In this document: positions 1-64,000 of the stretch, one piece after another
Layout of the letters: every line of letters begins with the position of its first letter
Position numbering within the stretch: position 1 is the stretch's first letter
From: an uncultured Candidatus Saccharibacteria bacterium
GTDB lineage: Bacteria > Patescibacteriota > Minisyncoccia > Phycocordibacterales > Zambryskibacteraceae
Direction of reading: 5' to 3'
Length of the DNA stretch: 64,000 nt
Assembly: GCA_964349945.1 (NCBI GenBank)
Contig: CAYGIH010000002.1
Location: 46,937-110,936, forward strand
Notes under the pieces: model-generated
What the model was told of the DNA's origin: nothing
The model's input: the letters and a program-made list of their open reading frames with translations, nothing else
Databases searched by the model: none
Translations under genes and position numbers: made by a program

Positions 1-174
1 TCTGTTGGGCTTGGAACAGCCTCAAACCCAAATAACATTGAGGATACCGTTTCCGATATAAAACATTTTTTCGTTGTTGAATTAACAAAAAAAGGACTCG
101 TTAAAAATCTCCAAACTGCTGGGAGCGATCCTGATAATTATCACAAAGCATATATCATAAAATTTGATGCGGAT

Positions 175-561
175 GTGCAACCTCTTACTGAGTACTTGAA
201 GAAATTTGTAGCAACTGATGGAGGTCAACAAGAAGTAATTTGGTTTGAACCAGATTATGGTTTTTATAAAGCAGATAAAAATCAATATGTACCATATACA
301 GAAAATGGAAAATCAAAAAAGAGCTTTAACGTTTTAATGGCTGTAAGCAACAACGAGTTGTCAGCTTCAGAATTATCGAGAGAGGCAAAACTTGCGAGAC
401 CAAATATGGCTTCAGATACATGCAAAAGAATTAATGATCAATTCAAAAAACATTGTGGAGTTCGCGACTCCTTAATACAACGAGATACTACTAGCGGAAA
501 ATACCGAATCAATAGTAAATATGTGATTAGAGAGGTGAAAAAACATTTGAACATCTCGTAG
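175..561 (+). CDS. Hypothetical protein (element cargo)
   Basis: 128-aa ORF from the six-frame track with no recognisable motif. Confidence 0.3.
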   Translation: MQPLTEYLKKFVATDGGQQEVIWFEPDYGFYKADKNQYVPYTENGKSKKSFNVLMAVSNNELSASELSREAKLARPNMASDTCKRINDQFKKHCGVRDSLIQRDTTSGKYRINSKYVIREVKKHLNIS

Positions 562-833
562 ACATCAACAATCATCTGTGGATAACTTTTAAAATGGCTA
601 TATTGAGCCGTTTATTTTTTATCTTAAATTAACGCATGTCTAAGGGATTCTTTGTCTAATTCTGTTGAGATAAAGAAGATCGTAAGCACGATCATCTATG
701 TCTCGAAAATCCGTCAAAACCAATAGAGAGATTGAAAGAGCTGCTCAACTACTTGCAGATATATTCTTCGAATTGGTTACAAACAAACATGAGGCAAAAA
801 ACATCAAAAAATTAAAAGCTAATAAACATAATT

Positions 834-1814
834 ATGAAAGAACAACAAAAAGATATTAGGATTCGTCCTTTATCCCAATTAATGAAAATAGAGTTTCCAC
901 CTGTCGAATGGCTAGTGGATAAGCTCGTGCCTGTATCAAGTGTCATAGGCATATCGGGTTATCCCGCTTCTTACAAAACATGGTTTATTTTAGATTTAGC
1001 ATTAAAGGTAGCTAAAGGAGAAACTCTTTTTGATAAATTTAAAACTGGGCAAACTGGAGTACTTTTGGTTGATGAGGAAAATGGAGAGCGATCGCTTCAA
1101 AAACGATTCAACATTCTTAAAGCAGAAAGTTCTGATCTCCCTTTATATTGGACGTCCCTTAACGAATTCAAACTAACAAAAGATACGGTTGATTATTTGA
1201 TTAAGTCCGCAAATGAAAAAGGTGTAGGACTCATCATTTTTGACTCGTTAGTAAGAATTCATGAAAGCGATGAAAACAGTTCTCGAGAAATGGCTAAGGT
1301 AGCGTCATTGTTAAAGAGATTTACTAAAAATGATATAGCCGTGATCTTTACACACCACAACCGCAAGCCTAGTGGTGGGCAATCAAATCCCGCTCAAGAT
1401 ATGAGAGGTTCGTCTGATTTACTTGCTTCAATAGAAGTCCATATTGCTCTTTCGAGAAAAGTTGGAGGAAGAGTGGTTACAGTTACGCAGACAAAAATAC
1501 GAGACGGAGAAGAATCAAAGCCTTTCCAACTTGAACTGATATCAGACAAAGAACATTGTCATTTCCAATTCAATGGAACTGTTCAAGACAAAAAAGATGA
1601 AGTAATAGAAGCAATAAAAGAAACTTTGAAAACAAGAGACAACCTTCTTAGAAAGGAACTCTTTGAGTGCATAAAAGCGCTAGGTGTAAATGTCGGGAAT
1701 TCAACATTTAGTATGGCAACCAAAGAGATGATCTTAGATGAAGAACTCTTTGAGAGAAAAGGTTCCGGTAATAGTACATATTATTCACTAAAGCCTTTTA
1801 GCGAGAACGAGTAG
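834..1814 (+). CDS. RecA-fold P-loop ATPase, RepA-like (AAA_25/DnaB C-terminal-like) replication/primase-associated protein
   Basis: Walker A-like GISGYPASYKTW and Walker B-like GLIIFDSLVRIHESDE are present, plus a C-terminal HTH-like tail. This is the usual partner of integrases in integrative elements. Confidence 0.55.
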   Translation: MKEQQKDIRIRPLSQLMKIEFPPVEWLVDKLVPVSSVIGISGYPASYKTWFILDLALKVAKGETLFDKFKTGQTGVLLVDEENGERSLQKRFNILKAESSDLPLYWTSLNEFKLTKDTVDYLIKSANEKGVGLIIFDSLVRIHESDENSSREMAKVASLLKRFTKNDIAVIFTHHNRKPSGGQSNPAQDMRGSSDLLASIEVHIALSRKVGGRVVTVTQTKIRDGEESKPFQLELISDKEHCHFQFNGTVQDKKDEVIEAIKETLKTRDNLLRKELFECIKALGVNVGNSTFSMATKEMILDEELFERKGSGNSTYYSLKPFSENE

Positions 1815-1968
1815 ATTGAAATTCTCCTCTTATATAAGGGAAGAATATCAATCCGCTACCCACTTAGAACATATGAATGAGTAATTACACCAAAATCTCA
1901 AGACAAAACAGTGGCATAACTCTCCGTGAATTATCACGTATTCCAATGGATAATTAATCAATAAAATC

Positions 1969-3594
1969 ATGAATAAAACAAACGATAAAAACAGTAAAGT
2001 GGCCGTGGGGTATTGCCGTGTTAGTACTGACGATCAGGCAGATCAGGGTATATCTTTAGACTACCAAGAGGAACAGTGTAAAAAAGCAGCAGAAAAAGAT
2101 GGTTATAACGATAACGAGGTCCTCATTATTAGAGATGAGGGTAAAAGTGGAACAAACCTTAAAAGAAAAGGTATTCAAGAAATTATTGATCTCGCTAAGA
2201 AAAGAGAAATCTCAATTGTATATGTTACCCACTCTGATAGACTGGCTCGTAATATCGTCGACCACGCATTCTTAAGAAACACTCTACGAGCAAACAACAT
2301 AACTTTAAAATATCTAAACGGACAATCTTCACTCGACGACGCTTCGTCAATTATGGCTGACAACATGTTCGCTACGATTAATCAGTACCACAGTGATAAC
2401 ACGAGAGAAAAAACTAAACAGGCGGTCGATACTAAAGCAGAAGCGGGCTACTTCCCAACTCACGCTCCAGTTGGTTATATAAACACTTCTAACCCAAATA
2501 AAAATTGTGAGAAAGTGGCAAAGAGAATCATCATACCTAACCCCAAGACAGGACTCCTGGTAACCGAAGCGTTTAAAACATATGCTACAGGACAATATAA
2601 CGCCTACGAGCTCAATGATTTGATGTATGCAAAGGGACTTGTGAGCAATAGTGAAAAGAAGCTGAGTCCGAGTATGGTTTACGCAATGTTAAAAAATAAG
2701 GTTTATCTTGGTGAAATACATTGGATGGATATACATAATAAAAATGGTAAACACGAACCACTCATAGATAAGGATACTTTTAACCAAGTGCAAAATATTC
2801 TATCCGAAAGGAATCAGAACAGATGTAGAAGACGGAAGTATTTTTGGCTACTTAATGGTTATATGTTTTGTGCTGAACATAATTGTAGATACACCGCAGA
2901 ATGGCACTTAAATAAATCAAAGGCTTACTATCACTGCTCAAATAAGAAAGGTTGTGGTAAATATGTTGAAAAATCTGATCTCGAAAAACAAGTGGCACAA
3001 AAATTCAAACACTTAGAGTTTAACCAAGAATTTATTAATTCAATTATAGAAAAAGTAAAATCTATTTTTGATGAAAGAAAAAATGTATATCAGTCAGCAC
3101 AAAAAACACTACAAAGCAGAAAGAATGCATGTAATGCGAAATTAAGCAGTGCTGAAAATCGCCTACTCGATGAGACCTTATCAAAAGAAGATTACTTGCG
3201 AATAAAAGAAGCTGTGATAGCAGATACTTCTAGGATTGATAAAGAGTTGAATAATCTTCAGATTGGCCATGATATCAATATAGATCTTACCAGTGAGATA
3301 TTAGGCTTCACAAAGAATATATATAACACTTACATGCAGGCACCAGAGGAACTTCAAAAGAAATTCATAAGTCTTTTCTTTGAAGGATTTGATGTTAAAG
3401 ACGGACTTATAGTAAAAGACCGATACTCCCCATTGTTCCAAGAATTACTGAACTTAAACGCCCTCTCCATAAAAAGCCCATATGGCAGAAAAGCCGTTGA
3501 AAACAAAGGAAAAGAGAAACTTATATTAGATACATCTAGGGGTGGCTACCGGGAATCGAACCCGAATTGCGAGTTCCACAAACTCGAGTGTTAA
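1969..3594 (+). CDS. Large serine recombinase (resolvase/invertase N-terminal domain + recombinase domain + zinc ribbon + coiled coil)
   Basis: The N-terminus VGYCRVSTDDQ carries the catalytic Ser. A Cys-rich zinc ribbon (CAEHNCRYTAEWHLNKSKAYYHCSNKKGC) is present and the protein is 541 aa. Its last ~18 codons are read from the complement of tRNA-His. Confidence 0.85.
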   Translation: MNKTNDKNSKVAVGYCRVSTDDQADQGISLDYQEEQCKKAAEKDGYNDNEVLIIRDEGKSGTNLKRKGIQEIIDLAKKREISIVYVTHSDRLARNIVDHAFLRNTLRANNITLKYLNGQSSLDDASSIMADNMFATINQYHSDNTREKTKQAVDTKAEAGYFPTHAPVGYINTSNPNKNCEKVAKRIIIPNPKTGLLVTEAFKTYATGQYNAYELNDLMYAKGLVSNSEKKLSPSMVYAMLKNKVYLGEIHWMDIHNKNGKHEPLIDKDTFNQVQNILSERNQNRCRRRKYFWLLNGYMFCAEHNCRYTAEWHLNKSKAYYHCSNKKGCGKYVEKSDLEKQVAQKFKHLEFNQEFINSIIEKVKSIFDERKNVYQSAQKTLQSRKNACNAKLSSAENRLLDETLSKEDYLRIKEAVIADTSRIDKELNNLQIGHDINIDLTSEILGFTKNIYNTYMQAPEELQKKFISLFFEGFDVKDGLIVKDRYSPLFQELLNLNALSIKSPYGRKAVENKGKEKLILDTSRGGYRESNPNCEFHKLEC

Positions 3595-3613
3595 CCGTTA
3601 CACCATAGCCACC
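3541..3613 (-). tRNA. tRNA-His (anticodon GTG) with the G-1:C73 feature
   Basis: The reverse complement folds as a cloverleaf GGTGGCTATGGTGTAACGGTTAACACTCGAGTTTGTGGAACTCGCAATTCGGGTTCGATTCCCGGTAGCCACC. It has the anticodon loop TTGTGGA, a GTGT/ACAC D stem and a TTCGATT T-loop. Confidence 0.85.
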
Positions 3614-3627
3614 ATTATATGCACAAT

Positions 3628-4179
3628 CTAATTATAACTCGGCGGAGTCTCCTTTATACCAGATTTATGGTTGGATAGTCGAGCCAGAGCATAAAGTATA
3701 CTTGAAAGCCTGTTCATAAACTTGAGCGTTTGTTCTCCAAGTTTTATAGAATTTTCTGCATTCACCCCTACTACTCGCCTTTCTGCTCGACGAGCGATAG
3801 TGCGAGCGACGTCGAATGTGGCTGCAATGTCCGACCCTCCAGAGATGAAAAAAGTTTTAATTGGAGGCATCTCGTGTTCTACGAGGTCAATCCAATTTTC
3901 AACTTGCTTCACCTTCTCTTCACCGATGTGTTTATCTGCACCGGCGAGTTCTGCTTGAACCATAAAGAGATTTTCTTGGAGTATGTGCACTATACGAGCG
4001 AAAGAATCACCACCAACCTTGAGTTGCGCCTCTTCTGACTTCACCTTACATAATCCAAGAAATGAATTAATCTCATCCAAAGACCCAAGTGCTTCAGCTA
4101 TGGCTGAGCTCTTAGAAATCCTTTGGTCACAACCAAAAGTTTTTGTAGTCCCATCATCACCTTTTTTTGTGTATAACAT
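3628..4179 (-). CDS. ATP:cob(I)alamin adenosyltransferase, PduO type
   Basis: The YTKKGDDGTT motif near the N-terminus is the PduO-type ATR signature. The start is chosen at the internal Met of the 3628..4230 ORF. Confidence 0.65.
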   Translation of the reverse strand: MLYTKKGDDGTTKTFGCDQRISKSSAIAEALGSLDEINSFLGLCKVKSEEAQLKVGGDSFARIVHILQENLFMVQAELAGADKHIGEEKVKQVENWIDLVEHEMPPIKTFFISGGSDIAATFDVARTIARRAERRVVGVNAENSIKLGEQTLKFMNRLSSILYALARLSNHKSGIKETPPSYN

Positions 4180-4263
4180 GTGCACAAGAGAGGACTTGAA
4201 CCTCCACGGGTTGCCCCATACGAACCTCAATCGTACGCGTATACCAATTCCGCCACTTGTGCA

Positions 4264-4953
4264 TTAAGTAGAGCTATTTATGTGCTTTACTTTCAAGCCT
4301 ATCTTAGCGAAAGATTGAGCTATTTTCAATCTCTTTCTTGAAAGACACACAACATCCCTTGAATAGTACATTTTGCTCAAAATTTTGATTGAATCAGCCT
4401 TTGCGTATTTCAATTGTTCTGTACTACCCTTTCCATCTTTGGTTATATGCCCTTTAATACTTAAATGTTCAAAAATTCTTTTCTGCAACCAAAGAACAAA
4501 TTTTGGACTAGCAGAAGCAAACTCTGTATAAAACATAAAACTTGATTTCCATCTCTTGTCCCAATAAGAATAAAAGCACCCGTCTCCATCAAAACATCCG
4601 CGCAAAAAATCAAAGAAATATTCATTTGGTATATCAATTGCACCTATTGTCTTTGATTTTGCAGGAGTTAAACCAATCAACAAAAGAAATTCGTAAAATT
4701 TCTTGTTTTTAATTTGCACTCTTAATCCTTTTTTATTTAAACCTGAATTCTTTAAACCAATTTTTATATTTACACCAATACATTTATTAAAATTTTCGAG
4801 CTGTTCTCTATCATTTGAGGTCAGATCAATAAGATATGAGGTTTTAGATAAATAACCGTCTGTCGTAATCAAACCAATAGCATAAGCCAAATTACCTGAC
4901 CATTTTGTATTTATTACTATTTTTGATTTTCTTCCTCTATCCCCCATATGCAA
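4264..4953 (-). CDS. LAGLIDADG homing endonuclease (two-motif, single-chain), free-standing
   Basis: Two LAGLIDADG-like motifs are present: AIGLITTDGYL and LRGCFDGDGCF. Confidence 0.75.
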   Translation of the reverse strand: MHMGDRGRKSKIVINTKWSGNLAYAIGLITTDGYLSKTSYLIDLTSNDREQLENFNKCIGVNIKIGLKNSGLNKKGLRVQIKNKKFYEFLLLIGLTPAKSKTIGAIDIPNEYFFDFLRGCFDGDGCFYSYWDKRWKSSFMFYTEFASASPKFVLWLQKRIFEHLSIKGHITKDGKGSTEQLKYAKADSIKILSKMYYSRDVVCLSRKRLKIAQSFAKIGLKVKHINSST

Positions 4954-5002
4954 TATATTATATCCCGCTCAAGGGGATAGTGTCTACCCTAAGAAATAAA
5001 CA

Positions 5003-5028
5003 AAAAAACTGAAGAAATTCCGGAATTT
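5003..5028 (-). terminator. Intrinsic terminator after rplS
   Basis: Palindrome AAATTCCGGAATTT followed by a T-run on the minus strand. Confidence 0.5.
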
Positions 5029-5421
5029 TTATTCTGCTGATTTTTCCTCTTTGATCTCTTCGACATCCTTAGCCATACGAGTATTTCGCATTTGTCGTCT
5101 GATATCCTTGGCTGCTCGGTCTCTAATATGATAGAGCTTGGCTCGGCGAACTTTGGATCTCTTCACCACTTCTATCTTGTCTATCATTGGAGAATAAAGG
5201 AGAAAGGTTTTTTCTACACCTACTCCAGAAGAAACTCGACGAACAGTAAAGGTGGCTCCGGCCTCCTTGCCATGTTTCCTGGAGAGCACCAATCCTTCGA
5301 AAGCCTGTAGACGAGTCTTGCCCTTCTCTTGAATCTTCTGCCAAACACGAGCAGTATCGCCTGAACGTAGGTCAAGTTTCGCTCTTTCTTCTGTGTTTAC
5401 TGGTGAATGCACTGTTTTCAT
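5029..5421 (-). CDS. rplS: 50S ribosomal protein L19
   Basis: bL19-like sequence ([33 protein letters not shown]...). Confidence 0.9.
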
Positions 5422-5461
5422 AAGTCAGACTAATTTACCACAAGCACTGACCTGTGGCAAA

Positions 5462-5494
5462 TGAAAAGGGCGGTGTCTCCTAGAGACACCGCCC
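5462..5494 (-). terminator. Intrinsic terminator for the GC-rich small gene
   Basis: Perfect 12-bp stem GGGCGGTGTCTC/GAGACACCGCCC, with an A-run on the plus strand giving a U-run on the minus strand. Confidence 0.7.
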
Positions 5495-5509
5495 AACCCC
5501 AGAAAAGGT

Positions 5510-5800
5510 TCAAGCAGCAGAACGCGCCGCTGCCACCATCTGCTCGTACGCAGCCCGGAATCGTGCCTCGTGCTCAGGGCGATACTTGTACTCCGGACGA
5601 GGATCGTGGGGTTGCCCCTCGAGATACTGAGCCCTCGACGGCGACCCTTCGCACACCACCTTGCCATCTTCGATGATAGGCAGAAGGTGACGTGGCGAGC
5701 CGAACAGCATGATCGTCGGATCATTGGCAGCATAGGCTGCGAAGATCGCTGCATCATTGTTGCTTGGGACATGCTTGCCGCACTTGTCGCACTTCATCAT
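5510..5800 (-). CDS. Hypothetical small protein with an N-terminal CxxC (MMKCDKCGKH...), strongly GC-rich
   Basis: GC-rich 97-aa ORF with its own promoter and terminator. The start was chosen at MMKCDK, preceded by a GAGG RBS. Confidence 0.5.
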   Translation of the reverse strand: MMKCDKCGKHVPSNNDAAIFAAYAANDPTIMLFGSPRHLLPIIEDGKVVCEGSPSRAQYLEGQPHDPRPEYKYRPEHEARFRAAYEQMVAAARSAA

Positions 5801-5843
5801 GGTGGACCTCGTGCTTATGTGGAATAGTGAGCCATCTACATAT

Positions 5844-5872
5844 ATAATAGCACCAATACAGCTAAAAGTCAA
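5844..5872 (-). promoter_or_regulatory. Sigma70-like promoter (TTGACT-17-TATTAT) for the GC-rich small gene
   Basis: The reverse complement reads TTGACT tttagctgtattggtgc TATTAT. Confidence 0.5.
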
Positions 5873-5891
5873 GTATTTTCATGGTTTTGTT

Positions 5892-6647
5892 TTATGGCTT
5901 AAAATCTATCTCTTTAAAGGAGTTTTGAAAATCTTCAGGGAAATCAGCCTTAATTGTATGCTCAACTCCATCTTCATCTTTGAAGGTCACTTCCTTTGCG
6001 TGCAAAGCCAATCTTTTAAATCCAAGCATTGGAGGTTTTGAGGATGCATAAAGTTTGTCACAAACAACTGGTCTTTGGAGAGACTGGAAGTGTACTCTGA
6101 TTTGATGAGTCCTTCCTGTTTTTGGTTTGGCTTCTATAAGACTAAACTCCTTTCCTCTTTTTAGAACTCTAAAATAAGTGACTGCATCCCTCATCTCCCC
6201 CGTCGCTCCACGACCCGCAGAATATTTTCTAAAATCACTTGGACTCTTGCCTATAGGCATAGATAAGGTGCCGTGATCTTCTTTCATATTGCCATACACG
6301 AATGCATAGTAAGTTTTATTTATCTTTCTCTTTAGAAATAAATTTTTCAAATGTTCGAAGCCTTTCTGAGTCTTGGCCAAGAGTAAAACACCGGAAGTAT
6401 CTCTATCCAAACGATGCACCACTCCAGAGCGATCTATGATGTCTCCCCCTTCGAGTCTAATCATCTCTCCCACCCCCTTGGCCTCAGGGAATTTCTCCAC
6501 AAGCCAACCAGAAACAGAGTCTTCTTTGGTCCTTCCATCCCCATGCACAATAATCCCAGCCGGTTTGTTTATGGCCAAGATATCTTCATTTTCAAAAAGG
6601 ATGGTTTTGGTTAAATCAATCATAGGTATACCAAGAGGATACATCAT
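5892..6647 (-). CDS. RluA-family pseudouridine synthase
   Basis: HRLDRDTSGVLLLAKT catalytic-Asp motif. The true start may be an internal Met. Confidence 0.8.
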   Translation of the reverse strand: MMYPLGIPMIDLTKTILFENEDILAINKPAGIIVHGDGRTKEDSVSGWLVEKFPEAKGVGEMIRLEGGDIIDRSGVVHRLDRDTSGVLLLAKTQKGFEHLKNLFLKRKINKTYYAFVYGNMKEDHGTLSMPIGKSPSDFRKYSAGRGATGEMRDAVTYFRVLKRGKEFSLIEAKPKTGRTHQIRVHFQSLQRPVVCDKLYASSKPPMLGFKRLALHAKEVTFKDEDGVEHTIKADFPEDFQNSFKEIDFKP

Positions 6648-6666
6648 ATGTTAGTATCATTCCATC

Positions 6667-6742
6667 GCGGGATTAGCTCAGTTGGTAGAGCAACTCATTT
6701 ACACTGAGAAGGTCACAGGTTCGAGTCCTGTATCCCGCACCA
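6667..6742 (+). tRNA. tRNA-Val (anticodon TAC)
   Basis: Cloverleaf GCGGGAT..GCTCAGTTGGTAGAGC..TTTACAC..TTCGAGT..ATCCCGC ACCA. Confidence 0.85.
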
Positions 6743-6776
6743 CGTCCTCTGGTAATTTCCTCCATGAGGACCGCTT

Positions 6777-6848
6777 GTCCTCGTAGTTCAATGGATAGAA
6801 CAGAGCTCTTCTAAGGCTTTGATGCAGGTTCGATTCCTGCCGAGGACA
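6777..6848 (+). tRNA. tRNA-Arg (anticodon TCT)
   Basis: Acceptor GTCCTCG/CGAGGAC, D-loop AATGGATA, anticodon loop CTTCTAA, T-loop TTCGATT. Confidence 0.85.
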
Positions 6849-7196
6849 CTAGATAGATGGATCTATAACACTATTACTACCAGATTTTATTTCCTGAAGC
6901 TTCTTAACTCTTGCCTCATAGAATAAAACAGTCTTTTCTATTGATTCTGCATCAAGTTTTTTTTCTTCTATTGTTGATGGTTTATCTACTAAAAATATAT
7001 TCCCATTAGCTATGGCTATAAACATATAAACACCGAGTGCAAAAACACTGATTGTTAGAGCCAAAAAGATAGTAAACAAAACCTTCCAATCTGCGTTTGG
7101 GCTAACACCCCATCCAAAAAGCTTGCCATTTTTATGCAGATGTAGATGAAGTTTAAATGGTAATTTAGGCATATTATTTAAATATATTAATAGCAA
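6849..7196 (-). CDS. Small membrane protein, possibly pilus-assembly associated
   Basis: Single TM helix; lies at the end of the pilM/N/O operon. Confidence 0.3.
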   Translation of the reverse strand: MLLIYLNNMPKLPFKLHLHLHKNGKLFGWGVSPNADWKVLFTIFLALTISVFALGVYMFIAIANGNIFLVDKPSTIEEKKLDAESIEKTVLFYEARVKKLQEIKSGSNSVIDPSI

Positions 7197-7731
7197 AAGT
7201 CACGTTTAAACGCCAAACTCTGTTCAAAGTTTTTGTGTTTTTATCCGAATCATTAGTAGAATTGTTTAAAGATAAGCTAGCGTTTTCTATAGTGATATTG
7301 GTAGGTAAATTTTCTAAAGCTTGAAGATATCTCATGCTGTTTCCCCATGAACCCTCTGTTTCTGTATTTATATGAACAATTAGTGGATACTTTATCCCCT
7401 TAGTACTAATTTTATCCTGAACTACCGAAACGGTTTTTGTGTCCAGCCCCATATCTTTTCCTAACCGCTCTACAGAATCAATAAGTGGTACAAGATCATC
7501 ACTGTGCACAAGGAGAACCAAAATTTTATCTATCTGTTTTTGATAAATATTTTTTATAGACCTAACAGAACCAGCCAAGGTACTTTCGTTTGCAGCTTCA
7601 TCTGCTTGGTTAGTTATTTGGGAAATATTTTGATTTTCTATTCTGATGATATAAACGCCAAAAATTAAAATTCCAAGTAATATCACAGCCAGGACTCCAA
7701 GTATATACAACAGTAATTTGTTCTTAGACAT
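7174..7731 (-). CDS. PilO-like type IV pilus assembly protein
   Basis: N-terminal TM with periplasmic domain, placed downstream of the PilM and PilN homologs. Confidence 0.4.
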   Translation of the reverse strand: MSKNKLLLYILGVLAVILLGILIFGVYIIRIENQNISQITNQADEAANESTLAGSVRSIKNIYQKQIDKILVLLVHSDDLVPLIDSVERLGKDMGLDTKTVSVVQDKISTKGIKYPLIVHINTETEGSWGNSMRYLQALENLPTNITIENASLSLNNSTNDSDKNTKTLNRVWRLNVTFAINIFK

Positions 7732-7732
7732 A

Positions 7733-8266
7733 TTATTTTGGAGATAGATTAAATTGAAAATTTATATCACTATTTTTTGCAAAATTTGAAACAGGAATAC
7801 TAACTTCAGAAAAATTACCAGAATTATTTAAGATGTTTTCAAAATCATACAAATCCTTTCTTCCTTTGGCCATACCAGCAATAGAGATTGTCGTTGACTT
7901 CAAATCTTTTTTCATAACAAAACTATTTATGATTATCCCGTCCGGTTTTGAATTTATTATCTTTACAAATAATTCATATGGAAGCGCCTTTTCATCAACT
8001 TGAGAAAGTGAAGATATTTCTTTATTTAATTCATCCATCCACTCGACCAACGCATGGGCGTCCTGTGTTGATGATTGATTATTCAATGCATCAATTTTTG
8101 TCTTTGCCTCATTCATCCTGGATTTGGAAATGATGTATGAAGGTAAAAGGGCCACAACCCCAATAAAAAGAATTAGACAAACCCCTCCTAACCCAACGAT
8201 TAATCTGCGAAGAAAATATTCTTTTTTTGCTTTAACTCGCGAATTATCTGTGAGTAATTTAAACAT
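7733..8266 (-). CDS. PilN-like type IV pilus assembly protein
   Basis: Short cytoplasmic N-terminus, TM helix and coiled coil, immediately after pilM. Confidence 0.45.
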   Translation of the reverse strand: MFKLLTDNSRVKAKKEYFLRRLIVGLGGVCLILFIGVVALLPSYIISKSRMNEAKTKIDALNNQSSTQDAHALVEWMDELNKEISSLSQVDEKALPYELFVKIINSKPDGIIINSFVMKKDLKSTTISIAGMAKGRKDLYDFENILNNSGNFSEVSIPVSNFAKNSDINFQFNLSPK

Positions 8267-9296
8267 AACGCGGTTCTTTTTCTGGTAGTGCTACCCCAAT
8301 AGCTACTCCATAAGTAAGCGATTCTTCGAACGATATATCTGGTAAATCTCCAAACAAGGAAAAAGCGTTTACCCAAACATTCGCCACTTCATATTCTATG
8401 TCCATATCTTCCATCAAAGAAGAGACAAACTTATCATCCTTAGCTCCGCGACCAGCAATGAGAACTTTTTCTATTTTTTTACCAGGTTCTCCATTGGTGT
8501 CAGTCTTAGTATTCCAAAAAGCAAAAACTTTTCTCATTTCGCTTTTTAAACTTAATAAATCTTTATAACCATTTTCATCCTTAATTACCCCAAAAGCTGG
8601 AGTGGAGCTAAATTGAACTATTTCATCCTCAACAACATATAAACCTGTCTTGCTTTCTCCAAGATTAACTATTAGTTGAGGCCTTTCGTCTCCATCAGGA
8701 ATAACTGCCCTTGCCAGAGCCTGAGATTCAACTTCAAAGGAAGCTGGTGTTATGCCCGCCGATTCAAAAATACTGGTGTATGTTTGAACTGCCTTGAGTG
8801 GTAACACTGACACCGCTACACGAATTTGTTCTTTATCCTTTATGTTCCCAATTATATCAAAATCAAAAACAGATTCTGCTAAGGAGACAGGAACATTCTC
8901 CTCAATAATAAAAGCCACCCTATCCCTAAGACTATCGAACGGTTCTTTGTCCACCACTGCAGTGAAAAGATACGCTTTTTCTTCAGGTAGAGTAGCTCTC
9001 ACATAATCGAAGGAATGTTTTGATTTTAAATTTTTTAAAGCTTTCACTAGAGCCTCCGTCTCATAAATATACCCCCCTTGAATAACTCCTTTTGGTAAAA
9101 CAACACTATCATAGTTATCTAGGGCCAGGTCTCCAGCTCGATGTGACTTTTTAAACTCTACTACATGTATATCTTGATCAGAAAAAGCTACACCAACTTT
9201 GGATAATTCAAGAAAACGAGGAGTGGGGAAAAAATCAAAAAAATTTCTTTTTCTTTTAGGTACATTTGAAAAACCTGACATGAATACATTATACAC
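8259..9296 (-). CDS. pilM: Type IV pilus assembly protein PilM (actin-like ATPase fold)
   Basis: Size and organisation match PilM/FtsA-like actin-fold proteins, and it heads a pilMNO-like operon. Confidence 0.65.
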   Translation of the reverse strand: MYNVFMSGFSNVPKRKRNFFDFFPTPRFLELSKVGVAFSDQDIHVVEFKKSHRAGDLALDNYDSVVLPKGVIQGGYIYETEALVKALKNLKSKHSFDYVRATLPEEKAYLFTAVVDKEPFDSLRDRVAFIIEENVPVSLAESVFDFDIIGNIKDKEQIRVAVSVLPLKAVQTYTSIFESAGITPASFEVESQALARAVIPDGDERPQLIVNLGESKTGLYVVEDEIVQFSSTPAFGVIKDENGYKDLLSLKSEMRKVFAFWNTKTDTNGEPGKKIEKVLIAGRGAKDDKFVSSLMEDMDIEYEVANVWVNAFSLFGDLPDISFEESLTYGVAIGVALPEKEPRYV

Positions 9297-9315
9297 TCAC
9301 CCCACACAGTTCTCA

Positions 9316-9642
9316 TTAACTAACTCTCGTTCCTTTGGGGGTATCTTCACTTACACGAAGCAATGAGAAGGTGGTGTCAGTGGAAACAGCTAGAATCATC
9401 GCCTCACTGGGTATACCCATGAGTGGTCGTGGTTCAAGGTTTGTGGCGAAAGCACATTTCACTCCAACAAGGGTCTGTGGGTCTTCAAAATACTTTTTTA
9501 TACCAGAGACAACTGTTCTTGGTTTCTCTTCAGCAAAGTCTACTGTTAATTTAAGCAACTTATCTGAGTTTTCAATCAGTTCTACATTCATTATCTCCCC
9601 TATCATTATTTCTCCCTTTTTAAATTCATCTATAGTTATCAT
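9316..9642 (-). CDS. tRNA-binding protein (CsaA/Trbp111/EMAP-like OB fold)
   Basis: The sequence ITIDEFKKGEIMIGEI...LVGVKCAFATNLEPRPLMG resembles the MetRS C-terminal tRNA-binding domain. Confidence 0.6.
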   Translation of the reverse strand: MITIDEFKKGEIMIGEIMNVELIENSDKLLKLTVDFAEEKPRTVVSGIKKYFEDPQTLVGVKCAFATNLEPRPLMGIPSEAMILAVSTDTTFSLLRVSEDTPKGTRVS

Positions 9643-9771
9643 ATTATTATCATACAAAATAATTTACTTTCGTGCCTTAAATATGGAGAAATAATTGGTT
9701 TTCGTGCCTTGCGCAGGACAGCGGTCCGAGCAGAGCAAATTCTTAGTAGAGAATTATGCGTGCAAAGAAAA

Positions 9772-10152
9772 CTAATTATTTTGTAAGTCTATATAACTTT
9801 TAAGTATTAAGGCTGCGGCGGAAGCATCTCGCATTTCATTCTGTCCTTGGATTCTGTCTGCTTCCATAGAAGTATAAACTTCCGGATGCATAACCACATC
9901 GATTTTCTCTGCTTTTAATTTCTCTACAAATAGTTTTATGTCTTGGGAAATTATATTAGGTGATCCGTCTAAGTTTTTTGAATCACCGACCACTACCCTT
10001 TCTATCTTTTCATCATTTATAGTTTTAAGAATCTTTTCAAGAAAGGTTTGGTCGTTTGGTAAAACCGCCCTAGGCAAAGCAAATTCTCCTGATTCATCAG
10101 TTGATGCTATCCCCACTCTTTTTGCCCCATAATCTACAGCCATAATCTTCAT
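9772..10152 (-). CDS. ruvX: Holliday junction resolvase-like RuvX/YqgF (pre-16S rRNA nuclease)
   Basis: MKIMAVDYGAKRVGIA N-terminus with the RNase H-like YqgF pattern. Confidence 0.8.
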   Translation of the reverse strand: MKIMAVDYGAKRVGIASTDESGEFALPRAVLPNDQTFLEKILKTINDEKIERVVVGDSKNLDGSPNIISQDIKLFVEKLKAEKIDVVMHPEVYTSMEADRIQGQNEMRDASAAALILKSYIDLQNN

Positions 10153-10179
10153 AGGAAACATTATAGTATAATAAAAATC

Positions 10180-10419
10180 ATGAATTTAATATCAAACACC
10201 CAAGAAGTAACTAATTGGTTTAGTGCCCATCCAATATTAGTAATAATTATCATGGTTTGGTCTATAGCTTGGAAGGGCTTGGCTTTGTGGAAATCAGCTC
10301 AACGCAATGAACAATATTGGTTTATAGCTCTACTCTTCATTAATACTGTTGGTATTTTGGACATTATTTATATTTACTTTTTTGCCAAAGACTCAAAAGT
10401 AGAGGTAATTAAGAGTTAA
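10180..10419 (+). CDS. Small membrane protein
   Basis: Two predicted TM helices, 79 aa. Confidence 0.3.
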   Translation: MNLISNTQEVTNWFSAHPILVIIIMVWSIAWKGLALWKSAQRNEQYWFIALLFINTVGILDIIYIYFFAKDSKVEVIKS

Positions 10420-10460
10420 AAATTGATTTTAGCCTCCGTTTGTGTTTTTATAGACCTCAC

Positions 10461-10551
10461 GGAGGAGTGGCTCGAGCGGTTTAAGGCACCACTCTTGAAA
10501 AGTGGAATCTGGGCAACTGGATCGTGAGTTCGAATCTCACCTCCTCCGCCA
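10461..10551 (+). tRNA. tRNA-Ser (anticodon TGA), with long variable arm and encoded CCA
   Basis: GGAGGAGTGGCTCGAGCGGTTTAAGGCACCACTCTTGAAAAGTGG...GTTCGAATCTCACCTCCTCCGCCA, close to bacterial tRNA-Ser(UGA). Confidence 0.9.
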
Positions 10552-10638
10552 AAATTGTGATTCTTGATATTCTATATTTTTATGATATGGTTTGAACGGG
10601 TCGTTCTTTAGGCCCTCCCTCATCACAAGGAGTCCTGG

Positions 10639-11214
10639 ATGCGTATTCGTATGATGTCGCTCCTGTCCGCGGCGTTGCTCGCTGCGTGCACGAGCGAGCC
10701 CACTGCTCCAAAGGCGGTGGAGCAGGCTGTCTCCACTTCGAGTGACATGATGGCTCTCAAGGGTGGCAGCTGCACTCTCGCCGATGGTCGGGTTGTGGCT
10801 CCGGGCTTCAACGCCCTCGGTTACAACTACTGCGCCGGCCTTTTCAACGGCCCCGCGGATGGAACCGACAAGGTTCTCGACGGTAAGGTCTGGGGTGACC
10901 CAACCTATGCCGCAGATCACCTCGTCATGAAGTGGAACTCTGCATGGGATGCATGCAACGCAAATCGTAACGTCACGAACTGCACCGGCGCCTGGACCGA
11001 CAATGAATGGAATGGCAAGGTGGCCGGAGGAAGCGGAGAGTCCTGGCACTACAAGATCAAGTGGGTGGGCTCGTGCGGATCATACGGCACACCCCTCGCA
11101 AGTGGCGGATACTGCATCTGGAATGAATATGCAGTATTGTTTTCCCACGGGTCAGTGGCCAACCAACACTTCTGGGACACTCACGCCAAGCCGGCCGGCT
11201 ACGGCACCCAGTAA
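10639..11214 (+). CDS. GC-rich lipoprotein (signal peptide with LAAC lipobox), function unknown
   Basis: N-terminus MRIRMMSLLSAALLAAC. The CDS is much more GC-rich than its surroundings, with an AAGGAG RBS and a terminator after it. Confidence 0.55.
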   Translation: MRIRMMSLLSAALLAACTSEPTAPKAVEQAVSTSSDMMALKGGSCTLADGRVVAPGFNALGYNYCAGLFNGPADGTDKVLDGKVWGDPTYAADHLVMKWNSAWDACNANRNVTNCTGAWTDNEWNGKVAGGSGESWHYKIKWVGSCGSYGTPLASGGYCIWNEYAVLFSHGSVANQHFWDTHAKPAGYGTQ

Positions 11215-11224
11215 GATTTCCCAC

Positions 11225-11258
11225 GGGCGCGATGCAATAGCACGCGCTCTTTTTTTAT
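11225..11258 (+). terminator. Intrinsic terminator after the GC-rich lipoprotein gene
   Basis: GCGCG...CGCGC stem followed by TCTTTTTTT. Confidence 0.5.
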
Positions 11259-11291
11259 TATTTAGATTTATTTTTGTGCTAGAATTTATGT

Positions 11292-11762
11292 ATGGCAAAG
11301 ACAGATCTTCGTCTTGAATGGACTGCTCAAGAATATGAACATAAAGAAAGAACTCAGGATTGGTTCTGGGCAGTAGGGATTATTACTGTCTCTATCTCCA
11401 TTGCTTCAATTATCTTTGGGAACATCATTTTCGGCATCTTTATTTTGGTAGCAGCTTTTTCTCTTTCCCTATACATAAACCGTCCACCAGAAACTCTCCA
11501 AATGAAGATTGACTCTATGGGTATAGCCAGAAATAAAATTTATTACCCCTTTGAGACTCTTCACTCATTCTGTATAGATATAGAACACCCGCACAAAAAA
11601 ATAATCCTTCGCTCAAAAAAAATGTTTATGCCTCTTATAGTCGTCCCTCTTGGTGAAGAAGTTAACTTTGAAAAAGTTAATGCAATATTAAAAGAATATC
11701 TCCCCGAAGAATATCACGAGCTTCCTTTCATGGAGAACATTTTGGAATTCTTAGGATTCTAG
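11292..11762 (+). CDS. Hypothetical membrane protein
   Basis: Two TM helices near the N-terminus. Confidence 0.35.
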   Translation: MAKTDLRLEWTAQEYEHKERTQDWFWAVGIITVSISIASIIFGNIIFGIFILVAAFSLSLYINRPPETLQMKIDSMGIARNKIYYPFETLHSFCIDIEHPHKKIILRSKKMFMPLIVVPLGEEVNFEKVNAILKEYLPEEYHELPFMENILEFLGF

Positions 11763-11834
11763 TGCTCCCAGTAGGAATCGAACCTACATTTTAACTTCCG
11801 CAAAGTTATGTCCTATCCATTGAACGATGGGAGC
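11763..11834 (-). tRNA. tRNA-Arg (anticodon reads GCG; loop TTGCGGA)
   Basis: The reverse complement GCTCCCATCGTTCAATGGATAGGACATAACTTTGCGGAAGTTAAAATGTAGGTTCGATTCCTACTGGGAGCA folds as a cloverleaf. Its D-loop AATGGATA is shared with the Arg(TCT) tRNA. Boundaries are accurate to ±1 nt. Confidence 0.7.
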
Positions 11835-11895
11835 GTGAATCAAAATTAGCACATTTAACCCACTTCTACAAAAAACCGCCTGAGGGCGGATTTCG

Positions 11896-12162
11896 TTAAG
11901 CAATCTTTTTTATCATCTTTGAGAACCTTGAAATCTTTCTTGAAGCTGTGTTTTTATCCAGTGTATGTGCTTTGGCTGCCTTGTCGAATGCTTTTTGAAC
12001 CTCTCTGAGAGCGAGCATGGCTTCCTTTTTCTTATTTTCTTTCACAAGTTTTTTGAGAGTCTTCACTGTCCTTGCAACCTTATCCTTCCTTATAGTATTA
12101 AAAACCTGCTTCTTTAGAGAAGAGCGGAATGCCTTTTTTGCTGAACGTGTTATAGCCATGGG
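11896..12162 (-). CDS. rpsT: 30S ribosomal protein S20
   Basis: MAITRSAKKAFRSS... with basic helical composition typical of bS20. Confidence 0.8.
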   Translation of the reverse strand, partial: PMAITRSAKKAFRSSLKKQVFNTIRKDKVARTVKTLKKLVKENKKKEAMLALREVQKAFDKAAKAHTLDKNTASRKISRFSKMIKKIA

Positions 12163-12212
12163 CAAGATATTAGCGTATATACCTCTATAAATCAACCTGT
12201 TATGATAGAAGT

Positions 12213-12788
12213 ATGATAGGAAGCCTAAACGGGACCGTCCGCCACAAAGATCTCCATTATCTAATCGTAGATGTTGGAGGGGTTGGATATAAGGTGTTTG
12301 TGACCACCGAAGCCTCCCTCGACGCCTTACCCAGTGAGCCTATTTTTCTTTGGACATACCTTGCTGTTCGAGAGACAGCGCTCGACCTTTATGGTTTTTC
12401 TGATAAGGAAACATTGGAAATTTTTGAACTTCTCATCACCATCTCAGGTATTGGACCAAAGACGGCTCTTGGGATATTGAATGTGGCATCCCCTTCTATC
12501 CTTAGACAAGCAGTTAGCGAGAACGACACTTCATACCTTACTCGCGTCTCAGGTATAGGGAAAAAGAACGCAGAAAAAATTGTTCTCGAACTTAAGGATA
12601 AATTAATTATCAAAGAATCTGATCAGGGTCTAAATATGCGCGCCGAAGGTGATGCACTCGAAGCACTTGTCTCTCTTGGATACACAGAACGCGACTCTCG
12701 TGAAGCTCTAAAGAAAGTGTCCAAAGAAATAGACAGTCCAAGTGAACGAGTCAAACAAGCCTTGAAACTCCTTTCAAATAAAAAATAA
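12213..12788 (+). CDS. ruvA: Holliday junction branch-migration protein RuvA
   Basis: MIGSLNGTV...VGGVGYKV N-terminal OB domain and HhH motifs. Confidence 0.9.
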   Translation: MIGSLNGTVRHKDLHYLIVDVGGVGYKVFVTTEASLDALPSEPIFLWTYLAVRETALDLYGFSDKETLEIFELLITISGIGPKTALGILNVASPSILRQAVSENDTSYLTRVSGIGKKNAEKIVLELKDKLIIKESDQGLNMRAEGDALEALVSLGYTERDSREALKKVSKEIDSPSERVKQALKLLSNKK

Positions 12789-12813
12789 AAAACCACACTT
12801 CCGTGTGGTCAAC

Positions 12814-13167
12814 TCAACAAACATCTCCAACTGGACCTCTGTAGTGAAGCTCGATTTCACCCAAGTATCTTGTGATTGAATCACCCATTTCCTCAATGGA
12901 TATAGAATCATCAAATACACCTTCAATCCTGGCCATTACCACTCCGAGAGGCTCTTCGTTTATCCTTGGTTCCGGCCAGGCTCTGAGGTTGAGGTCGTAC
13001 AATCCCCTCATGAACTCCCTGACCTCCTTGATCTCCCAGGGAGACCTTTTGAAAACCTCCTCAGACAATGGTCCAAGCATAACAACATAGCCCTCTCTCC
13101 CCATCCCAGTGAGAAATGAACTCACCCGCCCACCCTCGTTCACCTCGAGCAAAAGATACCGATTCAT
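12814..13167 (-). CDS. Hypothetical protein (moderately GC-enriched)
   Basis: 117-aa ORF with no motif recognised. Its composition is somewhat GC-richer than the neighbouring genes. Confidence 0.3.
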   Translation of the reverse strand: MNRYLLLEVNEGGRVSSFLTGMGREGYVVMLGPLSEEVFKRSPWEIKEVREFMRGLYDLNLRAWPEPRINEEPLGVVMARIEGVFDDSISIEEMGDSITRYLGEIELHYRGPVGDVC

Positions 13168-13240
13168 ATGGCACCTCCGTTCGGGAATGTCCTACTGGTG
13201 GTTACAAGTTCTATATGTATTATATACCCATCAAACTTAT

Positions 13241-14092
13241 ATGCCTGAACTACCAGAAGTCCAAACAACCGTGAACGGTCTAAACAAAACTGTGAGGGGC
13301 AGGACTATTTTAGATGTCTGGACAGATTATAAAAGTGACTTCCATACAGGCAAGGATAATATAAAAAATCCAAAGTTTTTTAAAATTTTTAAAAAGGAAA
13401 TCTTGGGCACGAAAATATTAAAAGCCGAAAGACGAGGAAAAAATATTTTGATCAGTTTGGATAGTGGAAAAACAATTCTTGCTCATATGAAAATGACTGG
13501 ATTCTTCTTCTACAATCCACCAACAGACGAAAGATTTGTGCGAGTAAAATTTTATTTAGACAATAAAAAGGTTCTGGCTTTCTCTGATATGCGTAAGTTT
13601 GCAAAGATTACTCTAATAGAAACAAAAGAAAGAGAAAAGGATTCTGAGCTCTCTCACCTTGGACCAGATGCGCTGGACATCACCATAGAAAAATTTAAAA
13701 AAGTTCTGTCCAAAGAAAAACGTCCCATTAAACAAATGCTTATGGATCAATCGCTCCTCACTGGTGTTGGGAATATTTATTCTGATGAATCCCTCTGGCT
13801 CTCCTGTATCCATCCTCGCTCAACCCCCAACAAAATACCCAATAAACAAGCCGAATTACTCCTAGAAGCAATAAAAAAAGTCCTAAAAACAGGCATAGAT
13901 TTTGGTGGTGATTCTATGTCCGACTACAGAAACATCTATGGAGAAAAAGGTAAATTTCAAAATAAACATAATGCTTATAGAAAAACTGGAGATAAATGTT
14001 CAAGAAAAAACTGCAAGGGAGTAATCACTCGGGATGTAGTCGCCACACGTAGTGCACATTTTTGTTCTATTCATCAAAAACTATTTAAGTAA
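13241..14092 (+). CDS. mutM: Formamidopyrimidine-DNA glycosylase (Fpg/MutM)
   Basis: MPELPEV N-terminus with catalytic Pro2, and a C-terminal Cys zinc finger. The start was moved to this Met inside the 13109..14092 ORF. Confidence 0.85.
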   Translation: MPELPEVQTTVNGLNKTVRGRTILDVWTDYKSDFHTGKDNIKNPKFFKIFKKEILGTKILKAERRGKNILISLDSGKTILAHMKMTGFFFYNPPTDERFVRVKFYLDNKKVLAFSDMRKFAKITLIETKEREKDSELSHLGPDALDITIEKFKKVLSKEKRPIKQMLMDQSLLTGVGNIYSDESLWLSCIHPRSTPNKIPNKQAELLLEAIKKVLKTGIDFGGDSMSDYRNIYGEKGKFQNKHNAYRKTGDKCSRKNCKGVITRDVVATRSAHFCSIHQKLFK

Positions 14093-14548
14093 TTCAAAAA
14101 GGGCTATCCCTGTAGCCACAGAGACATTGAGTGATTCTTTCTCCCCCTTCATCTCTATCTCCACTATTTCATCACATTCATCTAAAACATTTTTGTTTAC
14201 CCCATCAACCTCATTCCCAACAATTAATGCAAATTGTTCTGGAGATTTATATTTTTCTAGATTCACCGACCTATCATCTTGTTCTAATGCTAGGATTTTA
14301 AAATTTTGTTCTTTTAATCCTTTTATCACCCCATCTATCTCTTTTTGATATTCCCATTCAACAAGCTTTTCTGCCCCTAGTGCCACCTTAGAAAAATCAG
14401 TACGTACTCGGCCAAACCTATCTATTGGTGCTGGCGTAGTCCCTATTAAGAAAATCTTTGAAACACCTAAACACTCTGCGGTGCGAAAAATAGAACCAGT
14501 GTTTTCCACTGAGCGAATATTATCTAGTATAAGGACAGCTGTTTTCAT
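14081..14548 (-). CDS. SpoU/TrmH-family RNA 2'-O-methyltransferase (TrmL-like)
   Basis: SPOUT-fold pattern (NIRSVENTGSIFRTAE..., LVGNEVDGV). The size fits TrmL. Confidence 0.65.
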   Translation of the reverse strand: MKTAVLILDNIRSVENTGSIFRTAECLGVSKIFLIGTTPAPIDRFGRVRTDFSKVALGAEKLVEWEYQKEIDGVIKGLKEQNFKILALEQDDRSVNLEKYKSPEQFALIVGNEVDGVNKNVLDECDEIVEIEMKGEKESLNVSVATGIALFELLK

Positions 14549-14565
14549 TATGCTAGAATACACTT

Positions 14566-14970
14566 ATGTTAAATCCATTTCCAGAACTATTAACTTATTC
14601 ATTAATGGGGCCCTTTATTCTTCGGGTGGTGCTTGGTGTCATAATCGCCGAGACAGGCGTTCTTAAATTTAGAAGTGAACGAGATCGTTGGATTGCTTCA
14701 TTCGAAGCGCTTCATCTAAAACCTGCCGATATTTTAGTTTCTATTCTTGGGTTCGTAGAAATAATAGGAGCGGTTGGTCTCATCCTCGGTTTGTATACCC
14801 AAATCGCCGCTCTCATTTTTGTAGTAGTTTATGGATTAGAATTATATGTAGAGTATAAAGAAGAACAGGTCTTGAAACGCGATATTGTTTTCTATCTCCT
14901 CATGTTCACCATCGCCCTCTCTCTTCTCCTCACAGGCGCCGGTGCATACGCATACGATATCCCTTTATAA
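14566..14970 (+). CDS. DoxX-family membrane protein
   Basis: Four-TM small protein with DoxX-like topology. Confidence 0.5.
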   Translation: MLNPFPELLTYSLMGPFILRVVLGVIIAETGVLKFRSERDRWIASFEALHLKPADILVSILGFVEIIGAVGLILGLYTQIAALIFVVVYGLELYVEYKEEQVLKRDIVFYLLMFTIALSLLLTGAGAYAYDIPL

Positions 14971-15018
14971 TCTAGACAATAAGCCTATTTTTAGCTATAG
15001 TTTTGGGGCTTTTAGTAT

Positions 15019-15091
15019 GCGCCCGTAGCTCAGTCGGTAGAGCAGCTCCCTTTTAAGGAGATGGTCATAGGTTCGATTCCTATCGGGCGCA
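15019..15091 (+). tRNA. tRNA-Lys (anticodon TTT)
   Basis: GCGCCCGTAGCTCAGTCGGTAGAGCAGCTCCCTTTTAAGGAGA...GGTTCGATTCCTATCGGGCGCA. Confidence 0.85.
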
Positions 15092-15135
15092 CAACTTGAA
15101 TTAATAACCCTGCATGCTAGGGTATTCGAAGATTC

Positions 15136-15687
15136 ATGTACCTACATAAGGAGCCTAAAGTGACCCAGCCACTCATCCGTGTACCAGAACCAGACCCGAA
15201 CTTCGTTGGGCCTCAATCGTGGTTGAATTACCTCAATGACGGTAGTTCAATTTGTTTCTATGAAGACGTGCATTATTACCTGTCGAACTTCTCCGCCTTC
15301 GCGCTTGTGCTTGGTGGAGAACTCTGGATGACCGTGGAGCACGCCTATCAGGGTTTGAAATTCGACCCGAAGCGTTACTCTGCAATCCGTTCACAAATCA
15401 AGGATGCTCTGTCGGCGCATGAGGCCAAGAAACTTGCATACTTGTGCAAGGATTGCATTCGGCCAGACTGGGAAGCTGTGAAGCTCGACATCATGCGGGG
15501 TTTGATCCATGCGAAGATTCAACAGCATCCGTATGTCCAGAAGAAACTTCTCCAGACTGGTGATGCCGTCCTCATCGAGAACTCGCACAGGGACTCATTC
15601 TGGGGTCGCGGACCAGACTGGCAAGGTATGAATCACCTCGGTCGAATCTGGATGGAGCTCCGTGGTGAACTGAGGAAAATGAAGTGA
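15136..15687 (+). CDS. NADAR-domain protein (YbiA-like N-glycosidase/ADP-ribose-processing fold), GC-enriched
   Basis: Motifs SNFS, VEHAYQGLKF, DSFWGRGPDWQGMNHLGRIWMELR are present. The start may instead be the GTG at 15160, which follows an AAGGAG RBS. Confidence 0.7.
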   Translation: MYLHKEPKVTQPLIRVPEPDPNFVGPQSWLNYLNDGSSICFYEDVHYYLSNFSAFALVLGGELWMTVEHAYQGLKFDPKRYSAIRSQIKDALSAHEAKKLAYLCKDCIRPDWEAVKLDIMRGLIHAKIQQHPYVQKKLLQTGDAVLIENSHRDSFWGRGPDWQGMNHLGRIWMELRGELRKMK

Positions 15688-15694
15688 GATTATC

Positions 15695-15718
15695 GAGCAC
15701 CAATAGGTGCTCTTTTTT
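15695..15718 (+). terminator. Intrinsic terminator after the NADAR gene
   Basis: GAGCACC aata GGTGCTC followed by TTTTTT. Confidence 0.6.
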
Positions 15719-16739
15719 ATTTATCTAAAATTTCTGGAGAGAGCTGGCGGTTAACCAAAACAAAAGTGGTGCGACGAGGTAGTTCTTTTAATCTCTTAGC
15801 TCCTACATATGTACAAGCACTACGGAGTCCTCCAAGGATATCACCAACAGTGTCCAATACTTTTCCTCTATAAGGAATTTTTATTTTCTTACCTTCTGGA
15901 GCTTTATAATGTGCCTTACCTCCATTATGTCTTTCCATAGAATCTGCAGAGCTCGAACCATAGTGATACACAAATTTTTTCTCATTCTCTTCTACTATTT
16001 CTTCTTCTCCTTCATCGTGTCCTGCGAGCATACCTCCAATCATCACAAAGTCTGCCCCCGCACCGAATGCTTTGGCTATATCTCCTGATGTTCTACATCC
16101 TCCGTCCGCACAAATAAGTCCACCTAATCCATGAGCAGAATCTGCACATTCAATAATCGCAGAAAGTTGAGGATAACCAACACCGGTGACTAGTCGAGTC
16201 GTGCAAACTGTCCCTGGACCAATGCCCACCTTCACTATATCTGCCCCTGAGAGTATGAGTTGTTCGGTCATATCTCCGGTGACGACATTGCCCGCCATGA
16301 TAATGCTTCCCTTGCACACACTTCTGACCTCCTTCACAAAATCTACGAATCTTTCTGTGTAACCATTAGCTACATCAATACAGAGTAAATATGGCTCTCC
16401 AAATTTTTTAATATATTTTTTTAGAAAATCTTTATCCTCCTTCCTAACTCCAATTGTTATAAAACTAAATTTTTTATCTACTTCTTCAAAGTGTTTGAGA
16501 TTATGAAATTTGTGTAGAGCCGTAAGGAGTTTTTCTTTCTTTAGAGACTTCACCATAGACACTGTCCCTACTCCATCCATATTGGCAGCAATGATGGGCA
16601 CACCACTCCAAATTTTCTTCGTATGAGGAAACTTGAATTCCCTCTCTAAATTCACCTCCTTTCTACTCGAAAGAGTGCTTCGCTTGGGACGAATCAATAC
16701 ATCTGCATAGTCCAGTTTGACTTCATTTTCTATTCTCAT
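15717..16739 (-). CDS. guaC: GMP reductase/IMP dehydrogenase-family TIM-barrel enzyme (GuaC-like, no CBS insert)
   Basis: [11 protein letters not shown] active-site loop, a GGxxxGGC motif and ~340 aa without a CBS pair. Confidence 0.7.
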
Positions 16740-16758
16740 GCCGGATGAATTATATACC

Positions 16759-17202
16759 TTATAAAGACAAAAGCATCTTCTCTACTAAACCCCCAATATC
16801 CCCCTCTCCTCGACGAGCATTATGGAGCCCTAATACTAGCTTTTCTGATAGTTCCTCTAGTTCTCCTTCTTTAAAATTCTTTAGATTAGCCTTCGCTTTT
16901 TTGTATGGGTACTCTTTCATATCCGTCTCAGTATAATTTTTGGTTCTTTGTGCAATGAGCAAACTCTTTACCACCCAAACCAGTTTCCAAAATATTTCTT
17001 CGGCCACCATTCCGCTGGCCAGAGCTTTTTGATACAAAACCCACGCATCCTTTTTCTTTCTCTCAGCTATCGCATCAGTGAGTGCCCAAATATTAAATTC
17101 ATTTCTCGCTTTTGGTCCAATACTAAATTCTTCTTCATCTCTCTGAAGATCAAGATCTACTACCGAACCAAATATATCTTTGTGATAAAATTCTTCGTCC
17201 AT
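16759..17202 (-). CDS. DNA polymerase III delta subunit-like protein, C-terminal domain only
   Basis: The segment [43 protein letters not shown] resembles HolA domain III. The N-terminal AAA-like part is absent. Confidence 0.35.
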
Positions 17203-17203
17203 A

Positions 17204-19582
17204 TTATTGCATTGCTCCCCAACTATCTCCGGCGACTGCTTCAGCTAAGATGGGCACACCGAGAGTTTTGTCTTTAGGGATAACTTCAGCCATAATTTTT
17301 TTAAACTCTTTCATAGCTTCTTCTACTAATTCCATCTTTATCTCATAAACAATTTCGTCGTGCACGTTGAGTACTGCGAAAACTTTTTCTTCCCAACCTC
17401 GCTTTTTTATATATTCATCTATTCGAAGCATAGATATCTTCACTATATCTGCCTCTGTGCCTTGGATGGGTGCATTGATAGCCATCCTTTCTGCAGCGGC
17501 TTTTATAAAAGGTAGCGGAGATTTTAGACCGGCGAAATATCTTCTACGCCCAAACATTGTTTCTGTATAACCCATCCGTTCTGCTTCTGATTTTGTTTTA
17601 TCTAAATATGATGCTAACCCAGAAAAAGTTGAAAAATAATTATTATAAAATTCCTGTGCTTCAGCTCTATCTGTTTTTAAATTTGTTCGAAGAGCACTCA
17701 CGCCCATACCAAATAACACTCCGAAATTAATAGTCTTAGCCTTGGCCCTCATGCTTTTGTCTACTTCCTCTGCTTTCACTTTAAAAACTTTCATAGCCAC
17801 ACCAGTATGAACATCAATACCTTTCTTGAAAATCTCTATAAGCTTCTCATCCTTGGACAAAATGGCGGCTATACGAAGCTCTATTTGGGAATAATCCAAA
17901 GAAAGGAGTTTGTATCCCTTGTCTACGATGAATGCGTGTCTAATAGCCTGACCAAGTGGAGAACGAATAGGAATGTTTTGAAGATTTGGTTCTTCTGAAG
18001 CCATCCTTCCTGTAGTTGTTCCTGCCTGAATAAAGTTTGAATGCAAACGGTTTTCCTTATCCAATAATTTAGGAATGGTATCTATATAAGTAGAGAGTAA
18101 TTTCTGTAATTCTCTATAATCCAAAATTTTGTTGATGATTGGATGTTTGTCTACAAGTTTTTGAAGCTCTGATTCCTTAGTCGAGAATCCGCCTGTGGCA
18201 GTCTTTTTTTGTCTCTTCTCAGCCAAGCCCATCTTGGTGAATAAAATTTCACCAAGCTGTTTTGGAGAATTCACGTTGAATTCTTCTCCTGCAGCTGACC
18301 AAATTTCTTTTTCTAACCTGTCTAATTCTTTATGATAAGTAGTTGAAAGGTTTTCTAAATTCTTTCTATCTATTTTAACCCCATGAGCATTCATCCTTTC
18401 AACCACAGGTATGAGTGGGAGTTCAATCTCTTCGAAGACTTTCTTTAAGTTTCTTTTATCTAATTCTATCTGTAAAACTTTCCAAGCCACATCTTGGTTG
18501 TTTGTTTTAGTAAATGTATAAACATCTTCAAGAGTTGGGTTAGTAAAGTTTGAATCTATAACCCAAAGAGCTAAGCAAAGTTTTTTATCTTCTTTTGTCT
18601 CTAGCTTGGTTTCTTTTTTTGTTTCTTTAATTATCTTTTCTTTTATTTCTGGTTTTTTCCCATCATTTGCAACCAATTGTTTGATTCTCTCCCCAAGAGT
18701 TCTAAATTCAAGTTGCTTAAACAATTCTAATAAATTTTCTATTACCAAACTTTCTTTCCACTCTTTTGGAAGTTTAAAATCTATTGGTGCGTCTCGTCGA
18801 ATGGTGGCTAGGGTTTTAGAGAAGAGGGCTTCTTCTTCGTTCTCAATTAGAAGTTCTCCAATTCTTTCAGTAATACCTGCCTCTTTCCATTCATCTTTGC
18901 CTTTCTTCAAAGCCTTATAAATTTTCTCTATTGTGCCGTATTTAACTATAAGCTGTGTGGCTGTTTTCTCTCCAATACCCTTCACCCCAATGATGTTGTC
19001 TGAAGGATCTCCACGAAGACCTTTGTAGTCTGGGAGTAAAAGTGGTTTAAACCCAAACCTCTCTTCTACCGCCTTCTCATCATAAAGAATGGTGTCTTTT
19101 ATACCTTTCTTTAGAGTATAAACCCGCACCTCTTTACCTCGTACAAGTTGGAGAGTGTCCATATCTCCAGAAGCGATGATAATTTCCAAATCTTTATTTT
19201 TCTTTTCTAGTTCTACTATCGTGCCTAAAATATCATCGGCTTCAAAGCCGGGCATAGAAAATATAGGGATACCCCACGCAGTGAAAATATCTTTGGCTCT
19301 ATTGAGTTGGAGGATTAAATTATCATCAATTTTTTTTCTCGTACCTTTGTACTCTTCATAAGCTTCATGTCTATGGGTTTTGTCTGGGAGATCAAAACAG
19401 GCCACAATAAACTGTGGTTTTAATTCTTCTATTATCTTTATGAGCATAGTCACCACACCAAAGAGCGCTCCTGTTGGTTCTCCGGTCGACGTCTGAAAGT
19501 CAGGTAGAGCATGATAAGCACGATGAATAATCGCATGAGCATCTAGGAGAACGAGTTTCTTTTTATCAGTTTTCACTTTCAT
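17204..19582 (-). CDS. polA: DNA polymerase I (5'-3' exonuclease + polymerase domains)
   Basis: N-terminal FEN-like LLDAHAIIHRAYHA, C-terminal polymerase motifs (INFGVLFGMG, HDEIV) and 792 aa. Confidence 0.9.
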   Translation of the reverse strand: MKVKTDKKKLVLLDAHAIIHRAYHALPDFQTSTGEPTGALFGVVTMLIKIIEELKPQFIVACFDLPDKTHRHEAYEEYKGTRKKIDDNLILQLNRAKDIFTAWGIPIFSMPGFEADDILGTIVELEKKNKDLEIIIASGDMDTLQLVRGKEVRVYTLKKGIKDTILYDEKAVEERFGFKPLLLPDYKGLRGDPSDNIIGVKGIGEKTATQLIVKYGTIEKIYKALKKGKDEWKEAGITERIGELLIENEEEALFSKTLATIRRDAPIDFKLPKEWKESLVIENLLELFKQLEFRTLGERIKQLVANDGKKPEIKEKIIKETKKETKLETKEDKKLCLALWVIDSNFTNPTLEDVYTFTKTNNQDVAWKVLQIELDKRNLKKVFEEIELPLIPVVERMNAHGVKIDRKNLENLSTTYHKELDRLEKEIWSAAGEEFNVNSPKQLGEILFTKMGLAEKRQKKTATGGFSTKESELQKLVDKHPIINKILDYRELQKLLSTYIDTIPKLLDKENRLHSNFIQAGTTTGRMASEEPNLQNIPIRSPLGQAIRHAFIVDKGYKLLSLDYSQIELRIAAILSKDEKLIEIFKKGIDVHTGVAMKVFKVKAEEVDKSMRAKAKTINFGVLFGMGVSALRTNLKTDRAEAQEFYNNYFSTFSGLASYLDKTKSEAERMGYTETMFGRRRYFAGLKSPLPFIKAAAERMAINAPIQGTEADIVKISMLRIDEYIKKRGWEEKVFAVLNVHDEIVYEIKMELVEEAMKEFKKIMAEVIPKDKTLGVPILAEAVAGDSWGAMQ

Positions 19583-20009
19583 AAATATCTATTTCTCTGG
19601 TTGTCTCATCTACAAATTTAAAGAAAATATTTTGAACTCCTTCAGGAATAATATCCACTACCCTCTCTGGCCATTCAATCAATATTAAATTCTCCCTCTC
19701 ACTAATTATTTTTTGCCACCCTAAATGAAGGAGTTCCTTAAAGTGATCTAGTCTATACGCATCAATATGAATGAGGTGTTTAAAACCATGATAGTCAATC
19801 GGGTAAATTTTCTCTATTACAAATGTTGGACTATGCATATTCTCTATCACCCCAAGCGTTGAGCCAACAGCTTGAGAGAAAGCGGTTTTACCTGAACCAA
19901 GATTCCCAGCCAGAGCTATAACACGAGCCTTTTCTCCTATTTCTAAAGTCTTCACAAACTGCTCTGCCACTTCTCGTGTTTCTTCTAAACTCTTAGAAAT
20001 ATACTTCAT
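19566..20009 (-). CDS. tsaE: tRNA threonylcarbamoyladenosine biosynthesis protein TsaE
   Basis: P-loop ALAGNLGSGKTAF and typical TsaE size. Confidence 0.8.
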   Translation of the reverse strand: MKYISKSLEETREVAEQFVKTLEIGEKARVIALAGNLGSGKTAFSQAVGSTLGVIENMHSPTFVIEKIYPIDYHGFKHLIHIDAYRLDHFKELLHLGWQKIISERENLILIEWPERVVDIIPEGVQNIFFKFVDETTREIDIYESEN

Positions 20010-20046
20010 TTGGGCATTATAACATTTCTCAAAAACAAATATTTAT

Positions 20047-20078
20047 ATGAAAAAAGGCGAAGGATTCTCCTCCGCCTT
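20047..20078 (-). terminator. Intrinsic terminator after the GC-rich lipoprotein gene
   Basis: Stem AAGGCGAAGGA/TCCTCCGCCTT with one mismatch, then a U-run on the minus strand. Confidence 0.55.
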
Positions 20079-20104
20079 AGCCCCATGAAAGGCTCGAGCT
20101 TCCA

Positions 20105-20518
20105 CTACTTGATGCACCCTCCTCGGCCGTTCGGGAGGTTCAGATAATTCACCTCCCACACCTCGTTCTTCTCCCCTTCGTACGAAGAGATCGAGTAGCG
20201 ACGGGTGTCGGTGCCGAGAAATTCTTTCTTCTCGTTGTAACCTCTGACAACGAGAGTGAATTCGCCATTTGTGAAAGGTTGGCGAACCAGTGGTGCAACA
20301 ACGTGATCTGCATATGGCAAGCCAACGCTGTAAACGACTGTGCCCGTAAAAACATCAATATACGGCACACAATTGTTTTGCACGGTCACCAGCACTCGCT
20401 GTTGAAGCGAGACCGTACCAAACCTTGGCCCGTGTGGCTGTTGGATGATGACCGGAGCACATGCGCTCTGGCTCATCACGACACCCACAACGATGAGGGT
20501 TGAAAGGAACTTGCGCAT
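20105..20518 (-). CDS. GC-rich lipoprotein, function unknown
   Basis: The N-terminus MRKFLSTLIVVGVVMSQSAC has a signal peptide and lipobox-like Cys. The CDS is strongly GC-rich and preceded by a GGAGG RBS. Confidence 0.5.
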   Translation of the reverse strand: MRKFLSTLIVVGVVMSQSACAPVIIQQPHGPRFGTVSLQQRVLVTVQNNCVPYIDVFTGTVVYSVGLPYADHVVAPLVRQPFTNGEFTLVVRGYNEKKEFLGTDTRRYSISSYEGEKNEVWEVNYLNLPNGRGGCIK

Positions 20519-20556
20519 GGTGACCTCCGTGTCCGAATTGGTTTGCCAGCGTTTGT

Positions 20557-20585
20557 ATACCTATATTATATACCCAAAGTCACTT
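20557..20585 (-). promoter_or_regulatory. Consensus sigma70 promoter (TTGACA-17-TATAAT) for the GC-rich lipoprotein gene
   Basis: The reverse complement reads TTGACA aaaagtgactttgggta TATAAT. Confidence 0.55.
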
Positions 20586-20659
20586 TTTGTCAAGAGTAAT
20601 TTAGCCTAGGATTATAGGCTTATTCTGGTATTTGGTCTTATATAAGATACAATAGAGTC

Positions 20660-22342
20660 ATGATTAAATTCGATGAAGATGATGAGAAAGCGAAAACCGC
20701 CCTCCTCAAAAGACAAGAAGAAGAGGTGCTCGCTTCTATGCTTTCGAAGAAATACGGTGTTCCCTATCTCGATCTTTCTGCTCATCCAATAAACATAGAT
20801 GCTCTAAGAATAATAAAGGAAGGAGACGCACGAGCAGCGGAGATTGCGGTTTTTAATCTCACCGATAAAAAGATTGATGTCGGAGTTTTATCTCCTGAAA
20901 GCGATAAGGCAAAAGTCGCCATCGCTGAACTTGAAGGTCGTGGCTACATCCCCACTATTTATATGGTCTCTCATGCATCACTCAATAAAGTTTGGGACAG
21001 ATACAAAGACATGTCTTATTCTTTTGAAACCACTTCCGGAGCTTTGGATATTTCAAGTACAGAAATTATAGAAATTGTGGGTAAGGTTCATGTTGTCGGT
21101 GATGTGAAAGCCCTTATAGAAGAAGTCCTATCAGCAAAAAAATCATATCGTATTTCAAAAATCCTTGAAATAATTTTAGCTTCAGCTATCGCTCTAAAGG
21201 TTTCAGATATTCACATAGAACCAGAAGAAGATTCAGTCCGTTTGCGCTACAGACTCGATGGAGTGCTCATGGATATTCTCCACTTAGACACAGATACATT
21301 CAACCTATTGCTCTCTCGTATAAAACTTGTTTCCACTCTTAAACTAAACTTAAACAATCAGGCCCAGGACGGGAGGTTTTCTATCCGCCTTGGTGATGAG
21401 GAAGTAGAAGTGCGTACTTCTCTTCTCCCTGGTCCGTACAATGAATCCGTGGTGCTTCGTATCCTTACCCCAGATTCTATTTCTGTCCCCTTAGAGCAAC
21501 TTGGTATTCATCCTAGACTCTTGAAAATTTTAGAAAAAGAAATCGCCAAACCAAACGGTATGATTCTCACCACAGGTCCAACTGGTTCAGGAAAAACCAC
21601 CACTCTCTATGCATTTTTAAAAAAGATTTATAATCCTGAAATTAAAGTTATAACTATAGAAAACCCAGTTGAATACCACCTCACTGGTATTGTTCAAACC
21701 CAAACTGACCCAGATGGAGAATATACCTTCGCAGAAGGTCTGCGTAGTGCTTTACGTCAGGATCCGGATGTCATCATGGTTGGAGAAATCAGAGACCCAG
21801 AAACAGCCAAAACTGCAGTCAACGCCGCCCTCACTGGCCACCTTGTGCTCTCCACACTTCATACCAACAATGCTGCAGGTTCTATTCCCCGTCTTCTTGA
21901 CCTAGATATAAATCCAAAAGTGGTTTCTTCGGCTCTTAATATTTCTATTGCCCAAAGATTGGTTAGAAAGCTTTGTAAGGAGTGTAAAAAAGAAGTTACC
22001 CCTGATGGTCGTTCTAAAAAAATTGTTGAACAAACTATTTCTGGAATAACAGACAAAACTTATATAGAAGATCTTCAGACTGAACATATATGGGAAGCAG
22101 TTGGGTGTGAGAAATGCCACAACACTGGTTATAAGGGTCGCGAAGGTATCTATGAAGCGATACTTATGGATGAAAATATAGAAAAAGCGATCCTTACAAA
22201 CCCCGGCGAAAGAGATATTGTGACTGCAGCCAAGAGTCAAAACCTCCTCTCCCTAACAGAAGATGGAATAATCAAGGTTCTAAAAGGTGAAACGGATATC
22301 AAAGAACTCGAACGAGTTATCGACCTTTCGAGTTTTGAATAA
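20660..22342 (+). CDS. pilB: Type IV pilus assembly ATPase PilB (GspE family)
   Basis: Walker A GPTGSGKTTT, Asp/His boxes and a C-terminal tetracysteine motif. Confidence 0.85.
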   Translation: MIKFDEDDEKAKTALLKRQEEEVLASMLSKKYGVPYLDLSAHPINIDALRIIKEGDARAAEIAVFNLTDKKIDVGVLSPESDKAKVAIAELEGRGYIPTIYMVSHASLNKVWDRYKDMSYSFETTSGALDISSTEIIEIVGKVHVVGDVKALIEEVLSAKKSYRISKILEIILASAIALKVSDIHIEPEEDSVRLRYRLDGVLMDILHLDTDTFNLLLSRIKLVSTLKLNLNNQAQDGRFSIRLGDEEVEVRTSLLPGPYNESVVLRILTPDSISVPLEQLGIHPRLLKILEKEIAKPNGMILTTGPTGSGKTTTLYAFLKKIYNPEIKVITIENPVEYHLTGIVQTQTDPDGEYTFAEGLRSALRQDPDVIMVGEIRDPETAKTAVNAALTGHLVLSTLHTNNAAGSIPRLLDLDINPKVVSSALNISIAQRLVRKLCKECKKEVTPDGRSKKIVEQTISGITDKTYIEDLQTEHIWEAVGCEKCHNTGYKGREGIYEAILMDENIEKAILTNPGERDIVTAAKSQNLLSLTEDGIIKVLKGETDIKELERVIDLSSFE

Positions 22343-22402
22343 GACACAATTTTATTAAAAAGCGAGGTTGAACTGGGGGTAGATTTGTGAATAATTAGGG
22401 AT

Positions 22403-22575
22403 AGAGATTTGGCTCAAAAGCATAAATCTCCAAACAACACTTTTAACGGGTAGCTAAAAGTTAGACAAGACTTTCTAGGATAGTTTCAGCTGGTACAAGA
22501 CCAACCAAAACGTCCTCAAAGAGAAGTCCGAAGTGCCTTGCGGCAGTTGTTGTTTAGAGATTTATGATTTGGAGA
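22403..22575. repeat. Structured repeat element upstream of ruvB: an 11-mer TTTGGAGATTT/AAATCTCCAAA occurs in four copies, and a 16-bp long-range inverted repeat encloses ~110 nt
   Basis: Positions 22424-22439 (AAATCTCCAAACAACA) pair with 22548-22563 (TGTTGTTTAGAGATTT) at 15 of 16 bp. Further copies lie at 22404-22411 and 22566-22573. Confidence 0.45.
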
Positions 22576-22606
22576 ACTACAAGAAGTCTAGCACATAATA
22601 CATTTT

Positions 22607-23638
22607 ATGTCAAGTAAGAAAGTTAAAAACAAACCAGATGTCAATTTAGCTGAAGAGGTGGCTTTTGTTGGTGAAGAGCTTCGACCAACTCATTGGGAGG
22701 ACTATATTGGTCAAGAAATTATCAAGGAAAACCTTCGTATTTTACTAAAAGCAGCTTCTGAGCGTGGGGTTCCTCCTGAACACATTCTTTTCTATGGACC
22801 CCCAGGATTGGGTAAGACCACTCTCGCCCACCTCATATCCAAGGAGACCCGCCGAGCGATGAAAATCACTTCTGGTCCAGCCATAGAGAAGGTTGGAGAC
22901 CTCGCATCTATCCTCACAAATCTCTCTGCTGGCGATATTCTTTTTATAGATGAGATTCATCGTTTAAATAAATCAATTGAAGAAGTCTTATATCCAGCCA
23001 TGGAGTCCGGAGTTTTAGACATCATTATAGGTAAAGGTCCTTCAGCTCGTACTATCCAGCTTGAGCTTCCTCCGTTTACCCTCATCGCCGCCACCACTCG
23101 TGTAGCTAGTGTTTCCTCCCCCCTTCGTTCCAGATTCTCTGGTGGAGTATTCCGACTAGAATTTTATTCAGCTCCCGAAATAGAAAAAATAGTAAAAAGG
23201 TCTGCAAAGATTTTAGGGGTAAAGACAGACGGCTCTGCAGAGAAAGAAATTTCTATGCGCTCTCGCTTTACTCCCCGTACTGCAAATTATTTCCTCAAAC
23301 GTGCTCGTGATTTTGCCCAAGTACATAAAAAGAATCTAGATAGTGATGTGGTTGAGGAAGCTCTTAAACTTTTGGGTATAGATGAAGCAGGTCTTTCTCC
23401 ATCGGATAGAAAACTAATGCAAACAATAGCAACCAAGTTTAATGGTGGGCCAGTTGGTCTAGGCACTCTCGCTGCAGCACTATCTGAGGAAGAAGCCACT
23501 ATTGAGGAATTCAATGAACCATATTTAATCCAGCTCGGATTCCTAGAGAGAACTTCTCGCGGACGAACTCTCACCCCTCTCGGCTACAAACACTTGAACC
23601 TCGCGGTTCCTAAAAACTTACAAGCTAAACTTTTATAA
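22607..23638 (+). CDS. ruvB: Holliday junction branch-migration helicase RuvB
   Basis: Walker A GPPGLGKTTLA, Walker B DEIHRL and a C-terminal winged helix. Confidence 0.9.
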   Translation: MSSKKVKNKPDVNLAEEVAFVGEELRPTHWEDYIGQEIIKENLRILLKAASERGVPPEHILFYGPPGLGKTTLAHLISKETRRAMKITSGPAIEKVGDLASILTNLSAGDILFIDEIHRLNKSIEEVLYPAMESGVLDIIIGKGPSARTIQLELPPFTLIAATTRVASVSSPLRSRFSGGVFRLEFYSAPEIEKIVKRSAKILGVKTDGSAEKEISMRSRFTPRTANYFLKRARDFAQVHKKNLDSDVVEEALKLLGIDEAGLSPSDRKLMQTIATKFNGGPVGLGTLAAALSEEEATIEEFNEPYLIQLGFLERTSRGRTLTPLGYKHLNLAVPKNLQAKLL

Positions 23639-23639
23639 C

Positions 23640-24173
23640 ATGTCAGGACACAATAAATGGTCAAAAATTAAAAGGCAGAAGGGCGCCACAGACGCGGCTA
23701 AATCAAAAATATTTGGCAAGATGGCCAAACTCATTGCCACTGCCTCTCGTGAACATAAAGGCGATATTTCTTCACCAGCTCTGCGAGCGGTCATAGAAAA
23801 AGCTCGTGAGTATAATATGCCCTCAGACAACATCGATAGGGCGGTCAAAAAAGGATTGGGTGGTGAAGGAGAAGTGCTTGAATCAATCACATATGAAGCA
23901 TATGGTCCGGGTGGTTCTGCACTTATAATCGAAACCCTAACCTCAAACCGAAATAAAGCTGCCCAAGAAATAAAACACATCCTTTCAAGCCACGGGTTTG
24001 AGCTGGCTCACCCAGGATCTGCCACCTGGGCCTTCACCAAGGGCCACGGCAACGATTGGACACCAAATGCGACAATTCCATTATCTCCTGAAGACGAGGT
24101 CGTCCTAGAGGCTCTCATAAACGAATTAGAAGAAAATGAAGAAATCCAAGAAGTTTATACTAATGCGGAGTAA
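23640..24173 (+). CDS. YebC/PmpR-family transcriptional regulator (compact, 177 aa)
   Basis: N-terminus MSGHNKWSKIKRQKG is characteristic of YebC. The protein is shorter than the usual ~240 aa. Confidence 0.7.
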   Translation: MSGHNKWSKIKRQKGATDAAKSKIFGKMAKLIATASREHKGDISSPALRAVIEKAREYNMPSDNIDRAVKKGLGGEGEVLESITYEAYGPGGSALIIETLTSNRNKAAQEIKHILSSHGFELAHPGSATWAFTKGHGNDWTPNATIPLSPEDEVVLEALINELEENEEIQEVYTNAE

Positions 24174-24666
24174 TTGCGTGGTGGCCATAGACCCTGGATT
24201 TGACCGTGTTGGGGTGGCAGTTTTAGTCAAAGAAAATTCTAAAGAAAAACTTTTGTATTCGACTTGTATCGTCACAAATAGAAAAGAAACTCGTGCAGAG
24301 AGATTAGGAATGATTGGAAAAGAAATAAAAAAAATTTTAAAGAAGTGGGGGCCAGAATATTTGGCCATAGAAAAACTTTTCTTTAATCAGAACACCACGA
24401 GCGTCATCGGTGTGGCTGAAGCTCGGGGGGTTATTCTTTATGAGGCATCCCTCGCTAACTTAGAAATATTTGAATATGGTCCACAAGAAATAAAAATTGC
24501 GACAACTGGTTTTGGGCAAGCCACCAAGAAACAAGTGGAAGACATGGTGGGGAGAATTTTAAATTTAAAGCAATTACCAGAGCTCGATGATGAGATAGAC
24601 GCTATTGCAGTTGGTATTACTCACCTCGCTTCAGTCAAGCACAAAAGAAGGTTATCCACATTTTAA
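24163..24666 (+). CDS. ruvC: Crossover junction endodeoxyribonuclease RuvC
   Basis: VVAIDPGFDRVGVAVL N-terminus with RNase H fold. The start was moved to MRSNC inside the 24136 ORF. Confidence 0.85.
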   Translation: MRSNCVVAIDPGFDRVGVAVLVKENSKEKLLYSTCIVTNRKETRAERLGMIGKEIKKILKKWGPEYLAIEKLFFNQNTTSVIGVAEARGVILYEASLANLEIFEYGPQEIKIATTGFGQATKKQVEDMVGRILNLKQLPELDDEIDAIAVGITHLASVKHKRRLSTF

Positions 24667-24768
24667 CTGTTTTGTATTTGCAAAAGAAAATCGTATTTGC
24701 TACAAATATGAAATCGAAAAATGTCAGCCTTTATTAAAAGCATTTTTTGACCTTAAACATATATAACA

Positions 24769-24963
24769 ATGGACGACGTCACAATAAAAGATGATGAGCT
24801 TGATCTAGATGATATAGATCCAGCCAAGGCTACCATCCCCTTAATAGATGATGAGCTAGAAGACGCTGAGGTTGTTGGGGATCCAGACATAGTATCCATA
24901 GATGACTTAGCTGACGCAGAAGAGGAAGAAGAGGAAGAAATGTTTGACGAAGAAGACTTATAA
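24769..24963 (+). CDS. Small highly acidic protein
   Basis: 64 aa, D/E-rich, followed by a strong terminator. Confidence 0.3.
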   Translation: MDDVTIKDDELDLDDIDPAKATIPLIDDELEDAEVVGDPDIVSIDDLADAEEEEEEEMFDEEDL

Positions 24964-24964
24964 C

Positions 24965-24992
24965 AAAAAAACCGCCCGCGGGCGGTTTTTTT
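24965..24992. terminator. Bidirectional intrinsic terminator
   Basis: AAAAAAACCGCCCGCGGGCGGTTTTTTT lies between convergent genes. Confidence 0.65.
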
Positions 24993-26175
24993 ATAGCACT
25001 TCTATCTTTATAAACCTTCGCTTACCTACCTTTAGGGTTATCCCGTCCTTGAGAGCTTCATCTGCCTTTTCTATCTTTTCTCCAGACTCGGCGTTTGTGA
25101 TGGCCCCATCTTCTACAAGCCTTCTCCACTCTGTTTTAGACTCTACTATTTTATTTGAAAGTAAAATATCTACTAACAATGAGCCTTGGCTCGCTTCTGT
25201 TGTTGGTAAATCTATGGGCACACCCTTTTCTGAAAATGTTTTTATGAAATTTTCTTCTGCTTTCTCCGAAGCTTCATCTCCGTGGTAGAACCTTACAATT
25301 TCTCTGGCTAGTTTCATTTTAGCTTCCTTTGGATGGAGTTCCCCTGACTCAAGCTTGCCTCTTATTTCTTCTACTTCTTCCATTGGTATCCTAGTACAAA
25401 GTGTAAAATATGTGAGGATTTGGGCATCTACCATACTCATCACCTTGCCATACATATCACTCGGTTCAGCACTGACGCTGATTGTATTCCCCCAACTTGA
25501 GCTCATCTTTCTACCATCAAGCCCGTCTATAAGAGGTCCAAGGATGATGCTCTGTGGTTCCTGCCCATATTTTTGCTGGAGTGTTCTACCAGAAAGAATG
25601 TTAAATTTTTGATCCATCCCTCCGAGTTCTACATCTGCCCTTACCATCACACTGTCGTATCCCTGCATTAATGGATATAAAATTTCTCTTAGAGAAACTC
25701 TCTTCCCCGCTTCTAACCTTCTGGCAATATTATCTCGAGCAATAAAATCAGAAACAGAGAAACAGTCCGCTTGTTCCCCTATTTCTCTGTATGTGAGTTT
25801 CTCTAACCACTCACTGTTGTGATATAACTCTGCTTTGGATAAATCGATTATTTTACCGACCTGTTCGAAATACGATTTTTTATTCTCATCTATTGTTTCC
25901 TTTGAAAGCATTGGTCTTTCAGCATCTTTGTCTGATGTGTCGCCGATAATACCGGTAAAATCTCCAACGATAAAAACGATCGTGTGTCCGAGTTTTTGAA
26001 AATCTCGAAGTTTGAGTAGCGGAATAGATCGACCCAAGTGTAGGTTCGGGCTCGTTGGATCTATCCCGAGTTTTATTCGCATTGGTTTACCAGAGCGAAG
26101 CCTTTCTTCTAGTTCTTTTTGACCAATTATTTCTGAGACCCCCCTGGTGAGAAGCTCTTTTATATCTCTTTCCAT
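24991..26175 (-). CDS. tyrS: Tyrosine--tRNA ligase
   Basis: HIGH-like HLGR motif, KMSSS motif and a C-terminal S4 domain. Confidence 0.9.
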   Translation of the reverse strand: MERDIKELLTRGVSEIIGQKELEERLRSGKPMRIKLGIDPTSPNLHLGRSIPLLKLRDFQKLGHTIVFIVGDFTGIIGDTSDKDAERPMLSKETIDENKKSYFEQVGKIIDLSKAELYHNSEWLEKLTYREIGEQADCFSVSDFIARDNIARRLEAGKRVSLREILYPLMQGYDSVMVRADVELGGMDQKFNILSGRTLQQKYGQEPQSIILGPLIDGLDGRKMSSSWGNTISVSAEPSDMYGKVMSMVDAQILTYFTLCTRIPMEEVEEIRGKLESGELHPKEAKMKLAREIVRFYHGDEASEKAEENFIKTFSEKGVPIDLPTTEASQGSLLVDILLSNKIVESKTEWRRLVEDGAITNAESGEKIEKADEALKDGITLKVGKRRFIKIEVL

Positions 26176-26205
26176 GTCTTTAATCTAACATGGTAGAATG
26201 CTTTT

Positions 26206-28380
26206 ATGAAAGGACATCAAAAAGGAGGGTTGTTTCATAACAAAATATTGGTTGTGGTTACTTTCGGCTTATTTTTCCTTGGGGCTTTTCTCCTTTGGGC
26301 TGCCACCCTTAGAATTCCTGATCTTTCTGATCTAGGGGGAAGAAGAGTTATTCAATCAACAAAAATCTTTGATAAAACTGGGTTGATTTTGCTTTATGAT
26401 ATGTCTCCCAACCTAAAGAGAACCGTAGTGCCGTTTGAGGACATTTCTGATTATTTAAAAAAAGCCACTCTTGCAATCGAAGATAAGGATTTTTATAGCC
26501 ACGGCGGAGTTAAATTTAGCTCTCTCATTAGAGCTCTCCTTGTTGATTTGTCTACTCTTTCCTTTAGCCAAGGGGGGTCAACAATTACTCAGCAGGTTGT
26601 AAAAAACACAATTTTAAATGGAGACAAAACTCCAACAAGAAAAATAAAAGAGTTGATTTTAGCTGAAAAACTAGATAAGGCTCTACCAAAAGATCAGATA
26701 TTGAACATTTACTTGAACGAGAGTCCTTATGGGGGGAGTGTTTATGGTGTTGAAGAAGCCTCTCTTAATTTTTTTGGTAAAAAAGCAAAAGACGTTACGC
26801 TTGCGGAAGCCGCATATATTGCTTCTATGACCAAGGCCCCAACATATTATTCGCCCTATGGTGAACATAGAGATAAATTAGAGGAAAGAAAAAATTTGGT
26901 TTTAAATGAAATGTTAAGTGGGGGGTTAATCACAAAAACAGAATACGATGAAGCAAAAAAAGAATCTGTTTCCTTCTTGCAAAAAATTGATAGGGGTGGA
27001 CTTCGTGCCCCTCATTTTGTTTTTTTTGTTATAGATTATCTTGCGAACAAGTATGGGGAAGAAGTTCTTTCTAGTGATGGATTAAAAGTCACCACGACCC
27101 TTGATTATGATATTCAAGCTAAGGCCGAAGAGGTGGCAAAGGAATACGGACAAATTAATGAGAAAAGCTTTGGTGCAGACAATAATGCAATTGTGGCCAT
27201 AGATCCAAAAACTGGAAACATTCTATCAATGGTCGGCTCGAAAGATTACTTTGATTCAAAAATTAATGGGAACTTTAATGTTGCAACAGCCCACAGACAA
27301 CCAGGATCCACATTTAAACCATTTGTTTATTCAGTTCTTTTTAACAAAGGATACACACCAAATACAATTCTTTTTGATCTAAGAACTCAGTTCAATTCTG
27401 GTTGTGATGTGGATAATTTTACCTCTGAAAACAAATGTTACTCACCAGACAACTATGACCATGTCTTTCGTGGTCCGATGAAAATACGAGATGCACTTGC
27501 CCAATCAATCAACGTTCCTGCAGTAAAAGCGCTTTATTTAGCAGGAGTGCAGGATTCTTTAGATTTGGCTAGAAGTATGGGAATTGAGGAATTAGGAGAC
27601 CAGAATCAATACGGTCTAACCTTAGTACTTGGAGGAGGTGAGGTTTCCTTACTTGATATGACCTCTGCATATTCTGTCTTTGCGAATGATGGTGCTAGAA
27701 ATCCTTATAATGCTGTTTTGAAAGTAGAAGACAAAGATGGAAACATATTAGAAGAATTTATTCCAAATCCAAGAGATGTATTATCAAAAGAAACTGCTCG
27801 TAACATTAATTCAATTCTCTCAGACAACACCGCGCGCGCTCCGGCATATGGAGAAAGTTCCGCTTTGTATATCCCTTCAAGGCCAGTAGCAGTAAAAACA
27901 GGAACAACAAATGATTATAAAGATGCTTGGATAATGGGTTATACACCAAATGTTATTGTTGGTGCGTGGGTTGGAAACAATGAAAACATCCCTATGGAAA
28001 AAAAGGTAGCTGGTTTTATCGTTGCTCCTCTTTGGAGAAAATTGATGGATCAGATACTTCCGTCCTTTCAAGTTGAACCTTTTGTTGATCCGTCTCCAAC
28101 CAACCAGAGTATCAAGCCTGTGTTAAGGGGGGTATTAGAAAATGTAGAACAAAATGATTTTTCTCAAGGCTCTGTACACGACATTCTTCATTATGTAGAT
28201 AAAGACAACCCTCTTGGTCCCTACCCACAATCCCCCGAAGACGATCCTCAATATAAATCTTGGGAATACAGTGTCCGTTTTTGGGCAAATTCGCCTCAAT
28301 ATAGAGATTATGCAATCTCTTATCTACAAACAAGAATAAATTCCACCACAGCCACCACATCCCCAAATACAGTATATTAA
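26206..28380 (+). CDS. Class A penicillin-binding protein (glycosyltransferase + transpeptidase)
   Basis: N-terminal TM, GT51 motifs (ATLAIEDKDFYSHGG), and transpeptidase motifs STFKP and KTGTT. Confidence 0.85.
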   Translation: MKGHQKGGLFHNKILVVVTFGLFFLGAFLLWAATLRIPDLSDLGGRRVIQSTKIFDKTGLILLYDMSPNLKRTVVPFEDISDYLKKATLAIEDKDFYSHGGVKFSSLIRALLVDLSTLSFSQGGSTITQQVVKNTILNGDKTPTRKIKELILAEKLDKALPKDQILNIYLNESPYGGSVYGVEEASLNFFGKKAKDVTLAEAAYIASMTKAPTYYSPYGEHRDKLEERKNLVLNEMLSGGLITKTEYDEAKKESVSFLQKIDRGGLRAPHFVFFVIDYLANKYGEEVLSSDGLKVTTTLDYDIQAKAEEVAKEYGQINEKSFGADNNAIVAIDPKTGNILSMVGSKDYFDSKINGNFNVATAHRQPGSTFKPFVYSVLFNKGYTPNTILFDLRTQFNSGCDVDNFTSENKCYSPDNYDHVFRGPMKIRDALAQSINVPAVKALYLAGVQDSLDLARSMGIEELGDQNQYGLTLVLGGGEVSLLDMTSAYSVFANDGARNPYNAVLKVEDKDGNILEEFIPNPRDVLSKETARNINSILSDNTARAPAYGESSALYIPSRPVAVKTGTTNDYKDAWIMGYTPNVIVGAWVGNNENIPMEKKVAGFIVAPLWRKLMDQILPSFQVEPFVDPSPTNQSIKPVLRGVLENVEQNDFSQGSVHDILHYVDKDNPLGPYPQSPEDDPQYKSWEYSVRFWANSPQYRDYAISYLQTRINSTTATTSPNTVY

Positions 28381-28389
28381 ACGCGGTTG

Positions 28390-28650
28390 TTATTTATAAA
28401 AAATTTTATTTATTTCTAGTTTTTGGTTTGTTTTTAAATCTTTAATTATTAAATCTTCTTTCAATCTAATCTCGTTGTTTTTTATTGGGGTTGATTTTAT
28501 TTCAAGAATTGCATTTTTCAAATAAACTTCTTCTAAAGAAAGTTTGATTTTAGTCTTGTCCTCTATACACAAGATTATTTTTTCCTTTATGAAGGAATCA
28601 TTTCCTAATGATTTTTTAAATCTTTCTAATAATGAGCTTAGGTTTTTCAC
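28390..28650 (-). CDS. Small hypothetical protein downstream of dnaN
   Basis: 86-aa ORF, function unknown. Confidence 0.3.
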   Translation of the reverse strand: MKNLSSLLERFKKSLGNDSFIKEKIILCIEDKTKIKLSLEEVYLKNAILEIKSTPIKNNEIRLKEDLIIKDLKTNQKLEINKIFYK

Positions 28651-29750
28651 GATTTATTCATCGGCATCACTAGGTACATAAAGCTTTTATCTCCGACCCC
28701 TTCTACTACTATTGGCTTTGTTTGGCCGTTAAATCTCAAACTTATTGTGTCTCCAGAGATAGAGGCAAAGCTGTCTGTGAGGTATTTTTGGTTAATATTT
28801 ATAGACAAATCATCTCCTTCTACAACAGCGTCTATGTTGTATTTATTTTCTCCGATTGCTGTGTTTTTGGATTCTATTTCAAATAATTTTTTGGCTTTGG
28901 AAATCGTTATCCTTAGTTGATTAAAGGAATCTGAAAAAATCATGGCTGTTTTTAGTGAATTATTTAAGTCTTGTTTAAGAACCAACGATTTTGTTGTTGT
29001 CTCTTTTGGTATTATTTGTCTGTAATCAGGAAAAATACCTTCGATGATTCTTGAAGTTAAATATATTCCTCCTCCAAACATCGATATCTGGTTATCATGA
29101 ATAGAAAGAGAGACATCATCTTCGATTGAATCAAACACTCTTATTATTTCAGAAATATTCTTTTGTGGGATTAATATGTATTTGAAGTTTGGTGTTTTTT
29201 TAATTTTTATTTTCTTTTCTGCCAATCTAAATGAATCTGTGGCTGCGAATATTAAAAACTCATTCTCATGATAAATATAAACTGATGATAATTCTGGTTT
29301 CATACTCCCAATTGCTGCTGTATAGTTAACAGACTTTAAACCTAAAATAAAATCCTTTATAGGAAGGGTAAAATTTTCTTCATTTTTTAATGTGGGTATT
29401 ATAGGGAAATCTTCAGTTGGTAGTGTTTTTATATTTGTCTCTGTATTACCTGTTTTTACTAAAATTGTTTGCCCGCTCGTGTTAATAATTATATTTTTCT
29501 CTTTCGGTAAAGAATTTAAAAAAGAACTTATTACTTGAGCCGGAACAACAACTTCCCCCGGTTCAATAACCTTTACTGGTATTTTAGAAAAAAATCCCAA
29601 ATCAAGGTTCGTGGTTCTTATTGATAGAGTGTTGTTCTCAGCTTTAAAGTAAACTCCACTAAGAGAAGGAAGGGTTGGATTCTTTATAGCTATCTTTTCT
29701 GCTTTCCCTAATACCTCACTGAGCTTTTCTTTTATGCATTCTATTTTCAT
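28647..29750 (-). CDS. dnaN: DNA polymerase III beta sliding clamp
   Basis: Three-domain clamp, 367 aa, immediately downstream of dnaA. Confidence 0.85.
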   Translation of the reverse strand: MKIECIKEKLSEVLGKAEKIAIKNPTLPSLSGVYFKAENNTLSIRTTNLDLGFFSKIPVKVIEPGEVVVPAQVISSFLNSLPKEKNIIINTSGQTILVKTGNTETNIKTLPTEDFPIIPTLKNEENFTLPIKDFILGLKSVNYTAAIGSMKPELSSVYIYHENEFLIFAATDSFRLAEKKIKIKKTPNFKYILIPQKNISEIIRVFDSIEDDVSLSIHDNQISMFGGGIYLTSRIIEGIFPDYRQIIPKETTTKSLVLKQDLNNSLKTAMIFSDSFNQLRITISKAKKLFEIESKNTAIGENKYNIDAVVEGDDLSININQKYLTDSFASISGDTISLRFNGQTKPIVVEGVGDKSFMYLVMPMNKS

Positions 29751-29963
29751 ATATAAATACTTGTTACTACTATTAGTACTGTGGATATGGGGACAACAAA
29801 TCTATCTTTATTTTGGACCATATTTTTAAGAAAAGAAAAAACATGACTGGGGACAAGAACTAATAAGTGATTTATTGAAGTCATTAAAAACCAAAAGAAC
29901 AAAGAAAACATTGAGGGAATCAAGACTTTTTCCACAGTAATTTGGTTAGTTATCAACATAGTT
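29751..29963. promoter_or_regulatory. Candidate oriC segment (dnaA-dnaN intergenic) with DnaA-box-like 9-mers
   Basis: TGTGGATAT, TTTTCCACA, TTATCAACA and TTATCCTAT lie in an AT-rich 213-bp spacer. The 70-aa ORF called here is probably spurious. Confidence 0.45.
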
Positions 29964-31310
29964 TTATACAGATAATAGATTTCTTATCCTATCTATCTCT
30001 TGAGAAAGAAGAACATCTTCTTTAATGTCGTTTTTTATTTTTTCACAAGAGTGAATAACAGTCGTATGGTCTCTTCCCCCAAGTTTTTGACCAATAGAAG
30101 GGTAAGAAATACTAAAATCTTCCCTTAATAGATACATGATTACCTGACGAGGCTTGATTACTTCCTTTCTTCTTGTCTTTTCATAGATACTCTCTTCTTC
30201 AACTGAATAAAAATCAGAAACAATCTTTACTATATCTTTGATGGCAATGGTTTTCTTTGGTTTGGCATTATTCTTCACAAAATGACGGACATCCAAGAGA
30301 GAAATTTCCTTCCCTTTTAATTGGGATTGGATCACGAGGGTGTTTATTACCCCTTCAAGGTCACGGATGTTGCCATTAATTGAGTGAGCGAGATAATTAA
30401 TTATTTCATCTGACAGAGATAGTCCTTGGCTCTTGGCTTTGTTGGATAAAATAGCAATCCGAGACTCTTCATCTGGGGGAGGAATGTCCACGACCATCCC
30501 GGCAGAAAAACGAGACTTGAGTCGCTCTTCTAACCCAGTGATAAAGTGGGGGTGTTTATCGGAAGAAAAAATAATCTGCTTATTGTTGTCATATAGGGTG
30601 TTAAATAAATGGAAGAGCTCCTCTTGGAACTTTTGTTTGTCAGAAAAAAACTGAATGTCATCCATAATCAAAACATCATATTTTCTATATTTTTCTTTAA
30701 AAACGTTCATTTTTTGGTTTTGAAGGGCATTCATACAGTCCTGCCCGAATTTTTCTGAAGTCATGTAAAAGACTTTTTTATTTGGATTCATTGTCTTAAC
30801 ATAATTCCCAACAGCTTGGATTAGATGGGTCTTTCCATGCCCCGTTGAACCATAAATGAACAACGGGTTGTACATCAATCCAGGAGACTTCAATACAGCC
30901 TGAGCAGCTGCGTGTGCAAGTTGGTTAAATGGTCCTATTACAAACGTATCAAAGGTGTACCTTGGATTAAGGTTGTCTTCTTTATTTATCTGGGCTTCTG
31001 GAAGGGGCAACTCCTTTGAGCCGAATGGAATCTGGTTTGAAACAGTTTCCCTTCTTCTTGATTCTTCTTTATTAACAACATACTCAACCGCGTGTATAGA
31101 GCTTTCTAGGTTTCTAAGAGATTTTAGAATTGTGCTGTTATATTTTTGAATTAACCACTCCTTCACAAAAGCGTTTGGAACAGAAATCACCACCACACCA
31201 CCATCCTCTTTGACTATCCTTGTGTCTTTAAACCAAGTGGAAAAGTTTGCTTTAGAAACTGCAAGTTCTATTTCTACCAGAACGCCTTGCCATAGTTGTT
31301 TATAATCCAT
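29964..31310 (-). CDS. dnaA: Chromosomal replication initiator DnaA
   Basis: AAA+ Walker A GSTGHGKTHL and a C-terminal DNA-binding domain. Confidence 0.9.
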   Translation of the reverse strand: MDYKQLWQGVLVEIELAVSKANFSTWFKDTRIVKEDGGVVVISVPNAFVKEWLIQKYNSTILKSLRNLESSIHAVEYVVNKEESRRRETVSNQIPFGSKELPLPEAQINKEDNLNPRYTFDTFVIGPFNQLAHAAAQAVLKSPGLMYNPLFIYGSTGHGKTHLIQAVGNYVKTMNPNKKVFYMTSEKFGQDCMNALQNQKMNVFKEKYRKYDVLIMDDIQFFSDKQKFQEELFHLFNTLYDNNKQIIFSSDKHPHFITGLEERLKSRFSAGMVVDIPPPDEESRIAILSNKAKSQGLSLSDEIINYLAHSINGNIRDLEGVINTLVIQSQLKGKEISLLDVRHFVKNNAKPKKTIAIKDIVKIVSDFYSVEEESIYEKTRRKEVIKPRQVIMYLLREDFSISYPSIGQKLGGRDHTTVIHSCEKIKNDIKEDVLLSQEIDRIRNLLSV

Positions 31311-31409
31311 ACTGATATTGTTGTGCTAGTAGTATATCCTCGGGGAGCACAGAGCAAAACTTGATAAGGTGGTTAAAACTGTTTATAATGTGTGTATAAC
31401 TAAAAAGAG

Positions 31410-31544
31410 ATGTCTACAACATATCAACCAAAAAAACGCAAGAGAGCGAGAGCCCACGGATTTTTAAAAAGAGCAAAAACCACAGGGGGAAGACGCACAG
31501 TTAAGGCTAGAAGAAGAAAAGGACGAGCAAAATTAACGGTATAA
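31410..31544 (+). CDS. rpmH: 50S ribosomal protein L34
   Basis: [44 protein letters not shown]. It is below the length cutoff of the ORF track. Confidence 0.85.
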
Positions 31545-31545
31545 C

Positions 31546-31872
31546 ATGCTTCCAAAGAAATTGAGAATTAAGAGAGAGCTCTACAAAGAGCTTCTTTCTG
31601 GTTCACGCTTTGTGCACTCTACTCATTTCTCATTAAGGTTTAAGGGGATAAAAAGTGGAAACAGTCTGGTTGGCGTATCTGTGTCAAAAAAGGTGGCTAA
31701 AAGCGCTGTCGCAAGGAACACAACCAGGAGAAGAGTGTATTCTGCTGTTGCACTACAAATAAAAAACCAACAAGGATATTTATTATTATTTGTAGCCAAA
31801 AAAGGGGCAGAAACCCTTAGAGGAGAAAAACTTGAGACAGAAATAAAACAACTATTTTCTGAATTAAAGTAA
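31546..31872 (+). CDS. rnpA: RNase P protein component
   Basis: Sits between rpmH and yidC; a basic 108-aa protein. Confidence 0.8.
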   Translation: MLPKKLRIKRELYKELLSGSRFVHSTHFSLRFKGIKSGNSLVGVSVSKKVAKSAVARNTTRRRVYSAVALQIKNQQGYLLLFVAKKGAETLRGEKLETEIKQLFSELK

Positions 31873-31909
31873 GATTGTTTTTGGGTTTCAAAAAGGATAC
31901 AATTCTTAA

Positions 31910-32653
31910 ATGTCAGCTTTCTATCATGGGTTTATTTTTAACCCCCTATATAATCTCCTAATAAGTCTTTTTACTCTCATTCCTTGGATAGACGCAGGTA
32001 TTGCTGTTATTATCCTTACGGTCATTGTGCGCCTCATTCTGTTCCCTCTCTCCAAGAAGGCTGTTTTAACTCAGGTAAGGATGCAAGGAATAAATGATGA
32101 TCTAAAAATAATAAAAGATAAATACAAAAACAAAGAGGAACAAGCAAGAAAAACACTGGAACTATATAAGGAAAAAGGGGTCAATCCTTTCTCTGGTATA
32201 TTGGTTCTCTTGATTCAACTCCCTATTATTTTCGCCCTTTACGGGATCTTTCTTAATGCAGGATTCCCAAATGTAAACGATAGTTTGTTGTATCCATTCA
32301 TTCATGCTCCTGAGCATATCAACACCTTTTTCCTTGGATTAATAGATATAACCAAGAAAAGTATGCCATTGGCATTATTTGCTGCAATAAGTACTTATTT
32401 TCAACTTAAACTAGCAACGACAAATCAATCAAAACCAAAAGGTAAGACAGAAACTAAAAATTCTTTTGGAGAAGACCTCGCTCAGAGTATGCAAACACAA
32501 ATGAAATACTTCTTCCCTATTATTGTTTTCTTCATTTCTTATAACATTTCTGGAGTGATAGCACTTTATTGGTTGGTTTCTAATCTCTTCACTATTGGTC
32601 AAGAGATAGTTGTACGTAGAGGCATTTCAATGGAAACAGTAAAGATTAGTTAA
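31910..32653 (+). CDS. yidC: Membrane protein insertase YidC (short Oxa1-like form)
   Basis: Five-TM core with the conserved region, in rpmH-rnpA-yidC synteny. Confidence 0.8.
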   Translation: MSAFYHGFIFNPLYNLLISLFTLIPWIDAGIAVIILTVIVRLILFPLSKKAVLTQVRMQGINDDLKIIKDKYKNKEEQARKTLELYKEKGVNPFSGILVLLIQLPIIFALYGIFLNAGFPNVNDSLLYPFIHAPEHINTFFLGLIDITKKSMPLALFAAISTYFQLKLATTNQSKPKGKTETKNSFGEDLAQSMQTQMKYFFPIIVFFISYNISGVIALYWLVSNLFTIGQEIVVRRGISMETVKIS

Positions 32654-33854
32654 GTTTGAGGGCCCAGAGAGAAAGATCACCCTTGTTCATAAAGATCATA
32701 TAATCTTCATCAGGAGTAAGTGTTGGATTAAAAACATCTATATCAACGCCTTGGTCCTTCTTTGGTTCTGCAAAGACATCAGTAAGTGTGGTTGATGTGT
32801 TGAATCCCCAAATTCTATCAGAAAAGGAAGTCTTTCCTTGATACCAATCATCTGGTTCATTTGATCCGATTGAGTCTGGCACGCCACAATATATTATTTT
32901 TATTGATTTAGAACTCCACACACACTTTTCAGATAATGTTGCTGGGACAAGAGAAAGGATGGTTTTAGAGGAATTGTTTTTCACTGAAAAATTAATAACC
33001 CCACCGATTTTATAAGAGTAAATAACGGCATCTTCATTTGGGCTAGGAAGCAGAGTGAGAGAATTTAAAGGACCAACAATTTTCGATAGTGTTCCATTTT
33101 TTGTGTTTAATTTATACGAGTAACCATCATAATTCCCACCGGCCTTCGTAGTGATGTAAACCTCATTAGTACCTGAAGGAGAAATTCTCCACTCTGTGAA
33201 GGGGGTGGTGTAAATATTAGTTGGCTTATCTCCAACAAACCCAGAAGTGACTATTGCTCCAGGGTTATTAGTTGAATAAACCAAGTCGCCAGAAGACAAA
33301 ACTTTAATCTCTCCTATGTCTCCACGAAGCATAGAAGCGTTTAATGTATATAAAACATCACCAGTTGATGTTGATTTTGGTGCAGTGAGAGAGATAGATG
33401 TGTTTATGATTGAATCATTATTGTCTAATGACCTATAAACAACCCCACTACCATCTTTTTTATAATATGCTTCATAAATTTTAGGCAGGGTTTTGTTTGA
33501 AATCTTCACTCTCTCCATTGTTTCTGGGTTCACATCAATGATGTGTCCTGTGGCTCTTTCTGTATATCTAATGATGGTTGAGCCGTTTTTAATTATGCCC
33601 ACTGCACCAGAAACAGGAGTGTTTGATATTTGGAAAAGTTTGGCTACAGGACGACCACTGGCGTCTAATCCAGAGCTTGGACTTTTGTTAGTTTGACCAG
33701 CAGGAACAACATCTGGACCACCATATCCAAATGGAGAAGTGGTGCTGGTTGGGGCGGGGGTAGTTGGAGTAGAAGATCTAAAAAAGACAAACCAAACACC
33801 AACAATGATTATCAGCGCAATGGGTATTAAAATTAATAATTTTTTATTATTCAT
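32646..33854 (-). CDS. Membrane-anchored extracytoplasmic protein (T4SS-like operon member)
   Basis: N-terminal TM, Thr/Pro linker and a beta-rich domain. Confidence 0.35.
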   Translation of the reverse strand: MNNKKLLILIPIALIIIVGVWFVFFRSSTPTTPAPTSTTSPFGYGGPDVVPAGQTNKSPSSGLDASGRPVAKLFQISNTPVSGAVGIIKNGSTIIRYTERATGHIIDVNPETMERVKISNKTLPKIYEAYYKKDGSGVVYRSLDNNDSIINTSISLTAPKSTSTGDVLYTLNASMLRGDIGEIKVLSSGDLVYSTNNPGAIVTSGFVGDKPTNIYTTPFTEWRISPSGTNEVYITTKAGGNYDGYSYKLNTKNGTLSKIVGPLNSLTLLPSPNEDAVIYSYKIGGVINFSVKNNSSKTILSLVPATLSEKCVWSSKSIKIIYCGVPDSIGSNEPDDWYQGKTSFSDRIWGFNTSTTLTDVFAEPKKDQGVDIDVFNPTLTPDEDYMIFMNKGDLSLWALKLN

Positions 33855-33855
33855 A

Positions 33856-34908
33856 TCATAATTCTATATGCACACTCTCCCCCGTGGTGGTACCTGGACA
33901 ACTAATAATAAGTTTAGGTTTAAACACATTAAAGACAGTTTTATTTTGAAGTTCTGATAGCCTTGCTCCGCAAACCTCGTATGTATAAGTTCTTGCACCA
34001 CTTTCACTAATAGCTTGAAAGAAGGCTCTTAACCCATTATCTGTTCTGTCTTCTACTGTAGCGTCAACACAAGTCCCATTATTATGACAAGAGTCTGCAT
34101 GTGGAACTGTTGGTGGAAACATTTCTGTTACTTGCCACCTACGAACACTCATTTTTTGAGTAAGATTTCTTAATATGGTTAGCATTTGTGGACTAACAAC
34201 ACACGGTCCAGGGTATTTACAGGCACCGTTTGTTGTTCCTTGAGGAGCAACTCCTTTTTGAGGAATGCCAGTTCCAGCAGCGGGAACACAAGTTAAACAC
34301 CCTGTTGGTGCTGGGCCAGGACCAGAACCAACACAACGCCCACCAGCATCTGCAGTTGTTTCGTCACCATTTTTTATTCCATCAAAACAGGTACCGTTTG
34401 TACCGTCACCACATCGACCACCAACGTCTATTCCAGTTTCATTGCCATTTTTTACACCGTCTCGACAGTCAACAGCAGTGCCGACTCCTAAACCACCACC
34501 AATTGGTCCACTCGGCGCAAAAACTTCTATTGAGAGATCAAGGTTTACTAACTTAGGATTAATGGTGTTTAAAAGAACATAAGAACTTATGGCTAAAATA
34601 AGCCCAAACAAAGCGTTGTTTATTTTATCCTTACCATCGCTCTTTTTTTCTATAGCATCAGTTGAAAGATATTGTATGCCACCAATGATTATGTAGATAA
34701 CTGCAAGGGCACTAGCTATCCCTATCCCTAATTTAAAAAGACCAGGAAGAAATGTGGTAATCGTAGCAGTGCCACCGGGGGCTATTTCTGGGACGTTTCC
34801 TGCAATAGTCTCATAAGTAGCTGGAACATCTGCTGCAAATAACATAAATGGAGAAAAATATAATAAAACCAATGTAATCTTATCTAAAAATTTATAAAGC
34901 CGTTTCAT
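33856..34908 (-). CDS. Cys-rich repeat-containing membrane/surface protein (T4SS-like operon member)
   Basis: Tandem ~24-aa modules DG(V/I)KNG(N/D)ET..D.GGRC with several TM segments. Confidence 0.35.
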   Translation of the reverse strand: MKRLYKFLDKITLVLLYFSPFMLFAADVPATYETIAGNVPEIAPGGTATITTFLPGLFKLGIGIASALAVIYIIIGGIQYLSTDAIEKKSDGKDKINNALFGLILAISSYVLLNTINPKLVNLDLSIEVFAPSGPIGGGLGVGTAVDCRDGVKNGNETGIDVGGRCGDGTNGTCFDGIKNGDETTADAGGRCVGSGPGPAPTGCLTCVPAAGTGIPQKGVAPQGTTNGACKYPGPCVVSPQMLTILRNLTQKMSVRRWQVTEMFPPTVPHADSCHNNGTCVDATVEDRTDNGLRAFFQAISESGARTYTYEVCGARLSELQNKTVFNVFKPKLIISCPGTTTGESVHIEL

Positions 34909-35920
34909 TATTGTATTTTATATTAACCACACTTTCCCCAGTTTGCATAAACCTGTTTAAATTTGTAATTCGCAAACCAAGCGATGAAACACCAGATCCA
35001 GAATCTCCTTGTCGTAATGTTATTGAAGTTTTGCTTGGTGTATCAATGATTTTATTATTAAGTGACCAAATATATTCTAGACCACCATTAGTAAGATCAA
35101 TCAATGCGAAATAGAAAGGAAAACCAACGATGCTCATCTCCTTTTCTTTCATAGTAAAATTGTCTTGTAATGATTTTTCTAATCTTAATCCATATAAAGG
35201 ATTGTTCTCATAAAAAAGAACAAAAGGGTCTGTTGGAGCGATGATCATTGAATTTTCCGCTTGGAAGGTTTTATTTATATTAGTCGCTCTAACAGTAATT
35301 TTCATTGGCTGACTAAAATTAGTGTCAGTTATTTTTAAAGAATTTTTCCCATAACCAGAAGAGTTTCCTAAAACGGTACCATCTTTAGACCAAGTATAAA
35401 TGAAATTATCAGATTTAATAAGTGAACCATTGGAATTCGTGTTGTTTGGTATCGCCACTAACAAAACAGAATTTTGTTTAGTGAAAAGAGGAATACCTTT
35501 ATAAAACACAGGAACAGAAGATAGTCCTTTTATTAATAAATCTACTGTTGCTGGTCTGATTATAATGGTTTTCGTAAATTCACTACTCTCTAGGGGTTTA
35601 ATGTTTATTGATACTGTGGTTGGAGAATTTAAATTTCCTAGAATGGTTGAAAAAGACACTTCACCAACACCATTCTTCATAACTCTCCCTTCAACAGACC
35701 AAGTAATAGTTGAACTATTAAGGTCTACTGAATAACTCTCAATATTAATTACCACAGTAGAATTAGGTTTAGGATTCTCGGGGCTAACTTTTATTGAGAC
35801 ATTTTCAGTTAATTCCTTTAATGCATCAGTGGGGGTGAGCTGAGCGTATATAAAAAAAGGGAAAAAACCAAGAAGGAAGATGGTAAAAAATAAGAAACGC
35901 TTCATATATTTATTATACAC
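34892..35920 (-). CDS. Secreted protein (T4SS-like operon member)
   Basis: Signal peptide and beta-rich sequence. Confidence 0.35.
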   Translation of the reverse strand: MYNKYMKRFLFFTIFLLGFFPFFIYAQLTPTDALKELTENVSIKVSPENPKPNSTVVINIESYSVDLNSSTITWSVEGRVMKNGVGEVSFSTILGNLNSPTTVSINIKPLESSEFTKTIIIRPATVDLLIKGLSSVPVFYKGIPLFTKQNSVLLVAIPNNTNSNGSLIKSDNFIYTWSKDGTVLGNSSGYGKNSLKITDTNFSQPMKITVRATNINKTFQAENSMIIAPTDPFVLFYENNPLYGLRLEKSLQDNFTMKEKEMSIVGFPFYFALIDLTNGGLEYIWSLNNKIIDTPSKTSITLRQGDSGSGVSSLGLRITNLNRFMQTGESVVNIKYNNETAL

Positions 35921-35927
35921 TATAGGC

Positions 35928-36326
35928 TTATTTCTGTGTTTCTACAGGTTGTTGATTTCCTTGTTCTTGTGCTTGTCCACCAGACTTCTTAAGTTTTTTA
36001 TCAGCTTTATCAAGCATCATATTTCTAACCCCAATTGCAGTCCATACAGGAAGAAAATCAAAAACAGGGATCATTTCTAAACCGAATCCTCCAATCATAC
36101 TTCCAATTTTTTTTGTATCGAGTTTTACCCCTCGAAGTTTAAGATACAGAGGTATCATCATACCAACAAATATATTTATAAATCTGTTCACAAGGACCCC
36201 AACAGCAAAAAAGTTCAATAAGGCCTGGACCCCATCCACTACAAGCAGGGCTCCTATAACCAAACCCCATTCTGTATTAGATATTTTACTACCCATATTA
36301 AACTGGTTTAGATGCCAAGGCTTCAT
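35928..36326 (-). CDS. Small polytopic membrane protein (T4SS-like operon member)
   Basis: Three to four TM helices. Confidence 0.35.
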   Translation of the reverse strand: MKPWHLNQFNMGSKISNTEWGLVIGALLVVDGVQALLNFFAVGVLVNRFINIFVGMMIPLYLKLRGVKLDTKKIGSMIGGFGLEMIPVFDFLPVWTAIGVRNMMLDKADKKLKKSGGQAQEQGNQQPVETQK

Positions 36327-38145
36327 CCTTTATGGCCGCCGCTTCTTGTTCAGCTTTCTTCCTCGCAAGCACTTGTGATGGATCAGAAGTAATTATTTGA
36401 TCTTCTGTATAAGAGGCAATGTTTTTTATAGCCACATGTTTGAGTCCAGCGAAGAATATTCCCTCCCCCAAACCAGATTCAAGGAGAAGAAACTTCTCTT
36501 CATCCGTGAGGTTAAATATTTTTTGGAGATTATCTACTGTTGTTGGAGATTGTTTAAGGAGAATCTGGATTGAAGAGTTAGTGATAATGGGTAGACCATA
36601 CGGACTCTTAAGGAAGTCCCCAACATCTTGAGTAATGGTAGCCACACCCAAATAATATTTTCTTCCTCTCTTAACCAAACTCATAAGGAAGCTTGCGGTA
36701 TCATCAGACTTCATCATCCACCACGCCTCGTCTATTACAAGCAGTCTCTTTTTTAGTTCTCGCCTGATGGCATTCCAAATATAGTGAGTGACTATATACA
36801 TTGCTATAGGTTTAAGCTCATCTTCCATGTCTCGGAGAGAGAAGACAATAAATTTTTTGTTTATATCTACGTTTGTAGGTTTGTTTATGAAGCCGGCCCA
36901 AGTACCCTTGGTGTACTTAGTAAGTCTTTGGGCAAGTGACGCTCCTCCTTCTAATCCAGAAAGTACAAGTTCGAAGTCACTCATAAGAGGTGGCTCAACA
37001 GAGCGGAAATCTGAGTCTGCGGTTATGTCTTTCAAAGCGTATGTCTCAGTGATGGCTCGGTCAATAATCGCATCTTCTTCTGCAGTAAGACCACCCATCA
37101 TTAGTCTAAATAGTCCAACGAGGTTAATAATGTTTGAGCGGAGAATGTTGGCTGCAGATTCATCAGCTGCAGGTATAGGGAGGTCAAATGGATTGATGTG
37201 GTGCTCGGAGTTAAGAGAAATTTTAAAGTATCTTCCTCCTGTGGCTTCTGCCATATATTCATATTCCCTCTCTGGGTCTATCACTATCACATCTACATCA
37301 AACATAAGAGTTCTGAGGATTTCTAATTTTGTGGCATACGATTTTCCTGCTCCAGCCTTCGCGAACATCACCGAGCTATAGTTCTCCATAGAGAATCTAT
37401 CAAACAAAACAAGAGAAGAATTGTGCCTATTGATCCCATAAAGTATTGGAGTGCCTTTATCCGAAGTGAGGTCAAAAGAAGTAAATGGGAAAAGAGACGA
37501 GAGCGGAGTCGAGTTCATCTTCGAATGAACTCCAAGTAAATCGTTGCCTAATGGGAGAGTGCTCTTGTACCCTTGCTCTTGTTGAAAGAGAGCGGGCTTC
37601 ATATAAACTAACTTGGCTTCCAGTATAGATTTGATTTCTGTTTCTACTTTATCTAGCTCTGCATCAGAATCTGCATAAATACTCATATATAAACCAACAT
37701 CAAATAATTTTTCTTGCGCTTGTTGGAGTTCGTCTCGGAGATTTTCAAGATCTTGATAGGCTACGTCGAGCATTGGATCACGTACGAGACCTTTATCCTC
37801 TCTAGAGTGAATTTGGCTTTGAACTTCTGCTACCTTCTTTTGAAATTGTCTGAGAACTTTGGATGTTTCTATGGGGTGGATAAAGATTGAGACATCAAAC
37901 GCCTTATCCATATTTATAATTGGAGAAAACCAACTCTCTGCGAGGTATCTTGGGTATGAGATGACGAAGAAACTTCTAACTATTTTTTCCCCTAGATTTA
38001 ACTCCTTAGGGGTAATTTTAAGAGCACTTGGAGCTATAATATCCTTTAATTCAAGTACCCCAGCTTCAAAGATTTCCTGCGGTAAAATAGACTGAATATT
38101 GGATTCCTTTTCCTTCTTTCCAAAAATGTTACTTAAAAAGCTCAT
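36298..38145 (-). CDS. VirB4/TrbE/TraC-family type IV secretion ATPase (C-terminal two-thirds)
   Basis: Walker A AKAGAGKSYATK and the Walker B hallmark VIDEAWWMM (DEAW). Confidence 0.75.
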   Translation of the reverse strand: MSFLSNIFGKKEKESNIQSILPQEIFEAGVLELKDIIAPSALKITPKELNLGEKIVRSFFVISYPRYLAESWFSPIINMDKAFDVSIFIHPIETSKVLRQFQKKVAEVQSQIHSREDKGLVRDPMLDVAYQDLENLRDELQQAQEKLFDVGLYMSIYADSDAELDKVETEIKSILEAKLVYMKPALFQQEQGYKSTLPLGNDLLGVHSKMNSTPLSSLFPFTSFDLTSDKGTPILYGINRHNSSLVLFDRFSMENYSSVMFAKAGAGKSYATKLEILRTLMFDVDVIVIDPEREYEYMAEATGGRYFKISLNSEHHINPFDLPIPAADESAANILRSNIINLVGLFRLMMGGLTAEEDAIIDRAITETYALKDITADSDFRSVEPPLMSDFELVLSGLEGGASLAQRLTKYTKGTWAGFINKPTNVDINKKFIVFSLRDMEDELKPIAMYIVTHYIWNAIRRELKKRLLVIDEAWWMMKSDDTASFLMSLVKRGRKYYLGVATITQDVGDFLKSPYGLPIITNSSIQILLKQSPTTVDNLQKIFNLTDEEKFLLLESGLGEGIFFAGLKHVAIKNIASYTEDQIITSDPSQVLARKKAEQEAAAIKDEALASKPV

Positions 38146-38146
38146 A

Positions 38147-38851
38147 TTATTTTTCTGGTTTTATTGGTTTCTCTGTCTCTCCTGGGTTAAAGGCTTTATA
38201 GAAAAGTTCTATAAGTGCATCTGTGCCTACTCTCTTCACTCTAATACCTGTTCTTACTAATCCTTGCTCTACTATAGACAACCTCTGTTCTAATTGGGTT
38301 CGGTTCTCTTCGAAGGTTGCCTCCTTCTCATCAACTTTTTGTTTAGTAGTTTTGCTTCCAAAGAGAGAGGATAAACCAGAGGCGTTTCCTGTGGATAAAA
38401 CAGGTGGAGTATAGGGAACGACAATAAAAAATTGCTTGGTCATAATACTGGTATCATCTGTGAATTTCTTTATGAATTGAATATATTCTTGAACTTGTAT
38501 CTTCATAAGGTCGTTCACTTGTTTCTTCTCTGTGGCATCGAGGAGGGCGAGGTAGGGCCTTATGTCCAGCCTCCTTGATTGGATGACTATTTCTATGGAA
38601 AAATCCAAAGAATTTAAAAAATCTTGAAATTGAGAGAGGATGGCAGCCCTCTCATCATCTGATTTTAGAGCGAAGTTGACCGACGAAGCCAAGACTACAG
38701 CCCTCATCCCACCATCCTTGAGGATCATGATACCGTCGCGAACTTCTTTTATAGGTACAAATGATTGAGTAGAGCTGTTTCCGGCTGGCATGTTTGTATT
38801 ATATCTTATCTTCGTTCTCCTTGTTCTCTTCCTCGTGGACATCAAGAGCAT
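38147..38851 (-). CDS. VirB4 N-terminal-domain-like protein (possible split or frameshifted VirB4)
   Basis: IKEVRDGIMILKDGGMRAVVLASSVNFALKSDDERAAILSQFQDFLNSL resembles the N-terminal region of Gram-positive-type VirB4. The stop TAA and the next ATG are 1 nt apart in different frames. Confidence 0.45.
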   Translation of the reverse strand: MLLMSTRKRTRRTKIRYNTNMPAGNSSTQSFVPIKEVRDGIMILKDGGMRAVVLASSVNFALKSDDERAAILSQFQDFLNSLDFSIEIVIQSRRLDIRPYLALLDATEKKQVNDLMKIQVQEYIQFIKKFTDDTSIMTKQFFIVVPYTPPVLSTGNASGLSSLFGSKTTKQKVDEKEATFEENRTQLEQRLSIVEQGLVRTGIRVKRVGTDALIELFYKAFNPGETEKPIKPEK

Positions 38852-39224
38852 AACTTAGCTCTTTTAATTTTGATTCTGAAAGTTTAGGCACATAAATCTG
38901 AGGAACCTCTCTTTCCTCTCCAGCAACCCTCTGTATAGGAGCTTTTTCTTCTCTTTTCCATACATATAACCTACTTGAAATCATATACTCGAAAAAAGCC
39001 TGAACGAGTTCTATGAAAGGCTTGGAGTTTGGTCTATAAAACGCAAGGGCGACAGCAAAGGCTAAAATTGGTAAACCAAGAATTATGGCTATATATATGT
39101 TTAAAAACTTGAATAAAACAGCACAAATCCCCACCCCTCCTCCAAGGTATATGAATTGCTTAAAGGTCAGAGGGCCTATAATTTTATCTTCCACATCAAT
39201 GAATTGTGGTACTTTAAATCTCAT
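38799..39224 (-). CDS. VirB3/PrgI-like small two-TM protein
   Basis: Two adjacent TM helices, placed directly upstream of the VirB4 parts. Confidence 0.4.
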   Translation of the reverse strand: MRFKVPQFIDVEDKIIGPLTFKQFIYLGGGVGICAVLFKFLNIYIAIILGLPILAFAVALAFYRPNSKPFIELVQAFFEYMISSRLYVWKREEKAPIQRVAGEEREVPQIYVPKLSESKLKELSYALDVHEEENKENEDKI

Positions 39225-39241
39225 ACTTTATATAGTTTACA

Positions 39242-39859
39242 CTAAACCAACGGTTCTCGATAAGGATCTATACCACCCACGTATTTAGAAGTGGCGGTGA
39301 CAGACTGGGTGAGGTGTTCTTCTACGATATTCTTTGAAGTTTCTGCTTGAACTGGTTGAATAATTGGTTTTGACTCGACAACTACAGGATTCTCTACAAC
39401 AGGTTTTTCTTCTAATAAGTTAATATTTTTGTGTTGAGCTTCTGGTTCTACATTCAAAACAGGCTTGTTTTCTTCGGTGTGTTCAGGGATAAGAACTTCT
39501 TCTTCAGGCAAATCAATTAATGCTTCTGGTTTGGGGGTGTTTAATGCATCCAAGCTATCTGCCATCATTAAGATTGGTGAAAAGACTTCATCCTCGATCT
39601 CTTTTATGAGAGTATCTATTGTTTTCTCATCTATAGAAAGCTCCCTTTTTAAATTTTCTCTGAAGTTTTCTTGTGGTTCAAAACAATAAATTATAAGGAG
39701 AGTTTCTGTTTCCAAAGTTTTTAATTTATCTTCATCAAGTCCAGCACTTTCTCCAATTCCCCTGATCGATTCCTTCCACGACACAGTTTTAATAGCCTCT
39801 TGTAGTGGTTGAGGGAGAGTTTCTAATTGTGCTTGAGTTAATTTGTCTAAGTCGTTCAT
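39242..39859 (-). CDS. Acidic hypothetical protein (T4SS-like operon member)
   Basis: E/D/P-rich 205-aa protein. Confidence 0.3.
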   Translation of the reverse strand: MNDLDKLTQAQLETLPQPLQEAIKTVSWKESIRGIGESAGLDEDKLKTLETETLLIIYCFEPQENFRENLKRELSIDEKTIDTLIKEIEDEVFSPILMMADSLDALNTPKPEALIDLPEEEVLIPEHTEENKPVLNVEPEAQHKNINLLEEKPVVENPVVVESKPIIQPVQAETSKNIVEEHLTQSVTATSKYVGGIDPYREPLV

Positions 39860-42159
39860 GATTCTGGTGTTGTTTTTTTGTCTCCGCCTTCCTTTTTACT
39901 CCCACCTTCCTCTTTTGGTTTTTCGCTACCAGCTTTATCTTTTGCTGCTTCCTCTACTTCTGCTTCTGCTAATAAATCTTTTGCTTTTTCTCTTTTACTT
40001 TTTTCTTTTGAAGCTGTTCGAATAGCAGCAGCCTGTCTTCCCCCTGCGCTAACAAATGAAGTTATCCTTCCAGAGATTGTCTTCACAGCTTCTTCTTTGT
40101 TTGTTGTTATTTCTCCGTTTTTGTTTATATAATTCCCATATTGATCAACTTTGTATCCTTCTTGTATCCTGGCAGCTCTTTCCATACTAGATACTTTTGT
40201 ATTATTTTTTCTTTCAATTGCTTTTTCATGAGCTTCCTTTGTTGATCTTGATTGCTCAGCTACATAATTGTTCCTTGATTCAGTTCTTAACCTTTTTTGT
40301 TCATCGAATTTTGCCTTGGCGGCAGCCACTTTTCTAGATTTTTCCTCAGCTGTGCCTCCATATGGGTTGCCATTTGAATCAACAATTGTTGATACTGGTT
40401 TAGCTGCATCCTCTTCTGCTAATCTCAATTCATTTTCTGCACCAGCATATTCAACCGAAGCGGGGTTTTCTGCTTCAAATTTTTCTTCTGCTTTCGAGAC
40501 AGCACTATCATGTATTTTTTTGGCTTGCTCCTCTGCTTCCTCTGCGGCTTTTACTTGGTCAACCTTAGGTTTATACGACGCATATCTTTTTTCTAACTCC
40601 TTTTTATCAGTAGCGTAGCCGCCGCTAGGTGCACTACCAGCTCCTAGTGTCCCACCCAAAGCAGAACCACGCAAATCAAGGCTACTTTTTGCCCCCTTAT
40701 TTGCTGCCATAAGAGCAAGTCGTGCAGACATACTACCTTCAGCGGCTGCCTTTTTAAGTTTTTCATTATCAGCGATATTTTGAAATCCTGCACCCAAGGT
40801 TGATCTTCCTACATTCGAAACCAATCCAAATGACGCAGATCCAGCTTTCTTCATTGCCCATTGGTTCATTCCAGAGACTATACTTCCAGATTTATCAGAA
40901 ACCTTTTTAGCTATTAATATGGTCGCGATTAGGAACGCGATAATAACAATAAAATTCATAATTAATCCAATATTGCCCACTCCTGCTTCTGCGCTTTGGA
41001 TTATGACCCCGGCGGCATTCTTTTTTTCTACTAAACTCCCAGTTAATGCATCTCCCAGTGTTGATGTAGAAGGAGTACAGACCCCATTTACCATTTTGTT
41101 TCCGTATATAAAAGTACAAGAATTAAATATTTTAATCACAACCCAAGTGATAATCATATAAACTGGTGCAAACAACGCTTGACCAGTTAAGGCATCTTTC
41201 CATTGGTCAGCATAAGTTTTCATCCCTGGGATGATGCTTCCAACTACAAATATTGGGGAAAGAATTAAAACAAATATCAGGACTACATACCTAATAATAA
41301 ACATAAGCGCAATTGCAAAAAATATGAACGCCGCGATGAGTGTGAAAACAGATCCGAGTATACCTATAGTAATGAGGTTGGTTCCAGATAAATTGTCACT
41401 AAGATTCCAAATACTAGATAGGTTAAGTGGCTTCATTATTGCATTCGATAGACCAGTTTGAAGAAGATTTGCTTCATTCACATCTCCACTAACTATTGCT
41501 TTGTAGAAAGTGAGGGTTATAAGATTTGAAGCGTCTATTACTAGTGAAGTGAAGAAAAAACTAAAGTTCATAAGGAGCGCTGCAATGATCATATTCACCA
41601 CAAACTTTTGAGTTTCCTTGCCTTCACCAACTATGGTCCTTATAGCTTGATAGAGGAGAATAAAGATAAAGGTCATGTTTGCGAGATCCCTTATCATTCC
41701 CCAACTTATTTTTATAGCCCCGATATCTCTATAATGTTCTGCCATATCGACAACGGTATACAAGAGAACGAAATTCAAAAGAGCTCCAGCTAGTAAGGTT
41801 ATTAAGCTGAGTAGTCTCATGATAGTAAGGGCAATCCAGCCGACACCCTTCATAAGACAACCAGTAAGATTTGTTAAACCGCAGGTGTCGTCAGTCTGCG
41901 CGGCAGCCATAGCTAACACTGGAGCAGCTCCGGAAGCTCCTGGGTTTGAGGCGGCCGTGGGGGCTGGCGGCAGGGTTGCAGCTCCTGGTGCTGGACCTTG
42001 TCCACCACTAGCAGGTCCTAATCCTCCTTGTCCAGGTAATAATTGTGCGTAGATATTGGAATGAGGAGTAAGAAATCCAACTAATGTCACAAATATTAAA
42101 ATGAAATAGATCCCTTTTTTCATTGTTGATTTAGAGCATTTACATAAATCGAAGTACAA
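39856..42159 (-). CDS. VirB6/TrbL-like polytopic membrane protein with a C-terminal charged tail
   Basis: Signal peptide, Gly/Ala/Pro-rich low-complexity segment, more than six TM helices and a K/E/A-rich C-terminus. Confidence 0.5.
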   Translation of the reverse strand: MYFDLCKCSKSTMKKGIYFILIFVTLVGFLTPHSNIYAQLLPGQGGLGPASGGQGPAPGAATLPPAPTAASNPGASGAAPVLAMAAAQTDDTCGLTNLTGCLMKGVGWIALTIMRLLSLITLLAGALLNFVLLYTVVDMAEHYRDIGAIKISWGMIRDLANMTFIFILLYQAIRTIVGEGKETQKFVVNMIIAALLMNFSFFFTSLVIDASNLITLTFYKAIVSGDVNEANLLQTGLSNAIMKPLNLSSIWNLSDNLSGTNLITIGILGSVFTLIAAFIFFAIALMFIIRYVVLIFVLILSPIFVVGSIIPGMKTYADQWKDALTGQALFAPVYMIITWVVIKIFNSCTFIYGNKMVNGVCTPSTSTLGDALTGSLVEKKNAAGVIIQSAEAGVGNIGLIMNFIVIIAFLIATILIAKKVSDKSGSIVSGMNQWAMKKAGSASFGLVSNVGRSTLGAGFQNIADNEKLKKAAAEGSMSARLALMAANKGAKSSLDLRGSALGGTLGAGSAPSGGYATDKKELEKRYASYKPKVDQVKAAEEAEEQAKKIHDSAVSKAEEKFEAENPASVEYAGAENELRLAEEDAAKPVSTIVDSNGNPYGGTAEEKSRKVAAAKAKFDEQKRLRTESRNNYVAEQSRSTKEAHEKAIERKNNTKVSSMERAARIQEGYKVDQYGNYINKNGEITTNKEEAVKTISGRITSFVSAGGRQAAAIRTASKEKSKREKAKDLLAEAEVEEAAKDKAGSEKPKEEGGSKKEGGDKKTTPES

Positions 42160-43625
42160 TTTATTGGACCACCACCAATCACATTTTCATTTTGATCGTT
42201 AACTAAAATAGTCATTAATTTTGGACCTTCTGTTGTGTAAGAGATAGAAATGTTTGATCCAAAGGCATAAGTAAGGTCAGTGTCATATGTATTTGCTTTT
42301 TCTATCTCATCTCCACTCCAGTTGTATGTATTTGTTGCCCTTGTAGGAGAGGTGTCTCTTACTGTCCAAGTGATTGATTGTCCAATCCCAACATCTGTAT
42401 TATCTGCATAACAACTGATTGAACCTGTTCCGGTCCCTCCTCCTGTTCCCCCACCTGTTCCCCCGCTACCACCGGTGCTTGTTCCTGCATTGTTTCCAAA
42501 TTCATCAGGATTTGCGGTGCCACTATCTGCATAGTCTGAGGTTGCATTATTTGTATCAAACAAAGAGCTACCCGCAGAGAATAATTTTTTCGTAAGGGCT
42601 GTCACAAGTGCACTAATCACATCATCGAATGAACGAGCTAGTCCCAGATCGGTTATACCCTGCCCAAGAATAGGTTGTAGTTGTCCTTCAATGATACTTC
42701 CTGGAGTTTTGGTTGGACCTTCTTCCTTACAAGGACCAGGACTTCTTGTCCCGTCACTAGCCACTATCTCATCTCCAGGAACCTTACAATCACCTTTAAA
42801 AGATAGGAAACCCTTATTCCAATTTGCTTCTAGTTTTTTCATTCCTAATTTGTCATAAATTCTTCGATCCATTTCAACTTTTGCGTCCATATATGCACCA
42901 TATGGATTATTCGCATTATCTTGAGTCATTTGAAACCACTCATTCCAACCACCACTGCTGAAATCTTTGGTAAAGTTTTGCAGATTTGTGCTCACTGAAG
43001 TGAAAGTACAAGATGATGTTCTTTGATATGTATCCACATATTGTTCTGAAAGTGAAACTTTTATTTTTGCTTGAAATGGAGAACACAAAACATCTAAATC
43101 GGCACCATGAATAAAATCTCCAGCAGCGTTGTCTGCGATTGTTTTAAAATACCCCTTTGGATCAGTCACATATGCCGGACCACCCTCAAAACCACCGTTA
43201 ATCCATTTAACCGTAGAATTTGTGATTTGTTTCACTATGCCCTTGATGACAACTTTAGCTATTGAGTCCCAACTTAAGAAAGGCATAGGTACTCCCAAAA
43301 GAGTTGGCCCTACAGTTTTATCCTTTACTGCTTTTGTATTTTTTTGAGTGGCGCAGTTTATTGCTCTCAAATTAATAATCACTGGGTCGATAACAGCATT
43401 ACTGGTCGGTACTGAAAGTAAAGTGTTGCCTGCAGCAAGAGTTACCAAAGGAGCATCAACATCAGCAGCGGTTACTGGCCCATTAGGTATTACACAAGGA
43501 TCAGGGTCAGCGTCAAGAGAGGCCGGTAATATCGCAAAAGTAGTCTTAAAAGGAAGAATTAAAGAAAATATAATTATGAAACTTAATAATGTTGTTTTAA
43601 GTATTTTTGTCATAAAGAGTTCCAA
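42120..43625 (-). CDS. Secreted protein with a Gly-rich linker (GGSGGTGGGTGGGTG) and a C-terminal beta domain
   Basis: Signal peptide present. Confidence 0.35.
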   Translation of the reverse strand: MELFMTKILKTTLLSFIIIFSLILPFKTTFAILPASLDADPDPCVIPNGPVTAADVDAPLVTLAAGNTLLSVPTSNAVIDPVIINLRAINCATQKNTKAVKDKTVGPTLLGVPMPFLSWDSIAKVVIKGIVKQITNSTVKWINGGFEGGPAYVTDPKGYFKTIADNAAGDFIHGADLDVLCSPFQAKIKVSLSEQYVDTYQRTSSCTFTSVSTNLQNFTKDFSSGGWNEWFQMTQDNANNPYGAYMDAKVEMDRRIYDKLGMKKLEANWNKGFLSFKGDCKVPGDEIVASDGTRSPGPCKEEGPTKTPGSIIEGQLQPILGQGITDLGLARSFDDVISALVTALTKKLFSAGSSLFDTNNATSDYADSGTANPDEFGNNAGTSTGGSGGTGGGTGGGTGTGSISCYADNTDVGIGQSITWTVRDTSPTRATNTYNWSGDEIEKANTYDTDLTYAFGSNISISYTTEGPKLMTILVNDQNENVIGGGPINCTSIYVNALNQQ

Positions 43626-44419
43626 CCAAAGGCAGGATCTGTCTTGTTAAAAATTATACCACTAGCCTTAAAATAATCTGCCATAATAATTAATGTTGTA
43701 GATTCATAATCTGAATAATTACTAAAGTTATTTAAACCAGCAATAGTGGAGATTGGGTCAGTTTCTGAATTTTCAAGTTGCTTTAGACTGACCCCACTAG
43801 CTATGTAATTGTTGACTAATTTTAGATGAAGATCCACTAGAGATGCGGGCACGGTTAACTTAGACACTTCTTCTCCCATTTGAGTATATAGGTTAGCAGC
43901 GATTAATATGTCTTTTGTTAAAAGCGAACCAGCAAAATCTAGAGCAGGGTCTCGTTCTGGAGATTTTCTCTGTATAAATAGATTTTTATATTTAGTTTTG
44001 ATAGTCCAAAATGAATTAGCGTAGTTTTTTATATCCTCTTTTGTTTGATTTGGTATTATTTTAATATCGACTGCGGTGTATATTTTGGGAGGAACAATTT
44101 TAATTTGAGAAGAGATGCTTTCTACAAGGCTTTTTGTGGTGTTTTCGTTCAAATTTCCAGATTGTTTAAGGTCTAAGAACTGGGCTAGCAGTTTTTTACT
44201 AATTTCATCTGTTTGGTTTAAACCAGAGTTCAAGGAGTCAGGAGAAACATATTCAGTATTAGTATTTCCTACTGCGAAATTTTGTTGATTTCGGCTCGAT
44301 TCAACCGATAACCCAACGCTTCTAGCAACTGAGTCGTTAAATCTAATAAATAAAGCTAGAATTATGAGAAACAGTGCCAATACTGTAGTGACAATAATCA
44401 CTGGAGAAATTTTCTTCAT
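43610..44419 (-). CDS. Secreted/membrane-anchored protein (first gene of the T4SS-like operon)
   Basis: N-terminal TM or signal sequence. Confidence 0.35.
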   Translation of the reverse strand: MKKISPVIIVTTVLALFLIILALFIRFNDSVARSVGLSVESSRNQQNFAVGNTNTEYVSPDSLNSGLNQTDEISKKLLAQFLDLKQSGNLNENTTKSLVESISSQIKIVPPKIYTAVDIKIIPNQTKEDIKNYANSFWTIKTKYKNLFIQRKSPERDPALDFAGSLLTKDILIAANLYTQMGEEVSKLTVPASLVDLHLKLVNNYIASGVSLKQLENSETDPISTIAGLNNFSNYSDYESTTLIIMADYFKASGIIFNKTDPAFGWNSL

Positions 44420-44496
44420 GTTCTATTAAAGTATAGCAAAACTATTACTGTTTTACATGTGTTATTAGCACTTATTGTGCGTGATATAATAAATGA

Positions 44497-44868
44497 ATGA
44501 AAAAAACATTAATAATGCTAATCTTAATTTTGTCCCCCTCCGTATCTTCTGCTGCTATAGGAGTAAGTTTTGGAGGATTGACTAACGTGGTGATTCCCTG
44601 CACATGTAGCGGCGGAGCCATTATTTCATATTTTCCTTTCTATAATAATACCAAAATACCAACTGTAGGAACGTTATATTATCAATTTCCAGTAAGTTTT
44701 TTATTTAGAAATTACAACCCGATAACTCCACTCACCTTTCATTTGGGGGTATATACTCCTGGTATTCAAGCTGCTTGTTTGACCGGAGTGCCACCATTTT
44801 GTGTTCCTGTGACTATTCCAGTACTTGGAATGATTCAGTATATGGGAACAAGTCTTACCCCTTTATAA
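44497..44868 (+). CDS. Small secreted Cys-containing protein, divergent from the T4SS-like operon
   Basis: Signal peptide, 123 aa. Confidence 0.3.
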   Translation: MKKTLIMLILILSPSVSSAAIGVSFGGLTNVVIPCTCSGGAIISYFPFYNNTKIPTVGTLYYQFPVSFLFRNYNPITPLTFHLGVYTPGIQAACLTGVPPFCVPVTIPVLGMIQYMGTSLTPL

Positions 44869-45646
44869 TTTTAATTGAAAGTTGTTGCCAAATATTGATA
44901 TCTACATCTTCTGCCCTACTGTTGTCTCCTAAATTCAATTCTTTAAACACATTTCTTACTTTTTCTTTGTCTACAATTACAGAAAGGTTAGAAGAAAGCT
45001 TCTTTCTTTTTGAAGCGAAGCCGGCCCGGACAAGCTTAAAGAATTCTACTTCAGAGAAATCTTTGAAAAAGTTTTTGGAGATATTATCTATGAGGAGTAT
45101 AGCTGAATCAACATTAGGGATTGGGAAGAATGACCCAGCCTTTACTGTTTGAATGTATTTTGGTTCACCGTAAGCCTTCACAGAAACAGATAAAATACTT
45201 TCTTTTTTGTCTTTGGCCACAATCCTTTGAGCCACTTCCTTTTGAACCATAAGTACCATCCTCTCAGGTTGAATTTCTGATTCAAGGAATTTGCGGATAA
45301 TTTGTCCAGTGATGTTGTATGGGATGTTGGCAATTAATTTATAACCATTCTTATTTAGTTTGAAATCTTTTGGATTAAAATCTAATGCGTCACCATGGAT
45401 AAGTTCTAACTTTTTATTTTTGATTTCTTTTTTAAATTTTTCTTTTAGATTTAAATACAATTTATCGTCTTTCTCTATGGCTAAAACTTTTCCTCCGAAT
45501 TCTAAAAGTTTTTTAGTGAGTGTTCCCTTACCTGGTCCAATTTCTAGAATTATGTCTTCCCCCATCACATCTCCAGCATCAAGAATTGATTCAACAGCCC
45601 CTTCAGAGGTTAAAAAATTTTGGCCTAAAGATTTTTTTGGTTTCAT
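44855..45646 (-). CDS. rsmA: 16S rRNA (adenine1518/1519-N6)-dimethyltransferase RsmA/KsgA
   Basis: KKSLGQNFL N-terminus and SAM motif LEIGPGKG. Confidence 0.85.
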   Translation of the reverse strand: MKPKKSLGQNFLTSEGAVESILDAGDVMGEDIILEIGPGKGTLTKKLLEFGGKVLAIEKDDKLYLNLKEKFKKEIKNKKLELIHGDALDFNPKDFKLNKNGYKLIANIPYNITGQIIRKFLESEIQPERMVLMVQKEVAQRIVAKDKKESILSVSVKAYGEPKYIQTVKAGSFFPIPNVDSAILLIDNISKNFFKDFSEVEFFKLVRAGFASKRKKLSSNLSVIVDKEKVRNVFKELNLGDNSRAEDVDINIWQQLSIKIIKG

Positions 45647-45647
45647 G

Positions 45648-47603
45648 TTAATCAAATGATATATCAAGAAGTGGTTTTCTGCGCCACCCTTCGTCTGATT
45701 CAAATAATTCTTCTTCGATTAAATCTTCTGGGATGTCTAAAATAAATTCTGAAGGAATATTCACTTGTCTTTGGCCAAAAATCATTCGCATCTGAGCATA
45801 AGAAAGATAAATTTTTTTCTTTGCTCTAGTGAGAGCCACATAGAATAATCTCCTCTCTTCTTCTGCCTCGCTTGGGGTAATATCGGATTCATTTATCTTT
45901 TGGTGTGGGAAGAGTCCATCTTCAAGTCCAGAGATAAAAACCACCTCGAATTCAAGTCCTTTAGAAGCGTGAACGGTCATTAGTCTCACTGCGCTTATGT
46001 CTTCTTTCATCTCATCTTGATCACTCTGGAGAGCAGAATCTTCTAGGAGTTCCTCGATGCCTTTTAGTGGCTCTAATCCATCATATTTTTCTGCGAATGA
46101 GGCCAATTCATAAGCATTTTCCAACCTCTCAAGGTCTTCATTTTTACCATGTTTCCACTCAAGTTCTAAGCCAGAATGTTTCAAAATAAATTGAATAGTT
46201 TGGCTTGGAGTTTTTGTTTCCATTGTTTTCTTAATCTCATCGAGGAGATTATAAAAATTAGCAATTTTTGTTTTGGTTGCGCTGGGCAAATCTTCCTCTC
46301 CACCGGTAAAAATTTTGGCTATTGTTGTCTTCCCTATGCCCCTGGTTGGGACATTTATGATGCGTTTTATATCTGCGAGTGAGTCTCTGTTTAATGATGC
46401 CTTGAGATAAGAAAGCACATCCTTAATTTCTTTTCTCTCAAAGAATCTTGTGCCCAAAAGTTGATATGGTATGCGGTGACGCATGAAGGCTTCTTCCAAA
46501 ACTCTTGATTGAAAGTTGGCTCTATAGAGTACCGCGATTTCTTCTGGTTTTGTTTTATCTTTAATAAGACTCTCAACTTTTGAAGCAATGAATTCTGCTT
46601 CACTGGTTTCATCGAAACCTTGGAAGACCCCAAGTTTCTTCCCTGCGGAGTTTGAGGTGAATAAAGTTTTTTTTCTACGAACAATATTTTTTTCTATAAT
46701 TGAATTGGCTGCATCAAGGATGTTTTTTGTTGAACGATAATTCTCTTCAAGTAAAATTATCTTGGCATCCGGATAATCCTTTTCAAAATCTAAAATATTT
46801 TTTATGTCTGCTCCGCGCCAAGAATAAATATTTTGGTCTATATCCCCCACTACACAAATGTTTCTCTTTGGGCCAACGAGCATTTGAGAAATCTCATACT
46901 GCACTCCATTTGTATCTTGATACTCATCAATATGAATATAATCCCAGATTTTTTGGTAGTAATGCCTAACATCCAAATCGTTTTTTAATATCCAAGCGGT
47001 TTTTAAAAGTAAATCATCAAAATCAAGCGCTCCATCTCGCTTTAAAATATTTTCATACTCTCTCCATACCACATCCACAATTTCTGAAAAGGAACTCCGT
47101 TCTATTCTGTTTGAAAACTCTCCACTGTTTTGTCCTCGACTCTTTTCCCTTGAAATCATACTTAAGATTTTTCCTGCATCATGTGTTTTGGGGTCTAGGC
47201 CGTTTTTCTCCAATGCTTCCTTAACTGCTTTTTTTGAATCATCTCTATCAAAGATGGTGAAATGCCTTTTTAGCCCAAGTTTGGAGGATTGTTCCTTGAT
47301 GATATGAACTCCAAGTGAGTGAAAGGTGGAAATAAAAGGCCTTTCGTTGCTTGATACGGGTCTGTTTATGTCTTTGTCCTCACTAAGCATCACCCCAACC
47401 CTTTCTCTCATTTCTTTGGCAGCTTTGTTAGTAAAGGTGATAGCCAAAATTGAAGATGGGGCGGTACCCGTCTTTATTAGATGCCTAATCCTTTCGGCTA
47501 TTGTTTTGGTTTTTCCCGCTCCGGCTCCAGCAAGGATAAGAAGGGGTCCTTCGGAGGTTAAAACTGCTTTTTTTTGCTCTGGATTTAGGGTTTCAAAGGC
47601 CAT
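45648..47603 (-). CDS. pcrA: ATP-dependent DNA helicase PcrA/UvrD
   Basis: LNPEQKKAV...AGAGAGKT motif I and other SF1 motifs. Confidence 0.85.
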   Translation of the reverse strand: MAFETLNPEQKKAVLTSEGPLLILAGAGAGKTKTIAERIRHLIKTGTAPSSILAITFTNKAAKEMRERVGVMLSEDKDINRPVSSNERPFISTFHSLGVHIIKEQSSKLGLKRHFTIFDRDDSKKAVKEALEKNGLDPKTHDAGKILSMISREKSRGQNSGEFSNRIERSSFSEIVDVVWREYENILKRDGALDFDDLLLKTAWILKNDLDVRHYYQKIWDYIHIDEYQDTNGVQYEISQMLVGPKRNICVVGDIDQNIYSWRGADIKNILDFEKDYPDAKIILLEENYRSTKNILDAANSIIEKNIVRRKKTLFTSNSAGKKLGVFQGFDETSEAEFIASKVESLIKDKTKPEEIAVLYRANFQSRVLEEAFMRHRIPYQLLGTRFFERKEIKDVLSYLKASLNRDSLADIKRIINVPTRGIGKTTIAKIFTGGEEDLPSATKTKIANFYNLLDEIKKTMETKTPSQTIQFILKHSGLELEWKHGKNEDLERLENAYELASFAEKYDGLEPLKGIEELLEDSALQSDQDEMKEDISAVRLMTVHASKGLEFEVVFISGLEDGLFPHQKINESDITPSEAEEERRLFYVALTRAKKKIYLSYAQMRMIFGQRQVNIPSEFILDIPEDLIEEELFESDEGWRRKPLLDISFD

Positions 47604-47859
47604 TTGGACACTATAGCATATTGACCTTGTGCGTTGTCCTAACCCATTTTTTGTAGTAAAATGGTCGGGTTGGTCATTCAGGACTTCCTGGCCACTTTTC
47701 AGAAATTCAGGCCAATATTAAACAGTTTAACCAAAGAGTATAAAAAACAGTTATAATCCAAAAAAGGGCTATAAACAAGGCTTTTTTGGAAAAATTAATT
47801 CATCCAATACCTTCTTTCTCCGTCGAGCATTAATCATCGGAGCTGTTTTTGTCATAGGA

Positions 47860-48789
47860 GTGCCCGCGTTTGTGAATGCTCGTTCTCAAGGTATAAAGTT
47901 TTCAAGGACTCCCACAATAATAGAAGCCAAGAATTCTCAAAATATGGCTCTACTTGAAGGCCATTTTGGCACTACTCCGATATCCACAGCTACTCCACAT
48001 TTGGCTATTGTTGATAATAATGCACTTGCTCCAGAATCTGACCAGGGAGTAATCTTCGCTGACGCCGGTAAGGCGGGGGGCGGACAAATCTCTGTTTATA
48101 TCGTTCATAAGGGGGATACTCTTCCTGCGATAGCCAAAATGTTCGGTGTTTCTACTAACACAATCGCGTGGGCTAATGATATAAAAGGGGGCAAGATTTC
48201 AGAAGGACAAGAGCTCGTTATACTCCCTATTTCTGGAGTGAAGCATACGGTTAAAAAGGGCGATACACTCAAATCTATTGCTCTAAAATATAAGGCAGAT
48301 GTAAATGATATTTTGGCTTTCAATGATGTTTTAATAAATTCCAAACTTAATGTTGGTGATGTGATTATAGTCCCAGATGGAGAGGTCACTTTGGGGGTAA
48401 GCTCGTCTCCATCGAAAAGTGCTCAATTTAATAATCTTCCAACCTTTGCTGGATACTATATGAGGCCGATTAATGGAGGAAGGAGAAGTCAGGGTATGCA
48501 TGGACACAACGGTGTAGACCTCGCGGATCGATATGGATCACCTATTTATGCAGCTGCAGACGGTGTGGTTATTATCTCAAGGACTGGTTGGAATGGTGGT
48601 TATGGTACTTATGTGGTTATTAGTCATCCAAATGGTACTCAAACACTCTATGCTCATATGAGTAAACTTTTGGTTTCTTCTGGTCAGAGTGTGAAGCAGG
48701 GCGAACAAATAGGAAATATGGGTAGTACAGGTAAATCTACAGGCAACCACCTACACTTCGAGGTCCGTGGAGCTAAAAACCCTTTCTAA
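47860..48789 (+). CDS. LysM-domain M23 metallopeptidase (peptidoglycan endopeptidase)
   Basis: Two LysM repeats and M23 HxxxD/HxH motifs (HNGVDLA, HLHFEV). The start is a GTG; an in-frame upstream TTG at 47785 would add a TM or signal segment. Confidence 0.8.
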   Translation: MPAFVNARSQGIKFSRTPTIIEAKNSQNMALLEGHFGTTPISTATPHLAIVDNNALAPESDQGVIFADAGKAGGGQISVYIVHKGDTLPAIAKMFGVSTNTIAWANDIKGGKISEGQELVILPISGVKHTVKKGDTLKSIALKYKADVNDILAFNDVLINSKLNVGDVIIVPDGEVTLGVSSSPSKSAQFNNLPTFAGYYMRPINGGRRSQGMHGHNGVDLADRYGSPIYAAADGVVIISRTGWNGGYGTYVVISHPNGTQTLYAHMSKLLVSSGQSVKQGEQIGNMGSTGKSTGNHLHFEVRGAKNPF

Positions 48790-48892
48790 TATTAAATTAA
48801 AATATAGTTTTCTTTGCACGATAATTTCTTGCTAGAAATTTCTCTACTCAAGCCAAGCTTTCCGTAAGGCACAAAAACTATATTTTAATTTT

Positions 48893-50431
48893 TTAAACGT
48901 CGAATTTTTTTGGTCTGTATTCAACTGCTTCAAGGATGTGGTCACGAGTAATTTCTTTGGAGTTATCCAAATCCGCAATGGTGCGAGCGACCTTAAGCAT
49001 TCGGTGATACACACGAGGAGAAAACCCTAATCTATCTGCAGCTAAATTTAAAGCAGACTTCGCATCTGGTTCAAGAGCAATAAAATTCACCAAATCCCTC
49101 GCACTCATTTCAGAATTTTTTAGTAAATGAGTTTTGTGGATTTTATTTGATTCACTGAATCTAGCCCGTTGAACATTCCTTGCATCAGTCACTTTGTTTT
49201 TAAAGAATTCACTCTTTGCACCTTCGTCATTTCCAGAAAGTTGTTCAGAACTTATTCTGTCTACTTCGAGCCATATATCAATACGATCAATAATAGGACC
49301 ACTCATTTTTCTTCTATATCTTTGGAGTGATGTGGGTGTACAAATACAAGGTTTACCTCTAAATCCATAATTACCACAAGGACAAGGATTCATCGCAGCT
49401 ATTAAAATCACATTGGCTGGGAAGTTGGCTGTGCCCTTGGCCCGAGCTACAGAAATAACTTTGTCTTCTAAAGGCTGGCGTAAACTCTCGACAACTCTGC
49501 GTTCAAATTCTGGGAACTCGTCCATGAACAAGACCCCTCTGTGGGCGAGAGTTATTTCTCCAGGTTTTGGTGTGGCTCCTCCACCAACAAGTGAGACATA
49601 AGATGAAGTGTGGTGTGGGGCACGAAACGGTGGTTCAGTTATAAAATTAGTAAGAGTGCCAGCCACAGAATGAATACTGGTGGCCTCGAGCGCCTCATCA
49701 AAAGAAAGTGAAGGCAAGATGCCTGAGAATGCCTTCGCGAGCATTGACTTACCCGTCCCCGGAGGTCCATACATAGCCACATTGTGACCACCAGCAGCTG
49801 CGATGAGTAGACCTCTCTTAGCCCTCTCCTGGCCCTTTATGTCAGAAAAATCTATGGTTGAGACTTTGATTTCTTTTTTAAATTCAGTTGTAGGATTTTT
49901 AATTAAAAGTTTTTCTCCAGATAAATGTGAGATGAGTGACTTTAAAGAATCAACTCCATAAACATCTATCCCGGAGATAATAGCAGCTTCTTCTGCGTTT
50001 TCTTTAGGCACATAAATTTCTTTTATACCTTTTAGTTTACAAAATTGAGTAATGGGTAAAATTCCTCGAATAGGACGAAGAGAACCATCCAAGGATAATT
50101 CTCCAAGGAAAATTTTTTTCTCTGGGTCAAAATCTATTTCTTCTGCAGAAAGTAGATAGGATAGAGCGATAGACACATCAAATGATGGCCCCTCTTTCTT
50201 TTCTGATGCTGGAGCAAGAGAAATTATTACTTTTTGATTTTTTGATTTTGGAGAGCCGAGACCGGTATTTTTTATTGCTGCACTAACTCTGTCTCTTGAT
50301 TCCTCAACTGCTTTGTCTGGGAGTCCGACAATGTTGAAAGCATAAAGTCCACGAGAAATATCTGTCTCTACAGAAACTATTCCTACTGATAACCCCAAAG
50401 TTTGAGCGCTGTAGACCTTGGAGAAGCTCAT
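48893..50431 (-). CDS. comM: YifB/ComM-family Mg-chelatase-like AAA+ ATPase
   Basis: Lon-like N-domain, Walker A GPPGTGKS and a C-terminal MgCh domain. Confidence 0.8.
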   Translation of the reverse strand: MSFSKVYSAQTLGLSVGIVSVETDISRGLYAFNIVGLPDKAVEESRDRVSAAIKNTGLGSPKSKNQKVIISLAPASEKKEGPSFDVSIALSYLLSAEEIDFDPEKKIFLGELSLDGSLRPIRGILPITQFCKLKGIKEIYVPKENAEEAAIISGIDVYGVDSLKSLISHLSGEKLLIKNPTTEFKKEIKVSTIDFSDIKGQERAKRGLLIAAAGGHNVAMYGPPGTGKSMLAKAFSGILPSLSFDEALEATSIHSVAGTLTNFITEPPFRAPHHTSSYVSLVGGGATPKPGEITLAHRGVLFMDEFPEFERRVVESLRQPLEDKVISVARAKGTANFPANVILIAAMNPCPCGNYGFRGKPCICTPTSLQRYRRKMSGPIIDRIDIWLEVDRISSEQLSGNDEGAKSEFFKNKVTDARNVQRARFSESNKIHKTHLLKNSEMSARDLVNFIALEPDAKSALNLAADRLGFSPRVYHRMLKVARTIADLDNSKEITRDHILEAVEYRPKKFDV

Positions 50432-50440
50432 AAAGGATCC

Positions 50441-50800
50441 TTAGTTCATATGCTCTCTACAGGTACGAGCAGCAGGATTTGCAGAAAGTCTTTCTTCATC
50501 TATCATTTCTCCACAAACTTCACAAAGACCATAGTTATCTGATTCAATTTTTTCTAAGGCCAGTTTAACATCCCTGTATCTTGGTTCGAGTCTGTTCACT
50601 ATGGCATTATTGTCTTCATACTCAGAAATGTTATCAGCCTGATCGTTTTCATCTGGTTCGATTCCTCCATCCTTCTCCGGTACAGCTTCCCAGTCTTCTA
50701 GATTATCTGGATTTTTCCTTGCAACATTAGCAAGCTCTTTTTCTAAAGCTAATTTCTCTTCTTCAAGTTTGGTTTTTATTTGTTTAGTATCTATTGTCAT
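50441..50800 (-). CDS. DksA/TraR-family C4 zinc-finger protein
   Basis: Coiled-coil N-terminus and a C-terminal CEVCGEMI...CREH motif. Confidence 0.6.
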   Translation of the reverse strand: MTIDTKQIKTKLEEEKLALEKELANVARKNPDNLEDWEAVPEKDGGIEPDENDQADNISEYEDNNAIVNRLEPRYRDVKLALEKIESDNYGLCEVCGEMIDEERLSANPAARTCREHMN

Positions 50801-50831
50801 ACGACCATTCTATCAAACCAAAAAAATAGTG

Positions 50832-51767
50832 CTAGCGAGAAAGTTTTTCTGAATCAAGTCTATCCAAAATGATTTTTAAGGTGTTTTCGTTATCTGTGAT
50901 AATAAGCATATTGTTGTCATAAAAGGTATAAATGAGAACTGTTTGACCGGTTGAATTTTTTAGAATCCTCACATCTTTGTTTCTTATGATAAGGTCACCA
51001 AAGGTTGTTTGAGAAGGGACATTCTGGCTTACATCAAGAGGAACAAATAAAGGCAAAATGTCATCTGCCAAATCCATTTCCCATTTAAGCATGCCAGCGA
51101 AAGCTAGATCAAATGAGTCTAGTTTTATGAGAATAAAAGTATGCTTAGGGTTCATGTCAATCAATCCAAACATAAACAATGGATCGAAGGCCCGCACCAA
51201 GCTCCCCGGAGCACGGCTTCTGATTAGATTTAGAAAATCAGCAGTAGTGATTATTTCTGTAGTGGAACCAGAATTTTTTTCTAATTGAATTTGTTTAACT
51301 CCAGAACCAGTCATCGGAAGCCATTCGGATTGAATTTTTTGGATGAAGGAATCTCTGTTTAAAGTTAAAACATTTAATTTTTCATATTCTTCAGTAATAA
51401 GAAATCTGTTTGGAACAACTTGTGGTGAAGGGAGAGATGTTTTTGCCTTGTATGCTTTATATGCAAATAATGCTCCAGTAGTACCAAAACCAAAAAGCAC
51501 AATAATCCCTATTAAAAGCATGATGGTTTTTTTTCTTGATTCCCTTTCTGCTTTTTCTTCTGGAGAAAGAGTGATGCCTAGAGCTATATCTTCTGCATTT
51601 TTTTGTTCTTGGGCACGTTGAATAGAAATGAGTGTTTCATTTTGTTCTTCAATAGCCGAGGCTACATCTCCTTGAAAAGTACGAATTTGTTTAAGGAAGG
51701 TGTCCTCTGTTGTATTCTTATTTACTTCGTGCACATTTAAATCTGGCTGTTTTTCTACTGGCTCCAT
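50832..51767 (-). CDS. Hypothetical membrane-anchored protein
   Basis: Single TM helix after a ~90-aa cytoplasmic region. Confidence 0.3.
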   Translation of the reverse strand: MEPVEKQPDLNVHEVNKNTTEDTFLKQIRTFQGDVASAIEEQNETLISIQRAQEQKNAEDIALGITLSPEEKAERESRKKTIMLLIGIIVLFGFGTTGALFAYKAYKAKTSLPSPQVVPNRFLITEEYEKLNVLTLNRDSFIQKIQSEWLPMTGSGVKQIQLEKNSGSTTEIITTADFLNLIRSRAPGSLVRAFDPLFMFGLIDMNPKHTFILIKLDSFDLAFAGMLKWEMDLADDILPLFVPLDVSQNVPSQTTFGDLIIRNKDVRILKNSTGQTVLIYTFYDNNMLIITDNENTLKIILDRLDSEKLSR

Positions 51768-51781
51768 AAGTCTATTCTATC

Positions 51782-52324
51782 TTATCTTTGGTTTTTCCCA
51801 CGAGGTTTTCCTTCATTTGAATTTATTAGAAACTTTTTTGGATCTTTGTCTAAATCTAAGAAATCATCACATGCTTCTATGAGCTTTGATGAAGAAGATT
51901 TACCGAATGAAACCACTTCTACTTGAGTGCCGTGAGTGTTTTGTAAATACTCTATGAGTGAAACAAAATCTCCATCACCAGAACAGATGATGATTGTGTC
52001 GAGTCGAGGCGCGAGTTTGACTGCGTCTATGGCTAGGTCGATGTCCCAATTAGCCTTCTTGGCTCCGCCGATGAAAACTTGTAGAGGTTTGGTACGGGTT
52101 TCAATACCGACCTTAGAAAGAGCGTCAAAAAAACTTCCTTCATCTCCTGATTCAGTGGTGGCTACATAAGCAATAGCTCGCACGAGCACCCGTCCATCCA
52201 AGGCTTCTTTGAGTATGGCTCCAAAATTTGCTTTCGCATGATAAAGATTCTTCGCACTATGATAAAGGTTCTGTGTGTCTATGAATACGCCGACACGCTG
52301 AGCTTTGTGTTTTATTACTGACAT
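51782..52324 (-). CDS. NYN/LabA-like (PIN-fold) domain protein
   Basis: VGVFIDTQNLYHS...IICSGDGDF pattern. Confidence 0.65.
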   Translation of the reverse strand: MSVIKHKAQRVGVFIDTQNLYHSAKNLYHAKANFGAILKEALDGRVLVRAIAYVATTESGDEGSFFDALSKVGIETRTKPLQVFIGGAKKANWDIDLAIDAVKLAPRLDTIIICSGDGDFVSLIEYLQNTHGTQVEVVSFGKSSSSKLIEACDDFLDLDKDPKKFLINSNEGKPRGKNQR

Positions 52325-52390
52325 GAAAAATAACTTAGTAAACTATTATTAAAAATTCTGATTTCAAACACCCACTACTATAATAGTATC

Positions 52391-52657
52391 CTACTTCTTC
52401 AAACCGAGTTTCTTTTGAAGTGCGAGAGCGGCCTTTGGAGATTTTTTCTCTAGGTATTTCATATGAGCCTGGCGGTCAGCCACCATTGCGAGCAAACCTC
52501 GTCTTGAGTGGTTATCCTTGGCATTTTTCTTCAAATGAGCTGCAAGCTCCTCAATTCTCTTCGAAAGTATGGAAATTTGTACCGCAGCAGAGCCCGTATC
52601 CTTGTCGTGGATCTGAGCTTCTTTGATAGCTTTGGACTTTTTGGTCTTTGAAATCAT
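52391..52657 (-). CDS. rpsO: 30S ribosomal protein S15
   Basis: HSRRGLLAMV and the rest match uS15. Confidence 0.9.
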   Translation of the reverse strand: MISKTKKSKAIKEAQIHDKDTGSAAVQISILSKRIEELAAHLKKNAKDNHSRRGLLAMVADRQAHMKYLEKKSPKAALALQKKLGLKK

Positions 52658-52709
52658 CTAAAAACAATAGCATATAAGCCAATATTAAGCAAGTAAGCCG
52701 TTTTAGATA

Positions 52710-52735
52710 TAAAAAAGCCCGGTTTTACCCGGGCT
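52710..52735 (-). terminator. Intrinsic terminator after the DGQHR gene
   Basis: AGCCCGG ttttac CCGGGCT followed by a U-run on the minus strand. Confidence 0.65.
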
Positions 52736-52747
52736 GAAGGACAGACC

Positions 52748-53830
52748 TTATTCGGTCGGCTCTTCCGACTCATCCATGGACACAGCATCACCACGGCGAG
52801 AACGGATCCTCTTGGTCCGCTTGCCACTGTTGATGTGGTCACGCATGAGGATGTAGAGCATGTCAGCAGCCTTACCGTTGCCGGTGGCCAGACTGACGAT
52901 CTGCGGGTCGTTGATCGGGAAGAGAGAAATCTTGCGACGAAGCGACGCTTCGACGGTCAAGACCTTCTCATCCGACTCACGCCAGAAATCGTAATGATCC
53001 GACATGAGACGAGCGAGCACGTTCAGAAAGGTGCTCTTCACGTAGATGGCACCTTCACGATACTGGATGCGCTTGATTCCCCAGCACTCATCAACGAGCT
53101 GGAAAAAGGTCTTGGTATTCGATCGAAGGATCTGAACACCGAAGACATCAACCGCCTTATCGAGAGCAGGCACCAGTTCGTCAACGGAAGTCCGTCGCGC
53201 TGGAGCCTTGTGCGAATGCAGGTGACCAACCACCTTGAGCATGGTGAGAGCGGAGATGAGCTCCCCGCGGGTCATCCGCTGATTCCACGAGACACGGTCA
53301 TTCAGCGGGAAGCCCTTGTCGCTCGTCGAGAGCGAATAGAGGGTTGCCACTGAAGAACTGTCCTCTCGCCTGTTGCGCAGAATCACATTCGGCGACACCT
53401 TGTTGCGCAAGGTGTTCAAGATGCGGAAACGCTCCCGTTCCCACTCCTTGGTTGTGCCGAAGTGAATAGTCGCACCGAGTCGCACCTGCGCAGCTGAGTT
53501 CTGGGCCAGGAAGTGGATCGCACCATTGACGCGCTGAAGGCCGTCGATGATGTAAACCTCGTCCTTGAGCAGAGCCGTACCTTCCCTTTCGGAAAAGTTC
53601 TCACCGCGCATGCCGAGTTCGATGTCAGGAAGAGTTTCCCCTCCCTTGAGGGCTCCCAGAATGCTACTGAGAGCAGTGATCGGCGCAGCCTCACGCTGGT
53701 AGTCGTCGATCTTCAGGTGGACCAGACTATTCTGGTCGACCACACCACGCAGGACGATTTCCCCCTTTGGGGTTTCGTCGAGAGCGCAGTGGATGATGCG
53801 GATAGGCGCATCAGCCTTACGTGCGTTCAT
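52748..53830 (-). CDS. DGQHR/ParB-like-nuclease-fold protein (DndB/DUF262-related), GC-rich
   Basis: The motif YIIDGLQRVNGAIHFL matches the DGQ(H/Q)R signature of DndB/DUF262 ParB-fold proteins. The start was set at MNARKA, which follows a GGAG RBS. The CDS is strongly GC-rich. Confidence 0.55.
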   Translation of the reverse strand: MNARKADAPIRIIHCALDETPKGEIVLRGVVDQNSLVHLKIDDYQREAAPITALSSILGALKGGETLPDIELGMRGENFSEREGTALLKDEVYIIDGLQRVNGAIHFLAQNSAAQVRLGATIHFGTTKEWERERFRILNTLRNKVSPNVILRNRREDSSSVATLYSLSTSDKGFPLNDRVSWNQRMTRGELISALTMLKVVGHLHSHKAPARRTSVDELVPALDKAVDVFGVQILRSNTKTFFQLVDECWGIKRIQYREGAIYVKSTFLNVLARLMSDHYDFWRESDEKVLTVEASLRRKISLFPINDPQIVSLATGNGKAADMLYILMRDHINSGKRTKRIRSRRGDAVSMDESEEPTE

Positions 53831-53930
53831 TGCCCATCTCCATGTAATTGGGCTGTGAAAGAGCATCTCGGAGCAGTAGACTCAAAATGGTCTCTTATGT
53901 CCGAGGATTCGTCAACCGACGAAATCAAGA

Positions 53931-53962
53931 CGATTTTTACATATTTGTAGAGGGTTTGTCAA
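53931..53962 (-). promoter_or_regulatory. Sigma70-like promoter (TTGACA, ~17-nt spacer, TAAAAA/AAAAAT) for the DGQHR gene
   Basis: The reverse complement reads TTGACAaaccctctacaaatatgTAAAAAtcg. Confidence 0.4.
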
Positions 53963-53977
53963 TTATAAAATTAAGCA

Positions 53978-54019
53978 AAAGAAAACCGCGTTGCAGAGAA
54001 GGTTCTCTCTGCAACGCGG
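53978..54019 (-). terminator. Intrinsic terminator after the Pro-rich membrane protein gene
   Basis: Perfect 14-bp stem CCGCGTTGCAGAGA/TCTCTGCAACGCGG followed by a U-run. Confidence 0.65.
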
Positions 54020-54044
54020 GTACTAAGGTGCTTTGATTCTGGTG

Positions 54045-54848
54045 TTACGAACGCGCCGGCGGTGGCAACACGATGCGAGTGCCGTCCTCGTAGAAGAGAA
54101 CGACCTCATGCCGAACTGGCATAACGATCGACGGAGCCGGTGCCGGGGTCGGGGCAGGAACCGGAACGACAGGAGCCGGCGGAGCGACCACTGGGGTCGG
54201 CGTCGCGGGCACAGGCGTCGGTGCCGGAGCAACCGGAGCGGGTGCTGGCGTCTTGGGCGGAGTGTTCCGTCCGTTCAACCAGTTCCACAACTCACTCAGG
54301 AACCAGAAGATGACCGCGAGGAGCAGACCCAGGAAGAGAATGCTCAGCAGGAACTTGAAGAGGTCCCAAAGCCAGTTGGCGGCCCGTTCGAACCAGCCCC
54401 CATTCTGCTTTGCGAGCGTCTTGTTCACCGCCGTGTAGAGCTCCTTGTTCTGCTCCTTCATGGTGGCGACTTGCCGTTCGAGGTCCGCGAGCATCTCGCG
54501 ACATTTCGGGCACTCGCTCGCCTTCACGATGCGGTTGGTGCAATCCGCTTTGTAGCGGAGCGTACCATCCTGGTCGGCCCACACGATCGTGCCGCGCACG
54601 AGCGTCTCGAGGACGAAACGATTCGTGTTGTTGAAGTAGTTGAGCACCGTGACGGTGTCAGCGAGCTCAACGGCGTGCAGACCGAGCTTGGCCTGCATGG
54701 CCGGGGTCATCTCGCCCTGCTTCATGATCGGGTACTTGTTCAGCTCGGCCTCGGCCGGCGCTGCGTACGTTCCCCGCTGAGCCAGAGCGTTAGACGCTCC
54801 ACCGAAGGTGAGGACGACGATGAACATGGACAGCAAATACTTGCGCAT
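54045..54848 (-). CDS. GC-rich signal-peptide protein with an extracytoplasmic domain, a single TM helix and a Pro/Ala/Val/Thr-rich C-terminal tail
   Basis: MRKYLLSMFIVVLTFGGASNALA signal peptide, TM FKFLLSILFLGLLLAVIFWFL, and a PAPAPVAPAPTPVPATPTPVVAPPAPVV tail. Confidence 0.5.
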   Translation of the reverse strand: MRKYLLSMFIVVLTFGGASNALAQRGTYAAPAEAELNKYPIMKQGEMTPAMQAKLGLHAVELADTVTVLNYFNNTNRFVLETLVRGTIVWADQDGTLRYKADCTNRIVKASECPKCREMLADLERQVATMKEQNKELYTAVNKTLAKQNGGWFERAANWLWDLFKFLLSILFLGLLLAVIFWFLSELWNWLNGRNTPPKTPAPAPVAPAPTPVPATPTPVVAPPAPVVPVPAPTPAPAPSIVMPVRHEVVLFYEDGTRIVLPPPARS

Positions 54849-55006
54849 TTGTAGCTCCGTGGTGTGTGGTCTCTGAGTTGCGAACGATTCGCAACCAATG
54901 AATCAAAGTAAAGGTTCTTCGCACTATCTTTTTTAATATTAGCATATTCAAACCTATTTGTCAATAGAGCAAATAAAGCCTATAAATATGAGTAAATGTT
55001 ATAATA

Positions 55007-55939
55007 TTGTGCGACATGGCTACGACAGAACTTGAAAATTTAAAACGGCAATTTCTCGAACACACGGAGATTGAGAGAGGTCGTGCACTCAAAACTATTG
55101 AGAACTATGATCACTATCTCACTCGGTTTTTAACTTTTTCTAAAGCAAAGAATGCAAAGGATATAGATGAAAGTTTAATTAGAGAATTTAGGTTGTGGTT
55201 GAACAGACAATCAACAGGCAACAATAGAGCGACGAGGCAAACTCTTTCTAAAAAGACTCAGAATTATTATATGATTGCTCTTCGTGCGTTTTTAAAATTT
55301 TTGGCCAAAAAAGGAATCAAATCTCTTTCACCGGAAGTAATAGAATTAGCAAAAGTGCCTGAACGACACCTCGACCTCATCTCCCCTTCTGAACTCACTC
55401 GACTCCTCGATGCACCGAAGGGTGATGATTTAATTTCTCTCCGAGATAGAGCCATCTTAGAATTATTTTTCTCTACCGGTCTTCGTGTTTCTGAACTTGC
55501 GTCGCTTACAAATGATTTGGATTTAAAGGCTGATGAATTTTCTATCAGAGGTAAGGGCAGTAAAGTGCGTGTAGTTTTCCTTTCGGACGAAGCCAAGGAT
55601 GCTTTGAAGAAATATTTGGCTGCGAGGAAAGATATGAGTGATGCGATGTTTGTCTCTGTGGGTGGTGAGTCTAAGAAGAAAGAACCCACCCAACTCACTC
55701 GTCGGTCCATAGAGAGGTTAGTCAAAAAATATGCTATTAAGGCTGGGATATCGAAGAAAGTTACTCCTCACGTTATCCGCCACTCCTTCGCCACTGACCT
55801 ACTCTCGAACGGTGCAGACATAAGAAGTGTCCAAATGCTCCTTGGCCACGCGAACATCTCTACTACGCAGATTTATACACATGTGACAGACAAAGCCCTT
55901 CGAGACACCCACAAAAAATTCCACACAAGGAGAAAATAG
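55007..55939 (+). CDS. xerC: Tyrosine site-specific recombinase, XerC/XerD type
   Basis: C-terminal catalytic region HVIRHSFAT...LLGHANISTTQIYTHV with the catalytic Tyr. Confidence 0.8.
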   Translation: MCDMATTELENLKRQFLEHTEIERGRALKTIENYDHYLTRFLTFSKAKNAKDIDESLIREFRLWLNRQSTGNNRATRQTLSKKTQNYYMIALRAFLKFLAKKGIKSLSPEVIELAKVPERHLDLISPSELTRLLDAPKGDDLISLRDRAILELFFSTGLRVSELASLTNDLDLKADEFSIRGKGSKVRVVFLSDEAKDALKKYLAARKDMSDAMFVSVGGESKKKEPTQLTRRSIERLVKKYAIKAGISKKVTPHVIRHSFATDLLSNGADIRSVQMLLGHANISTTQIYTHVTDKALRDTHKKFHTRRK

Positions 55940-55945
55940 AATCGC

Positions 55946-55975
55946 TTGACAAATTCTGTGAAAGGTGTATTATTG
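55946..55975 (+). promoter_or_regulatory. Sigma70-like promoter (TTGACA-16-TATTAT) driving a non-coding transcript
   Basis: cTTGACAaattctgtgaaaggtgTATTATtg. Confidence 0.5.
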
Positions 55976-55979
55976 TACT

Positions 55980-56241
55980 TGGAAAGCAAAATCCCTCGTA
56001 ATCCGAGCTGTGAGTAAGTTTCTCTGAGTCTGGGCTCTGAATAGCCAGAATCAGTACTCACTAGGCCAATAGGCGGGTTTTAGGCTGATAGGTGTAGCGT
56101 TTGTGGTTAGGAAACAAGTCCACCACAGCGTGAATACTGTCAGCTGTGTTCAAATAAACTCTCTAATTTGAGAGCGATATACATACCGATTAGCAGAAAT
56201 GTTACAAAGCCCGCATCCAATTGGACGCGGGTTGATTTTTT
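55980..56241 (+). ncRNA. Candidate small RNA (~260 nt) bracketed by a promoter and an intrinsic terminator; identity unresolved
   Basis: No ORF of 60 aa or more. The terminator CCCGCATCC aatt GGACGCGGG is followed by TTGATTTTTT. An internal segment GAGTCTGGGCTCTGAATAGCCAG faintly resembles RNase P RNA CR-I (AGUCCGGGCUCCAUAGGGCAG). Confidence 0.35.
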
Positions 56242-56351
56242 ATATATCAATCACAAAAAATTCCATTCTAGAAGGAAATAGAGGTATAAATATAGGTTTT
56301 ATTGACTATTTACGGATTGATTTTTGTCCTGTTTTGGTGTATTATGGAGAG

Positions 56352-56650
56352 TAGTTTTCGATTGGATGCATCAATTTTGTCGATTTTTCTTACTTAGTGA
56401 CCTAAACGAGGAGAGGGGTCCGTTAGAAGATAAATCTGTCACAATTGACCCCGTTATGACAGGAATTCACCAATGGCATACATATGTCGGATGTGGATCA
56501 CTTTGAGAAACGGTAAGAAATACCGAAGACCAGATGGCAAGCCAATCTGTTGGGAGAACAGCAAATCTCCTAAAAAGGAAATCCCATCACTGGATGATGG
56601 GATGACCAAAGCTTAAGTTTGAAGGTAAAATCGTCCTCAGGGGCGGTTTT
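56352..56650 (+). ncRNA. Second candidate non-coding transcript downstream of a TTGATT-17-TATTAT promoter
   Basis: Several hairpins (CTGTCA...TGACAG; CCCATCA ctgga TGATGGG) with no convincing ORF. No clear terminator, so the 3' end is uncertain. Confidence 0.25.
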
Positions 56651-56722
56651 ACTTAACTAAGTTTACCTTATATATAATTATATATCTAATATATTGGGGA
56701 TAGCTCAAACACTTGAAAATAT

Positions 56723-56752
56723 TTGACAAAACTGGGTTGTTAGGTATATAAT
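56723..56752 (+). promoter_or_regulatory. Consensus sigma70 promoter (TTGACA-18-TATAAT) upstream of nusA, with a 5'-UTR hairpin
   Basis: TTGACAaaactgggttgttaggtaTATAAT. The leader forms the hairpin GAAGTTCGCC tcac GGCGGACTTC. Confidence 0.55.
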
Positions 56753-56825
56753 ACTGAGGTAATAAGTTTACGAGAAGTTCGCCTCACGGCGGACTTCTTT
56801 GTTAGAAGATTAATATATAAACATC

Positions 56826-58004
56826 ATGTTTGATCTAAAAGTCATCAATTCAGTCTTAGGAGAACTCGAAGAACTTCGAGGTATTCCTCGTGCCAAAATT
56901 ATTGAAGCCATAGAATCTGCTCTAGCCACTGCTTATAAAAAGGAGTACGGCAAACGCGGACAAATAATCAGAACTACTTTTGATGTGAAGACTGGTGAAA
57001 CCCATTTCTTCCAAGTGAAGGTGGTTGTGGATGATACTCGTGTCATCTTCCCTGAAGAAGCAGCTCGATTAGAAGATGAGGCCAATGAAAATCCAGAAGC
57101 CGCAGAAGAAAAGGCTGATGAAAGAGTTTTATACAATCCAGAACAACATATTCTCCTTGCAGATGCGAAGAAAATCAAACGTGATGCCCAACTTGATGAA
57201 GAAATAATCTTCCCTATTGAATCCAAGGGTGACTACGGACGCATCGCTGCTCAAACTGCGAAGCAAGTGATAATGCAAAAGATTCGTGAAGCAGAAAAAG
57301 TTTCTGTCTTTGCAGAATTTGGACAACGAGAGGGTCAAATAGTGAGCGGGACAGTAGAACGTATTGAACGAGGCAACATTTTCGTGAACCTCGGACGTGC
57401 TCCTGGACTTCTCTCATATGAAGAACAAATACCTGGAGAGAGATTTAACCAAGGTGAACGAGTACGAGCCTATCTTTATAGAGTAGAAGAATCTCCACGC
57501 GGAGTATTCCTCAGACTTTCGAGGAGCCATCCAAAATTCCTAGAGAAACTCTTTGAAGCAGAATCACCAGAACTACAAAATGGTGCTGTTGTTATAAAAG
57601 CCGTGGCTCGTGAAGCAGGTTATCGTTCGAAGATTGCAGGCTTCGCCACAGATTCTCACATTGACCCAGTTGGAGCCCTAGTTGGCCAACGTGGAGTGAG
57701 GGTTTCTACAGTAATGTCTGAAATCCGTGGAGAAAAGATTGATGTCATAGAGTGGAACGAAGATCCAAAGAAATTTATCGAAGAGGCTCTCTCCCCAGCT
57801 AAAATCTTGGACATTAAGATAAACGAAGAGGACAAATCAGCTACAGTAAACGTGTCTGAAGATCAGCAATCTCTAGCCATAGGTAAAGGTGGACAGAATG
57901 TTCGCCTTGCAGCCAAGCTCACAGGTTGGAAGATTGATATCCAATCAGCAAAGGGTGAAGAACTGGCTACCGCAGATGCTGAAGCGGTTCCAGAAACAAA
58001 CTAA
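56826..58004 (+). CDS. nusA: Transcription termination/antitermination factor NusA
   Basis: N-terminal domain, S1 domain and two KH domains (GKGGQNVRLAAKLTGW). Confidence 0.9.
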   Translation: MFDLKVINSVLGELEELRGIPRAKIIEAIESALATAYKKEYGKRGQIIRTTFDVKTGETHFFQVKVVVDDTRVIFPEEAARLEDEANENPEAAEEKADERVLYNPEQHILLADAKKIKRDAQLDEEIIFPIESKGDYGRIAAQTAKQVIMQKIREAEKVSVFAEFGQREGQIVSGTVERIERGNIFVNLGRAPGLLSYEEQIPGERFNQGERVRAYLYRVEESPRGVFLRLSRSHPKFLEKLFEAESPELQNGAVVIKAVAREAGYRSKIAGFATDSHIDPVGALVGQRGVRVSTVMSEIRGEKIDVIEWNEDPKKFIEEALSPAKILDIKINEEDKSATVNVSEDQQSLAIGKGGQNVRLAAKLTGWKIDIQSAKGEELATADAEAVPETN

Positions 58005-58025
58005 AATAAGGCTAATTACATGAAC

Positions 58026-58056
58026 AAAAATCCGAGAGCATTTGCTCTCGGATTTT
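58026..58056 (+). terminator. Intrinsic terminator after nusA
   Basis: ATCCGAGAGC attt GCTCTCGGAT followed by TTTT. Confidence 0.6.
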
Positions 58057-58122
58057 GATATAATAGTGTCTACACAGTTCATATAACTGTGTAGCTAAAA
58101 TTATAATTAACCTTAAAGACGG

Positions 58123-58806
58123 ATGAAAAAAAATCACACAATATTAGTCGTGGGAGCCGCGCTTTCAGCCCTACCTTTCTTTGCCATGGCTCAAACAGCT
58201 CCAACAGTTCCCCCTCGACCAGTTCAAATTAGAGAAGAGGTCAGAGATGCAAGGACTCAACTCAAACAAGACATTCAAGAAAAAAGAGAAGATGTTAAGG
58301 ATTTAAGAGAACAAGGAAAGCAGGAGATAAAAGACCTTAGAGAAGAAGGAAAAAAAGAAATTCAAGAAAAGAAAAATAATATTCGAGGTATTGAATTAAC
58401 AAACCGAGTGAACAATACAGTTAGGATGCTTACAGCTACAGCCAACAGATTAGATGCAATTATTGTTCGAATTGAATCAAGATTAGCCAAGATAACCGCA
58501 GCAAAGGGAGACACTACAGCACTAGTGGCAGCCATAGCAACAGCTAAGACAGATATGGCTTCAGCCAGAACTCACATCGCCACCATTGGTTCAATCGATC
58601 TTTCTGGAGCAAGCACCACAGTAAAAGCAAACTTTGAGAAAATAAAAACAGAAACTAAGCTAGCCAAAGATTTGTACGACAAGGTAAGAAAAGACCTTGT
58701 GAGGGTTACAAATGATTTAAGAGAATTAGGTAAGGTCAAGAAAGTAAATGATGATGCTCCAAAGGAAATTGAAGTAGAAAAACCAGTCGCTACTCCAACA
58801 CAATAA
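58123..58806 (+). CDS. Secreted coiled-coil protein with K/E-rich repeats
   Basis: Signal peptide MKKNHTILVVGAALSALPFFAMA and repetitive (D/E)(L/V)REQGKQEIK units. Confidence 0.35.
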   Translation: MKKNHTILVVGAALSALPFFAMAQTAPTVPPRPVQIREEVRDARTQLKQDIQEKREDVKDLREQGKQEIKDLREEGKKEIQEKKNNIRGIELTNRVNNTVRMLTATANRLDAIIVRIESRLAKITAAKGDTTALVAAIATAKTDMASARTHIATIGSIDLSGASTTVKANFEKIKTETKLAKDLYDKVRKDLVRVTNDLRELGKVKKVNDDAPKEIEVEKPVATPTQ

Positions 58807-58831
58807 AAATTAGTAATAAATAATAAATAAA

Positions 58832-59104
58832 ATGGACAATCAAAATTCAAATGAAGGAGGAGTTGGACCAATTATTGCTACAGTTATAATTCTCGCGGTT
58901 ATTATCCTAGGAGGATTCTACTTCTGGAGTCAAAGACAAGGAGCAGATACCACACAACCTGCAGGTTTGACTGATGTTGCACCTGTTTCAAATGACGCCG
59001 TTCAAGCGATAGAAAAGCAATCAACCTCAGATGATACAGCTTCAATAGAAGCAGATCTAAAGGCAACAGACACAACTGGATTAGACGCTTCCCTCGTACA
59101 ATAA
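58832..59104 (+). CDS. Small single-TM protein
   Basis: 90 aa with TM helix IIATVIILAVIILGGFYFW. Confidence 0.3.
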   Translation: MDNQNSNEGGVGPIIATVIILAVIILGGFYFWSQRQGADTTQPAGLTDVAPVSNDAVQAIEKQSTSDDTASIEADLKATDTTGLDASLVQ

Positions 59105-59126
59105 GTTTTGGTTCTATAGGTCGCAT

Positions 59127-59167
59127 AACCCCGCCCTGACACACGTCAGGGCGGGGTTTGCTTTTAT
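59127..59167 (+). terminator. Intrinsic terminator
   Basis: AACCCCGCCCTGAC acac GTCAGGGCGGGGTT followed by a T-rich tail. Confidence 0.65.
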
Positions 59168-59192
59168 CTTCAACTTTCTTTATGCTCTCAAC

Positions 59193-60167
59193 ATGAATAA
59201 ACATTTCACCGACATCAAATCAAAAACACTTCCAGAGAGTGAAGTAGAAATCACTGGTTCTATTAGTTTAGATTTTATAAATGAATGTAGAAAAGAGGCT
59301 ATTAAGGAGCTTGGTAAGAAGGCAAATATAGATGGTTTTAGAAAGGGTCATATACCAGAAGATATACTTATAAAACGAGTTGGAGAAATTGCAGTCCTCG
59401 AAGAGGCGGCTGAAATTGCTCTGGGAAAAGAAATCTATGAGGTGATAAAGGAAACAAAAGTTCAGGCCATCGGTCGTCCAGCGGTAACCATCACCAAGCT
59501 TGCTCCTGGGATTCCCCTTGAATTTAAAATTATCACTGCCGTAGAACCAGAGTTTAAACTTCCTGATTATAAAAAAATATCAAAGGCTATCTTTTCTAAA
59601 GAGGAAAAAGTGGAAGTGATAGACAAGGAAGTAGAAGATGTTTTAGAAGAAATAAAAAAGCACAACCTCAAACCAGATTTAAAGGAAGGTGAAGATTTAA
59701 ATATTAAAATTAGAGAAAATCTTTTGATGGAGAAAGGACTCAGAGCCAAAGAACAAAATAGACAAAAGGCTTTGGAGCAAATGATTAAAGAAACTGAAGT
59801 GGTAGTGCCTAAAATTTTGGTTCAAGCAGAACTTGATAGGATGATGAATCAATTTATGGACGATGTGGCTCGCGCAGGACTTAAATGGGATGAATATTTG
59901 AAGACTCTTAAGAAAACCGAAGATGATGTGAAGGCAGAGTGGAAGGAACAAGCATTAGACAGAGCCAAAGCAGAACTTATCGTGTCCAAAATTGCTATAG
60001 AAGAAAAAATAGAACCAGATGAGAAGGAATTAGATCATGAGGCTAAACACATCCTAGAGCACTATCCTGATGCTGATCCGTTACGTGTTCGAATATATCT
60101 CTATACTCAAATGCGAAACCAAAAAGTCTTTGAATTCTTGGAGAATGTTGACAAGCGACAAAAATAG
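59193..60167 (+). CDS. tig: Trigger factor, short form apparently lacking the PPIase domain
   Basis: The ribosome-binding signature GFRKGHIP is in the N-terminal domain. At 324 aa it is ~100 aa shorter than canonical Tig. Confidence 0.65.
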   Translation: MNKHFTDIKSKTLPESEVEITGSISLDFINECRKEAIKELGKKANIDGFRKGHIPEDILIKRVGEIAVLEEAAEIALGKEIYEVIKETKVQAIGRPAVTITKLAPGIPLEFKIITAVEPEFKLPDYKKISKAIFSKEEKVEVIDKEVEDVLEEIKKHNLKPDLKEGEDLNIKIRENLLMEKGLRAKEQNRQKALEQMIKETEVVVPKILVQAELDRMMNQFMDDVARAGLKWDEYLKTLKKTEDDVKAEWKEQALDRAKAELIVSKIAIEEKIEPDEKELDHEAKHILEHYPDADPLRVRIYLYTQMRNQKVFEFLENVDKRQK

Positions 60168-60218
60168 TTATACTTTAAGGTCTGATTTTGACCTTTACTT
60201 ATACTCACGAGGTGAATA

Positions 60219-61478
60219 ATGTGGGATCCATATGCTGGTTTTGAAACTACCGTGATGCCAAACGGTTTGACCGTTCATGTGGCTCATTGGCCTGATCGAC
60301 CATGGTCTGCTGTGGGCTTTGTGGTTCACAGTGGAGCGAGAGTTGATCCGATTGGTCTTGAAGGCACCGCTCATTTCGTGGAGCATTTGGTGTCTAGAAA
60401 TGGGAATATGCTTTATGGTGATGTCGAAAAGTTTTTCGACAGAATCGGTGGTTCGTGCATGCTTGGAGTAACGAATTTTAAGAGCACTAGTTACAGTTTC
60501 TTCGCTCCATCTGATTCAGATAATCTCAAAAAAGCTTTTCGCTATTTTGGGAATATGCTTCTTGATCTCCGACTCGAAAGATTCATTGAGGAACAGCGTA
60601 AGGTGATTCTCAGTGAATTTCATAGAAAGTTCCCCATCCCTGCCCAGATGGATTTGAGGTGGAGAGAACGAAAGACAGTTTTCTATGGAACTTGGCTTGA
60701 GCGATTCTTGTCTCCCTTGGGAGAGCCTGGTTCAATTAGTCGTATCTCTGAAATGGATTTGCAGAATTACTATGATTGGCATTACACCCCAGCCAACATG
60801 AGTGTGGTGTGTGTTGGCGGATTGGGTTCTCAAGAAGTGTTGAAATACTTGGAAAACAGTCCGTTTTCATTAATGAAAACAGGAAAACGATCAATAATTC
60901 CTGAACCACAAAGTGATTTTCATGTCCCGTCAGAAAATCGTTATGTGGTTGAGATGCACAAGATCGCTAAGACAGAAGTGCCCATGGAGAGAGCTTCATA
61001 TTCTAGTGTAGTGGTTGTTCCTGGAACAATCGATTGGCCTATTCTTACGGTATTTAGGAATATGGTCGACAGGCTTCTTTTTGATGAGATTAGAGAAAGG
61101 CGTGGTTGGACTTATTCAGTTGGTTTGAATAATTACAACCATCAAGCTTTTCGTGAAGCAACAATCTCTTGTTCAGGTATTCCTCTCGAGGCGCTTGATC
61201 GGATAGAAGCTGTTATTGAATCATGTTTAGAATCAATACCAGACATGTCTGATTTGTTTTCTGAAACTGTTCATCGATTGGTTTCAGATATTCATGATTT
61301 GGATATGACTGGCAGAGCTTTGCGCGATAATGTGATGAATCAACTTCAAACTGATCATCTCTTCACAACGTCAACTGAAGATAACCACAGAATTTCTCTG
61401 GTTACATTGGAGGACATTCGTGAAGTGATGAAATGGTTTGCTCCGCATCGTCGAAGAACCGTTCTCACTGTTCCTTGA
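60219..61478 (+). CDS. M16-family zinc metallopeptidase (pitrilysin/insulinase-like, inverted HxxEH motif), GC-enriched
   Basis: The HFVEHLV zinc-binding motif lies near the N-terminus, and the 419-aa size fits a single M16 unit. The CDS is GC-richer than flanking tig and clpP. Confidence 0.7.
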   Translation: MWDPYAGFETTVMPNGLTVHVAHWPDRPWSAVGFVVHSGARVDPIGLEGTAHFVEHLVSRNGNMLYGDVEKFFDRIGGSCMLGVTNFKSTSYSFFAPSDSDNLKKAFRYFGNMLLDLRLERFIEEQRKVILSEFHRKFPIPAQMDLRWRERKTVFYGTWLERFLSPLGEPGSISRISEMDLQNYYDWHYTPANMSVVCVGGLGSQEVLKYLENSPFSLMKTGKRSIIPEPQSDFHVPSENRYVVEMHKIAKTEVPMERASYSSVVVVPGTIDWPILTVFRNMVDRLLFDEIRERRGWTYSVGLNNYNHQAFREATISCSGIPLEALDRIEAVIESCLESIPDMSDLFSETVHRLVSDIHDLDMTGRALRDNVMNQLQTDHLFTTSTEDNHRISLVTLEDIREVMKWFAPHRRRTVLTVP

Positions 61479-61483
61479 TTTAT

Positions 61484-61507
61484 AGCCCGCATAAGTGCGG
61501 GTTTTTT
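61484..61507 (+). terminator. Intrinsic terminator after the M16 peptidase gene
   Basis: CCCGC ataagt GCGGG followed by TTTTTT. Confidence 0.6.
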
Positions 61508-61548
61508 GTTAATTTGATTTAGAGGGTTATTTTCTATATAGTATCGGC

Positions 61549-62124
61549 ATGAGTTATTTAATCCCAACCGTGATTGAGAAATCACAAAACGGCGAACGAG
61601 CCTACGACATTTATTCACGTTTATTAAAAGAACGTATTATTTTTTTAGCTGGTCCTATTGATTTTGATACAGCTAATATAGTTATTGCTCAAATGTTGTT
61701 TCTCCAATCAGAAGACCCAAAGAAAGATATCACTCTTTATATTAACTCTCCTGGTGGAGAAGTTCCTTCTGGACTTGCCATTATTGATACGATGAATCAC
61801 ATTAAGCCGGATGTTTCCACTCTTTGTATTGGCATGGCCGCTTCTATGGGTGCTATGATTCTTTCTTCTGGGGCTAAAGGCAAGAGATTTGCTCTTCCCA
61901 ATTCTGAGGTTATGATTCACCAACCATCTGGTGGATATGAAGGCAAGGCTTCGGACATAGAGATAGGGGCCAAGAGAATTCTTAAAAATCGCGCTATTTT
62001 GAATAAAATACTTGTAAAGAATACTGGGCAGACATTATCAAAGATTGAAAAGGATATGGACAGAGATTTTTTCATGGACCCAGAAGAAGCCAAAAAATAC
62101 GGCATTATAGACAAAATATTATAG
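61549..62124 (+). CDS. clpP: ATP-dependent Clp protease proteolytic subunit
   Basis: GMAASMGA with the Ser active site, and a His-containing IHQPSGG segment. Confidence 0.9.
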
Positions 62125-62244
62125 ATATAGTATTCTTCGGGTGTTCACTTATTATTGAATTAATTGAAACGTTCGCTCCGTTTTCTGACTATCTGACTGA
62201 CTTACCTACTCGACTGACCGCTTGACCGAACTGCGATCACACAC

Positions 62245-63774
62245 ATGTCACTAAAATTAGCATTGCTACTTGCGCTTCTTGCTGCATCTGCCGGAATGGG
62301 TTTGGGTTATTTGTTGCGCCTTATTATTGCCTTGGGCAAGAAGGGCTCAATGGAGCTTGATATCAAACAGATGGAGATTCAAGCCAGAGATGAAGCTCAA
62401 AAGATTGTTTCTGAAGCAGAAAGTAAGGCCACAGAGCTTATAGAGAAAGCAGAATCAATATTGAAAGAAAGAGATGAGAGGATAAATAAAACTGAAGATA
62501 GATTGATAAAAAAGGAAGAATTTTTGGATAAAAGACAGTTAGATATAGACAAAGAAGCTGAATACATCAAAGAAAAAGCCAATGAAATAAGGGCTATTAA
62601 AGAAAAAGCCGACGAGCTCATCCAAATGAGAAATTCAGAACTTTCTAAGGTAGCCGGTCTTTCGGAGACTGAAGCCAAAGAGGAACTATTAAATACAGTA
62701 GAGAAAAAAGCCGAAGAAGACCTACTTATTCGTATGCAAAAGCTTGATAATCAAGCTGAAGAGAAACTGACAGACAAGGCCAAGGATATTTTAGCTACAG
62801 TTATCCAGCGTTTGGCTTCAACTGTCTCTGGAGAAATCATGATCACTTCTGTTCCTCTCCCATCAGATGAAATAAAAGGAAAAATTATAGGAAAGGAAGG
62901 TAGAAACATAAAAGCTTTTGAACGAGTCACTGGTGTTGAAGTGATTGTCGATGATACTCCTGGGGCTATCACCATTTCTTCTTTTGATCCGATTCGAAGG
63001 GCTGTGGCTTGCCTCGCGCTCGAAAACTTAATCACTGATGGAAGAATTCAACCGGCCAAAATAGAAGAATTCGTGGAGAAGGCCAAAATAGAAACAAATA
63101 AAATAATAAAAGAGAAAGGAGAGGCTGCGGCCTTTGAGTGTGGAGTTTATAACCTTGACCCAAAACTCATTGCAATACTTGGGCGATTGCACTTTCGTAC
63201 TTCTTATGGGCAAAATGTCCTCGCTCACTCCATAGAAATGACTCACATTGCTGGGATGCTCGCCGAAGAGCTTGGAGCAAATGTAGCCGTAGCCAAAACA
63301 GGCGCGCTTCTCCACGACATAGGCAAGGCTCTTGATCATGAGGTTAGTGGTACACATGTAGAGATCGGTAGGAGAATTCTACAGAAATTTAATGTTTCAG
63401 AAGAAATAATTAAAGCTATGCAAGCACATCACGGAGAGTATCCATATGAAACCATTGAATCAATTATTGTGCAGACTGCAGACGCAATTTCTGGTGGTAG
63501 ACCTGGCGCAAGGCGAGATACAGTAGAAAACTACCTCAAACGCCTTGAAGACCTTGAAGCTATTGCCCTATCGTTCCCTGGTGTTGAAAAGGCTTATGCC
63601 CTTCAGGCTGGCCGAGAAATTAGGATTTTTGTTACCCCAGAGAAGGTCACCGACCTAGAAGCCAAAAAAATGGCTAGAGATATAGCTATTCGGGTAGAAA
63701 ACGAATTAAAGTACCCAGGGGAAATAAAGGTAAATGTTATCCGAGAGGCACGTTCTGTAGAGTTTGCCAGATAA
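62245..63774 (+). CDS. rny: Ribonuclease Y
   Basis: N-terminal TM, coiled coil, KH domain (GKIIGKEGRNIK) and HD domain (HSIEMTHIAGMLA...LLHDIGK). Confidence 0.85.
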   Translation: MSLKLALLLALLAASAGMGLGYLLRLIIALGKKGSMELDIKQMEIQARDEAQKIVSEAESKATELIEKAESILKERDERINKTEDRLIKKEEFLDKRQLDIDKEAEYIKEKANEIRAIKEKADELIQMRNSELSKVAGLSETEAKEELLNTVEKKAEEDLLIRMQKLDNQAEEKLTDKAKDILATVIQRLASTVSGEIMITSVPLPSDEIKGKIIGKEGRNIKAFERVTGVEVIVDDTPGAITISSFDPIRRAVACLALENLITDGRIQPAKIEEFVEKAKIETNKIIKEKGEAAAFECGVYNLDPKLIAILGRLHFRTSYGQNVLAHSIEMTHIAGMLAEELGANVAVAKTGALLHDIGKALDHEVSGTHVEIGRRILQKFNVSEEIIKAMQAHHGEYPYETIESIIVQTADAISGGRPGARRDTVENYLKRLEDLEAIALSFPGVEKAYALQAGREIRIFVTPEKVTDLEAKKMARDIAIRVENELKYPGEIKVNVIREARSVEFAR

Positions 63775-63901
63775 TAGTCATTTGTGACTTTAGACGAAGT
63801 CTTTCATGGCATTGCTTAAAATATGGCTTAGTATATAATTTTTATTGGGCAAAGATCCTGATCGGACCTTGTTTATAAGTAAGTTTTAATGAAAGAAAAA
63901 A

Positions 63902-64000
63902 ATGAATAAAGTTGCAATAGTAGAGGCTGTACACGCAAAACTTGGAGGAACAAAAGTTCAAGCAGAAGAAGTTGTAGATGTAGTGATTGATTCTATCGTT
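63902..64000 (+). CDS. hup: HU/IHF-family DNA-binding protein (5' part; continues beyond the window)
   Basis: MNKVAIVEAVHAKLGGTKVQAEEVVDVVIDSIV is a typical HU N-terminus. Confidence 0.6.
   Translation, partial: MNKVAIVEAVHAKLGGTKVQAEEVVDVVIDSIV

Follow-up and report, generated by a model that had tools for sequence, protein, structure and literature searches.

Organization of the locus

In the low-GC genome of a member of the Minisyncoccia (candidate phyla radiation, CPR), a single gene lies between the gene for tRNA-Lys and a convergent gene for GMP reductase, and this gene codes for a NADAR protein. The locus was analysed in a window of 64,000 nucleotides, by which we mean the whole stretch of DNA under study. 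The following features were annotated:

14566-14970, plus strand: DoxX-family membrane protein (Pfam DoxX, 2e-13), left border of the interval
15019-15092, plus strand: tRNA-Lys, anticodon UUU (ttt) (ARAGORN; Rfam RF00005, 73.7 bits)
15096-15123, plus strand: predicted promoter-like element with -35 TTGAAT at 15096-15101, a 16-nt spacer ending in TGC and -10 TAGGGT at 15118-15123 (assigned by conservation)
15148-15153, plus strand: predicted ribosome binding site AAGGAG, 6 nt upstream of GTG 15160 (read from the sequence)
15160-15687, plus strand: NADAR (YbiA-family) coding sequence, 175 aa, GTG start, TGA stop (profile, PDB and fold matches)
15695-15722, plus strand: predicted intrinsic terminator, stem GAGCACC/GGTGCTC with loop AATA, followed by a T-run (terminator scan)
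15717-16739, minus strand: GMP reductase (GuaC), convergent, right border of the interval and outside the cassette (NF003470, Pfam IMPDH)

The assignment of GuaC is based on NF003470 (512 bits, cut-off 397) and on Pfam IMPDH (1.4e-68). The original prediction had placed a NADAR gene directly 3′ of tRNA-Lys, closed by a clean terminator and starting with GTG rather than with the upstream ATG, and all of these assignments could be substantiated. The tRNA ends at 15092 and the coding sequence begins at 15160. A longer ORF of 183 aa (15136-15687, plus strand) starts from the ATG at 15136, but GTG 15160 is predicted to be the correct start, giving a product of 175 aa, because it has a ribosome binding site at a spacing of 6 nt, the orthologues in L002 and L003 have their ATG starts at the aligned position, the codon equivalent to ATG 15136 is ACG in L002, and a 175-aa protein, 99-100% identical to that of the window, is called in an independent assembly (P0001/L004). 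At the position equivalent to the ribosome binding site, NADAR orthologues carry AGGAG or GAGG.

The terminator hairpin GAGCACC-AATA-GGTGCTC occupies positions 15695-15712 and is followed by TTTTTTATTT, and this T-run and the stop codon of the convergent gene for GMP reductase overlap. The stem GAGCAC/GTGCTC and the T-run are kept in the orthologous loci of L002, L003 and L088, with the loops TTCG, TGAA and TTCG, respectively. At the other end of the unit, TTGAAT, TG and TAGGGT are invariant in an alignment of the window with L088, L002 and L003. We thus predict 15096-15123 to be a promoter-like element of the NADAR gene, conserved in the four lineages with flanks examined. A TGCTAGGGT element is also found upstream of the NADAR gene in L173, where that gene has been relocated. 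Together, positions 15093-15722 are predicted to be a self-contained single-gene unit which consists of promoter-like element, ribosome binding site, coding sequence and intrinsic terminator. We consider the anatomy of this unit, as well as the identity of the NADAR protein, to be almost certain.

Protein family, fold and active site

The assignment to the NADAR family, which had been proposed from the sequence alone, was confirmed by a profile search. Pfam PF08719 matches the 183-aa ORF with E = 9.1e-27 (94.7 bits, cut-off 35.1) and is covered from position 2 to 163 of its 163 positions. The curated NCBIfam model TIGR02464 is passed with 98 bits (cut-off 73.7). In sequence searches against PDB, YbiA (2b3w) was matched at 8.4e-22 by the sequence alone and at 1.1e-35 by a profile, and 8bau was matched at 4.7e-12. 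The same two entries are the only significant PDB matches in a Foldseek search (2b3w with TM 0.74/0.77, 8bau with TM 0.72) with an AlphaFold2 model (pLDDT 88.3, pTM 0.81). The fold is that of YbiA, in which two small sheets flank a helical core. The protein core (residues 50-130) is modelled at a pLDDT of about 98, and the N-terminal 28 residues or so are a low-confidence coil with a single helix of 4 residues. The model for the DS-32 NADAR anti-phage protein (NF053876) remained below threshold, with 76.8 bits (cut-off 240).

The putative catalytic set comprises E60, K67, E140, D145 and W148 (175-aa numbering), which align to E43, K50, E125, D130 and W133 of the Phytophthora nicotianae NADAR. 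In that protein the corresponding residues contact ADP-ribose (PMC11543638). The segment LIENSHRDSFWG of the window protein aligns with LYEASRHDAIWG of 8bau and with LVEHTENDAYWG of YbiA. The last strand carries Glu, not Asp or His, and both the Glu and the Lys of the TxEH..K motif are present. The YbiA family has been defined by the last-strand glutamate together with this Glu and Lys (PMC11125620, PMC11543638). The gene codes for a NADAR protein of the YbiA family, a predicted hydrolase in which the active site is preserved and which would cleave the N-glycosidic bond between ribose and base.

A variable interval next to tRNA-Lys

All related loci have a DoxX gene, even where NADAR is missing, and GuaC is 86-96% identical among them. 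In five related Minisyncoccia lineages the NADAR gene resides in the same interval between DoxX, tRNA-Lys and GMP reductase, a synteny shared by L001/L002/L008, L003/L009, L088/L089 and L173. The interval is not constant in content. Extra cargo occurs in L001, L003 and L173, and in L001 and L003 it starts right after GGGCGCACA, the 3′ end of tRNA-Lys, which is thus the insertion point of variable cargo in related genomes. Sites without NADAR were found through homologues of DoxX: L174 has DoxX, tRNA-Lys and guaC and no NADAR gene, and in L175 pyrE and pyrF take the place of NADAR after tRNA-Lys. A genome scan with GuaC returned three further close relatives of guaC (L010-L012), which have a different context and no NADAR and did not provide an empty site of the locus. 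By these comparisons, the interval beside the tRNA gene is a genuine hot spot of variation.

No integrase or recombinase is encoded in the segment from the tRNA to guaC. A second copy of TCCTATCGGGCGCACA, the tRNA 3′ end, does not occur in the window when up to 3 mismatches are allowed, and the region 14900-15900 contains no relevant direct repeat. The original prediction regarded NADAR genes as frequent singletons in mobile islands. The part of this view which stands is that the site is variable, with other cargo and with relatives that have no NADAR. It does not extend to a recent mobile insert, as the gene is syntenic in five lineages and is accompanied neither by an integrase nor by an att-like repeat.

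Long residence and fast protein evolution

The proteins encoded at the locus diverge at very different rates. Among the three closest lineages NADAR proteins are 57-65% identical, while the flanking proteins are 82-96% identical. The corresponding dN values are 0.26-0.38 for NADAR and 0.03-0.11 for the flanks, so that the rate of protein evolution in NADAR exceeds that of its neighbours 3-9-fold. This is also expected of a weakly constrained accessory gene, and we do not claim positive selection. The dN/dS of NADAR is 0.18-0.29 in the two pairs for which dS can be estimated, with the reservation that dS values near or above 1 are imprecise. All six alleles have an intact reading frame, and 62 columns, all catalytic residues among them, are invariant in five alleles. 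The C-terminal tail ILFPQEKQGGC, found in P0002, P0004 and P0006, is missing from the window allele.

At 4-fold sites, identity in NADAR resembles that in the flanks in two of the three pairs of close lineages (0.50 versus 0.54 and 0.47 versus 0.50). For the window and L088 it is 0.35 in NADAR and 0.50 in the flanks, and for the distant L003 it is near random. In a neighbour-joining tree the six locus alleles form one clade, with weak bootstrap support (13/50 and 7/50). The gene is thus not a recent arrival, because it is syntenic in five lineages and its 4-fold divergence is like that of the flanks in two of three close pairs. While at least five lineages diverged, the unit was kept in this interval; its protein changes faster than the neighbours, and two relatives do not have it. 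On these grounds NADAR is an accessory gene of long residence, placed in a variable hot spot next to the tRNA, and not a recent insert.

Replacement of the allele from a distant donor is suggested by nearly equidistant dN values and by the grouping of P0002 with P0003. We reject it as the main explanation, as 4-fold identity follows the hosts in two of the three close pairs and the alleles form one clade. Occasional exchange within the locus clade is possible, given the low 4-fold identity between the window and L088.

Composition and codon usage

A composition distinct from that of the neighbouring genes had been predicted and was borne out by computation. The NADAR ORF has a GC content of 0.507 and a GC3 of 0.598, compared to a GC content of 0.393 for the whole window and a median GC3 of 0.319 for its genes. 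This corresponds to a robust z of 4.4 and to rank 6 among the 67 ORFs of the window. The likelihood of its synonymous codons under background usage gives z = -5.5. Both G (0.31) and C (0.29) are enriched at third positions (background 0.16 each). NADAR is not unique in this respect, as 7 of the 67 ORFs are similarly GC-rich.

GC3 of NADAR is high in every lineage, including the distant L003 (0.48-0.60, neighbours 0.26-0.46). The gene is equally atypical in five lineages even though synonymous sites have been turned over or are saturated, and therefore its composition is not evidence of recency. By this comparison, high GC is apparently a lasting trait which the gene shows in all lineages, and not a mark of recent transfer.

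Several explanations for the GC3 excess were considered and rejected. The high GC3 in every lineage is not accounted for by amelioration after transfer. High expression is no explanation, with a GC3 of 0.38 for the L19 gene and of 0.39-0.43 for the S20 genes of L001 and L003. Selection for mRNA structure is not convincing (fold z of -1.87; 4 of 100 shuffled sequences fold equally well). That the GC-rich ORFs represent structured RNAs was dismissed when Rfam, applied to the whole window, found only seven tRNAs.

Search for a toxin partner

The original prediction put emphasis on reversal of DarT-type ADP-ribosylation and advised a search for a DarT-like partner. Neither found support in the window. 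A Pfam search covered 26 ORFs of the 64 kb that are unannotated or GC-rich and detected neither a DarT nor an ART domain in them, the remaining ORFs having been classed as housekeeping by eye. PADLOC, applied to 9 of the 26, matched no DarTG model and gave only a weak match to the candidate model PDC-M42C (2e-7). No DarT1 gene is adjacent to NADAR, whose neighbours are tRNA-Lys and DoxX upstream and the convergent GMP reductase downstream. In the literature, association with DarT1 is confined to the BC4488 family, where Asp replaces the Glu of YbiA (PMC11125620, PMC11543638). The window protein has Glu at this position and has neither the catalytic Asp nor the basic beta-beta-alpha N-terminal extension of DarT1-linked NADARs. 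A small ART gene directly downstream is also absent, the terminator at 15695-15722 being followed by the convergent gene. In L173, NADAR is followed by a 168-aa ORF (8490-8996) for which Pfam gives no ART match, the best hit being to an unrelated family with E = 0.04. In L176, ORFs at 4465-4710 and 4753-5211 lie downstream of NADAR.

Homologues and comparison with known systems

At E <= 1e-3, 332 database clusters were matched in a homologue search. Viral relatives are abundant, with 323 matches in IMG/VR (at most 54% identity) and 371 phage records. A metagenome scan with the NADAR protein gave only three distant matches and nothing useful, and COG3236/NADAR is absent from the supplementary tables of PMC12455944. 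In the homologue context of L005, the next gene codes for a NUDIX hydrolase. NADAR is associated with DoxX in three of six homologue contexts, which are too few for a conclusion.

E. coli K-12 YbiA (2B3W; PF08719, TIGR02464, COG3236) has the same single-domain "naked" fold (rmsd 2.0 A, 34% identity) and shares with the window protein the motifs TxEHxxQxxKF and (I/V)ExxxxDxxWG as well as the family-defining glutamate. The window protein differs from it in being longer at the N-terminus, by about 15-20 residues that include the clade-specific motif F-x-G-x-x-S-W-L-N, a region for which the model has low confidence. While E. coli ybiA is located in the LexA-controlled dinG-ybiB operon, the window gene is monocistronic beside tRNA-Lys, and its host is a reduced CPR bacterium. 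The stand-alone NADAR of P. nicotianae (8BAU) shares the five residues that contact ADP-ribose (distal ribose and pyrophosphate), matches in fold (TM 0.72) and is likewise unlinked to DarT. However, it is only 22% identical and has an N-terminal extension and an internal insertion, both of which are lacking in the window protein.

The NADAR antitoxins of DarTG1 systems (BC4488 family) belong to the same superfamily, and the chemistry, hydrolysis of guanine-ADP-ribose, would be the same for the window protein. They have a catalytic Asp and a basic beta1-beta2-alpha1 N-terminal extension and are always found beside DarT1, none of which applies to the window gene. The functional model favoured here is that of the YarT-YbiA pair of myxobacteria and of orphan phage NADARs (T4 gp30.3-like, anti-DarTG1), which neutralise an ADP-ribosylating toxin. 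Even so, the window gene is followed by convergent guaC and not by a small ART gene as in YarT-YbiA, and phage NADARs have His where the window protein has the family-defining Glu. In contrast to the phage orphans, the window gene is chromosomal and syntenic.

Proposed function and alternative explanations

We propose that the window NADAR would most likely serve in immunity or repair, as an orphan enzyme that acts with no cognate toxin beside it. Its targets would be guanine (and cytosine) bases in DNA or RNA to which ADP-ribosyltransferase toxins of other cells, of phages or of the host have attached ADP-ribose, and it would free the bases of this modification. In vitro, guanosine-ADPr is hydrolysed by E. 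coli YbiA (PMC11125620). Enzymes of the YbiA type remove cytidine-ADPr as well, and an orphan or YbiA-type enzyme can be an antitoxin or serve in counter-defence (PMC11125620, PMC12945103, PMC11257639). The account as a whole, a long-resident accessory unit coding for a YbiA-type orphan hydrolase that reverses base ADP-ribosylation, is put forward with moderate confidence.

A serious alternative, which we regard as possible but less probable, is the classical role of YbiA/COG3236 as a metabolite damage-control N-glycosidase. The enzyme would then hydrolyse reactive ribosylamino-pyrimidine phosphates of the riboflavin pathway or similar GTP-derived compounds, and ADP-ribosylation of nucleic acids would be irrelevant. 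TIGR02464, which is named "riboflavin biosynthesis intermediates N-glycosidase", is the best curated model that was passed, and E. coli YbiA is the closest solved structure; yet that very protein is active on guanosine-ADPr in vitro, as cited above. For some CPR bacteria from groundwater, genes of the riboflavin pathway are on record, and an N-glycosidase gene has been described as distinguishing two closely related Parcubacteria (PMC11188291), but no rib genes were found among the window ORFs that were scanned or read. GMP reductase, an enzyme of purine salvage, is the neighbour of NADAR. This adjacency is convergent, however, and reflects the synteny of one clade, the neighbours being different in six independent contexts of distant homologues. 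Presence and absence in close relatives, fast evolution and the many phage homologues fit a gene involved in conflict better. Loss of function under relaxed constraint, with the gene on its way to being lost, would agree with the elevated dN, with the missing C-terminal tail of the window allele and with the absence of the gene from L174 and L175. We consider this very unlikely, as all six frames are intact, the invariant columns include every catalytic residue, dN/dS is far under 1, promoter and terminator are conserved and the core is modelled with high confidence.

The least probable explanation is the one implied by the original prediction, namely recent mobile-island cargo at tRNA-Lys which codes for an antitoxin or reversal enzyme for a DarT-type toxin encoded elsewhere. 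The position directly 3′ of the tRNA, the atypical composition and the absence from two relatives would be compatible with it, and other cargo does enter related genomes exactly at the 3′ end of tRNA-Lys. However, lineages in which about half of the 4-fold sites have turned over still agree in position, promoter and terminator, and the synonymous divergence of NADAR tracks that of the flanks. With GC3 being high in all lineages there is no unameliorated signature, and the locus has neither an integrase nor a repeat of the tRNA 3′ end. As to the toxin, the protein has the Glu of YbiA and not the Asp of DarT1-linked NADARs (PMC11543638), and the scanned ORFs yielded no PADLOC match to DarTG and no DarT or ART domain.

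Beyond the preferred reading as an orphan hydrolase, the unit may be one of a class of CPR cassettes at the 3′ flanks of tRNA genes, which would be self-contained (with promoter, gene and terminator), integrase-less, persistently GC-rich and fast-evolving. This generalization is speculative and we consider it unlikely. Other candidate members are a lipoprotein cassette after tRNA-Ser (10552-11290), pyrE/pyrF after tRNA-Lys in L175, and a hypervariable lipoprotein gene (20105-20518). A continuing process would uphold GC3, either selection or homologous exchange that is frequent and coupled to GC-biased repair, so that a high GC3 would be no relic of transfer. In this view, NADAR would represent a diversifying "orphan immunity" enzyme that acts against ADP-ribosylating toxins met in an episymbiotic lifestyle, possibly together with a DoxX-type membrane protein.

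Implications

A compositional anomaly beside a tRNA gene can be a stable, lineage-wide trait, which calls for caution when genomic islands are predicted in CPR genomes. The GC3 excess persists in fast-evolving accessory genes of an AT-rich genome. The window NADAR itself adds one YbiA-type member to a family that is already known to be very large. It is an orphan YbiA-type NADAR which organisms of minimal metabolism have retained as an accessory gene, and in such organisms a role in riboflavin damage is least obvious. The case thus bears on the in vivo role of stand-alone NADARs, a question that has been raised before (PMC11543638, PMC11125620).

Gene identification and start codon

The original prediction of a NADAR gene is real and the gene was correctly identified. 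The relevant features are:

15019-15092: tRNA-Lys(UUU), found with ARAGORN and Rfam
15136-15687, + strand: NADAR ORF, the only long ORF between tRNA-Lys and the next gene
15148-15153: ribosome binding site (AAGGAG)
15695-15722: terminator, a 7-bp G+C-rich hairpin followed by a T-run

The position directly after tRNA-Lys and the clean terminator were thus confirmed, and the protein gives a full-length match to the Pfam profile PF08719 (NADAR; E = 9.1e-27, 94.7 bits with a cut-off of 35.1). The proposed GTG start at 15160 is also right, as it follows the ribosome binding site and is aligned with the ATG codons of orthologues, while the nearest relative has ACG in place of the upstream ATG 15136. 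In an independent assembly (L004), the 100% identical protein has been called with 175 aa. The window allele ends with ...GELRKMK (15660-15687) and is devoid of the tail ILFPQEKQGGC which is conserved in the homologues P0002, P0004, and P0006.

Protein family and active site

By sequence, E. coli YbiA (2b3w; 8.4e-22 with one sequence, 1.1e-35 with a profile of 17 sequences) is the nearest protein of solved structure, and a Phytophthora NADAR in a crystal with ADP-ribose (8bau; 4.7e-12) comes next. These two are also the only PDB matches to the AlphaFold2 model (pLDDT 88.3), with TM scores of 0.74/0.77 for YbiA and 0.72 for 8bau. Model confidence is low for the N-terminal ~28 residues, which carry a clade-specific FxGxxSWLN motif.

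In 8bau, ADP-ribose is contacted by E43, K50, E125, D130, and W133 (numbering of PMC11543638). By alignment, these correspond to E60, K67, E140, D145, and W148 of the window protein (175-aa numbering), all five of which vary little or not at all in 60 homologues. A Glu in the last strand marks the YbiA family, while Asp is found in the DarT1-linked BC4488 NADARs and His in the phage gp30.3-type (PMC11125620). NCBIfam is in agreement with the YbiA assignment, as its model TIGR02464 was passed (98 bits versus 73.7) but the model "NADAR family anti-phage protein" was not (76.8 bits versus a cut-off of 240). The aligned residues show that the YbiA-type active site is intact, and the enzyme would hydrolyse a ribose-base N-glycosidic bond.

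A variable hot spot at tRNA-Lys

The window comes from a low-GC genome of the Minisyncoccia/Paceibacteria type, a label which the best homologues carry and with which the gene content agrees. The gene order S20, RuvA, Fpg, SpoU, DoxX, tRNA-Lys, NADAR, convergent GMP reductase, holA, PolA, TsaE recurs in loci from other genomes:

L001/L002/L008: NADAR 65-71% identical, depending on the alignment
L088/L089: NADAR 57% identical
L003/L009: NADAR 58-61% identical
L173: order rearranged, NADAR 54% identical

A promoter-like element upstream of NADAR (TTGAAT-N16/17-TGnTAGGGT) is common to the window, L002, L003, and L088, and in the same four a terminator stem (GAGCAC/GTGCTC, with differing loops) is found 3' of the gene. 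In L173, the relocated gene likewise has the TGCTAGGGT element in front of it. As both signals are kept with NADAR across loci, promoter, gene, and terminator form one unit, and NADAR is an accessory gene with its own predicted promoter and terminator. An inverted repeat straddles the -10 region (15107-15123 in the window) and is kept in the window, L088, and L003 with differing arms (ACCCT..AGGGT, ACCAC..GTGGT, and GACCA..TGGTC) but is absent from L002; it may serve as an operator or form a hairpin in the RNA.

The promoter abuts tRNA-Lys in the window and in L088. Between them, L002 has 110 bp of extra DNA after the tRNA 3' end, L003 has ~0.7 kb with a UbiA-like ORF, and L001 has 2.1 kb with two genes, bordered by GCGCACA and GTGCACA. 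In L174 and L175, both of them more distant relatives, the interval is devoid of NADAR; L174 has only DoxX, tRNA-Lys, and guaC. L173, L174, and L175 have the tRNA in inverted orientation. Cargo at this tRNA-Lys includes:

L001, 3878-5870: 272-aa unknown ORF and S51 peptidase
L173, 3442-7676, at the same tRNA-Lys: 1112-aa fn3/GDSL protein
L175, 3' of tRNA-Lys, 6731-8263: GC-rich pyrE and pyrF, GC3 0.62-0.63, NADAR absent

Presence or absence of NADAR together with the varied cargo makes this interval a true variable hot spot, of which NADAR is an accessory but long-standing gene. None of the inserts of L001, L173, and L175 carries an integrase, and there is likewise no integrase at the NADAR locus of the window and no repeat of the tRNA-Lys end in the window.

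Two further observations concern the neighbouring genes. A DoxX-superfamily membrane protein adjoins NADAR in three of six independent contexts (window 14566-14970, L006 8585-9010, L007 8468-8872), but the three proteins have no detectable mutual similarity, and the adjacency may reflect a functional link or be due to chance. In L010-L012 (GuaC 81-84% identical), guaC begins right after tRNA-Ser(tga) and NADAR is not nearby. The window GuaC resembles proteobacterial GuaC (54-61%) more than it does the GuaC of other Paceibacteria (48-51%).

Rapid protein evolution and GC-rich codon usage

In the three closest lineages compared (window, L001, L088), flanking proteins are 82-96% identical (dN 0.03-0.11) while NADAR is only 57-65% identical (dN 0.26-0.38). 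Its dN/dS is 0.18-0.29, from the two pairs with estimable dS, compared to roughly 0.015-0.12 for the neighbours; we consider a decaying gene unlikely. Identity at 4-fold sites is similar for NADAR and its flanks between window and L001 (0.50 versus 0.54) and between L001 and L088 (0.47 versus 0.50), is lower for NADAR between window and L088 (0.35 versus 0.50), and is close to random expectation towards the distant L003. Synonymous divergence thus follows host relationships, which points to vertical inheritance of a gene whose protein changes faster, and not to import from a distant source. In a neighbour-joining tree, the six locus alleles group in a single, weakly supported, clade, and some allele exchange inside this clade is possible.

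The predicted distinct composition was seen when computed. The ORF has a GC of 0.507 and a GC3 of 0.598 (window GC 0.393, median ORF GC3 0.319), corresponding to a robust z of 4.4 and rank 6 of 67 ORFs, and the synonymous-codon likelihood has a z of -5.5. G and C are each about doubled at third positions. However, NADAR is not unique, as 7 of the 67 ORFs are comparably GC-rich.

GC3 of NADAR is 0.60, 0.51, 0.48, 0.48, and 0.51 in five lineages, while conserved flanking genes have 0.26-0.46. In the unrelated context L006 it is 0.63 (mean 0.39); in L007 it is only slightly raised. An unameliorated transfer signature was rejected as the source, because the excess is found in all lineages although synonymous sites are half turned over between the close ones and saturated towards L003. 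Neither mRNA structure (fold z = -1.87) nor high expression provides an explanation. GC3 and dN are correlated over 11 syntenic genes (Spearman 0.76, p = 0.007), and it is the fast-evolving accessory genes that are GC-rich in these genomes. The excess may come from a GC bias linked to recombination, or from selection.

Possible function

The framing as a mobile-island gene with a DarT-type partner was only partly right. NADAR is accessory and occupies a variable tRNA flank, but it is long-standing there. No DarT/ART domain was detected by Pfam in 26 unannotated or GC-rich window ORFs, nor by PADLOC in 9 of these; the other window ORFs were taken as housekeeping by eye. For NADAR itself, PADLOC gave only a weak match to a candidate model (2e-7). 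Only Asp-type NADARs are linked to DarT1 (PMC11125620, PMC11543638), so no such partner is expected for the window protein. A recent DarT-linked island is unlikely.

Two physiological readings were weighed. The one we favour, at about even confidence for all its steps, is that an orphan enzyme would reverse ADP-ribosylation of bases in nucleic acids. We prefer this reading because YbiA-type enzymes also remove cytidine-ADPr, because viral sequence is rich in homologues, because presence/absence and rapid protein change are typical of conflict genes, and because there are known cases in which an orphan or YbiA-type NADAR acts as an antitoxin or helps a phage against host defence (PMC11125620, PMC12945103, PMC11257639). 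The classical role as a metabolite damage-control N-glycosidase is a more doubtful candidate; it is supported by the TIGR02464 match and by riboflavin genes reported in some groundwater CPR bacteria (PMC11188291).

Other regions of the window

Several other regions stand out:

834-1814: AAA_25 ATPase
1969-3594: large serine recombinase
3539-3612: tRNA-His, inside or against which the ATPase/recombinase segment ends
4264-4953: LAGLIDADG-like ORF, abutting tRNA-Leu
5510-5872, - strand: GC-rich ORF without family match, GC3 0.60
10639-11214, + strand: lipoprotein-like ORF in a GC-rich segment (10552-11290) directly 3' of tRNA-Ser(tga)
12814-13167, - strand: GC-rich ORF without family match, GC3 0.53
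20105-20518, - strand: lipoprotein-like hypervariable GC-rich ORF between TsaE and a PilB-like ATPase
33856-42159: type-IV-secretion-like cluster (Pfam T4SS_pilin, PrgI, TrbL/VirB6, and a large ATPase-like ORF)
52748-54964: GC-rich block (GC 0.56-0.62), adjoining a XerC/D-like ORF (55007-55939, labelled from reading its sequence)
52748-53866, - strand: 372-aa ORF with DGLQR motif and a weak PADLOC match (PD-T4-2_A, E = 0.003)
54045-54848, - strand: 267-aa ORF without match

The left end (834-4953) is probably an integrated element, and the block at 52748-54964 may be a defence island. Type-IV-secretion-like clusters are typical of Patescibacteria.

The segment 10552-11290 (GC 0.55; ORF GC 0.59, GC3 0.70) is absent from the otherwise collinear L002, which makes it an insertion in the 3' flank of a tRNA gene. 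Its ORF has a signal peptide ending in LAAC, its own ribosome binding site and terminator, and no match in Pfam, PADLOC, or NCBIfam. ORF 20105-20518 has a GC3 of 0.61-0.73 in relatives and is only 33-36% identical between genomes, while the flanking proteins are ~90-95% identical. ORF 12814-13167 is syntenic, 81% identical, and also GC-rich in L001 and L002, but the L173 ORF in this position has no more than 34% identity (GC3 0.44).

What is mildly unusual here is that an accessory gene which evolves fast, in a hot spot next to a tRNA, has a stable GC-rich codon usage, a pattern that is common to other small cassettes of the same genomes.

Follow-up and report, generated by a model that had tools for sequence, protein, structure and literature searches.

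The window, by which we mean the whole 64 kb stretch of DNA that was analyzed, contains eleven tightly packed ORFs on the minus strand, running from 44419 down to 32646, all of which were confirmed. At the junctions between g1 and g11, neighboring genes overlap by at most 53 nt or are separated by at most 17 nt; the largest overlaps arise because the start calls took the longest ORF. Orthologues and an independent assembly place the start of the TrsD-like g6 at M21 and that of the 132-aa ORF (g8) at M11. The first-pass annotation had described the eleven often overlapping genes correctly, but it extended the minus-strand operon over 44497 to 44868, which is actually a plus-strand ORF. The features are as follows.

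44497 to 44868, plus strand: divergent ORF of 123 aa with a signal peptide and four Cys
43610 to 44419, minus strand: g1, ORF of 269 aa, first gene of the operon
42120 to 43625, minus strand: g2, exported protein of 501 aa
39856 to 42159, minus strand: g3, polytopic protein of 767 aa, tentatively VirB6/TrbL-like
39242 to 39859, minus strand: g4, acidic, probably cytoplasmic protein of 205 aa
38799 to 39224, minus strand: g5, PrgI/VirB3 family protein of 141 aa
38147 to 38851, minus strand: g6, TrsD-like protein, 234 aa as an ORF, probable true start M21 at 38791
36298 to 38145, minus strand: g7, VirB4 ATPase core of MPF_FATA / CD1110 type, 615 aa
35928 to 36326, minus strand: g8, small basic membrane protein, 132 aa as an ORF, 122 aa from M11 at 36296
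34892 to 35920, minus strand: g9, exported or anchored protein of 342 aa, probably with Ig-like repeats
33856 to 34908, minus strand: g10, 350 aa, VirB2-type pilin, linker and LAS/M15-like domain
34561 to 34908, minus strand: N-terminal part of g10 (aa 1-116), signal peptide and VirB2-type T4SS pilin hairpin
34303 to 34554, minus strand: linker of g10 (aa 119-202), two tandem Cys-rich DGxKNGxET modules
33856 to 34302, minus strand: C-terminal domain of g10 (aa 203-350), hedgehog/DD-peptidase (LAS, M15-like) fold
32646 to 33854, minus strand: g11, 402 aa, last gene of the operon, with an N-terminal TM anchor

The operon is flanked by ksgA-uvrD on one side and by yidC-rnpA-dnaA-dnaN on the other, and the 3' end of g11 overlaps the convergent yidC by 8 nt. 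Its base composition is the same as that of the flanks, without a compositional break. Flank counts below refer to 43 related species genomes, those with full flanks, which are Patescibacteria-labelled or unclassified MAGs. A wider sample comprised 80 retained loci encoding VirB4 relatives, all from MAGs labelled Parcubacteria, Paceibacteria, Zambryskibacteria, Taylorbacteria, Saccharibacteria, Patescibacteria or just "bacterium".

Components of the membrane platform

The DEAW-motif VirB4 ATPase reported earlier was confirmed as g7, which scored above the cut-off of the NCBIfam model conju_CD1110 (369.6 bits against 325; model positions 185-736 of 752) and matched Pfam P-loop_TraG (E 5.8e-24). 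It carries a Walker A motif (GAGKS at aa 265, 37339-37353) and a Walker B motif (DEAW at aa 472, 36721-36732), and it also showed weak, local similarity to CedB among the NCBIfam profiles. The 234-aa ORF g6, which had initially been left unnamed, is TrsD-like. In NCBIfam it matched positions 99-233 of VirB4_plasma (E 4.8e-11), positions 2-118 of the CD1110 VirB4 and TrsD (E 6.5e-5), its matches to the VirB4 N-terminus and TrsD models lying under the curated cut-offs. Its orthologues begin at residue 21, and its precomputed annotation is PF26593 (TraC-like). The split between TrsD and VirB4 is retained in 78 loci, with a different frame in 63 of them. Judging from these profile matches, g6 is a separate protein homologous to the N-terminal domain of VirB4.

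The two-TM VirB3/PrgI-like protein of the first-pass annotation is g5, in which two hydrophobic helices and a Pfam PrgI match above the cut-off (40 bits against 27, E 5.7e-10) were found; it is present in 43/43 loci with a median identity of 49%. For the 767-aa g3, the description as a polytopic protein with a charged tail held, since about 8-9 hydrophobic segments precede a 350-aa Lys/Glu/Ala-rich charged C-terminal tail, but the matches behind a VirB6-like identity, although concordant, are weak and below cut-off (Pfam TrbL, E 6e-4, 20.1 bits against 25.9; NCBIfam MMCAP2_0566 conjugal transfer protein, E 6.5e-4). TrbL was matched by just 3 of 45 g3 orthologues, and a PDB profile search returned only matches to the low-complexity tail. 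This gene was found in 43/43 loci and lies upstream of the prgI gene g5, as prgH does in pCF10. We tentatively regard g3 as a VirB6/TrbL-like protein with an "extended VirB6" layout; its sub-threshold identity is counted against the best explanation. Neither a VirB8-like protein nor a canonical VirB1 was identified, which likewise counts against that explanation.

The DEAW ATPase is therefore not the sole T4SS-related protein, as PrgI/VirB3 and a T4SS pilin exceed Pfam cut-offs and TrsD and VirB6 are recognized more weakly. With VirB4, TrsD, PrgI, the pilin and a weak VirB6 now assigned, the earlier remark that most components are unannotatable is only partly true.

The pilin fusion and the exported proteins

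The sole pilin gene in the window is g10. It had been described as a membrane protein with Cys-rich modules; the modules CRDGVKNGNETGIDVGGRCG and CFDGIKNGDETTADAGGRCV do occur at aa 148-193, whereas the identity of the protein is corrected to a VirB2-type pilin. The pilin part matched Pfam T4SS_pilin (32.3 bits, cut-off 26.6) and, as a model, the solved Aeropyrum pernix conjugation pilin (PDB 8dfu). The linker is predicted to be disordered (pLDDT below 35), and its modules are missing both in 9/9 homologues sharing the C-terminal domain and from every ORF of the 80 loci; on this comparison, the linker is a lineage-specific insertion.

In the C-terminal domain, H275, D282 and H347 are putative Zn ligands and E344 is the glutamate of ExxH, while no Pfam or NCBIfam M15 model matches. 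In every case detected, this type of peptidase domain follows a T4SS pilin domain in the same polypeptide. The domain is a candidate peptidoglycan peptidase with a VirB1-like role, and the fusion of a pilin to a putative zinc peptidase is apparently the one unreported feature of the locus. With a globular domain at its C-terminus, a pilin of 350 aa may be unable to polymerize; g10 might instead be processed, or might act only as a membrane-anchored hydrolase.

Four conserved proteins, g1, g2, g9 and g11, are exported or anchored; no fold assignment was obtained for these four, which is counted against the best explanation. In g1, a single hydrophobic segment (aa 7-25) forms an N-terminal TM anchor that is followed by an extracytoplasmic domain; the protein has no Pfam or NCBIfam family, and a tblastn orthologue occupies the corresponding position in 33 of the 43 full-flank loci. 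The linker noted earlier in an exported protein was located in g2. The core of g2 (about aa 80-355) is conserved, contains Cys and is mainly helical; the Gly-rich linker (aa 385-397, with GGSGGTGGGTGGG at aa 385) comes next, and a PKD/Ig-like beta-sandwich (aa 400-500) makes up the C-terminus. The protein is a candidate surface or host-binding component. Both g9 and g11 are present in 43/43 loci. Faint Ig_3 or BiPBP_C matches occurred in 9/36 orthologues of g9, for which profile searches found no significant PDB relative (the best was an Ig-type domain, E 0.018); it is probably a conserved accessory component with Ig-like repeats. C311 and C323 of g11 are invariant, faint DPPIV_N or PD40 matches occurred in 3/33 orthologues and no PDB relative was found; its extracytoplasmic domain is probably beta-propeller-like, with two conserved Cys.

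The acidic g4 (net charge -24, no TM segment) has no family match in Pfam or NCBIfam. Gene calling in an independent assembly recovered it too, and positional orthologues, best conserved over the N-terminal ~96 aa, occur in 30 loci. Positional orthologues of g8 were found in 22 loci, and ENA assembly ERZ27247817 has it as a gene of 122 aa. The divergent ORF has no family match. In 13 loci an orthologue lies at the equivalent site and points the same way; an association of this ORF with the operon is possible.

Inheritance and possible function

The order uvrD-ksgA-[operon]-yidC-rnpA-dnaA-dnaN was found in 43/43 related species genomes with full flanks, a recurrence far beyond chance. The operon is therefore a core, vertically inherited one and not a mobile element. 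The flanking genes dnaA, dnaN, rnpA, yidC, ksgA and uvrD match those published for Paceibacteria (PMC12102498), and the T4SS system and its placement near dnaA, ksgA and rnpA have already been reported (PMC12102498, PMC10633639). Across the 43 species, the median identity of VirB4 is 80.5%, compared with 62% for DnaA, and this very strong conservation suggests a central physiological role for the machine.

As the first-pass annotation had stated, no relaxase or T4CP/VirD4 was found among the ~54 ORFs that span the window; with 64 kb in view, either may lie elsewhere in the genome, and Patescibacteria genomes commonly carry T4CP homologues at other sites (PMC12102498). Its statement that no integrase is present holds for the operon and its flanks but not for the window, which contains a large serine recombinase (1969-3594) and an Xer-like tyrosine recombinase (55007-55939). 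Both lie at least 10 kb from the operon with housekeeping genes between; the serine recombinase is 29 kb off, with DNA polymerase I, ruvABC, tyrS, PBP and dnaA/dnaN intervening. The missing relaxase and T4CP and the Patescibacteria-type flanks support the original preference for a chromosomal CPR T4SS-like apparatus over a conjugative element. We thus consider it highly probable that the locus is a chromosomal, non-conjugative T4SS operon of ultrasmall episymbiotic CPR/Patescibacteria, here in a Paceibacteria/Parcubacteria-type genome.

In Southlakia epibionticum, epibiotic growth requires the T4SS genes, among them those for the pilins, TrsD, PrgI and VirB6 (PMC10633639; reviewed in PMC12857230), and in a cultivated patescibacterium the host envelope is penetrated by tubular structures thought to be T4SS pili (bioRxiv 10.64898/2026.06.21.733656). 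By analogy with the Saccharibacteria genetics (PMC10633639), we infer a role in host-cell interaction. VirB4/TrsD would dock on PrgI and VirB6 and power the extraction of pilin and its assembly into a pilus or tube, which would span the bacterium's own wall and reach the presumed host cell. The LAS/M15-like zinc peptidase on the extracytoplasmic C-terminus of the pilin could cut peptidoglycan cross-links locally, in a VirB1-like role in its own wall and possibly in the host's wall too. Host-specific contact may come from the exchangeable C-terminal Ig/PKD-type module of g2 and from variable pilin C-termini. Such a machine would not be for conjugation; because a coupling protein is absent, the favored role is the building of a pilus or bridge for uptake from the host, or two-step secretion.

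Nucleic-acid import, as in the T4CP-less Helicobacter ComB or archaeal Ced/Ted systems with VirB2-like pili, would bring host DNA/RNA into a cell unable to make nucleotides. The lack of a T4CP or relaxase in the window, the resemblance of the pilin part to the A. pernix conjugation/DNA-transfer pilin, the local similarity of VirB4 to CedB and the ComM/YifB and type IV pilus genes nearby are consistent with this, as is the preprint describing the tubes, which reports host-RNA uptake but explicitly leaves its route unresolved (10.64898/2026.06.21.733656). However, no ComEC-, CedA- or ComB-specific nucleic-acid-binding or channel component was detected in the operon. Moreover, as PMC10633639 is related in PMC12857230, deletion of comEC in S. 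epibionticum abolished competence but preserved viability, whereas the T4SS was essential, so that on this account the essential role is not ComEC-dependent DNA uptake. Import is somewhat unlikely.

Export of proteins that act on the host cell as effectors or toxins, inside it or at its surface, as by the Xanthomonas antibacterial T4SS or Streptococcus suis 89K, seems unlikely. In its favor, Wang et al. suggested that the Saccharibacteria system exports proteins or has some other role (PMC10633639), g2 and the C-termini of the pilin are exported modules that vary, and a peptidoglycan peptidase could itself be the toxin delivered. Against it, the peptidase is not a free effector but is covalently joined to the pilin, and the locus has neither a coupling protein to recruit cytoplasmic substrates nor effector-immunity pairs or recognizable secretion signals.

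A purely adhesive pilus or attachment organelle without substrate transport, in which the peptidase just inserts the structure through the cell's own wall, is quite unlikely. It would fit an operon that encodes a pilin along with a wall hydrolase and an Ig/PKD-type module but no substrate-handling parts, and it would fit the need for VirB4 in pilus biogenesis in other T4SSs (PMC12102498). Against it, the window also encodes the type IV pilus parts pilM, pilN and pilB, and since the type IV pilus is the adhesion and motility organelle of Saccharibacteria (PMC10633639), a second, adhesion-only pilus would be redundant; the strong conservation of VirB4 likewise suggests a more central role.

Finally, it is extremely improbable that the operon represents the transfer module belonging to an ICE or integrated plasmid whose relaxase, coupling protein and integrase lie outside it: although the nearest curated relatives of VirB4, PrgI, TrsD and the pilin-like protein belong to Firmicutes conjugative elements and mycoplasma ICEs and the window holds two recombinases, one of these is Xer-like and the other distant, and the missing relaxase/T4CP, the fixed flanks, the uniform composition and a VirB4 better conserved than DnaA, contrary to expectation for a mobile element, effectively refute this reading.

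Comparison with known systems

The non-conjugative T4SS operon has in common with the Patescibacteria-clade T4SS (Quinonero-Coronel et al. 2025, PMC12102498; S. epibionticum SEML1_0006-0019, Wang et al. 2023, PMC10633639) an MPF_FATA-type VirB4, an adjacent TrsD, PrgI, a VirB6-like protein and a VirB2-like pilin. Both lack a relaxase or T4CP near virB4, and both are chromosomal, adjoining dnaA, dnaN, rnpA and ksgA as reported for Paceibacteria. Comparison with the Saccharibacteria loci gave an identical core order, VirB6-PrgI-TrsD-VirB4, in S. epibionticum. In contrast, a single pilin gene is present here in place of an array of six, and the LAS/M15-like peptidase is on the C-terminus of that pilin, whereas the Saccharibacteria locus encodes a multi-lysozyme protein as a gene of its own after virB4. 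The exported accessories g1, g2, g9 and g11 are absent from the descriptions in PMC12102498 and PMC10633639.

Among Firmicutes MPF_FATA systems (pCF10 PrgH-PrgI-PrgJ-PrgK-PrgL; CTn2 CD1110; pGO1 TrsD), the VirB4 above the CD1110 cut-off and PrgI are shared, a free-standing TrsD homologous to the VirB4 N-domain occurs likewise in pGO1, and prgH-prgI-prgJ of pCF10, followed by a hydrolase, is collinear with VirB6-PrgI-VirB4 and the wall hydrolase function here. However, the PcfC-type T4CP, relaxase, PrgB/PrgC adhesin and VirB8-like PrgL were not detected here, Gram-positive MPF_FATA systems are without the VirB2-type pilin that this operon has, and they are mobile elements while this operon is fixed and chromosomal. 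Mycoplasma ICE genes (Mbov_0395 pilin-like, Mbov_0397 VirB4, MMCAP2_0566) gave the best or near-best curated matches, all under the curated cut-offs, for the g10 pilin domain, TrsD and the VirB6-like protein; their VirB4 model was the best match for TrsD and second to CD1110 for the VirB4 core. Mycoplasmas and the source lineage are wall-reduced or monoderm with a pilin-like small membrane protein, but the mycoplasma elements are mobile. Compared with archaeal Ced/Ted pili, no CedA-like channel protein was found here, and the VirB4 is of the bacterial CD1110 type.

The g10 domain differs from LAS / MEROPS M15 zinc peptidases (MepA, VanX, VanY/LdcB, Streptomyces albus DD-peptidase and phage L-Ala-D-Glu endolysins) and from the hedgehog N-terminal domain in its extra conserved cysteines and in its fusion to a T4SS pilin. 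As with the VirB1, PrgK and TraG hydrolases, the gene for the proposed peptidoglycan-cutting activity lies downstream of virB4 within the T4SS operon. Known enzymes of the VirB1 type are separate proteins and act as lytic transglycosylases, some with additional CHAP or NlpC/P60 domains, whereas g10 is a candidate metallopeptidase carried covalently on the pilin.

Composition of the operon

The first-pass annotation had placed a type IV secretion system (T4SS)-like operon at 32646-44868. All eleven consecutive minus-strand ORFs claimed from 44419 down to 32646 are present in the ORF listing, and this part of the span stands as the operon, whereas 44497-44868 carries a divergent plus-strand ORF. 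The latter encodes a 123-aa signal-peptide protein with four cysteines and no family match; it overlaps the ksgA stop by 14 nt, and in 13 related loci an orthologue occupies the corresponding position. Neighbouring operon genes overlap by up to 53 nt or are separated by up to 17 nt, the bigger overlaps arising because the longest possible ORFs were listed. In alignments of orthologues and in an independent metagenome assembly, the TrsD-like gene g6 begins at M21 and the small gene after virB4, g8, at M11. In consensus scans, promoter-like sites were no more frequent than expected by chance; terminator-like sites numbered 16 against 9.2 in shuffled sequences, none of them informatively placed.

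Genes of the operon, all on the minus strand, from g1 (44419) down to g11 (32646)
g1: 269 aa; TM-anchored protein without a family or solved-structure relative by sequence
g2: 501 aa; exported protein, the full protein without a family or solved-structure relative by sequence
g3, 39856-42159: 767 aa; tentatively VirB6-like; TrbL 20.1 bits, below the cut-off of 25.9; MMCAP2_0566, E 6.5e-4
g4: 205 aa; acidic protein without a TM segment, probably cytoplasmic, without a family relative by sequence
g5, 38799-39224: 141 aa; PrgI/VirB3; Pfam PrgI 40 bits, cut-off 27
g6, 38147-38851: 234 aa; TrsD-like, free-standing VirB4 N-domain; CD1110 positions 2-118, mycoplasma VirB4 positions 99-233, TrsD model
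g7, 36298-38145: 615 aa; VirB4 ATPase core of the Firmicutes CD1110 family; NCBIfam conju_CD1110 369.6 bits, cut-off 325, model positions 185-736 of 752
g8: 122-132 aa; membrane protein without a family relative by sequence
g9: 342 aa; exported protein without a family or solved-structure relative by sequence
g10, 33856-34908: 350 aa; N-terminal part a T4SS pilin; PF18895 32.3 bits, cut-off 26.6; mycoplasma ICE pilin-like model
g11: 402 aa; TM-anchored protein without a family or solved-structure relative by sequence

The ATPase g7 has Walker A (GAGKS) and Walker B (DEAW) motifs, the DEAW motif as read in the first pass. It also matches Pfam P-loop_TraG (E 5.8e-24) and belongs to the MPF_FATA lineage of VirB4. 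Because g6 matches the N-terminus of VirB4 and g7 its core, we conclude that VirB4 is encoded here as two proteins, one TrsD-like and the other the ATPase core. We scanned one genome per GTDB species for relatives, which gave 591 tblastn-confirmed VirB4-relative loci, and kept the best 80 (77-90% identical). Of these best 80 of 591, 78 have the TrsD-like gene directly upstream of virB4, and in 63 of the 78 the reading frames of the two genes differ. A frameshift artefact is ruled out, since the split recurs in all 78 of these loci and also in an independent assembly.

The two hydrophobic helices described for g5 were found, as was the polytopic architecture of g3 with its charged tail. By topology and position g3 is tentatively VirB6-like, the model matches being weak: Pfam scans of its orthologues gave TrbL in only 3 of 45 and TrbL_4 in one, and its orthologue profile, searched against all PDB sequences, returned only low-complexity matches to the charged tail. 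No VirB8-like protein was identified in the operon. In a search for VirB8-like and PrgK-like proteins, hhalign comparisons of the operon profiles with single Prg/Pcf sequences of pCF10 were uninformative, PrgI against PrgI itself reaching only 25% probability. Orthologue-alignment profiles of g2, g9 and g11 found nothing meaningful among all PDB sequences, and Pfam scans of their orthologues gave only faint hints, beta-propeller for g11 and Ig-like for g9.

Conservation, genomic context and mobility

The best 80 of the 591 loci all come from metagenome-assembled genomes labelled Parcubacteria, Paceibacteria, Zambryskibacteria, Taylorbacteria, Wolfebacteria, "Saccharibacteria", Patescibacteria group or simply "bacterium", the best relative being Parcubacteria bacterium C7867-005. 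All 43 loci whose 10-kb flanks are complete keep the order uvrD-ksgA-[g1 g2 g3 (g4) g5 g6 g7 (g8) g9 g10 g11]-yidC-(rnpA)-dnaA-dnaN. Genes g3, g5, g6, g7, g9 and g11 occur in all 43, g2 in 42 and g10 in 41; g1, g4 and g8 diverge faster, and positional orthologues of them exist. Across the 43 species-level relatives, median identity to the window protein was 80.5% for VirB4 (36298-38145) and 62% for DnaA (29964-31310); the medians were 61% for TrsD, 49% for both PrgI and DnaN, and about 30% for the exported proteins and the VirB6-like protein. The stronger conservation of VirB4 than of DnaA across species fits a core physiological role.

In the window, the operon is bordered on one side by dnaN, dnaA, rnpA and yidC and on the other by ksgA, uvrD/pcrA, a LysM-M23 peptidase gene and a YifB/ComM-type ATPase gene, and its GC content (0.36-0.40) matches that of the flanks. 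As the first-pass annotation had claimed, no relaxase or VirD4/TcpA-type coupling protein was found by Pfam among the approximately 54 ORFs covering the whole 64-kb window, which makes conjugation unlikely. Its further claim of no integrase holds at the operon borders but not for the window, in which two recombinases were found, the nearest being Xer-like and 10.6 kb away. The VirB4 lineage might suggest an MPF_FATA integrative element or plasmid; this reading was rejected, given that the window has neither relaxase nor coupling protein and that core genes flank the operon in 43 of 43 species. Judged from gene content and synteny, the operon belongs to the vertically inherited core, is strongly constrained and does not constitute a mobile element.

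Other features of the window
834-1814: AAA_25 ATPase gene, adjoining the serine recombinase gene
1969-3594: 541-aa large serine recombinase, XisF/Ccr-like, 29 kb from the operon
3541-3612: tRNA on the opposite strand, overlapped by the 3' end of the serine recombinase gene
4181-4262: tRNA gene
4264-4953: LAGLIDADG-domain ORF, directly beside the tRNA gene at 4181-4262
7174-7731: unassigned 185-aa gene in the pilO position
7733-8266: pilN
8259-9296: pilM
20660-22342: PilB/GspE-type ATPase
29747-29959: dnaA-dnaN spacer with a 70-aa ORF and three DnaA-box-like 9-mers (29780, 29928, 29950; one mismatch each)
47860-48789, plus strand: LysM-LysM-Peptidase_M23 protein, 3.4 kb upstream of the operon
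52748-53866: ORF without a family match
54033-54854: ORF without a family match, with an equally long antisense ORF
55007-55939: 310-aa tyrosine recombinase, Xer-like; XerD 253 bits; XerA model 236 bits, cut-off 220

The stretch 834-3612 is probably a small integrated element or its remnant, unrelated to the T4SS operon, and the LAGLIDADG ORF may be the remnant of a homing endonuclease. The Xer-like gene and the two ORFs without family matches lie in a GC-rich stretch, 52000-56000 (0.49, against about 0.38 elsewhere), which contains no rRNA by Rfam and may represent either a foreign island or just the xer locus. The DnaA-box scan gave only a small cluster, 29780-29958, between dnaA and dnaN, and the spacer is a possible oriC site; the minimum of the cumulative GC skew lies away from it, near 46-50 kb. 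With the type IV pilus genes and the T4SS operon together, the window encodes parts of both envelope machines reported essential in Saccharibacteria. M23 and LysM domains are known from some VirB1-like proteins near virB4 (PMC12102498); a link of the LysM-M23 protein to this T4SS is doubtful, because only 8 of the 43 related loci have the gene (tblastn).

The pilin-peptidase fusion and the exported protein g2

The only pilin gene in the window is g10, whose product comprises a pilin part (aa 1-116), a linker (119-202) and a peptidase-like C-terminal domain (203-350). Hydrophobic segments at 7-25, 60-78 and 98-116, together with AF2 helices at 53-82 and 86-116, correspond to a signal peptide and a hairpin. 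Pilins of the VirB2/TrbC type are small, about 70-130 aa when mature, and have no extra domains; g10, at 350 aa, has a 230-aa C-terminal extension, so that it is to be regarded as a fusion protein with a pilin domain and not as a canonical pilin.

A word-index search with the C-terminal 148 residues retrieved only ten homologues, seven of which carry a precomputed PF18895 pilin domain. In their alignment, S-x-H275-x-x-G-x-C-x-D282 is invariant, and nine of the ten retain E344-x-x-H347. When 1.84 billion representatives were searched exhaustively with HMMER, the number of C-terminal-domain relatives rose to 362 (at least 362 clusters at 50% identity); among the best 150 of these, H-x(5-7)-D is found in 129 and the N-terminal pilin domain in 142, the remaining eight being 113-230 aa long and shorter than almost all fused relatives. 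We recognised in the motifs aligned among the ten homologues the signature of LAS/M15 zinc peptidases; H275-x6-D282 and H347 fit the metal-ligand pattern H-x(3-6)-D plus a C-terminal His and form a putative metal site. No curated M15 model in Pfam or NCBIfam matches the C-terminal part, and the domain has the hedgehog/DD-peptidase fold.

Comparisons of g10 with other proteins (values from a table column that carries no label)
C-terminal domain, Sonic hedgehog N-terminal domain: 9.8
C-terminal domain, murein endopeptidase MepA: 9.6
C-terminal domain, VanX: 7.6
C-terminal domain, VanXYc: 6.9
C-terminal domain, VanY-like LdcB: 6.6
C-terminal domain, Streptomyces albus DD-peptidase: 6.5
C-terminal domain, several phage L-Ala-D-Glu endolysin peptidases: about 6
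Pilin hairpin, Aeropyrum pernix conjugation pilin: 5.6

The two Cys-rich DGxKNGxET modules noticed in the first pass are indeed part of g10, and comparison with nine homologues of the C-terminal domain and with the 80 retained loci marks them as an insertion unique to the window protein. When the C-termini of the pilin orthologues were sorted by HMM and clustering, the g10-type domain was found in 13 of the 66 species loci having a pilin gene. A second type of domain, with an ITGGTE...H...D...HWH motif and sub-threshold matches to Peptidase_M15_4 (E about 2e-3), occurs in a further 13, among them the two closest relatives of the window organism. The rest have other extensions, mostly without assignment, one with a 3D domain. 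Four related genomes have two pilin-domain genes, the second copies in loci L010 (9796-10686) and L072 (14800-15678) bearing a LAS-like peptidase domain, which suggests duplication and module exchange at the pilin position. A pilin-peptidase fusion was not found in the literature searched, whose coverage was incomplete, so that "not found" does not mean "proven new"; the fusion of a pilin with a LAS peptidase and exchangeable C-terminal modules is possibly an unreported architectural feature.

A comparable arrangement was observed in g2, which contains the GGSGGTGGGTGGG linker read in the first pass. Its conserved core has an invariant W141, G272 and T307-P308 and four nearly invariant cysteines, and no relative of this helical core was detected. 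The C-terminal domains vary among homologues (PKD, PF16403, PF00150, PF01471, PF00754); that of the window protein is a confident Ig/PKD-like sandwich resembling intimin/invasin and collagenase PKD domains. From these alignments, g2 is seen to repeat the design of the pilin g10, a conserved core with a variable C-terminal module.

Interpretation and relation to known systems

By analogy with established T4SS biology, VirB4 and TrsD would dock on VirB3 and VirB6 and drive extraction and assembly of the pilin. Because the C-terminus of the pilin lies outside the membrane, the Cys-rich peptidase would be extracytoplasmic, where it could cut peptide cross-links of the cell's own wall, in a VirB1-like role, or of the host wall. 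The wall-hydrolase function "missing" from most Patescibacteria T4SS loci may sit on the pilin as a LAS/M15-like peptidase. With conserved machine-binding parts and fast-changing C-terminal modules, the pilin and g2 are candidates for host contact and host specificity.

T4SS relatives without a coupling protein serve nucleic-acid import (ComB, Ced) or two-step secretion (Ptl). In a cultivated patescibacterium, host-penetrating tubes thought to be T4SS pili were described together with uptake of host RNA, the route being left open (2026 preprint, bioRxiv 10.64898/2026.06.21.733656). Based on these precedents and on the lack of relaxase and coupling protein in the window, we favour a pilus- or bridge-building machine through which cell and host would exchange material. 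Within this reading, both import and the export of effectors are live sub-hypotheses. In a further reading, possible but in our judgement rather unlikely, the secretion pilus itself would cut through the host wall to open a feeding conduit: a zinc peptidoglycan peptidase, or in sister species another exchangeable payload, would be carried on the VirB2-type pilus or on its base near the membrane, and fast exchange of the C-termini of pilin and g2 would set host range.

Much of bacterial diversity belongs to the Patescibacteria, whose means of drawing on their hosts are still under question. The locus offers no new system but a clean, fully syntenic example from Paceibacteria. A survey of 3,035 Patescibacteria genomes (Quinonero-Coronel et al. 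2025, PMC12102498) described a monophyletic Patescibacteria VirB4 clade nested in MPF_FATA, with TrsD as the commonest companion of VirB4 and with PrgI/VirB3, VirB6 and VirB2-like pilins (PF18895) near virB4. Relaxases were nearly absent and coupling proteins rarely linked to virB4, and in Paceibacteria and Microgenomatia the system adjoins dnaA, dnaN, rnpA, ksgA and rpmH (PMC12102498). The window locus matches this system in its MPF_FATA-lineage VirB4, the adjacent TrsD-like gene, PrgI/VirB3, the VirB2-like pilin, the lack of relaxase and coupling protein in the window and the placement by dnaA/dnaN, rnpA and ksgA, and tentatively in its VirB6-like protein. A 2025 FEMS review lists these systems as a new type of T4SS that potentially forms pili; no T4SS before them had been shown to be essential to the bacterium that carries it (PMC12857230). 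Components, synteny and literature therefore agree with the earlier interpretation of a chromosomal T4SS of the candidate phyla radiation rather than a conjugative element, and the match to the published system means that this interpretation was correct and the system already known. Our data support the operon as another example of the Patescibacteria T4SS, its probable clade being judged by nearest tblastn relatives. The Saccharibacteria counterpart, SEML1_0006-0019, was found by Tn-seq to be essential for epibiotic growth of S. epibionticum, the one species for which this requirement is known (Wang et al. 2023, PMC10633639), and the window operon has the core order VirB6-PrgI-TrsD-VirB4 in common with it.

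What the first reader, a model, noticed from the sequence alone, without database searches (positions are those of the whole stretch)
52700..54900. Two-gene GC-rich islet: DGQHR/ParB-fold (DndB-like) protein plus a Pro-rich membrane protein, next to a XerC/D-type recombinase
A 360-aa protein carries the motif YIIDGLQR, matching the DGQ(H/Q)R signature of DndB/DUF262 ParB-like nuclease-fold proteins. That fold recurs in phosphorothioation-associated, BREX-associated and type IV restriction systems. It is followed by a GC-rich gene for a signal-peptide protein with one TM helix and a long PAPAPV-type tail. Each gene has its own AT-rich promoter and perfect-stem terminator. A tyrosine recombinase of XerC/D type begins ~150 bp beyond the islet. 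The partner protein is not a known Dnd, Ssp or BREX component. Either this is an undescribed two-component DNA-sensing/defense module or a stand-alone DndB-type regulator mobilised by Xer-mediated recombination.
Basis: partly seen in the sequence, partly recalled or inferred. Interest (0 to 1): 0.7.

Follow-up and report, generated by a model that had tools for sequence, protein, structure and literature searches.

The report
Phage-derived DndB-like gene cassette
The GC-rich islet is two unrelated foreign gene cassettes parked in a variable slot between the xer and rpsO genes of a Patescibacteria genome; one encodes an undescribed ParB-fold, DndB-like protein family that comes from phages and carries a new conserved RNA leader.

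Summary
A 2.2-kb GC-rich islet carries two minus-strand genes, each with its own promoter and terminator, about 170 bp from a Xer-type recombinase gene.

The two-gene-module reading fails. In syntenic relatives B occurs without A, A occurs without B, and other cargo fills the same xer–rpsO slot. In more than 100 other loci A stands alone.

Gene A encodes a ParB/Srx-fold protein with the three DGQHR-domain motifs (QR, DGxQR, FxxxN). It scores below the cutoffs of TIGR03187, PF14072 and PF03235. Its family has about 500 clusters at 50% identity, belongs to no curated library I searched, and did not turn up in my literature searches.

In metagenomic viral contigs and Acidobacteria, A has the local GC content and sits in phage replication/recombination modules. 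In Patescibacteria it is a roughly 1.2-kb single-gene GC-rich insertion under purifying selection.

Twenty A copies share a covarying 5′ leader RNA with no Rfam match.

No dif-like, att, inverted-repeat or target-duplication signal was found. Xer-mediated mobilisation is therefore unsupported, although the slot beside xer is a real hotspot.

The most likely function is an NTP-gated DNA-binding sensor or regulator of phage origin. That is inferred, not shown.

The parts
53933..53962 (-). Promoter of cassette A: TTGACA, 18-nt spacer, TG-extended -10.
   Evidence: Consensus scan. A TTGACA promoter sits at the same distance upstream of the leader in all 17 copies inspected.
53908..53923 (-). Leader hairpin P0 (UUCGUC-GGUU-GACGAA) at the 5' end of the A transcript.
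   Evidence: A hairpin of 3-8 bp with unrelated sequence ends within 4 nt of P1 in 18 of 20 leaders. Mean folding energy is -6.7 kcal/mol against -2.9 for shuffled sequences.
53866..53906 (-). Conserved leader RNA motif. Stem P1 (CUCGGA/UCCGAG) encloses an internal loop (5' side CAUA, 3' side GC) and stem P2, which has a bulged A. The nearly invariant letters are ACAUAAG and ACUGC, which span the loop and the two pairs that close P2.
   Evidence: The covariance model R1 finds 20 distinct instances, each directly upstream of an A gene, and none with E below 0.1 elsewhere in about 1.9 Mb. In the model-fitted alignment, 9-10 of 12 pairs show compensatory changes and 92% of cells pair, against 31-47% in slid controls. 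RNAalifold on an independent MAFFT alignment recovers the same 12 pairs. There is no Rfam match.
52748..53830 (-). Gene A: a 360-aa stand-alone ParB/Srx-fold protein of DGQHR/DndB/DUF262 type. Residues about 10-125 form the N-terminal fold and residues about 128-334 form a helical C-terminal domain.
52716..52735 (-). Intrinsic terminator of cassette A. The right-hand junction with the conserved rpsO promoter block follows its T-tract.
   Evidence: Junction alignment with L074, L077 and L079.
54936..54964 (-). Promoter of cassette B (TTGACA, 17 nt, TAATAT, TG-extended).
   Evidence: The promoter is conserved in L074, L077 and L079.
54045..54848 (-). Gene B: a 267-aa fast-evolving predicted type-I membrane or surface protein with a Pro/Ala-rich tail. 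It is an independent cassette resident in this lineage and is not a partner of A.
   Evidence: dN/dS is 0.35-0.45, against 0.015-0.03 for xer, rpsO and the NYN gene.
53986..54019 (-). Terminator of cassette B, a 15-bp perfect stem. The variable cargo slot begins just after its T-tract.
   Evidence: The stem is conserved, with covarying changes, in L074, L077 and L079.
55016..55939 (+). Xer-type tyrosine recombinase. It is a conserved backbone gene that forms one flank of the hotspot.
   Evidence: It is 98% identical to the L074 copy and holds the same position in L074-L080, L200, L201 and L205.
52391..52657 (-). rpsO (ribosomal protein S15) with its conserved promoter block at 52658-52710. It forms the other flank of the hotspot.

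Best explanation
The islet is two independent, self-contained expression cassettes lying side by side in a variable intergenic slot between the housekeeping xer gene and rpsO. The genome is from a Patescibacteria (Minisyncoccia-like) bacterium.

Cassette A consists of a promoter, a structured leader of about 100 nt, a 360-aa ORF and a terminator. Its protein is a distant stand-alone member of the DGQHR/DndB/DUF262 branch of the ParB/Srx fold. The family is native to replication and recombination modules of uncultivated phages and prophage-like elements of GC-richer bacteria. It has entered AT-rich Patescibacteria genomes many times as a single-gene unit of about 1.2 kb, is kept there under purifying selection, and is slowly losing GC.

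Inferred mechanism: the QR/DGxQR pocket binds and hydrolyses an NTP, and this gates DNA binding by the protein, as in DndB, KorB, ParB and the DUF262 sensors. In a phage, the protein would act on replicating or recombining DNA. In the Patescibacteria host, it most likely serves as a single-gene exclusion or defence factor, or as a gatekeeper of incoming DNA. Its expression is probably set after transcription, through the conserved leader, by autoregulation or by a ligand.

Cassette B is an unrelated, fast-evolving envelope protein that was already resident in this lineage.

Shown: anatomy, fold, motifs, distribution, composition, independence of A and B, the hotspot, and leader covariation. 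Inferred: NTP gating, DNA binding, the defence or exclusion role, and the regulatory role of the leader.
For: Independence of A and B and the hotspot. Syntenic relatives read xer-B-rpsO (L079/L080), xer-B-[GHKL-ATPase cargo]-rpsO (L074-L078), xer-A-220aa-rpsO (L200), xer-A-rpsO (L201/L202), and rpsO-132aa-A(inverted)-xer (L042).

Fold and motifs. The three DGQHR-domain motifs are defined in PMC4619093.

Family. There are 507 clusters at 50% identity, nearly all 280-420 aa and matched end to end apart from a few truncated sequences. The family has no Pfam, PHROGs or PADLOC membership.

Phage origin. Thirty-nine IMG/VR contigs carry A at the local GC content. It lies next to genes for an Erf-like annealing protein, RusA, DnaB, an HNH endonuclease and a DNA methyltransferase. 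In Acidobacteria the order is ParB_N-HTH | A | PD-(D/E)XK | AAA_24 | RecD2 | primase. Viral and Patescibacteria copies interleave in a neighbour-joining tree.

Foreignness in Patescibacteria. A forms single-gene islands of 1.1-1.3 kb that are 8-24 GC points above their flanks. Polarised synonymous changes show net GC-to-AT flux, for example 18 against 5 in the window lineage.

Selection. dN/dS is 0.06-0.09 in the closest pairs.

Leader.

The alternative cargo in the same slot has GHKL ATPases resembling defence proteins (TmtA and MzaB models). Horizontally transferred genes of Patescibacteria are reported to be enriched in defence functions (PMC12455944). Saccharibacteria, a Patescibacteria lineage, are reported to be naturally competent (PMC10633639, abstract).
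Against: No biochemical or genetic data exist for any member. No effector domain (DUF1524, HEPN or OLD) and no conserved partner gene was found in Patescibacteria. A lone sensor is therefore an incomplete defence system by the standards of GmrSD, SspE, Menshen and PD-T4-2.

The only PADLOC hit is weak (PD-T4-2_A, E=0.003). Most Patescibacteria insertions lie among housekeeping genes, not in defence islands.

The mechanism of movement is unknown.

Between the window, L200 and L201, A is about as diverged as the host flank genes. Part of the distribution may therefore be vertical, and the persistent high GC3 is then not fully explained.

The neighbour-joining tree has no support values, and the sequences are saturated at synonymous sites.
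Confidence: 0.55

Rival explanations
1. A and B form an undescribed two-component DNA-sensing or defence module, with the ParB-fold protein as sensor and the membrane protein as partner or effector.
For: The genes are adjacent, on the same strand, and both GC-rich. The same pair is present in two further assemblies of the same organism, L205 and L206.
Against: B has only 7 homologues among 5.8 billion clusters. In the five B-containing loci with context, three genome types lack A. A lacks B in L200-L204 and in all 73 genome, 39 viral and 80 metagenome loci. Each gene has its own promoter and terminator. B evolves at dN/dS 0.35-0.45, whereas A is at 0.06-0.09 in its closest pairs.
Confidence: 0.03
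2. The cassettes are inserted and exchanged by the adjacent Xer recombinase. Under this view they are elements that exploit Xer/dif recombination, or an integron-like array whose integrase is the xer gene.
For: The xer-rpsO gap holds at least six different cargo combinations in related genomes. It was also hit by a divergent A copy (43% identity) in the opposite orientation in another lineage, L042. Cassettes are mostly co-oriented and lie directly beside the divergently transcribed recombinase gene. A 21-nt block at the xer start is invariant, and its 10-nt core is exactly inverted in L201.
Against: No dif-like or other repeats flank the islet or either cassette. Across 30 loci the longest left/right shared word is no longer than in mismatched controls, 7.8 against 8.0 nt. 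The recombinase scores as Xer and falls below the integron-integrase cutoff, TIGR02249 138.9 bits against 265. A sits at more than 60 other sites with no xer nearby. Between the window and L074, xer, rpsO and the NYN gene are much less diverged (dS 0.44-0.77) than the next genes (dS 1.7-2.4). That pattern fits exchange of the slot by homologous recombination through conserved flanks.
Confidence: 0.12
3. A is a neutral passenger, a leftover of phage DNA taken up by a competent epibiont, with no function for the cell.
For: The gene is phage-native and compositionally foreign. At least one copy, in L041, is broken. The distribution among Patescibacteria is patchy.
Against: ORFs are intact, with 37 invariant residues, and dN/dS is 0.06-0.09 although synonymous sites are saturated. 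Promoter, leader and terminator are retained in genomes that are otherwise streamlined. The leader structure is maintained by compensatory changes.
Confidence: 0.12
4. A is an old, vertically inherited Patescibacteria gene. Its high GC is held by selection on the nucleic acid or by biased gene conversion, and is not a mark of transfer.
For: Between the window, L200 and L201, A is about as diverged as the flanking host genes. Synonymous sites are saturated, yet GC3 stays at 0.69-0.76. Several clades share synteny (L020/L022/L025, L026/L030, L034/L035).
Against: A is found in only about 55 Patescibacteria species genomes among the 185,579 species genomes of all phyla scanned, and at many unrelated sites. 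Copies with local GC content in viral contigs interleave with the Patescibacteria copies. The closest relatives of the window genome (xer 98% identical) lack A. Synonymous changes run net GC to AT: 16 against 1, 23 against 1, 21 against 2 and 18 against 5.
Confidence: 0.1

Closest known systems
DndB (DGQHR-domain protein of dnd phosphorothioation operons; TIGR03187 / PF14072)
   Same: It is a stand-alone protein of about 360 aa with an N-terminal ParB/Srx fold carrying the QR, DGxxR and FxxxN motifs, followed by an all-helical domain. There is no nuclease domain. DndB is an autoregulating DNA-binding repressor (PMC4507180). It is described as ATP-dependent and reported to bind ATP and GTP (bioRxiv 10.1101/2025.10.10.680097).
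   Different: Scores are far below the family cutoffs, 14.8 bits against 58.85 for TIGR03187. PF14072 is hit by only 9 of 41 members. The pentapeptide reads DG(L/Q)QR, not DGQHR. No dndCDE, ssp or dpd genes are nearby in any locus. The native context is phage replication and recombination modules. Any regulation appears to act through an RNA leader and not through a palindromic operator.
DUF262 sensor proteins that lack DUF1524: NsnA of Menshen, PD-T4-2 protein A, Dazbog
   Same: These have a ParB-DUF262 domain with a DGxQR nucleotide pocket followed by a helical domain (PMC12065111), and no His-Me nuclease domain. A has a weak PADLOC match to PD-T4-2_A, a profile of similar length (363 positions).
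   Different: Those proteins work with partner genes: an ABC ATPase plus a nuclease, a HEPN protein, and so on. A has no conserved partner in Patescibacteria. The PADLOC match is E=0.003 over 72 residues only.
GmrSD / BrxU / SspE (DUF262-DUF1524 type IV restriction or phosphorothioate-sensing nucleases)
   Different: A has no DUF1524 or HNH-type nuclease domain and is about 200 residues shorter.
ParB / KorB / Noc CTP-dependent DNA clamps
   Different: A has no helix-turn-helix DNA-binding domain, no ParA partner and no GERRxR box. Sequence similarity is undetectable with a PDB profile search.
Phage morons and single-gene cargo at core-gene-flanked integration hotspots
   Same: The unit is an autonomous promoter-ORF-terminator of foreign composition, inserted between conserved genes. 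The same slot holds alternative cargo in close relatives.
   Different: Here the host is a streamlined Patescibacteria chromosome and not a prophage. The same cassette recurs at many sites. It carries a conserved structured leader.

Membership tests
DGQHR domain / DndB (TIGR03187, PF14072) | Profile score at or above the curated cutoff. | tested here: not met
   The window protein scores 14.8 bits (E=0.018) against a cutoff of 58.85. Thirty-six of 41 members hit at E<=1, the best at 2.1e-07. PF14072 is hit by 9 of 41 members, the best at 8.5e-05, all below the gathering score.
DGQHR domain / DndB (TIGR03187, PF14072) | The three signature motifs listed in PMC4619093: a QR pair, the DGQHR pentapeptide, and FxxxN. 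| tested here: met
   Q45 R46, D96 G97 Q99 R100, and F135 N139 are invariant in 41 sequences. The pentapeptide is DG(L/Q)QR, which is the DUF262 variant with Q in place of H.
DGQHR domain / DndB (TIGR03187, PF14072) | ParB/Srx fold. | tested here: met
DGQHR domain / DndB (TIGR03187, PF14072) | Location in a dnd, dpd or ssp DNA-modification operon. | tested here: not met
   Clustering of neighbours in 73 genome and 39 viral loci shows no such genes.
GmrSD-type DUF262-DUF1524 enzymes (PF03235 + PF07510) | A C-terminal DUF1524 His-Me nuclease domain, or a separate GmrD partner. | tested here: not met
   No Pfam hit beyond sub-threshold PF03235. The C-terminal half is all-helical with no nuclease match.
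Known DUF262 defence systems (Menshen, PD-T4-2, Dazbog) | A conserved partner gene (ABC ATPase plus nuclease, HEPN, etc.) next to the DUF262 gene. | tested here: not met
   There is no conserved neighbour in Patescibacteria apart from an unannotated 255-aa ORF in 6 loci. PADLOC gives only PD-T4-2_A at E=0.003.
Known DUF262 defence systems (Menshen, PD-T4-2, Dazbog) | Protection against phage. | not testable with these tools
   This needs cloning and phage challenge.
Xer-exploiting integrative element | The element is flanked by dif-like sites, giving a duplicated 28-31-bp core. | tested here: not met
   No such repeats occur around 52700-54900 or around either cassette. The junction alignments show only promoter and terminator homology. 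There is no excess of left/right shared words in 30 loci.
Integron | An IntI-type integrase and attC sites bounding the cassettes. | tested here: not met
   TIGR02249 scores 138.9 bits against a cutoff of 265, and the XerD and XerC models score higher. The cassette ends are ordinary hairpins with T-tracts, with no R''/R' boxes seen by eye.
Described RNA families (Rfam 15) | A match of the leader to any covariance model. | tested here: not met
   No hit covers 53831-53962, even at E<=10. A gathering-threshold scan of the window finds only tRNAs.

The most novel reading that the evidence does not exclude
Cassette A is an undescribed kind of autonomous single-gene unit made of a promoter, a new structured regulatory RNA, a DndB-like NTP-gated DNA sensor and a terminator. 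It shuttles between phages of GC-rich bacteria and Patescibacteria and lands repeatedly in a few intergenic hotspots, one of them beside xer. The protein works alone as an immunity factor or gatekeeper of incoming DNA in cells that live by taking up foreign DNA. The leader is a new riboswitch or autoregulatory element.
Probability: 0.2. Interest if true: 0.8.

Novelty: new variant of a known kind. Interest (0 to 1): 0.5.

Why it matters
Patescibacteria make up a large share of bacterial diversity, have tiny genomes and mostly lack CRISPR, and at least one lineage (Saccharibacteria) is reported to be naturally competent. What they keep from foreign DNA is therefore informative.

This work defines a compact, uncharacterised protein family of about 500 clusters in the ParB/DndB/DUF262 superfamily. 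It is absent from Pfam, NCBIfam, PHROGs and PADLOC by their own cutoffs, and from 50,697 GenBank phage genomes and 72,556 plasmids. The family links phage replication modules to single-gene acquisitions in Patescibacteria.

The work also yields a small RNA motif with clear covariation that is ready for in-line probing, and a concrete integration hotspot with both empty and occupied sites.

If the protein proves to be a single-gene DNA sensor, it would show what a DUF262/DndB module does on its own, which remains open for Menshen, Dazbog and PD-T4-2.

Tried and rejected
1. Two-gene module: rejected by context look-ups.

2. dif or att repeats, inverted terminal repeats and target duplications: the repeat finder on the islet and a longest-common-word test on 30 loci against mismatched controls gave nothing above chance. 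The 9-nt TTGCTTAAT repeat flanking A in the window is at chance level.

3. A match to E. coli-type dif in the xer-B spacer: inspected by eye in the aligned spacers, with no convincing two-arm site. The invariant 21-mer overlaps the xer -10 box and start codon.

4. Rfam for the leader and the islet: no hit.

5. PHROGs for A, B and the c8 ORF: no hit for A or c8, and only weak hits (best E=0.0018) for B. PADLOC gave only a weak PD-T4-2_A hit for A and none for B.

6. A sequence profile of the family against the PDB found nothing relevant.

7. tblastn of A against GenBank phages and PLSDB plasmids found no match.

9. Long antisense ORFs over A in 18 loci were treated as a by-product of high GC. 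The window has none that is conserved.

10. The idea that high GC3 is held purely by selection was weakened by the net GC-to-AT flux, but it is not excluded.

11. Literature: no paper in the library combines Patescibacteria with DndB.
Full report
**1. What is there**

The window has 39.3% GC overall. Between about 52,750 and 54,850 the GC content rises to 0.55-0.63, with sharp edges.

Two minus-strand genes fill this stretch.
- Gene A is 52748-53830 and encodes 360 aa.
- Gene B is 54045-54848 and encodes 267 aa.

Third-position GC is 0.69 for A and 0.80 for B. Six neighbouring genes have 0.28-0.49.

A contains DDYQRE and VYIIDGLQRV. Read from its translation, B has an N-terminal signal-like segment, a Cys-containing ectodomain, one hydrophobic helix and a long PAPAPV-type tail.

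A consensus scan finds a TTGACA/TG-extended promoter and a hairpin-plus-T-tract terminator for each gene.

The flanks are housekeeping genes.
- On one side lie rpsO, an NYN-domain gene, a DksA-like gene and a ComM-like gene.
- On the other side lie a Xer-type tyrosine recombinase, with its ATG at 55016, and nusA.

**2. A and B are not a module**

B has only seven homologues in 5.8 billion protein clusters. A has 548 at E<=0.001.

Looking up the contigs that encode the B homologues gave genomes with the same backbone: xer, then the slot, then rpsO, NYN, a 311-aa gene, DksA and ComM. The slot content differs between them.
- L079/L080: xer-B-rpsO, with nothing else in the slot.
- L074-L076: xer-B-[249 aa + 570-aa HATPase_c_3 protein + 150 aa]-rpsO.
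- L077/L078: a related four-gene cargo.

Looking up close A homologues gave the following arrangements.
- L200 (A 79% identical): xer-[small ORF]-A-[220 aa]-rpsO, without B.
- L201/L202 (A 63%): xer-A-rpsO, without B.
- L203/L204 (A 64%): a radical-SAM gene, then A, then rpoB, which is an unrelated site.
- L042, from another lineage: a 43%-identical A between rpsO and xer in the opposite orientation.

In 73 species-representative genomes no gene related to B lies near A.

A and B are therefore independent cassettes. The xer-rpsO gap is a cargo slot with at least six different fillings.

The GHKL ATPases of the alternative cargo give weak matches to defence-system models (TmtA, MzaB and GHKL-type restriction enzymes).

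**3. The junctions**

Alignment of the window with L074, L077 and the empty site in L079 shows where homology is kept.
- On the left, homology runs through B, its 15-bp-stem terminator and about 25 nt beyond, into the -35 region of the next promoter.
- On the right, homology resumes at the T-tract of the last terminator, just before the conserved rpsO promoter block.

No dif-like site, direct repeat or inverted repeat marks either boundary. Across 30 Patescibacteria loci, the longest word shared by the left and right flanks of A is no longer than in mismatched controls, 7.8 against 8.0 nt.

The recombinase scores as XerD, XerC or XerA and falls below the integron-integrase cutoff. It is 98% identical between the window and L074, which lacks A.

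Between those two genomes the divergence is uneven.
- xer, rpsO and NYN have dS 0.44-0.77.
- The next genes have dS 1.7-2.4.

This suggests that the whole slot travels between relatives by homologous recombination through its conserved flanks.

Xer-mediated insertion is therefore unsupported. It is not strictly excluded for this one locus.

**4. What protein A is**

An AlphaFold2 model built from a 41-sequence alignment is confident, with mean pLDDT 88.

Foldseek agrees. Among predicted viral structures, the matches are proteins annotated as GmrSD N-terminal, 'DNA-sulfur modification-associated', or ParB/sulfiredoxin. Several align over the full length at TM 0.4-0.6.

At sequence level the window protein scores 14.8 bits on TIGR03187, whose cutoff is 58.85. 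The signal is nonetheless consistent across the family.
- 36 of 41 members hit TIGR03187, the best at 2e-07.
- 24 of 41 hit PF03235.
- 9 of 41 hit PF14072.
- 2 of 41 hit DpdB.

The three motifs that define the DGQHR domain are a QR pair, the pentapeptide and FxxxN (PMC4619093). All are present and invariant: Q45 R46, D96 G97 x Q99 R100, and F135 N139. The pentapeptide is in the DG(L/Q)QR form typical of DUF262.

Residues about 128-334 are all-helical. This fits the helical domain that follows ParB-DUF262 in DndB, NsnA, GmrSD and SspE (PMC12065111). I could not test that equivalence directly because AFDB50 was unavailable.

There is no nuclease domain.

An exhaustive HMMER search of 1.84 billion representative proteins finds 507 clusters, 351 of them at E<=1e-30. 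Nearly all are 280-420 aa and matched end to end, apart from a few truncated sequences. This is a compact, single-architecture family that does not merge with the large DndB and DUF262 families.

The family has no PHROG. It has no homologue in 50,697 GenBank phage genomes or 72,556 plasmids. No paper in the library links it to Patescibacteria.

**5. Where the family lives**

In 39 IMG/VR viral contigs, the GC content of the gene equals that of its surroundings.

There it sits among genes confirmed by PHROGs as an Erf-like annealing protein, a RusA resolvase, a DnaB-like helicase, an HNH endonuclease, a DNA methyltransferase and a phage ATPase.

In Acidobacteria (Bryobacterales and Solibacter MAGs, several also present as viral contigs), a conserved block reads ParB_N-HTH | A | PD-(D/E)XK nuclease | AAA_24 | RecD2-type helicase | DnaG-like primase. 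Here too A has the local GC content.

In Patescibacteria the picture is different. A is an island of 1.1-1.3 kb that is 8-24 GC points above its flanks. It lies at many different sites, mostly among housekeeping genes, with no conserved neighbour.

In a neighbour-joining tree the viral copies interleave with the Patescibacteria copies. The tree has no support values.

Synonymous changes polarised with an outgroup run mostly from GC to AT.
- Window lineage: 18 against 5
- L026: 16 against 1
- L030: 23 against 1
- L024: 21 against 2

This is what amelioration of a foreign gene predicts.

The gene is not decaying. dN/dS is 0.06-0.09 in the closest pairs. One broken copy, in L041, was seen.

**6. 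A new leader RNA**

Reading the upstream regions showed that the clade containing the window copy shares a fixed layout.
- A TTGACA promoter.
- A hairpin (P0) of variable sequence.
- A motif of about 40 nt in which stem P1 encloses an internal loop and stem P2. The loop is CAUA on the 5' side and GC on the 3' side, and P2 has a bulged A. The nearly invariant letters ACAUAAG and ACUGC span the loop and the two pairs that close P2.
- A GUUCUU-like tract.
- CCCAAC, the Shine-Dalgarno sequence and the start codon, 31-58 nt downstream.

I built a covariance model from 13 copies. It found seven further distinct copies. Every hit with E below 0.1 lies directly upstream of an A gene and on the sense strand, within about 1.9 Mb of held sequence.

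On 20 distinct sequences, 92% of cells pair, against 31-47% when partners are slid. Nine of 12 pairs show compensatory changes. No shuffle out of 500 reaches the observed covariation score (one search gives 10 of 12 pairs on 17 sequences).

That alignment is fitted to the model. RNAalifold on an independent MAFFT alignment of the whole leaders nevertheless returns the same 12 pairs.

G-U pairs are frequent: 12 of 20 at one pair and 9 of 20 at another. This places the structure on the sense strand, as expected for RNA.

P0 forms in 18 of 20 leaders, with mean energy -6.7 kcal/mol against -2.9 for shuffled sequences.

Rfam has no match. The minimum-free-energy fold of the window leader alone does not show P1 and P2, so the evidence is comparative.

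A motif confined to one gene family points to autoregulation or a dedicated ligand. Which of the two applies is unknown.

**7. Mechanism**

Shown:
- the fold
- the intact nucleotide-pocket motifs
- the stand-alone architecture
- the phage-module origin
- the foreign composition
- purifying selection
- the autonomous expression signals
- the conserved leader

Inferred from established knowledge of the superfamily:
- The DGxQR/QR pocket binds and hydrolyses an NTP.
- This switches the protein's engagement with DNA.

That knowledge comes from ParB and KorB CTP switches, from DndB as an ATP-modulated autoregulating repressor, and from DUF262 as an NTPase sensor in GmrSD, BrxU and SspE (PMC4507180, PMC10952713, PMC12065111, bioRxiv 10.1101/2025.10.10.680097).

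I judge the most likely role in the Patescibacteria cell to be exclusion of, or defence against, phage or other incoming DNA. About one chance in three seems right. The reasons are:
- the superfamily's record in defence systems
- the defence-like alternative cargo in the same slot
- the reported enrichment of defence genes among horizontally acquired Patescibacteria genes (PMC12455944)
- the tight expression control implied by the leader

Against this, there is no effector domain or partner, and most insertion sites are not defence islands.

**8. Verdict**

- The two-component reading is refuted.
- 'Stand-alone DndB-type protein' is supported at the level of fold and motifs, but the protein is not a member of the curated families.
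- Xer mobilisation is unsupported.
- New here are an undescribed family within a known superfamily, its phage-to-Patescibacteria history as a single-gene cassette, a cargo hotspot beside xer with an identified empty site, and a covarying leader RNA.
- How the cassette moves and what the protein does remain open.

Noticed in passing
window 5400-5870 and 10550-11250: There are two more small GC-rich single-ORF islets, at GC 0.55-0.61 against about 0.35 nearby. One lies beside rplS (ORF 5425-5772, minus strand, 115 aa). The other lies directly after a tRNA at 10461-10548 (ORF 10639-11214, plus strand, 191 aa). Neither has a Pfam hit. The genome seems peppered with such insertions.
   Followed up: partly
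window ~54850-55015 (xer/B gap), seen against the whole window: Gene orientation and GC skew both switch here. Genes at 28-54.8 kb are mostly on the minus strand and all large ORFs at 55-64 kb are on the plus strand. The cumulative GC skew reaches its minimum at about 47-55 kb. This looks like the divergence point of a replication origin, but no cluster of DnaA boxes was seen.
   Followed up: partly
window 54996-55016; L201 2530-2560: A 21-nt block (ATGTTATAATATTGTGCGACA) spanning the xer -10 box and start codon is identical in eight loci. In L201 the 10 nt between TATAAT and the ATG are the exact reverse complement, GTCGCACAAT instead of ATTGTGCGAC. L041 has ATTGTGCGACAT further upstream of xer.
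   Followed up: partly
window 55940-56825: An 886-bp stretch between xer and nusA has no ORF longer than about 60 aa, which is unusually long for this compact genome. It has no Rfam hit at gathering threshold.
   Followed up: no
L074 3340-6364; L077 2073-5109: This is the alternative cargo in the same xer-B...rpsO slot. It consists of a protein of about 250 aa, a HATPase_c_3 (GHKL) ATPase of 397-570 aa with weak matches to the TmtA and MzaB defence models and to GHKL-type restriction enzymes, and a separately promoted lysine-rich gene of 150-166 aa. All are GC-rich relative to the backbone.
   Followed up: partly
window 54045-54848 versus L074, L077 and L079: B evolves much faster than its neighbours at similar synonymous divergence. 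Its dN/dS is 0.35-0.45, against 0.015-0.03 for xer, rpsO and NYN. It stays GC-rich (GC3 0.69-0.80) in every genome. This would fit a surface protein under diversifying pressure.
   Followed up: partly
window 50441-55939 versus L074: Divergence is mosaic. xer, rpsO and NYN are 98-99% identical in protein (dS 0.44-0.77). The adjacent 311-aa and DksA-like genes are only 75-78% identical (dS 1.7-2.4). This suggests a recombination tract that includes the cargo slot.
   Followed up: no
L019 versus L057; L013 versus L023/L028: Divergent A copies from different tree clades lie in the same gene neighbourhoods in unrelated genomes, clusters c61/c62 and c55/c15. The xer-rpsO slot may therefore not be the only recurrent landing site.
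   Followed up: no
L026, L029, L030, L043, L049, L052 (for example L030 7004-7780): In one A clade the GC-rich island extends about 700 bp downstream to include a 220-260-aa ORF (484 aa as called in L043), called cluster c8. It has no Pfam, PHROGs or PADLOC hit and is a possible clade-specific partner of A.
   Followed up: partly
L041 5968-7400: The A copy in this genome is interrupted, giving 234 aa plus fragments. It lies between NYN/rpsO and xer and is a probable pseudogene.
   Followed up: no
L004 (DATDVW010000028.1): One A-bearing contig is labelled Candidatus Nanoarchaeia. Several others are labelled Gammaproteobacteria or Bdellovibrionales but have Patescibacteria-like flanks. The bin labels for this family should not be taken at face value.
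   Followed up: no
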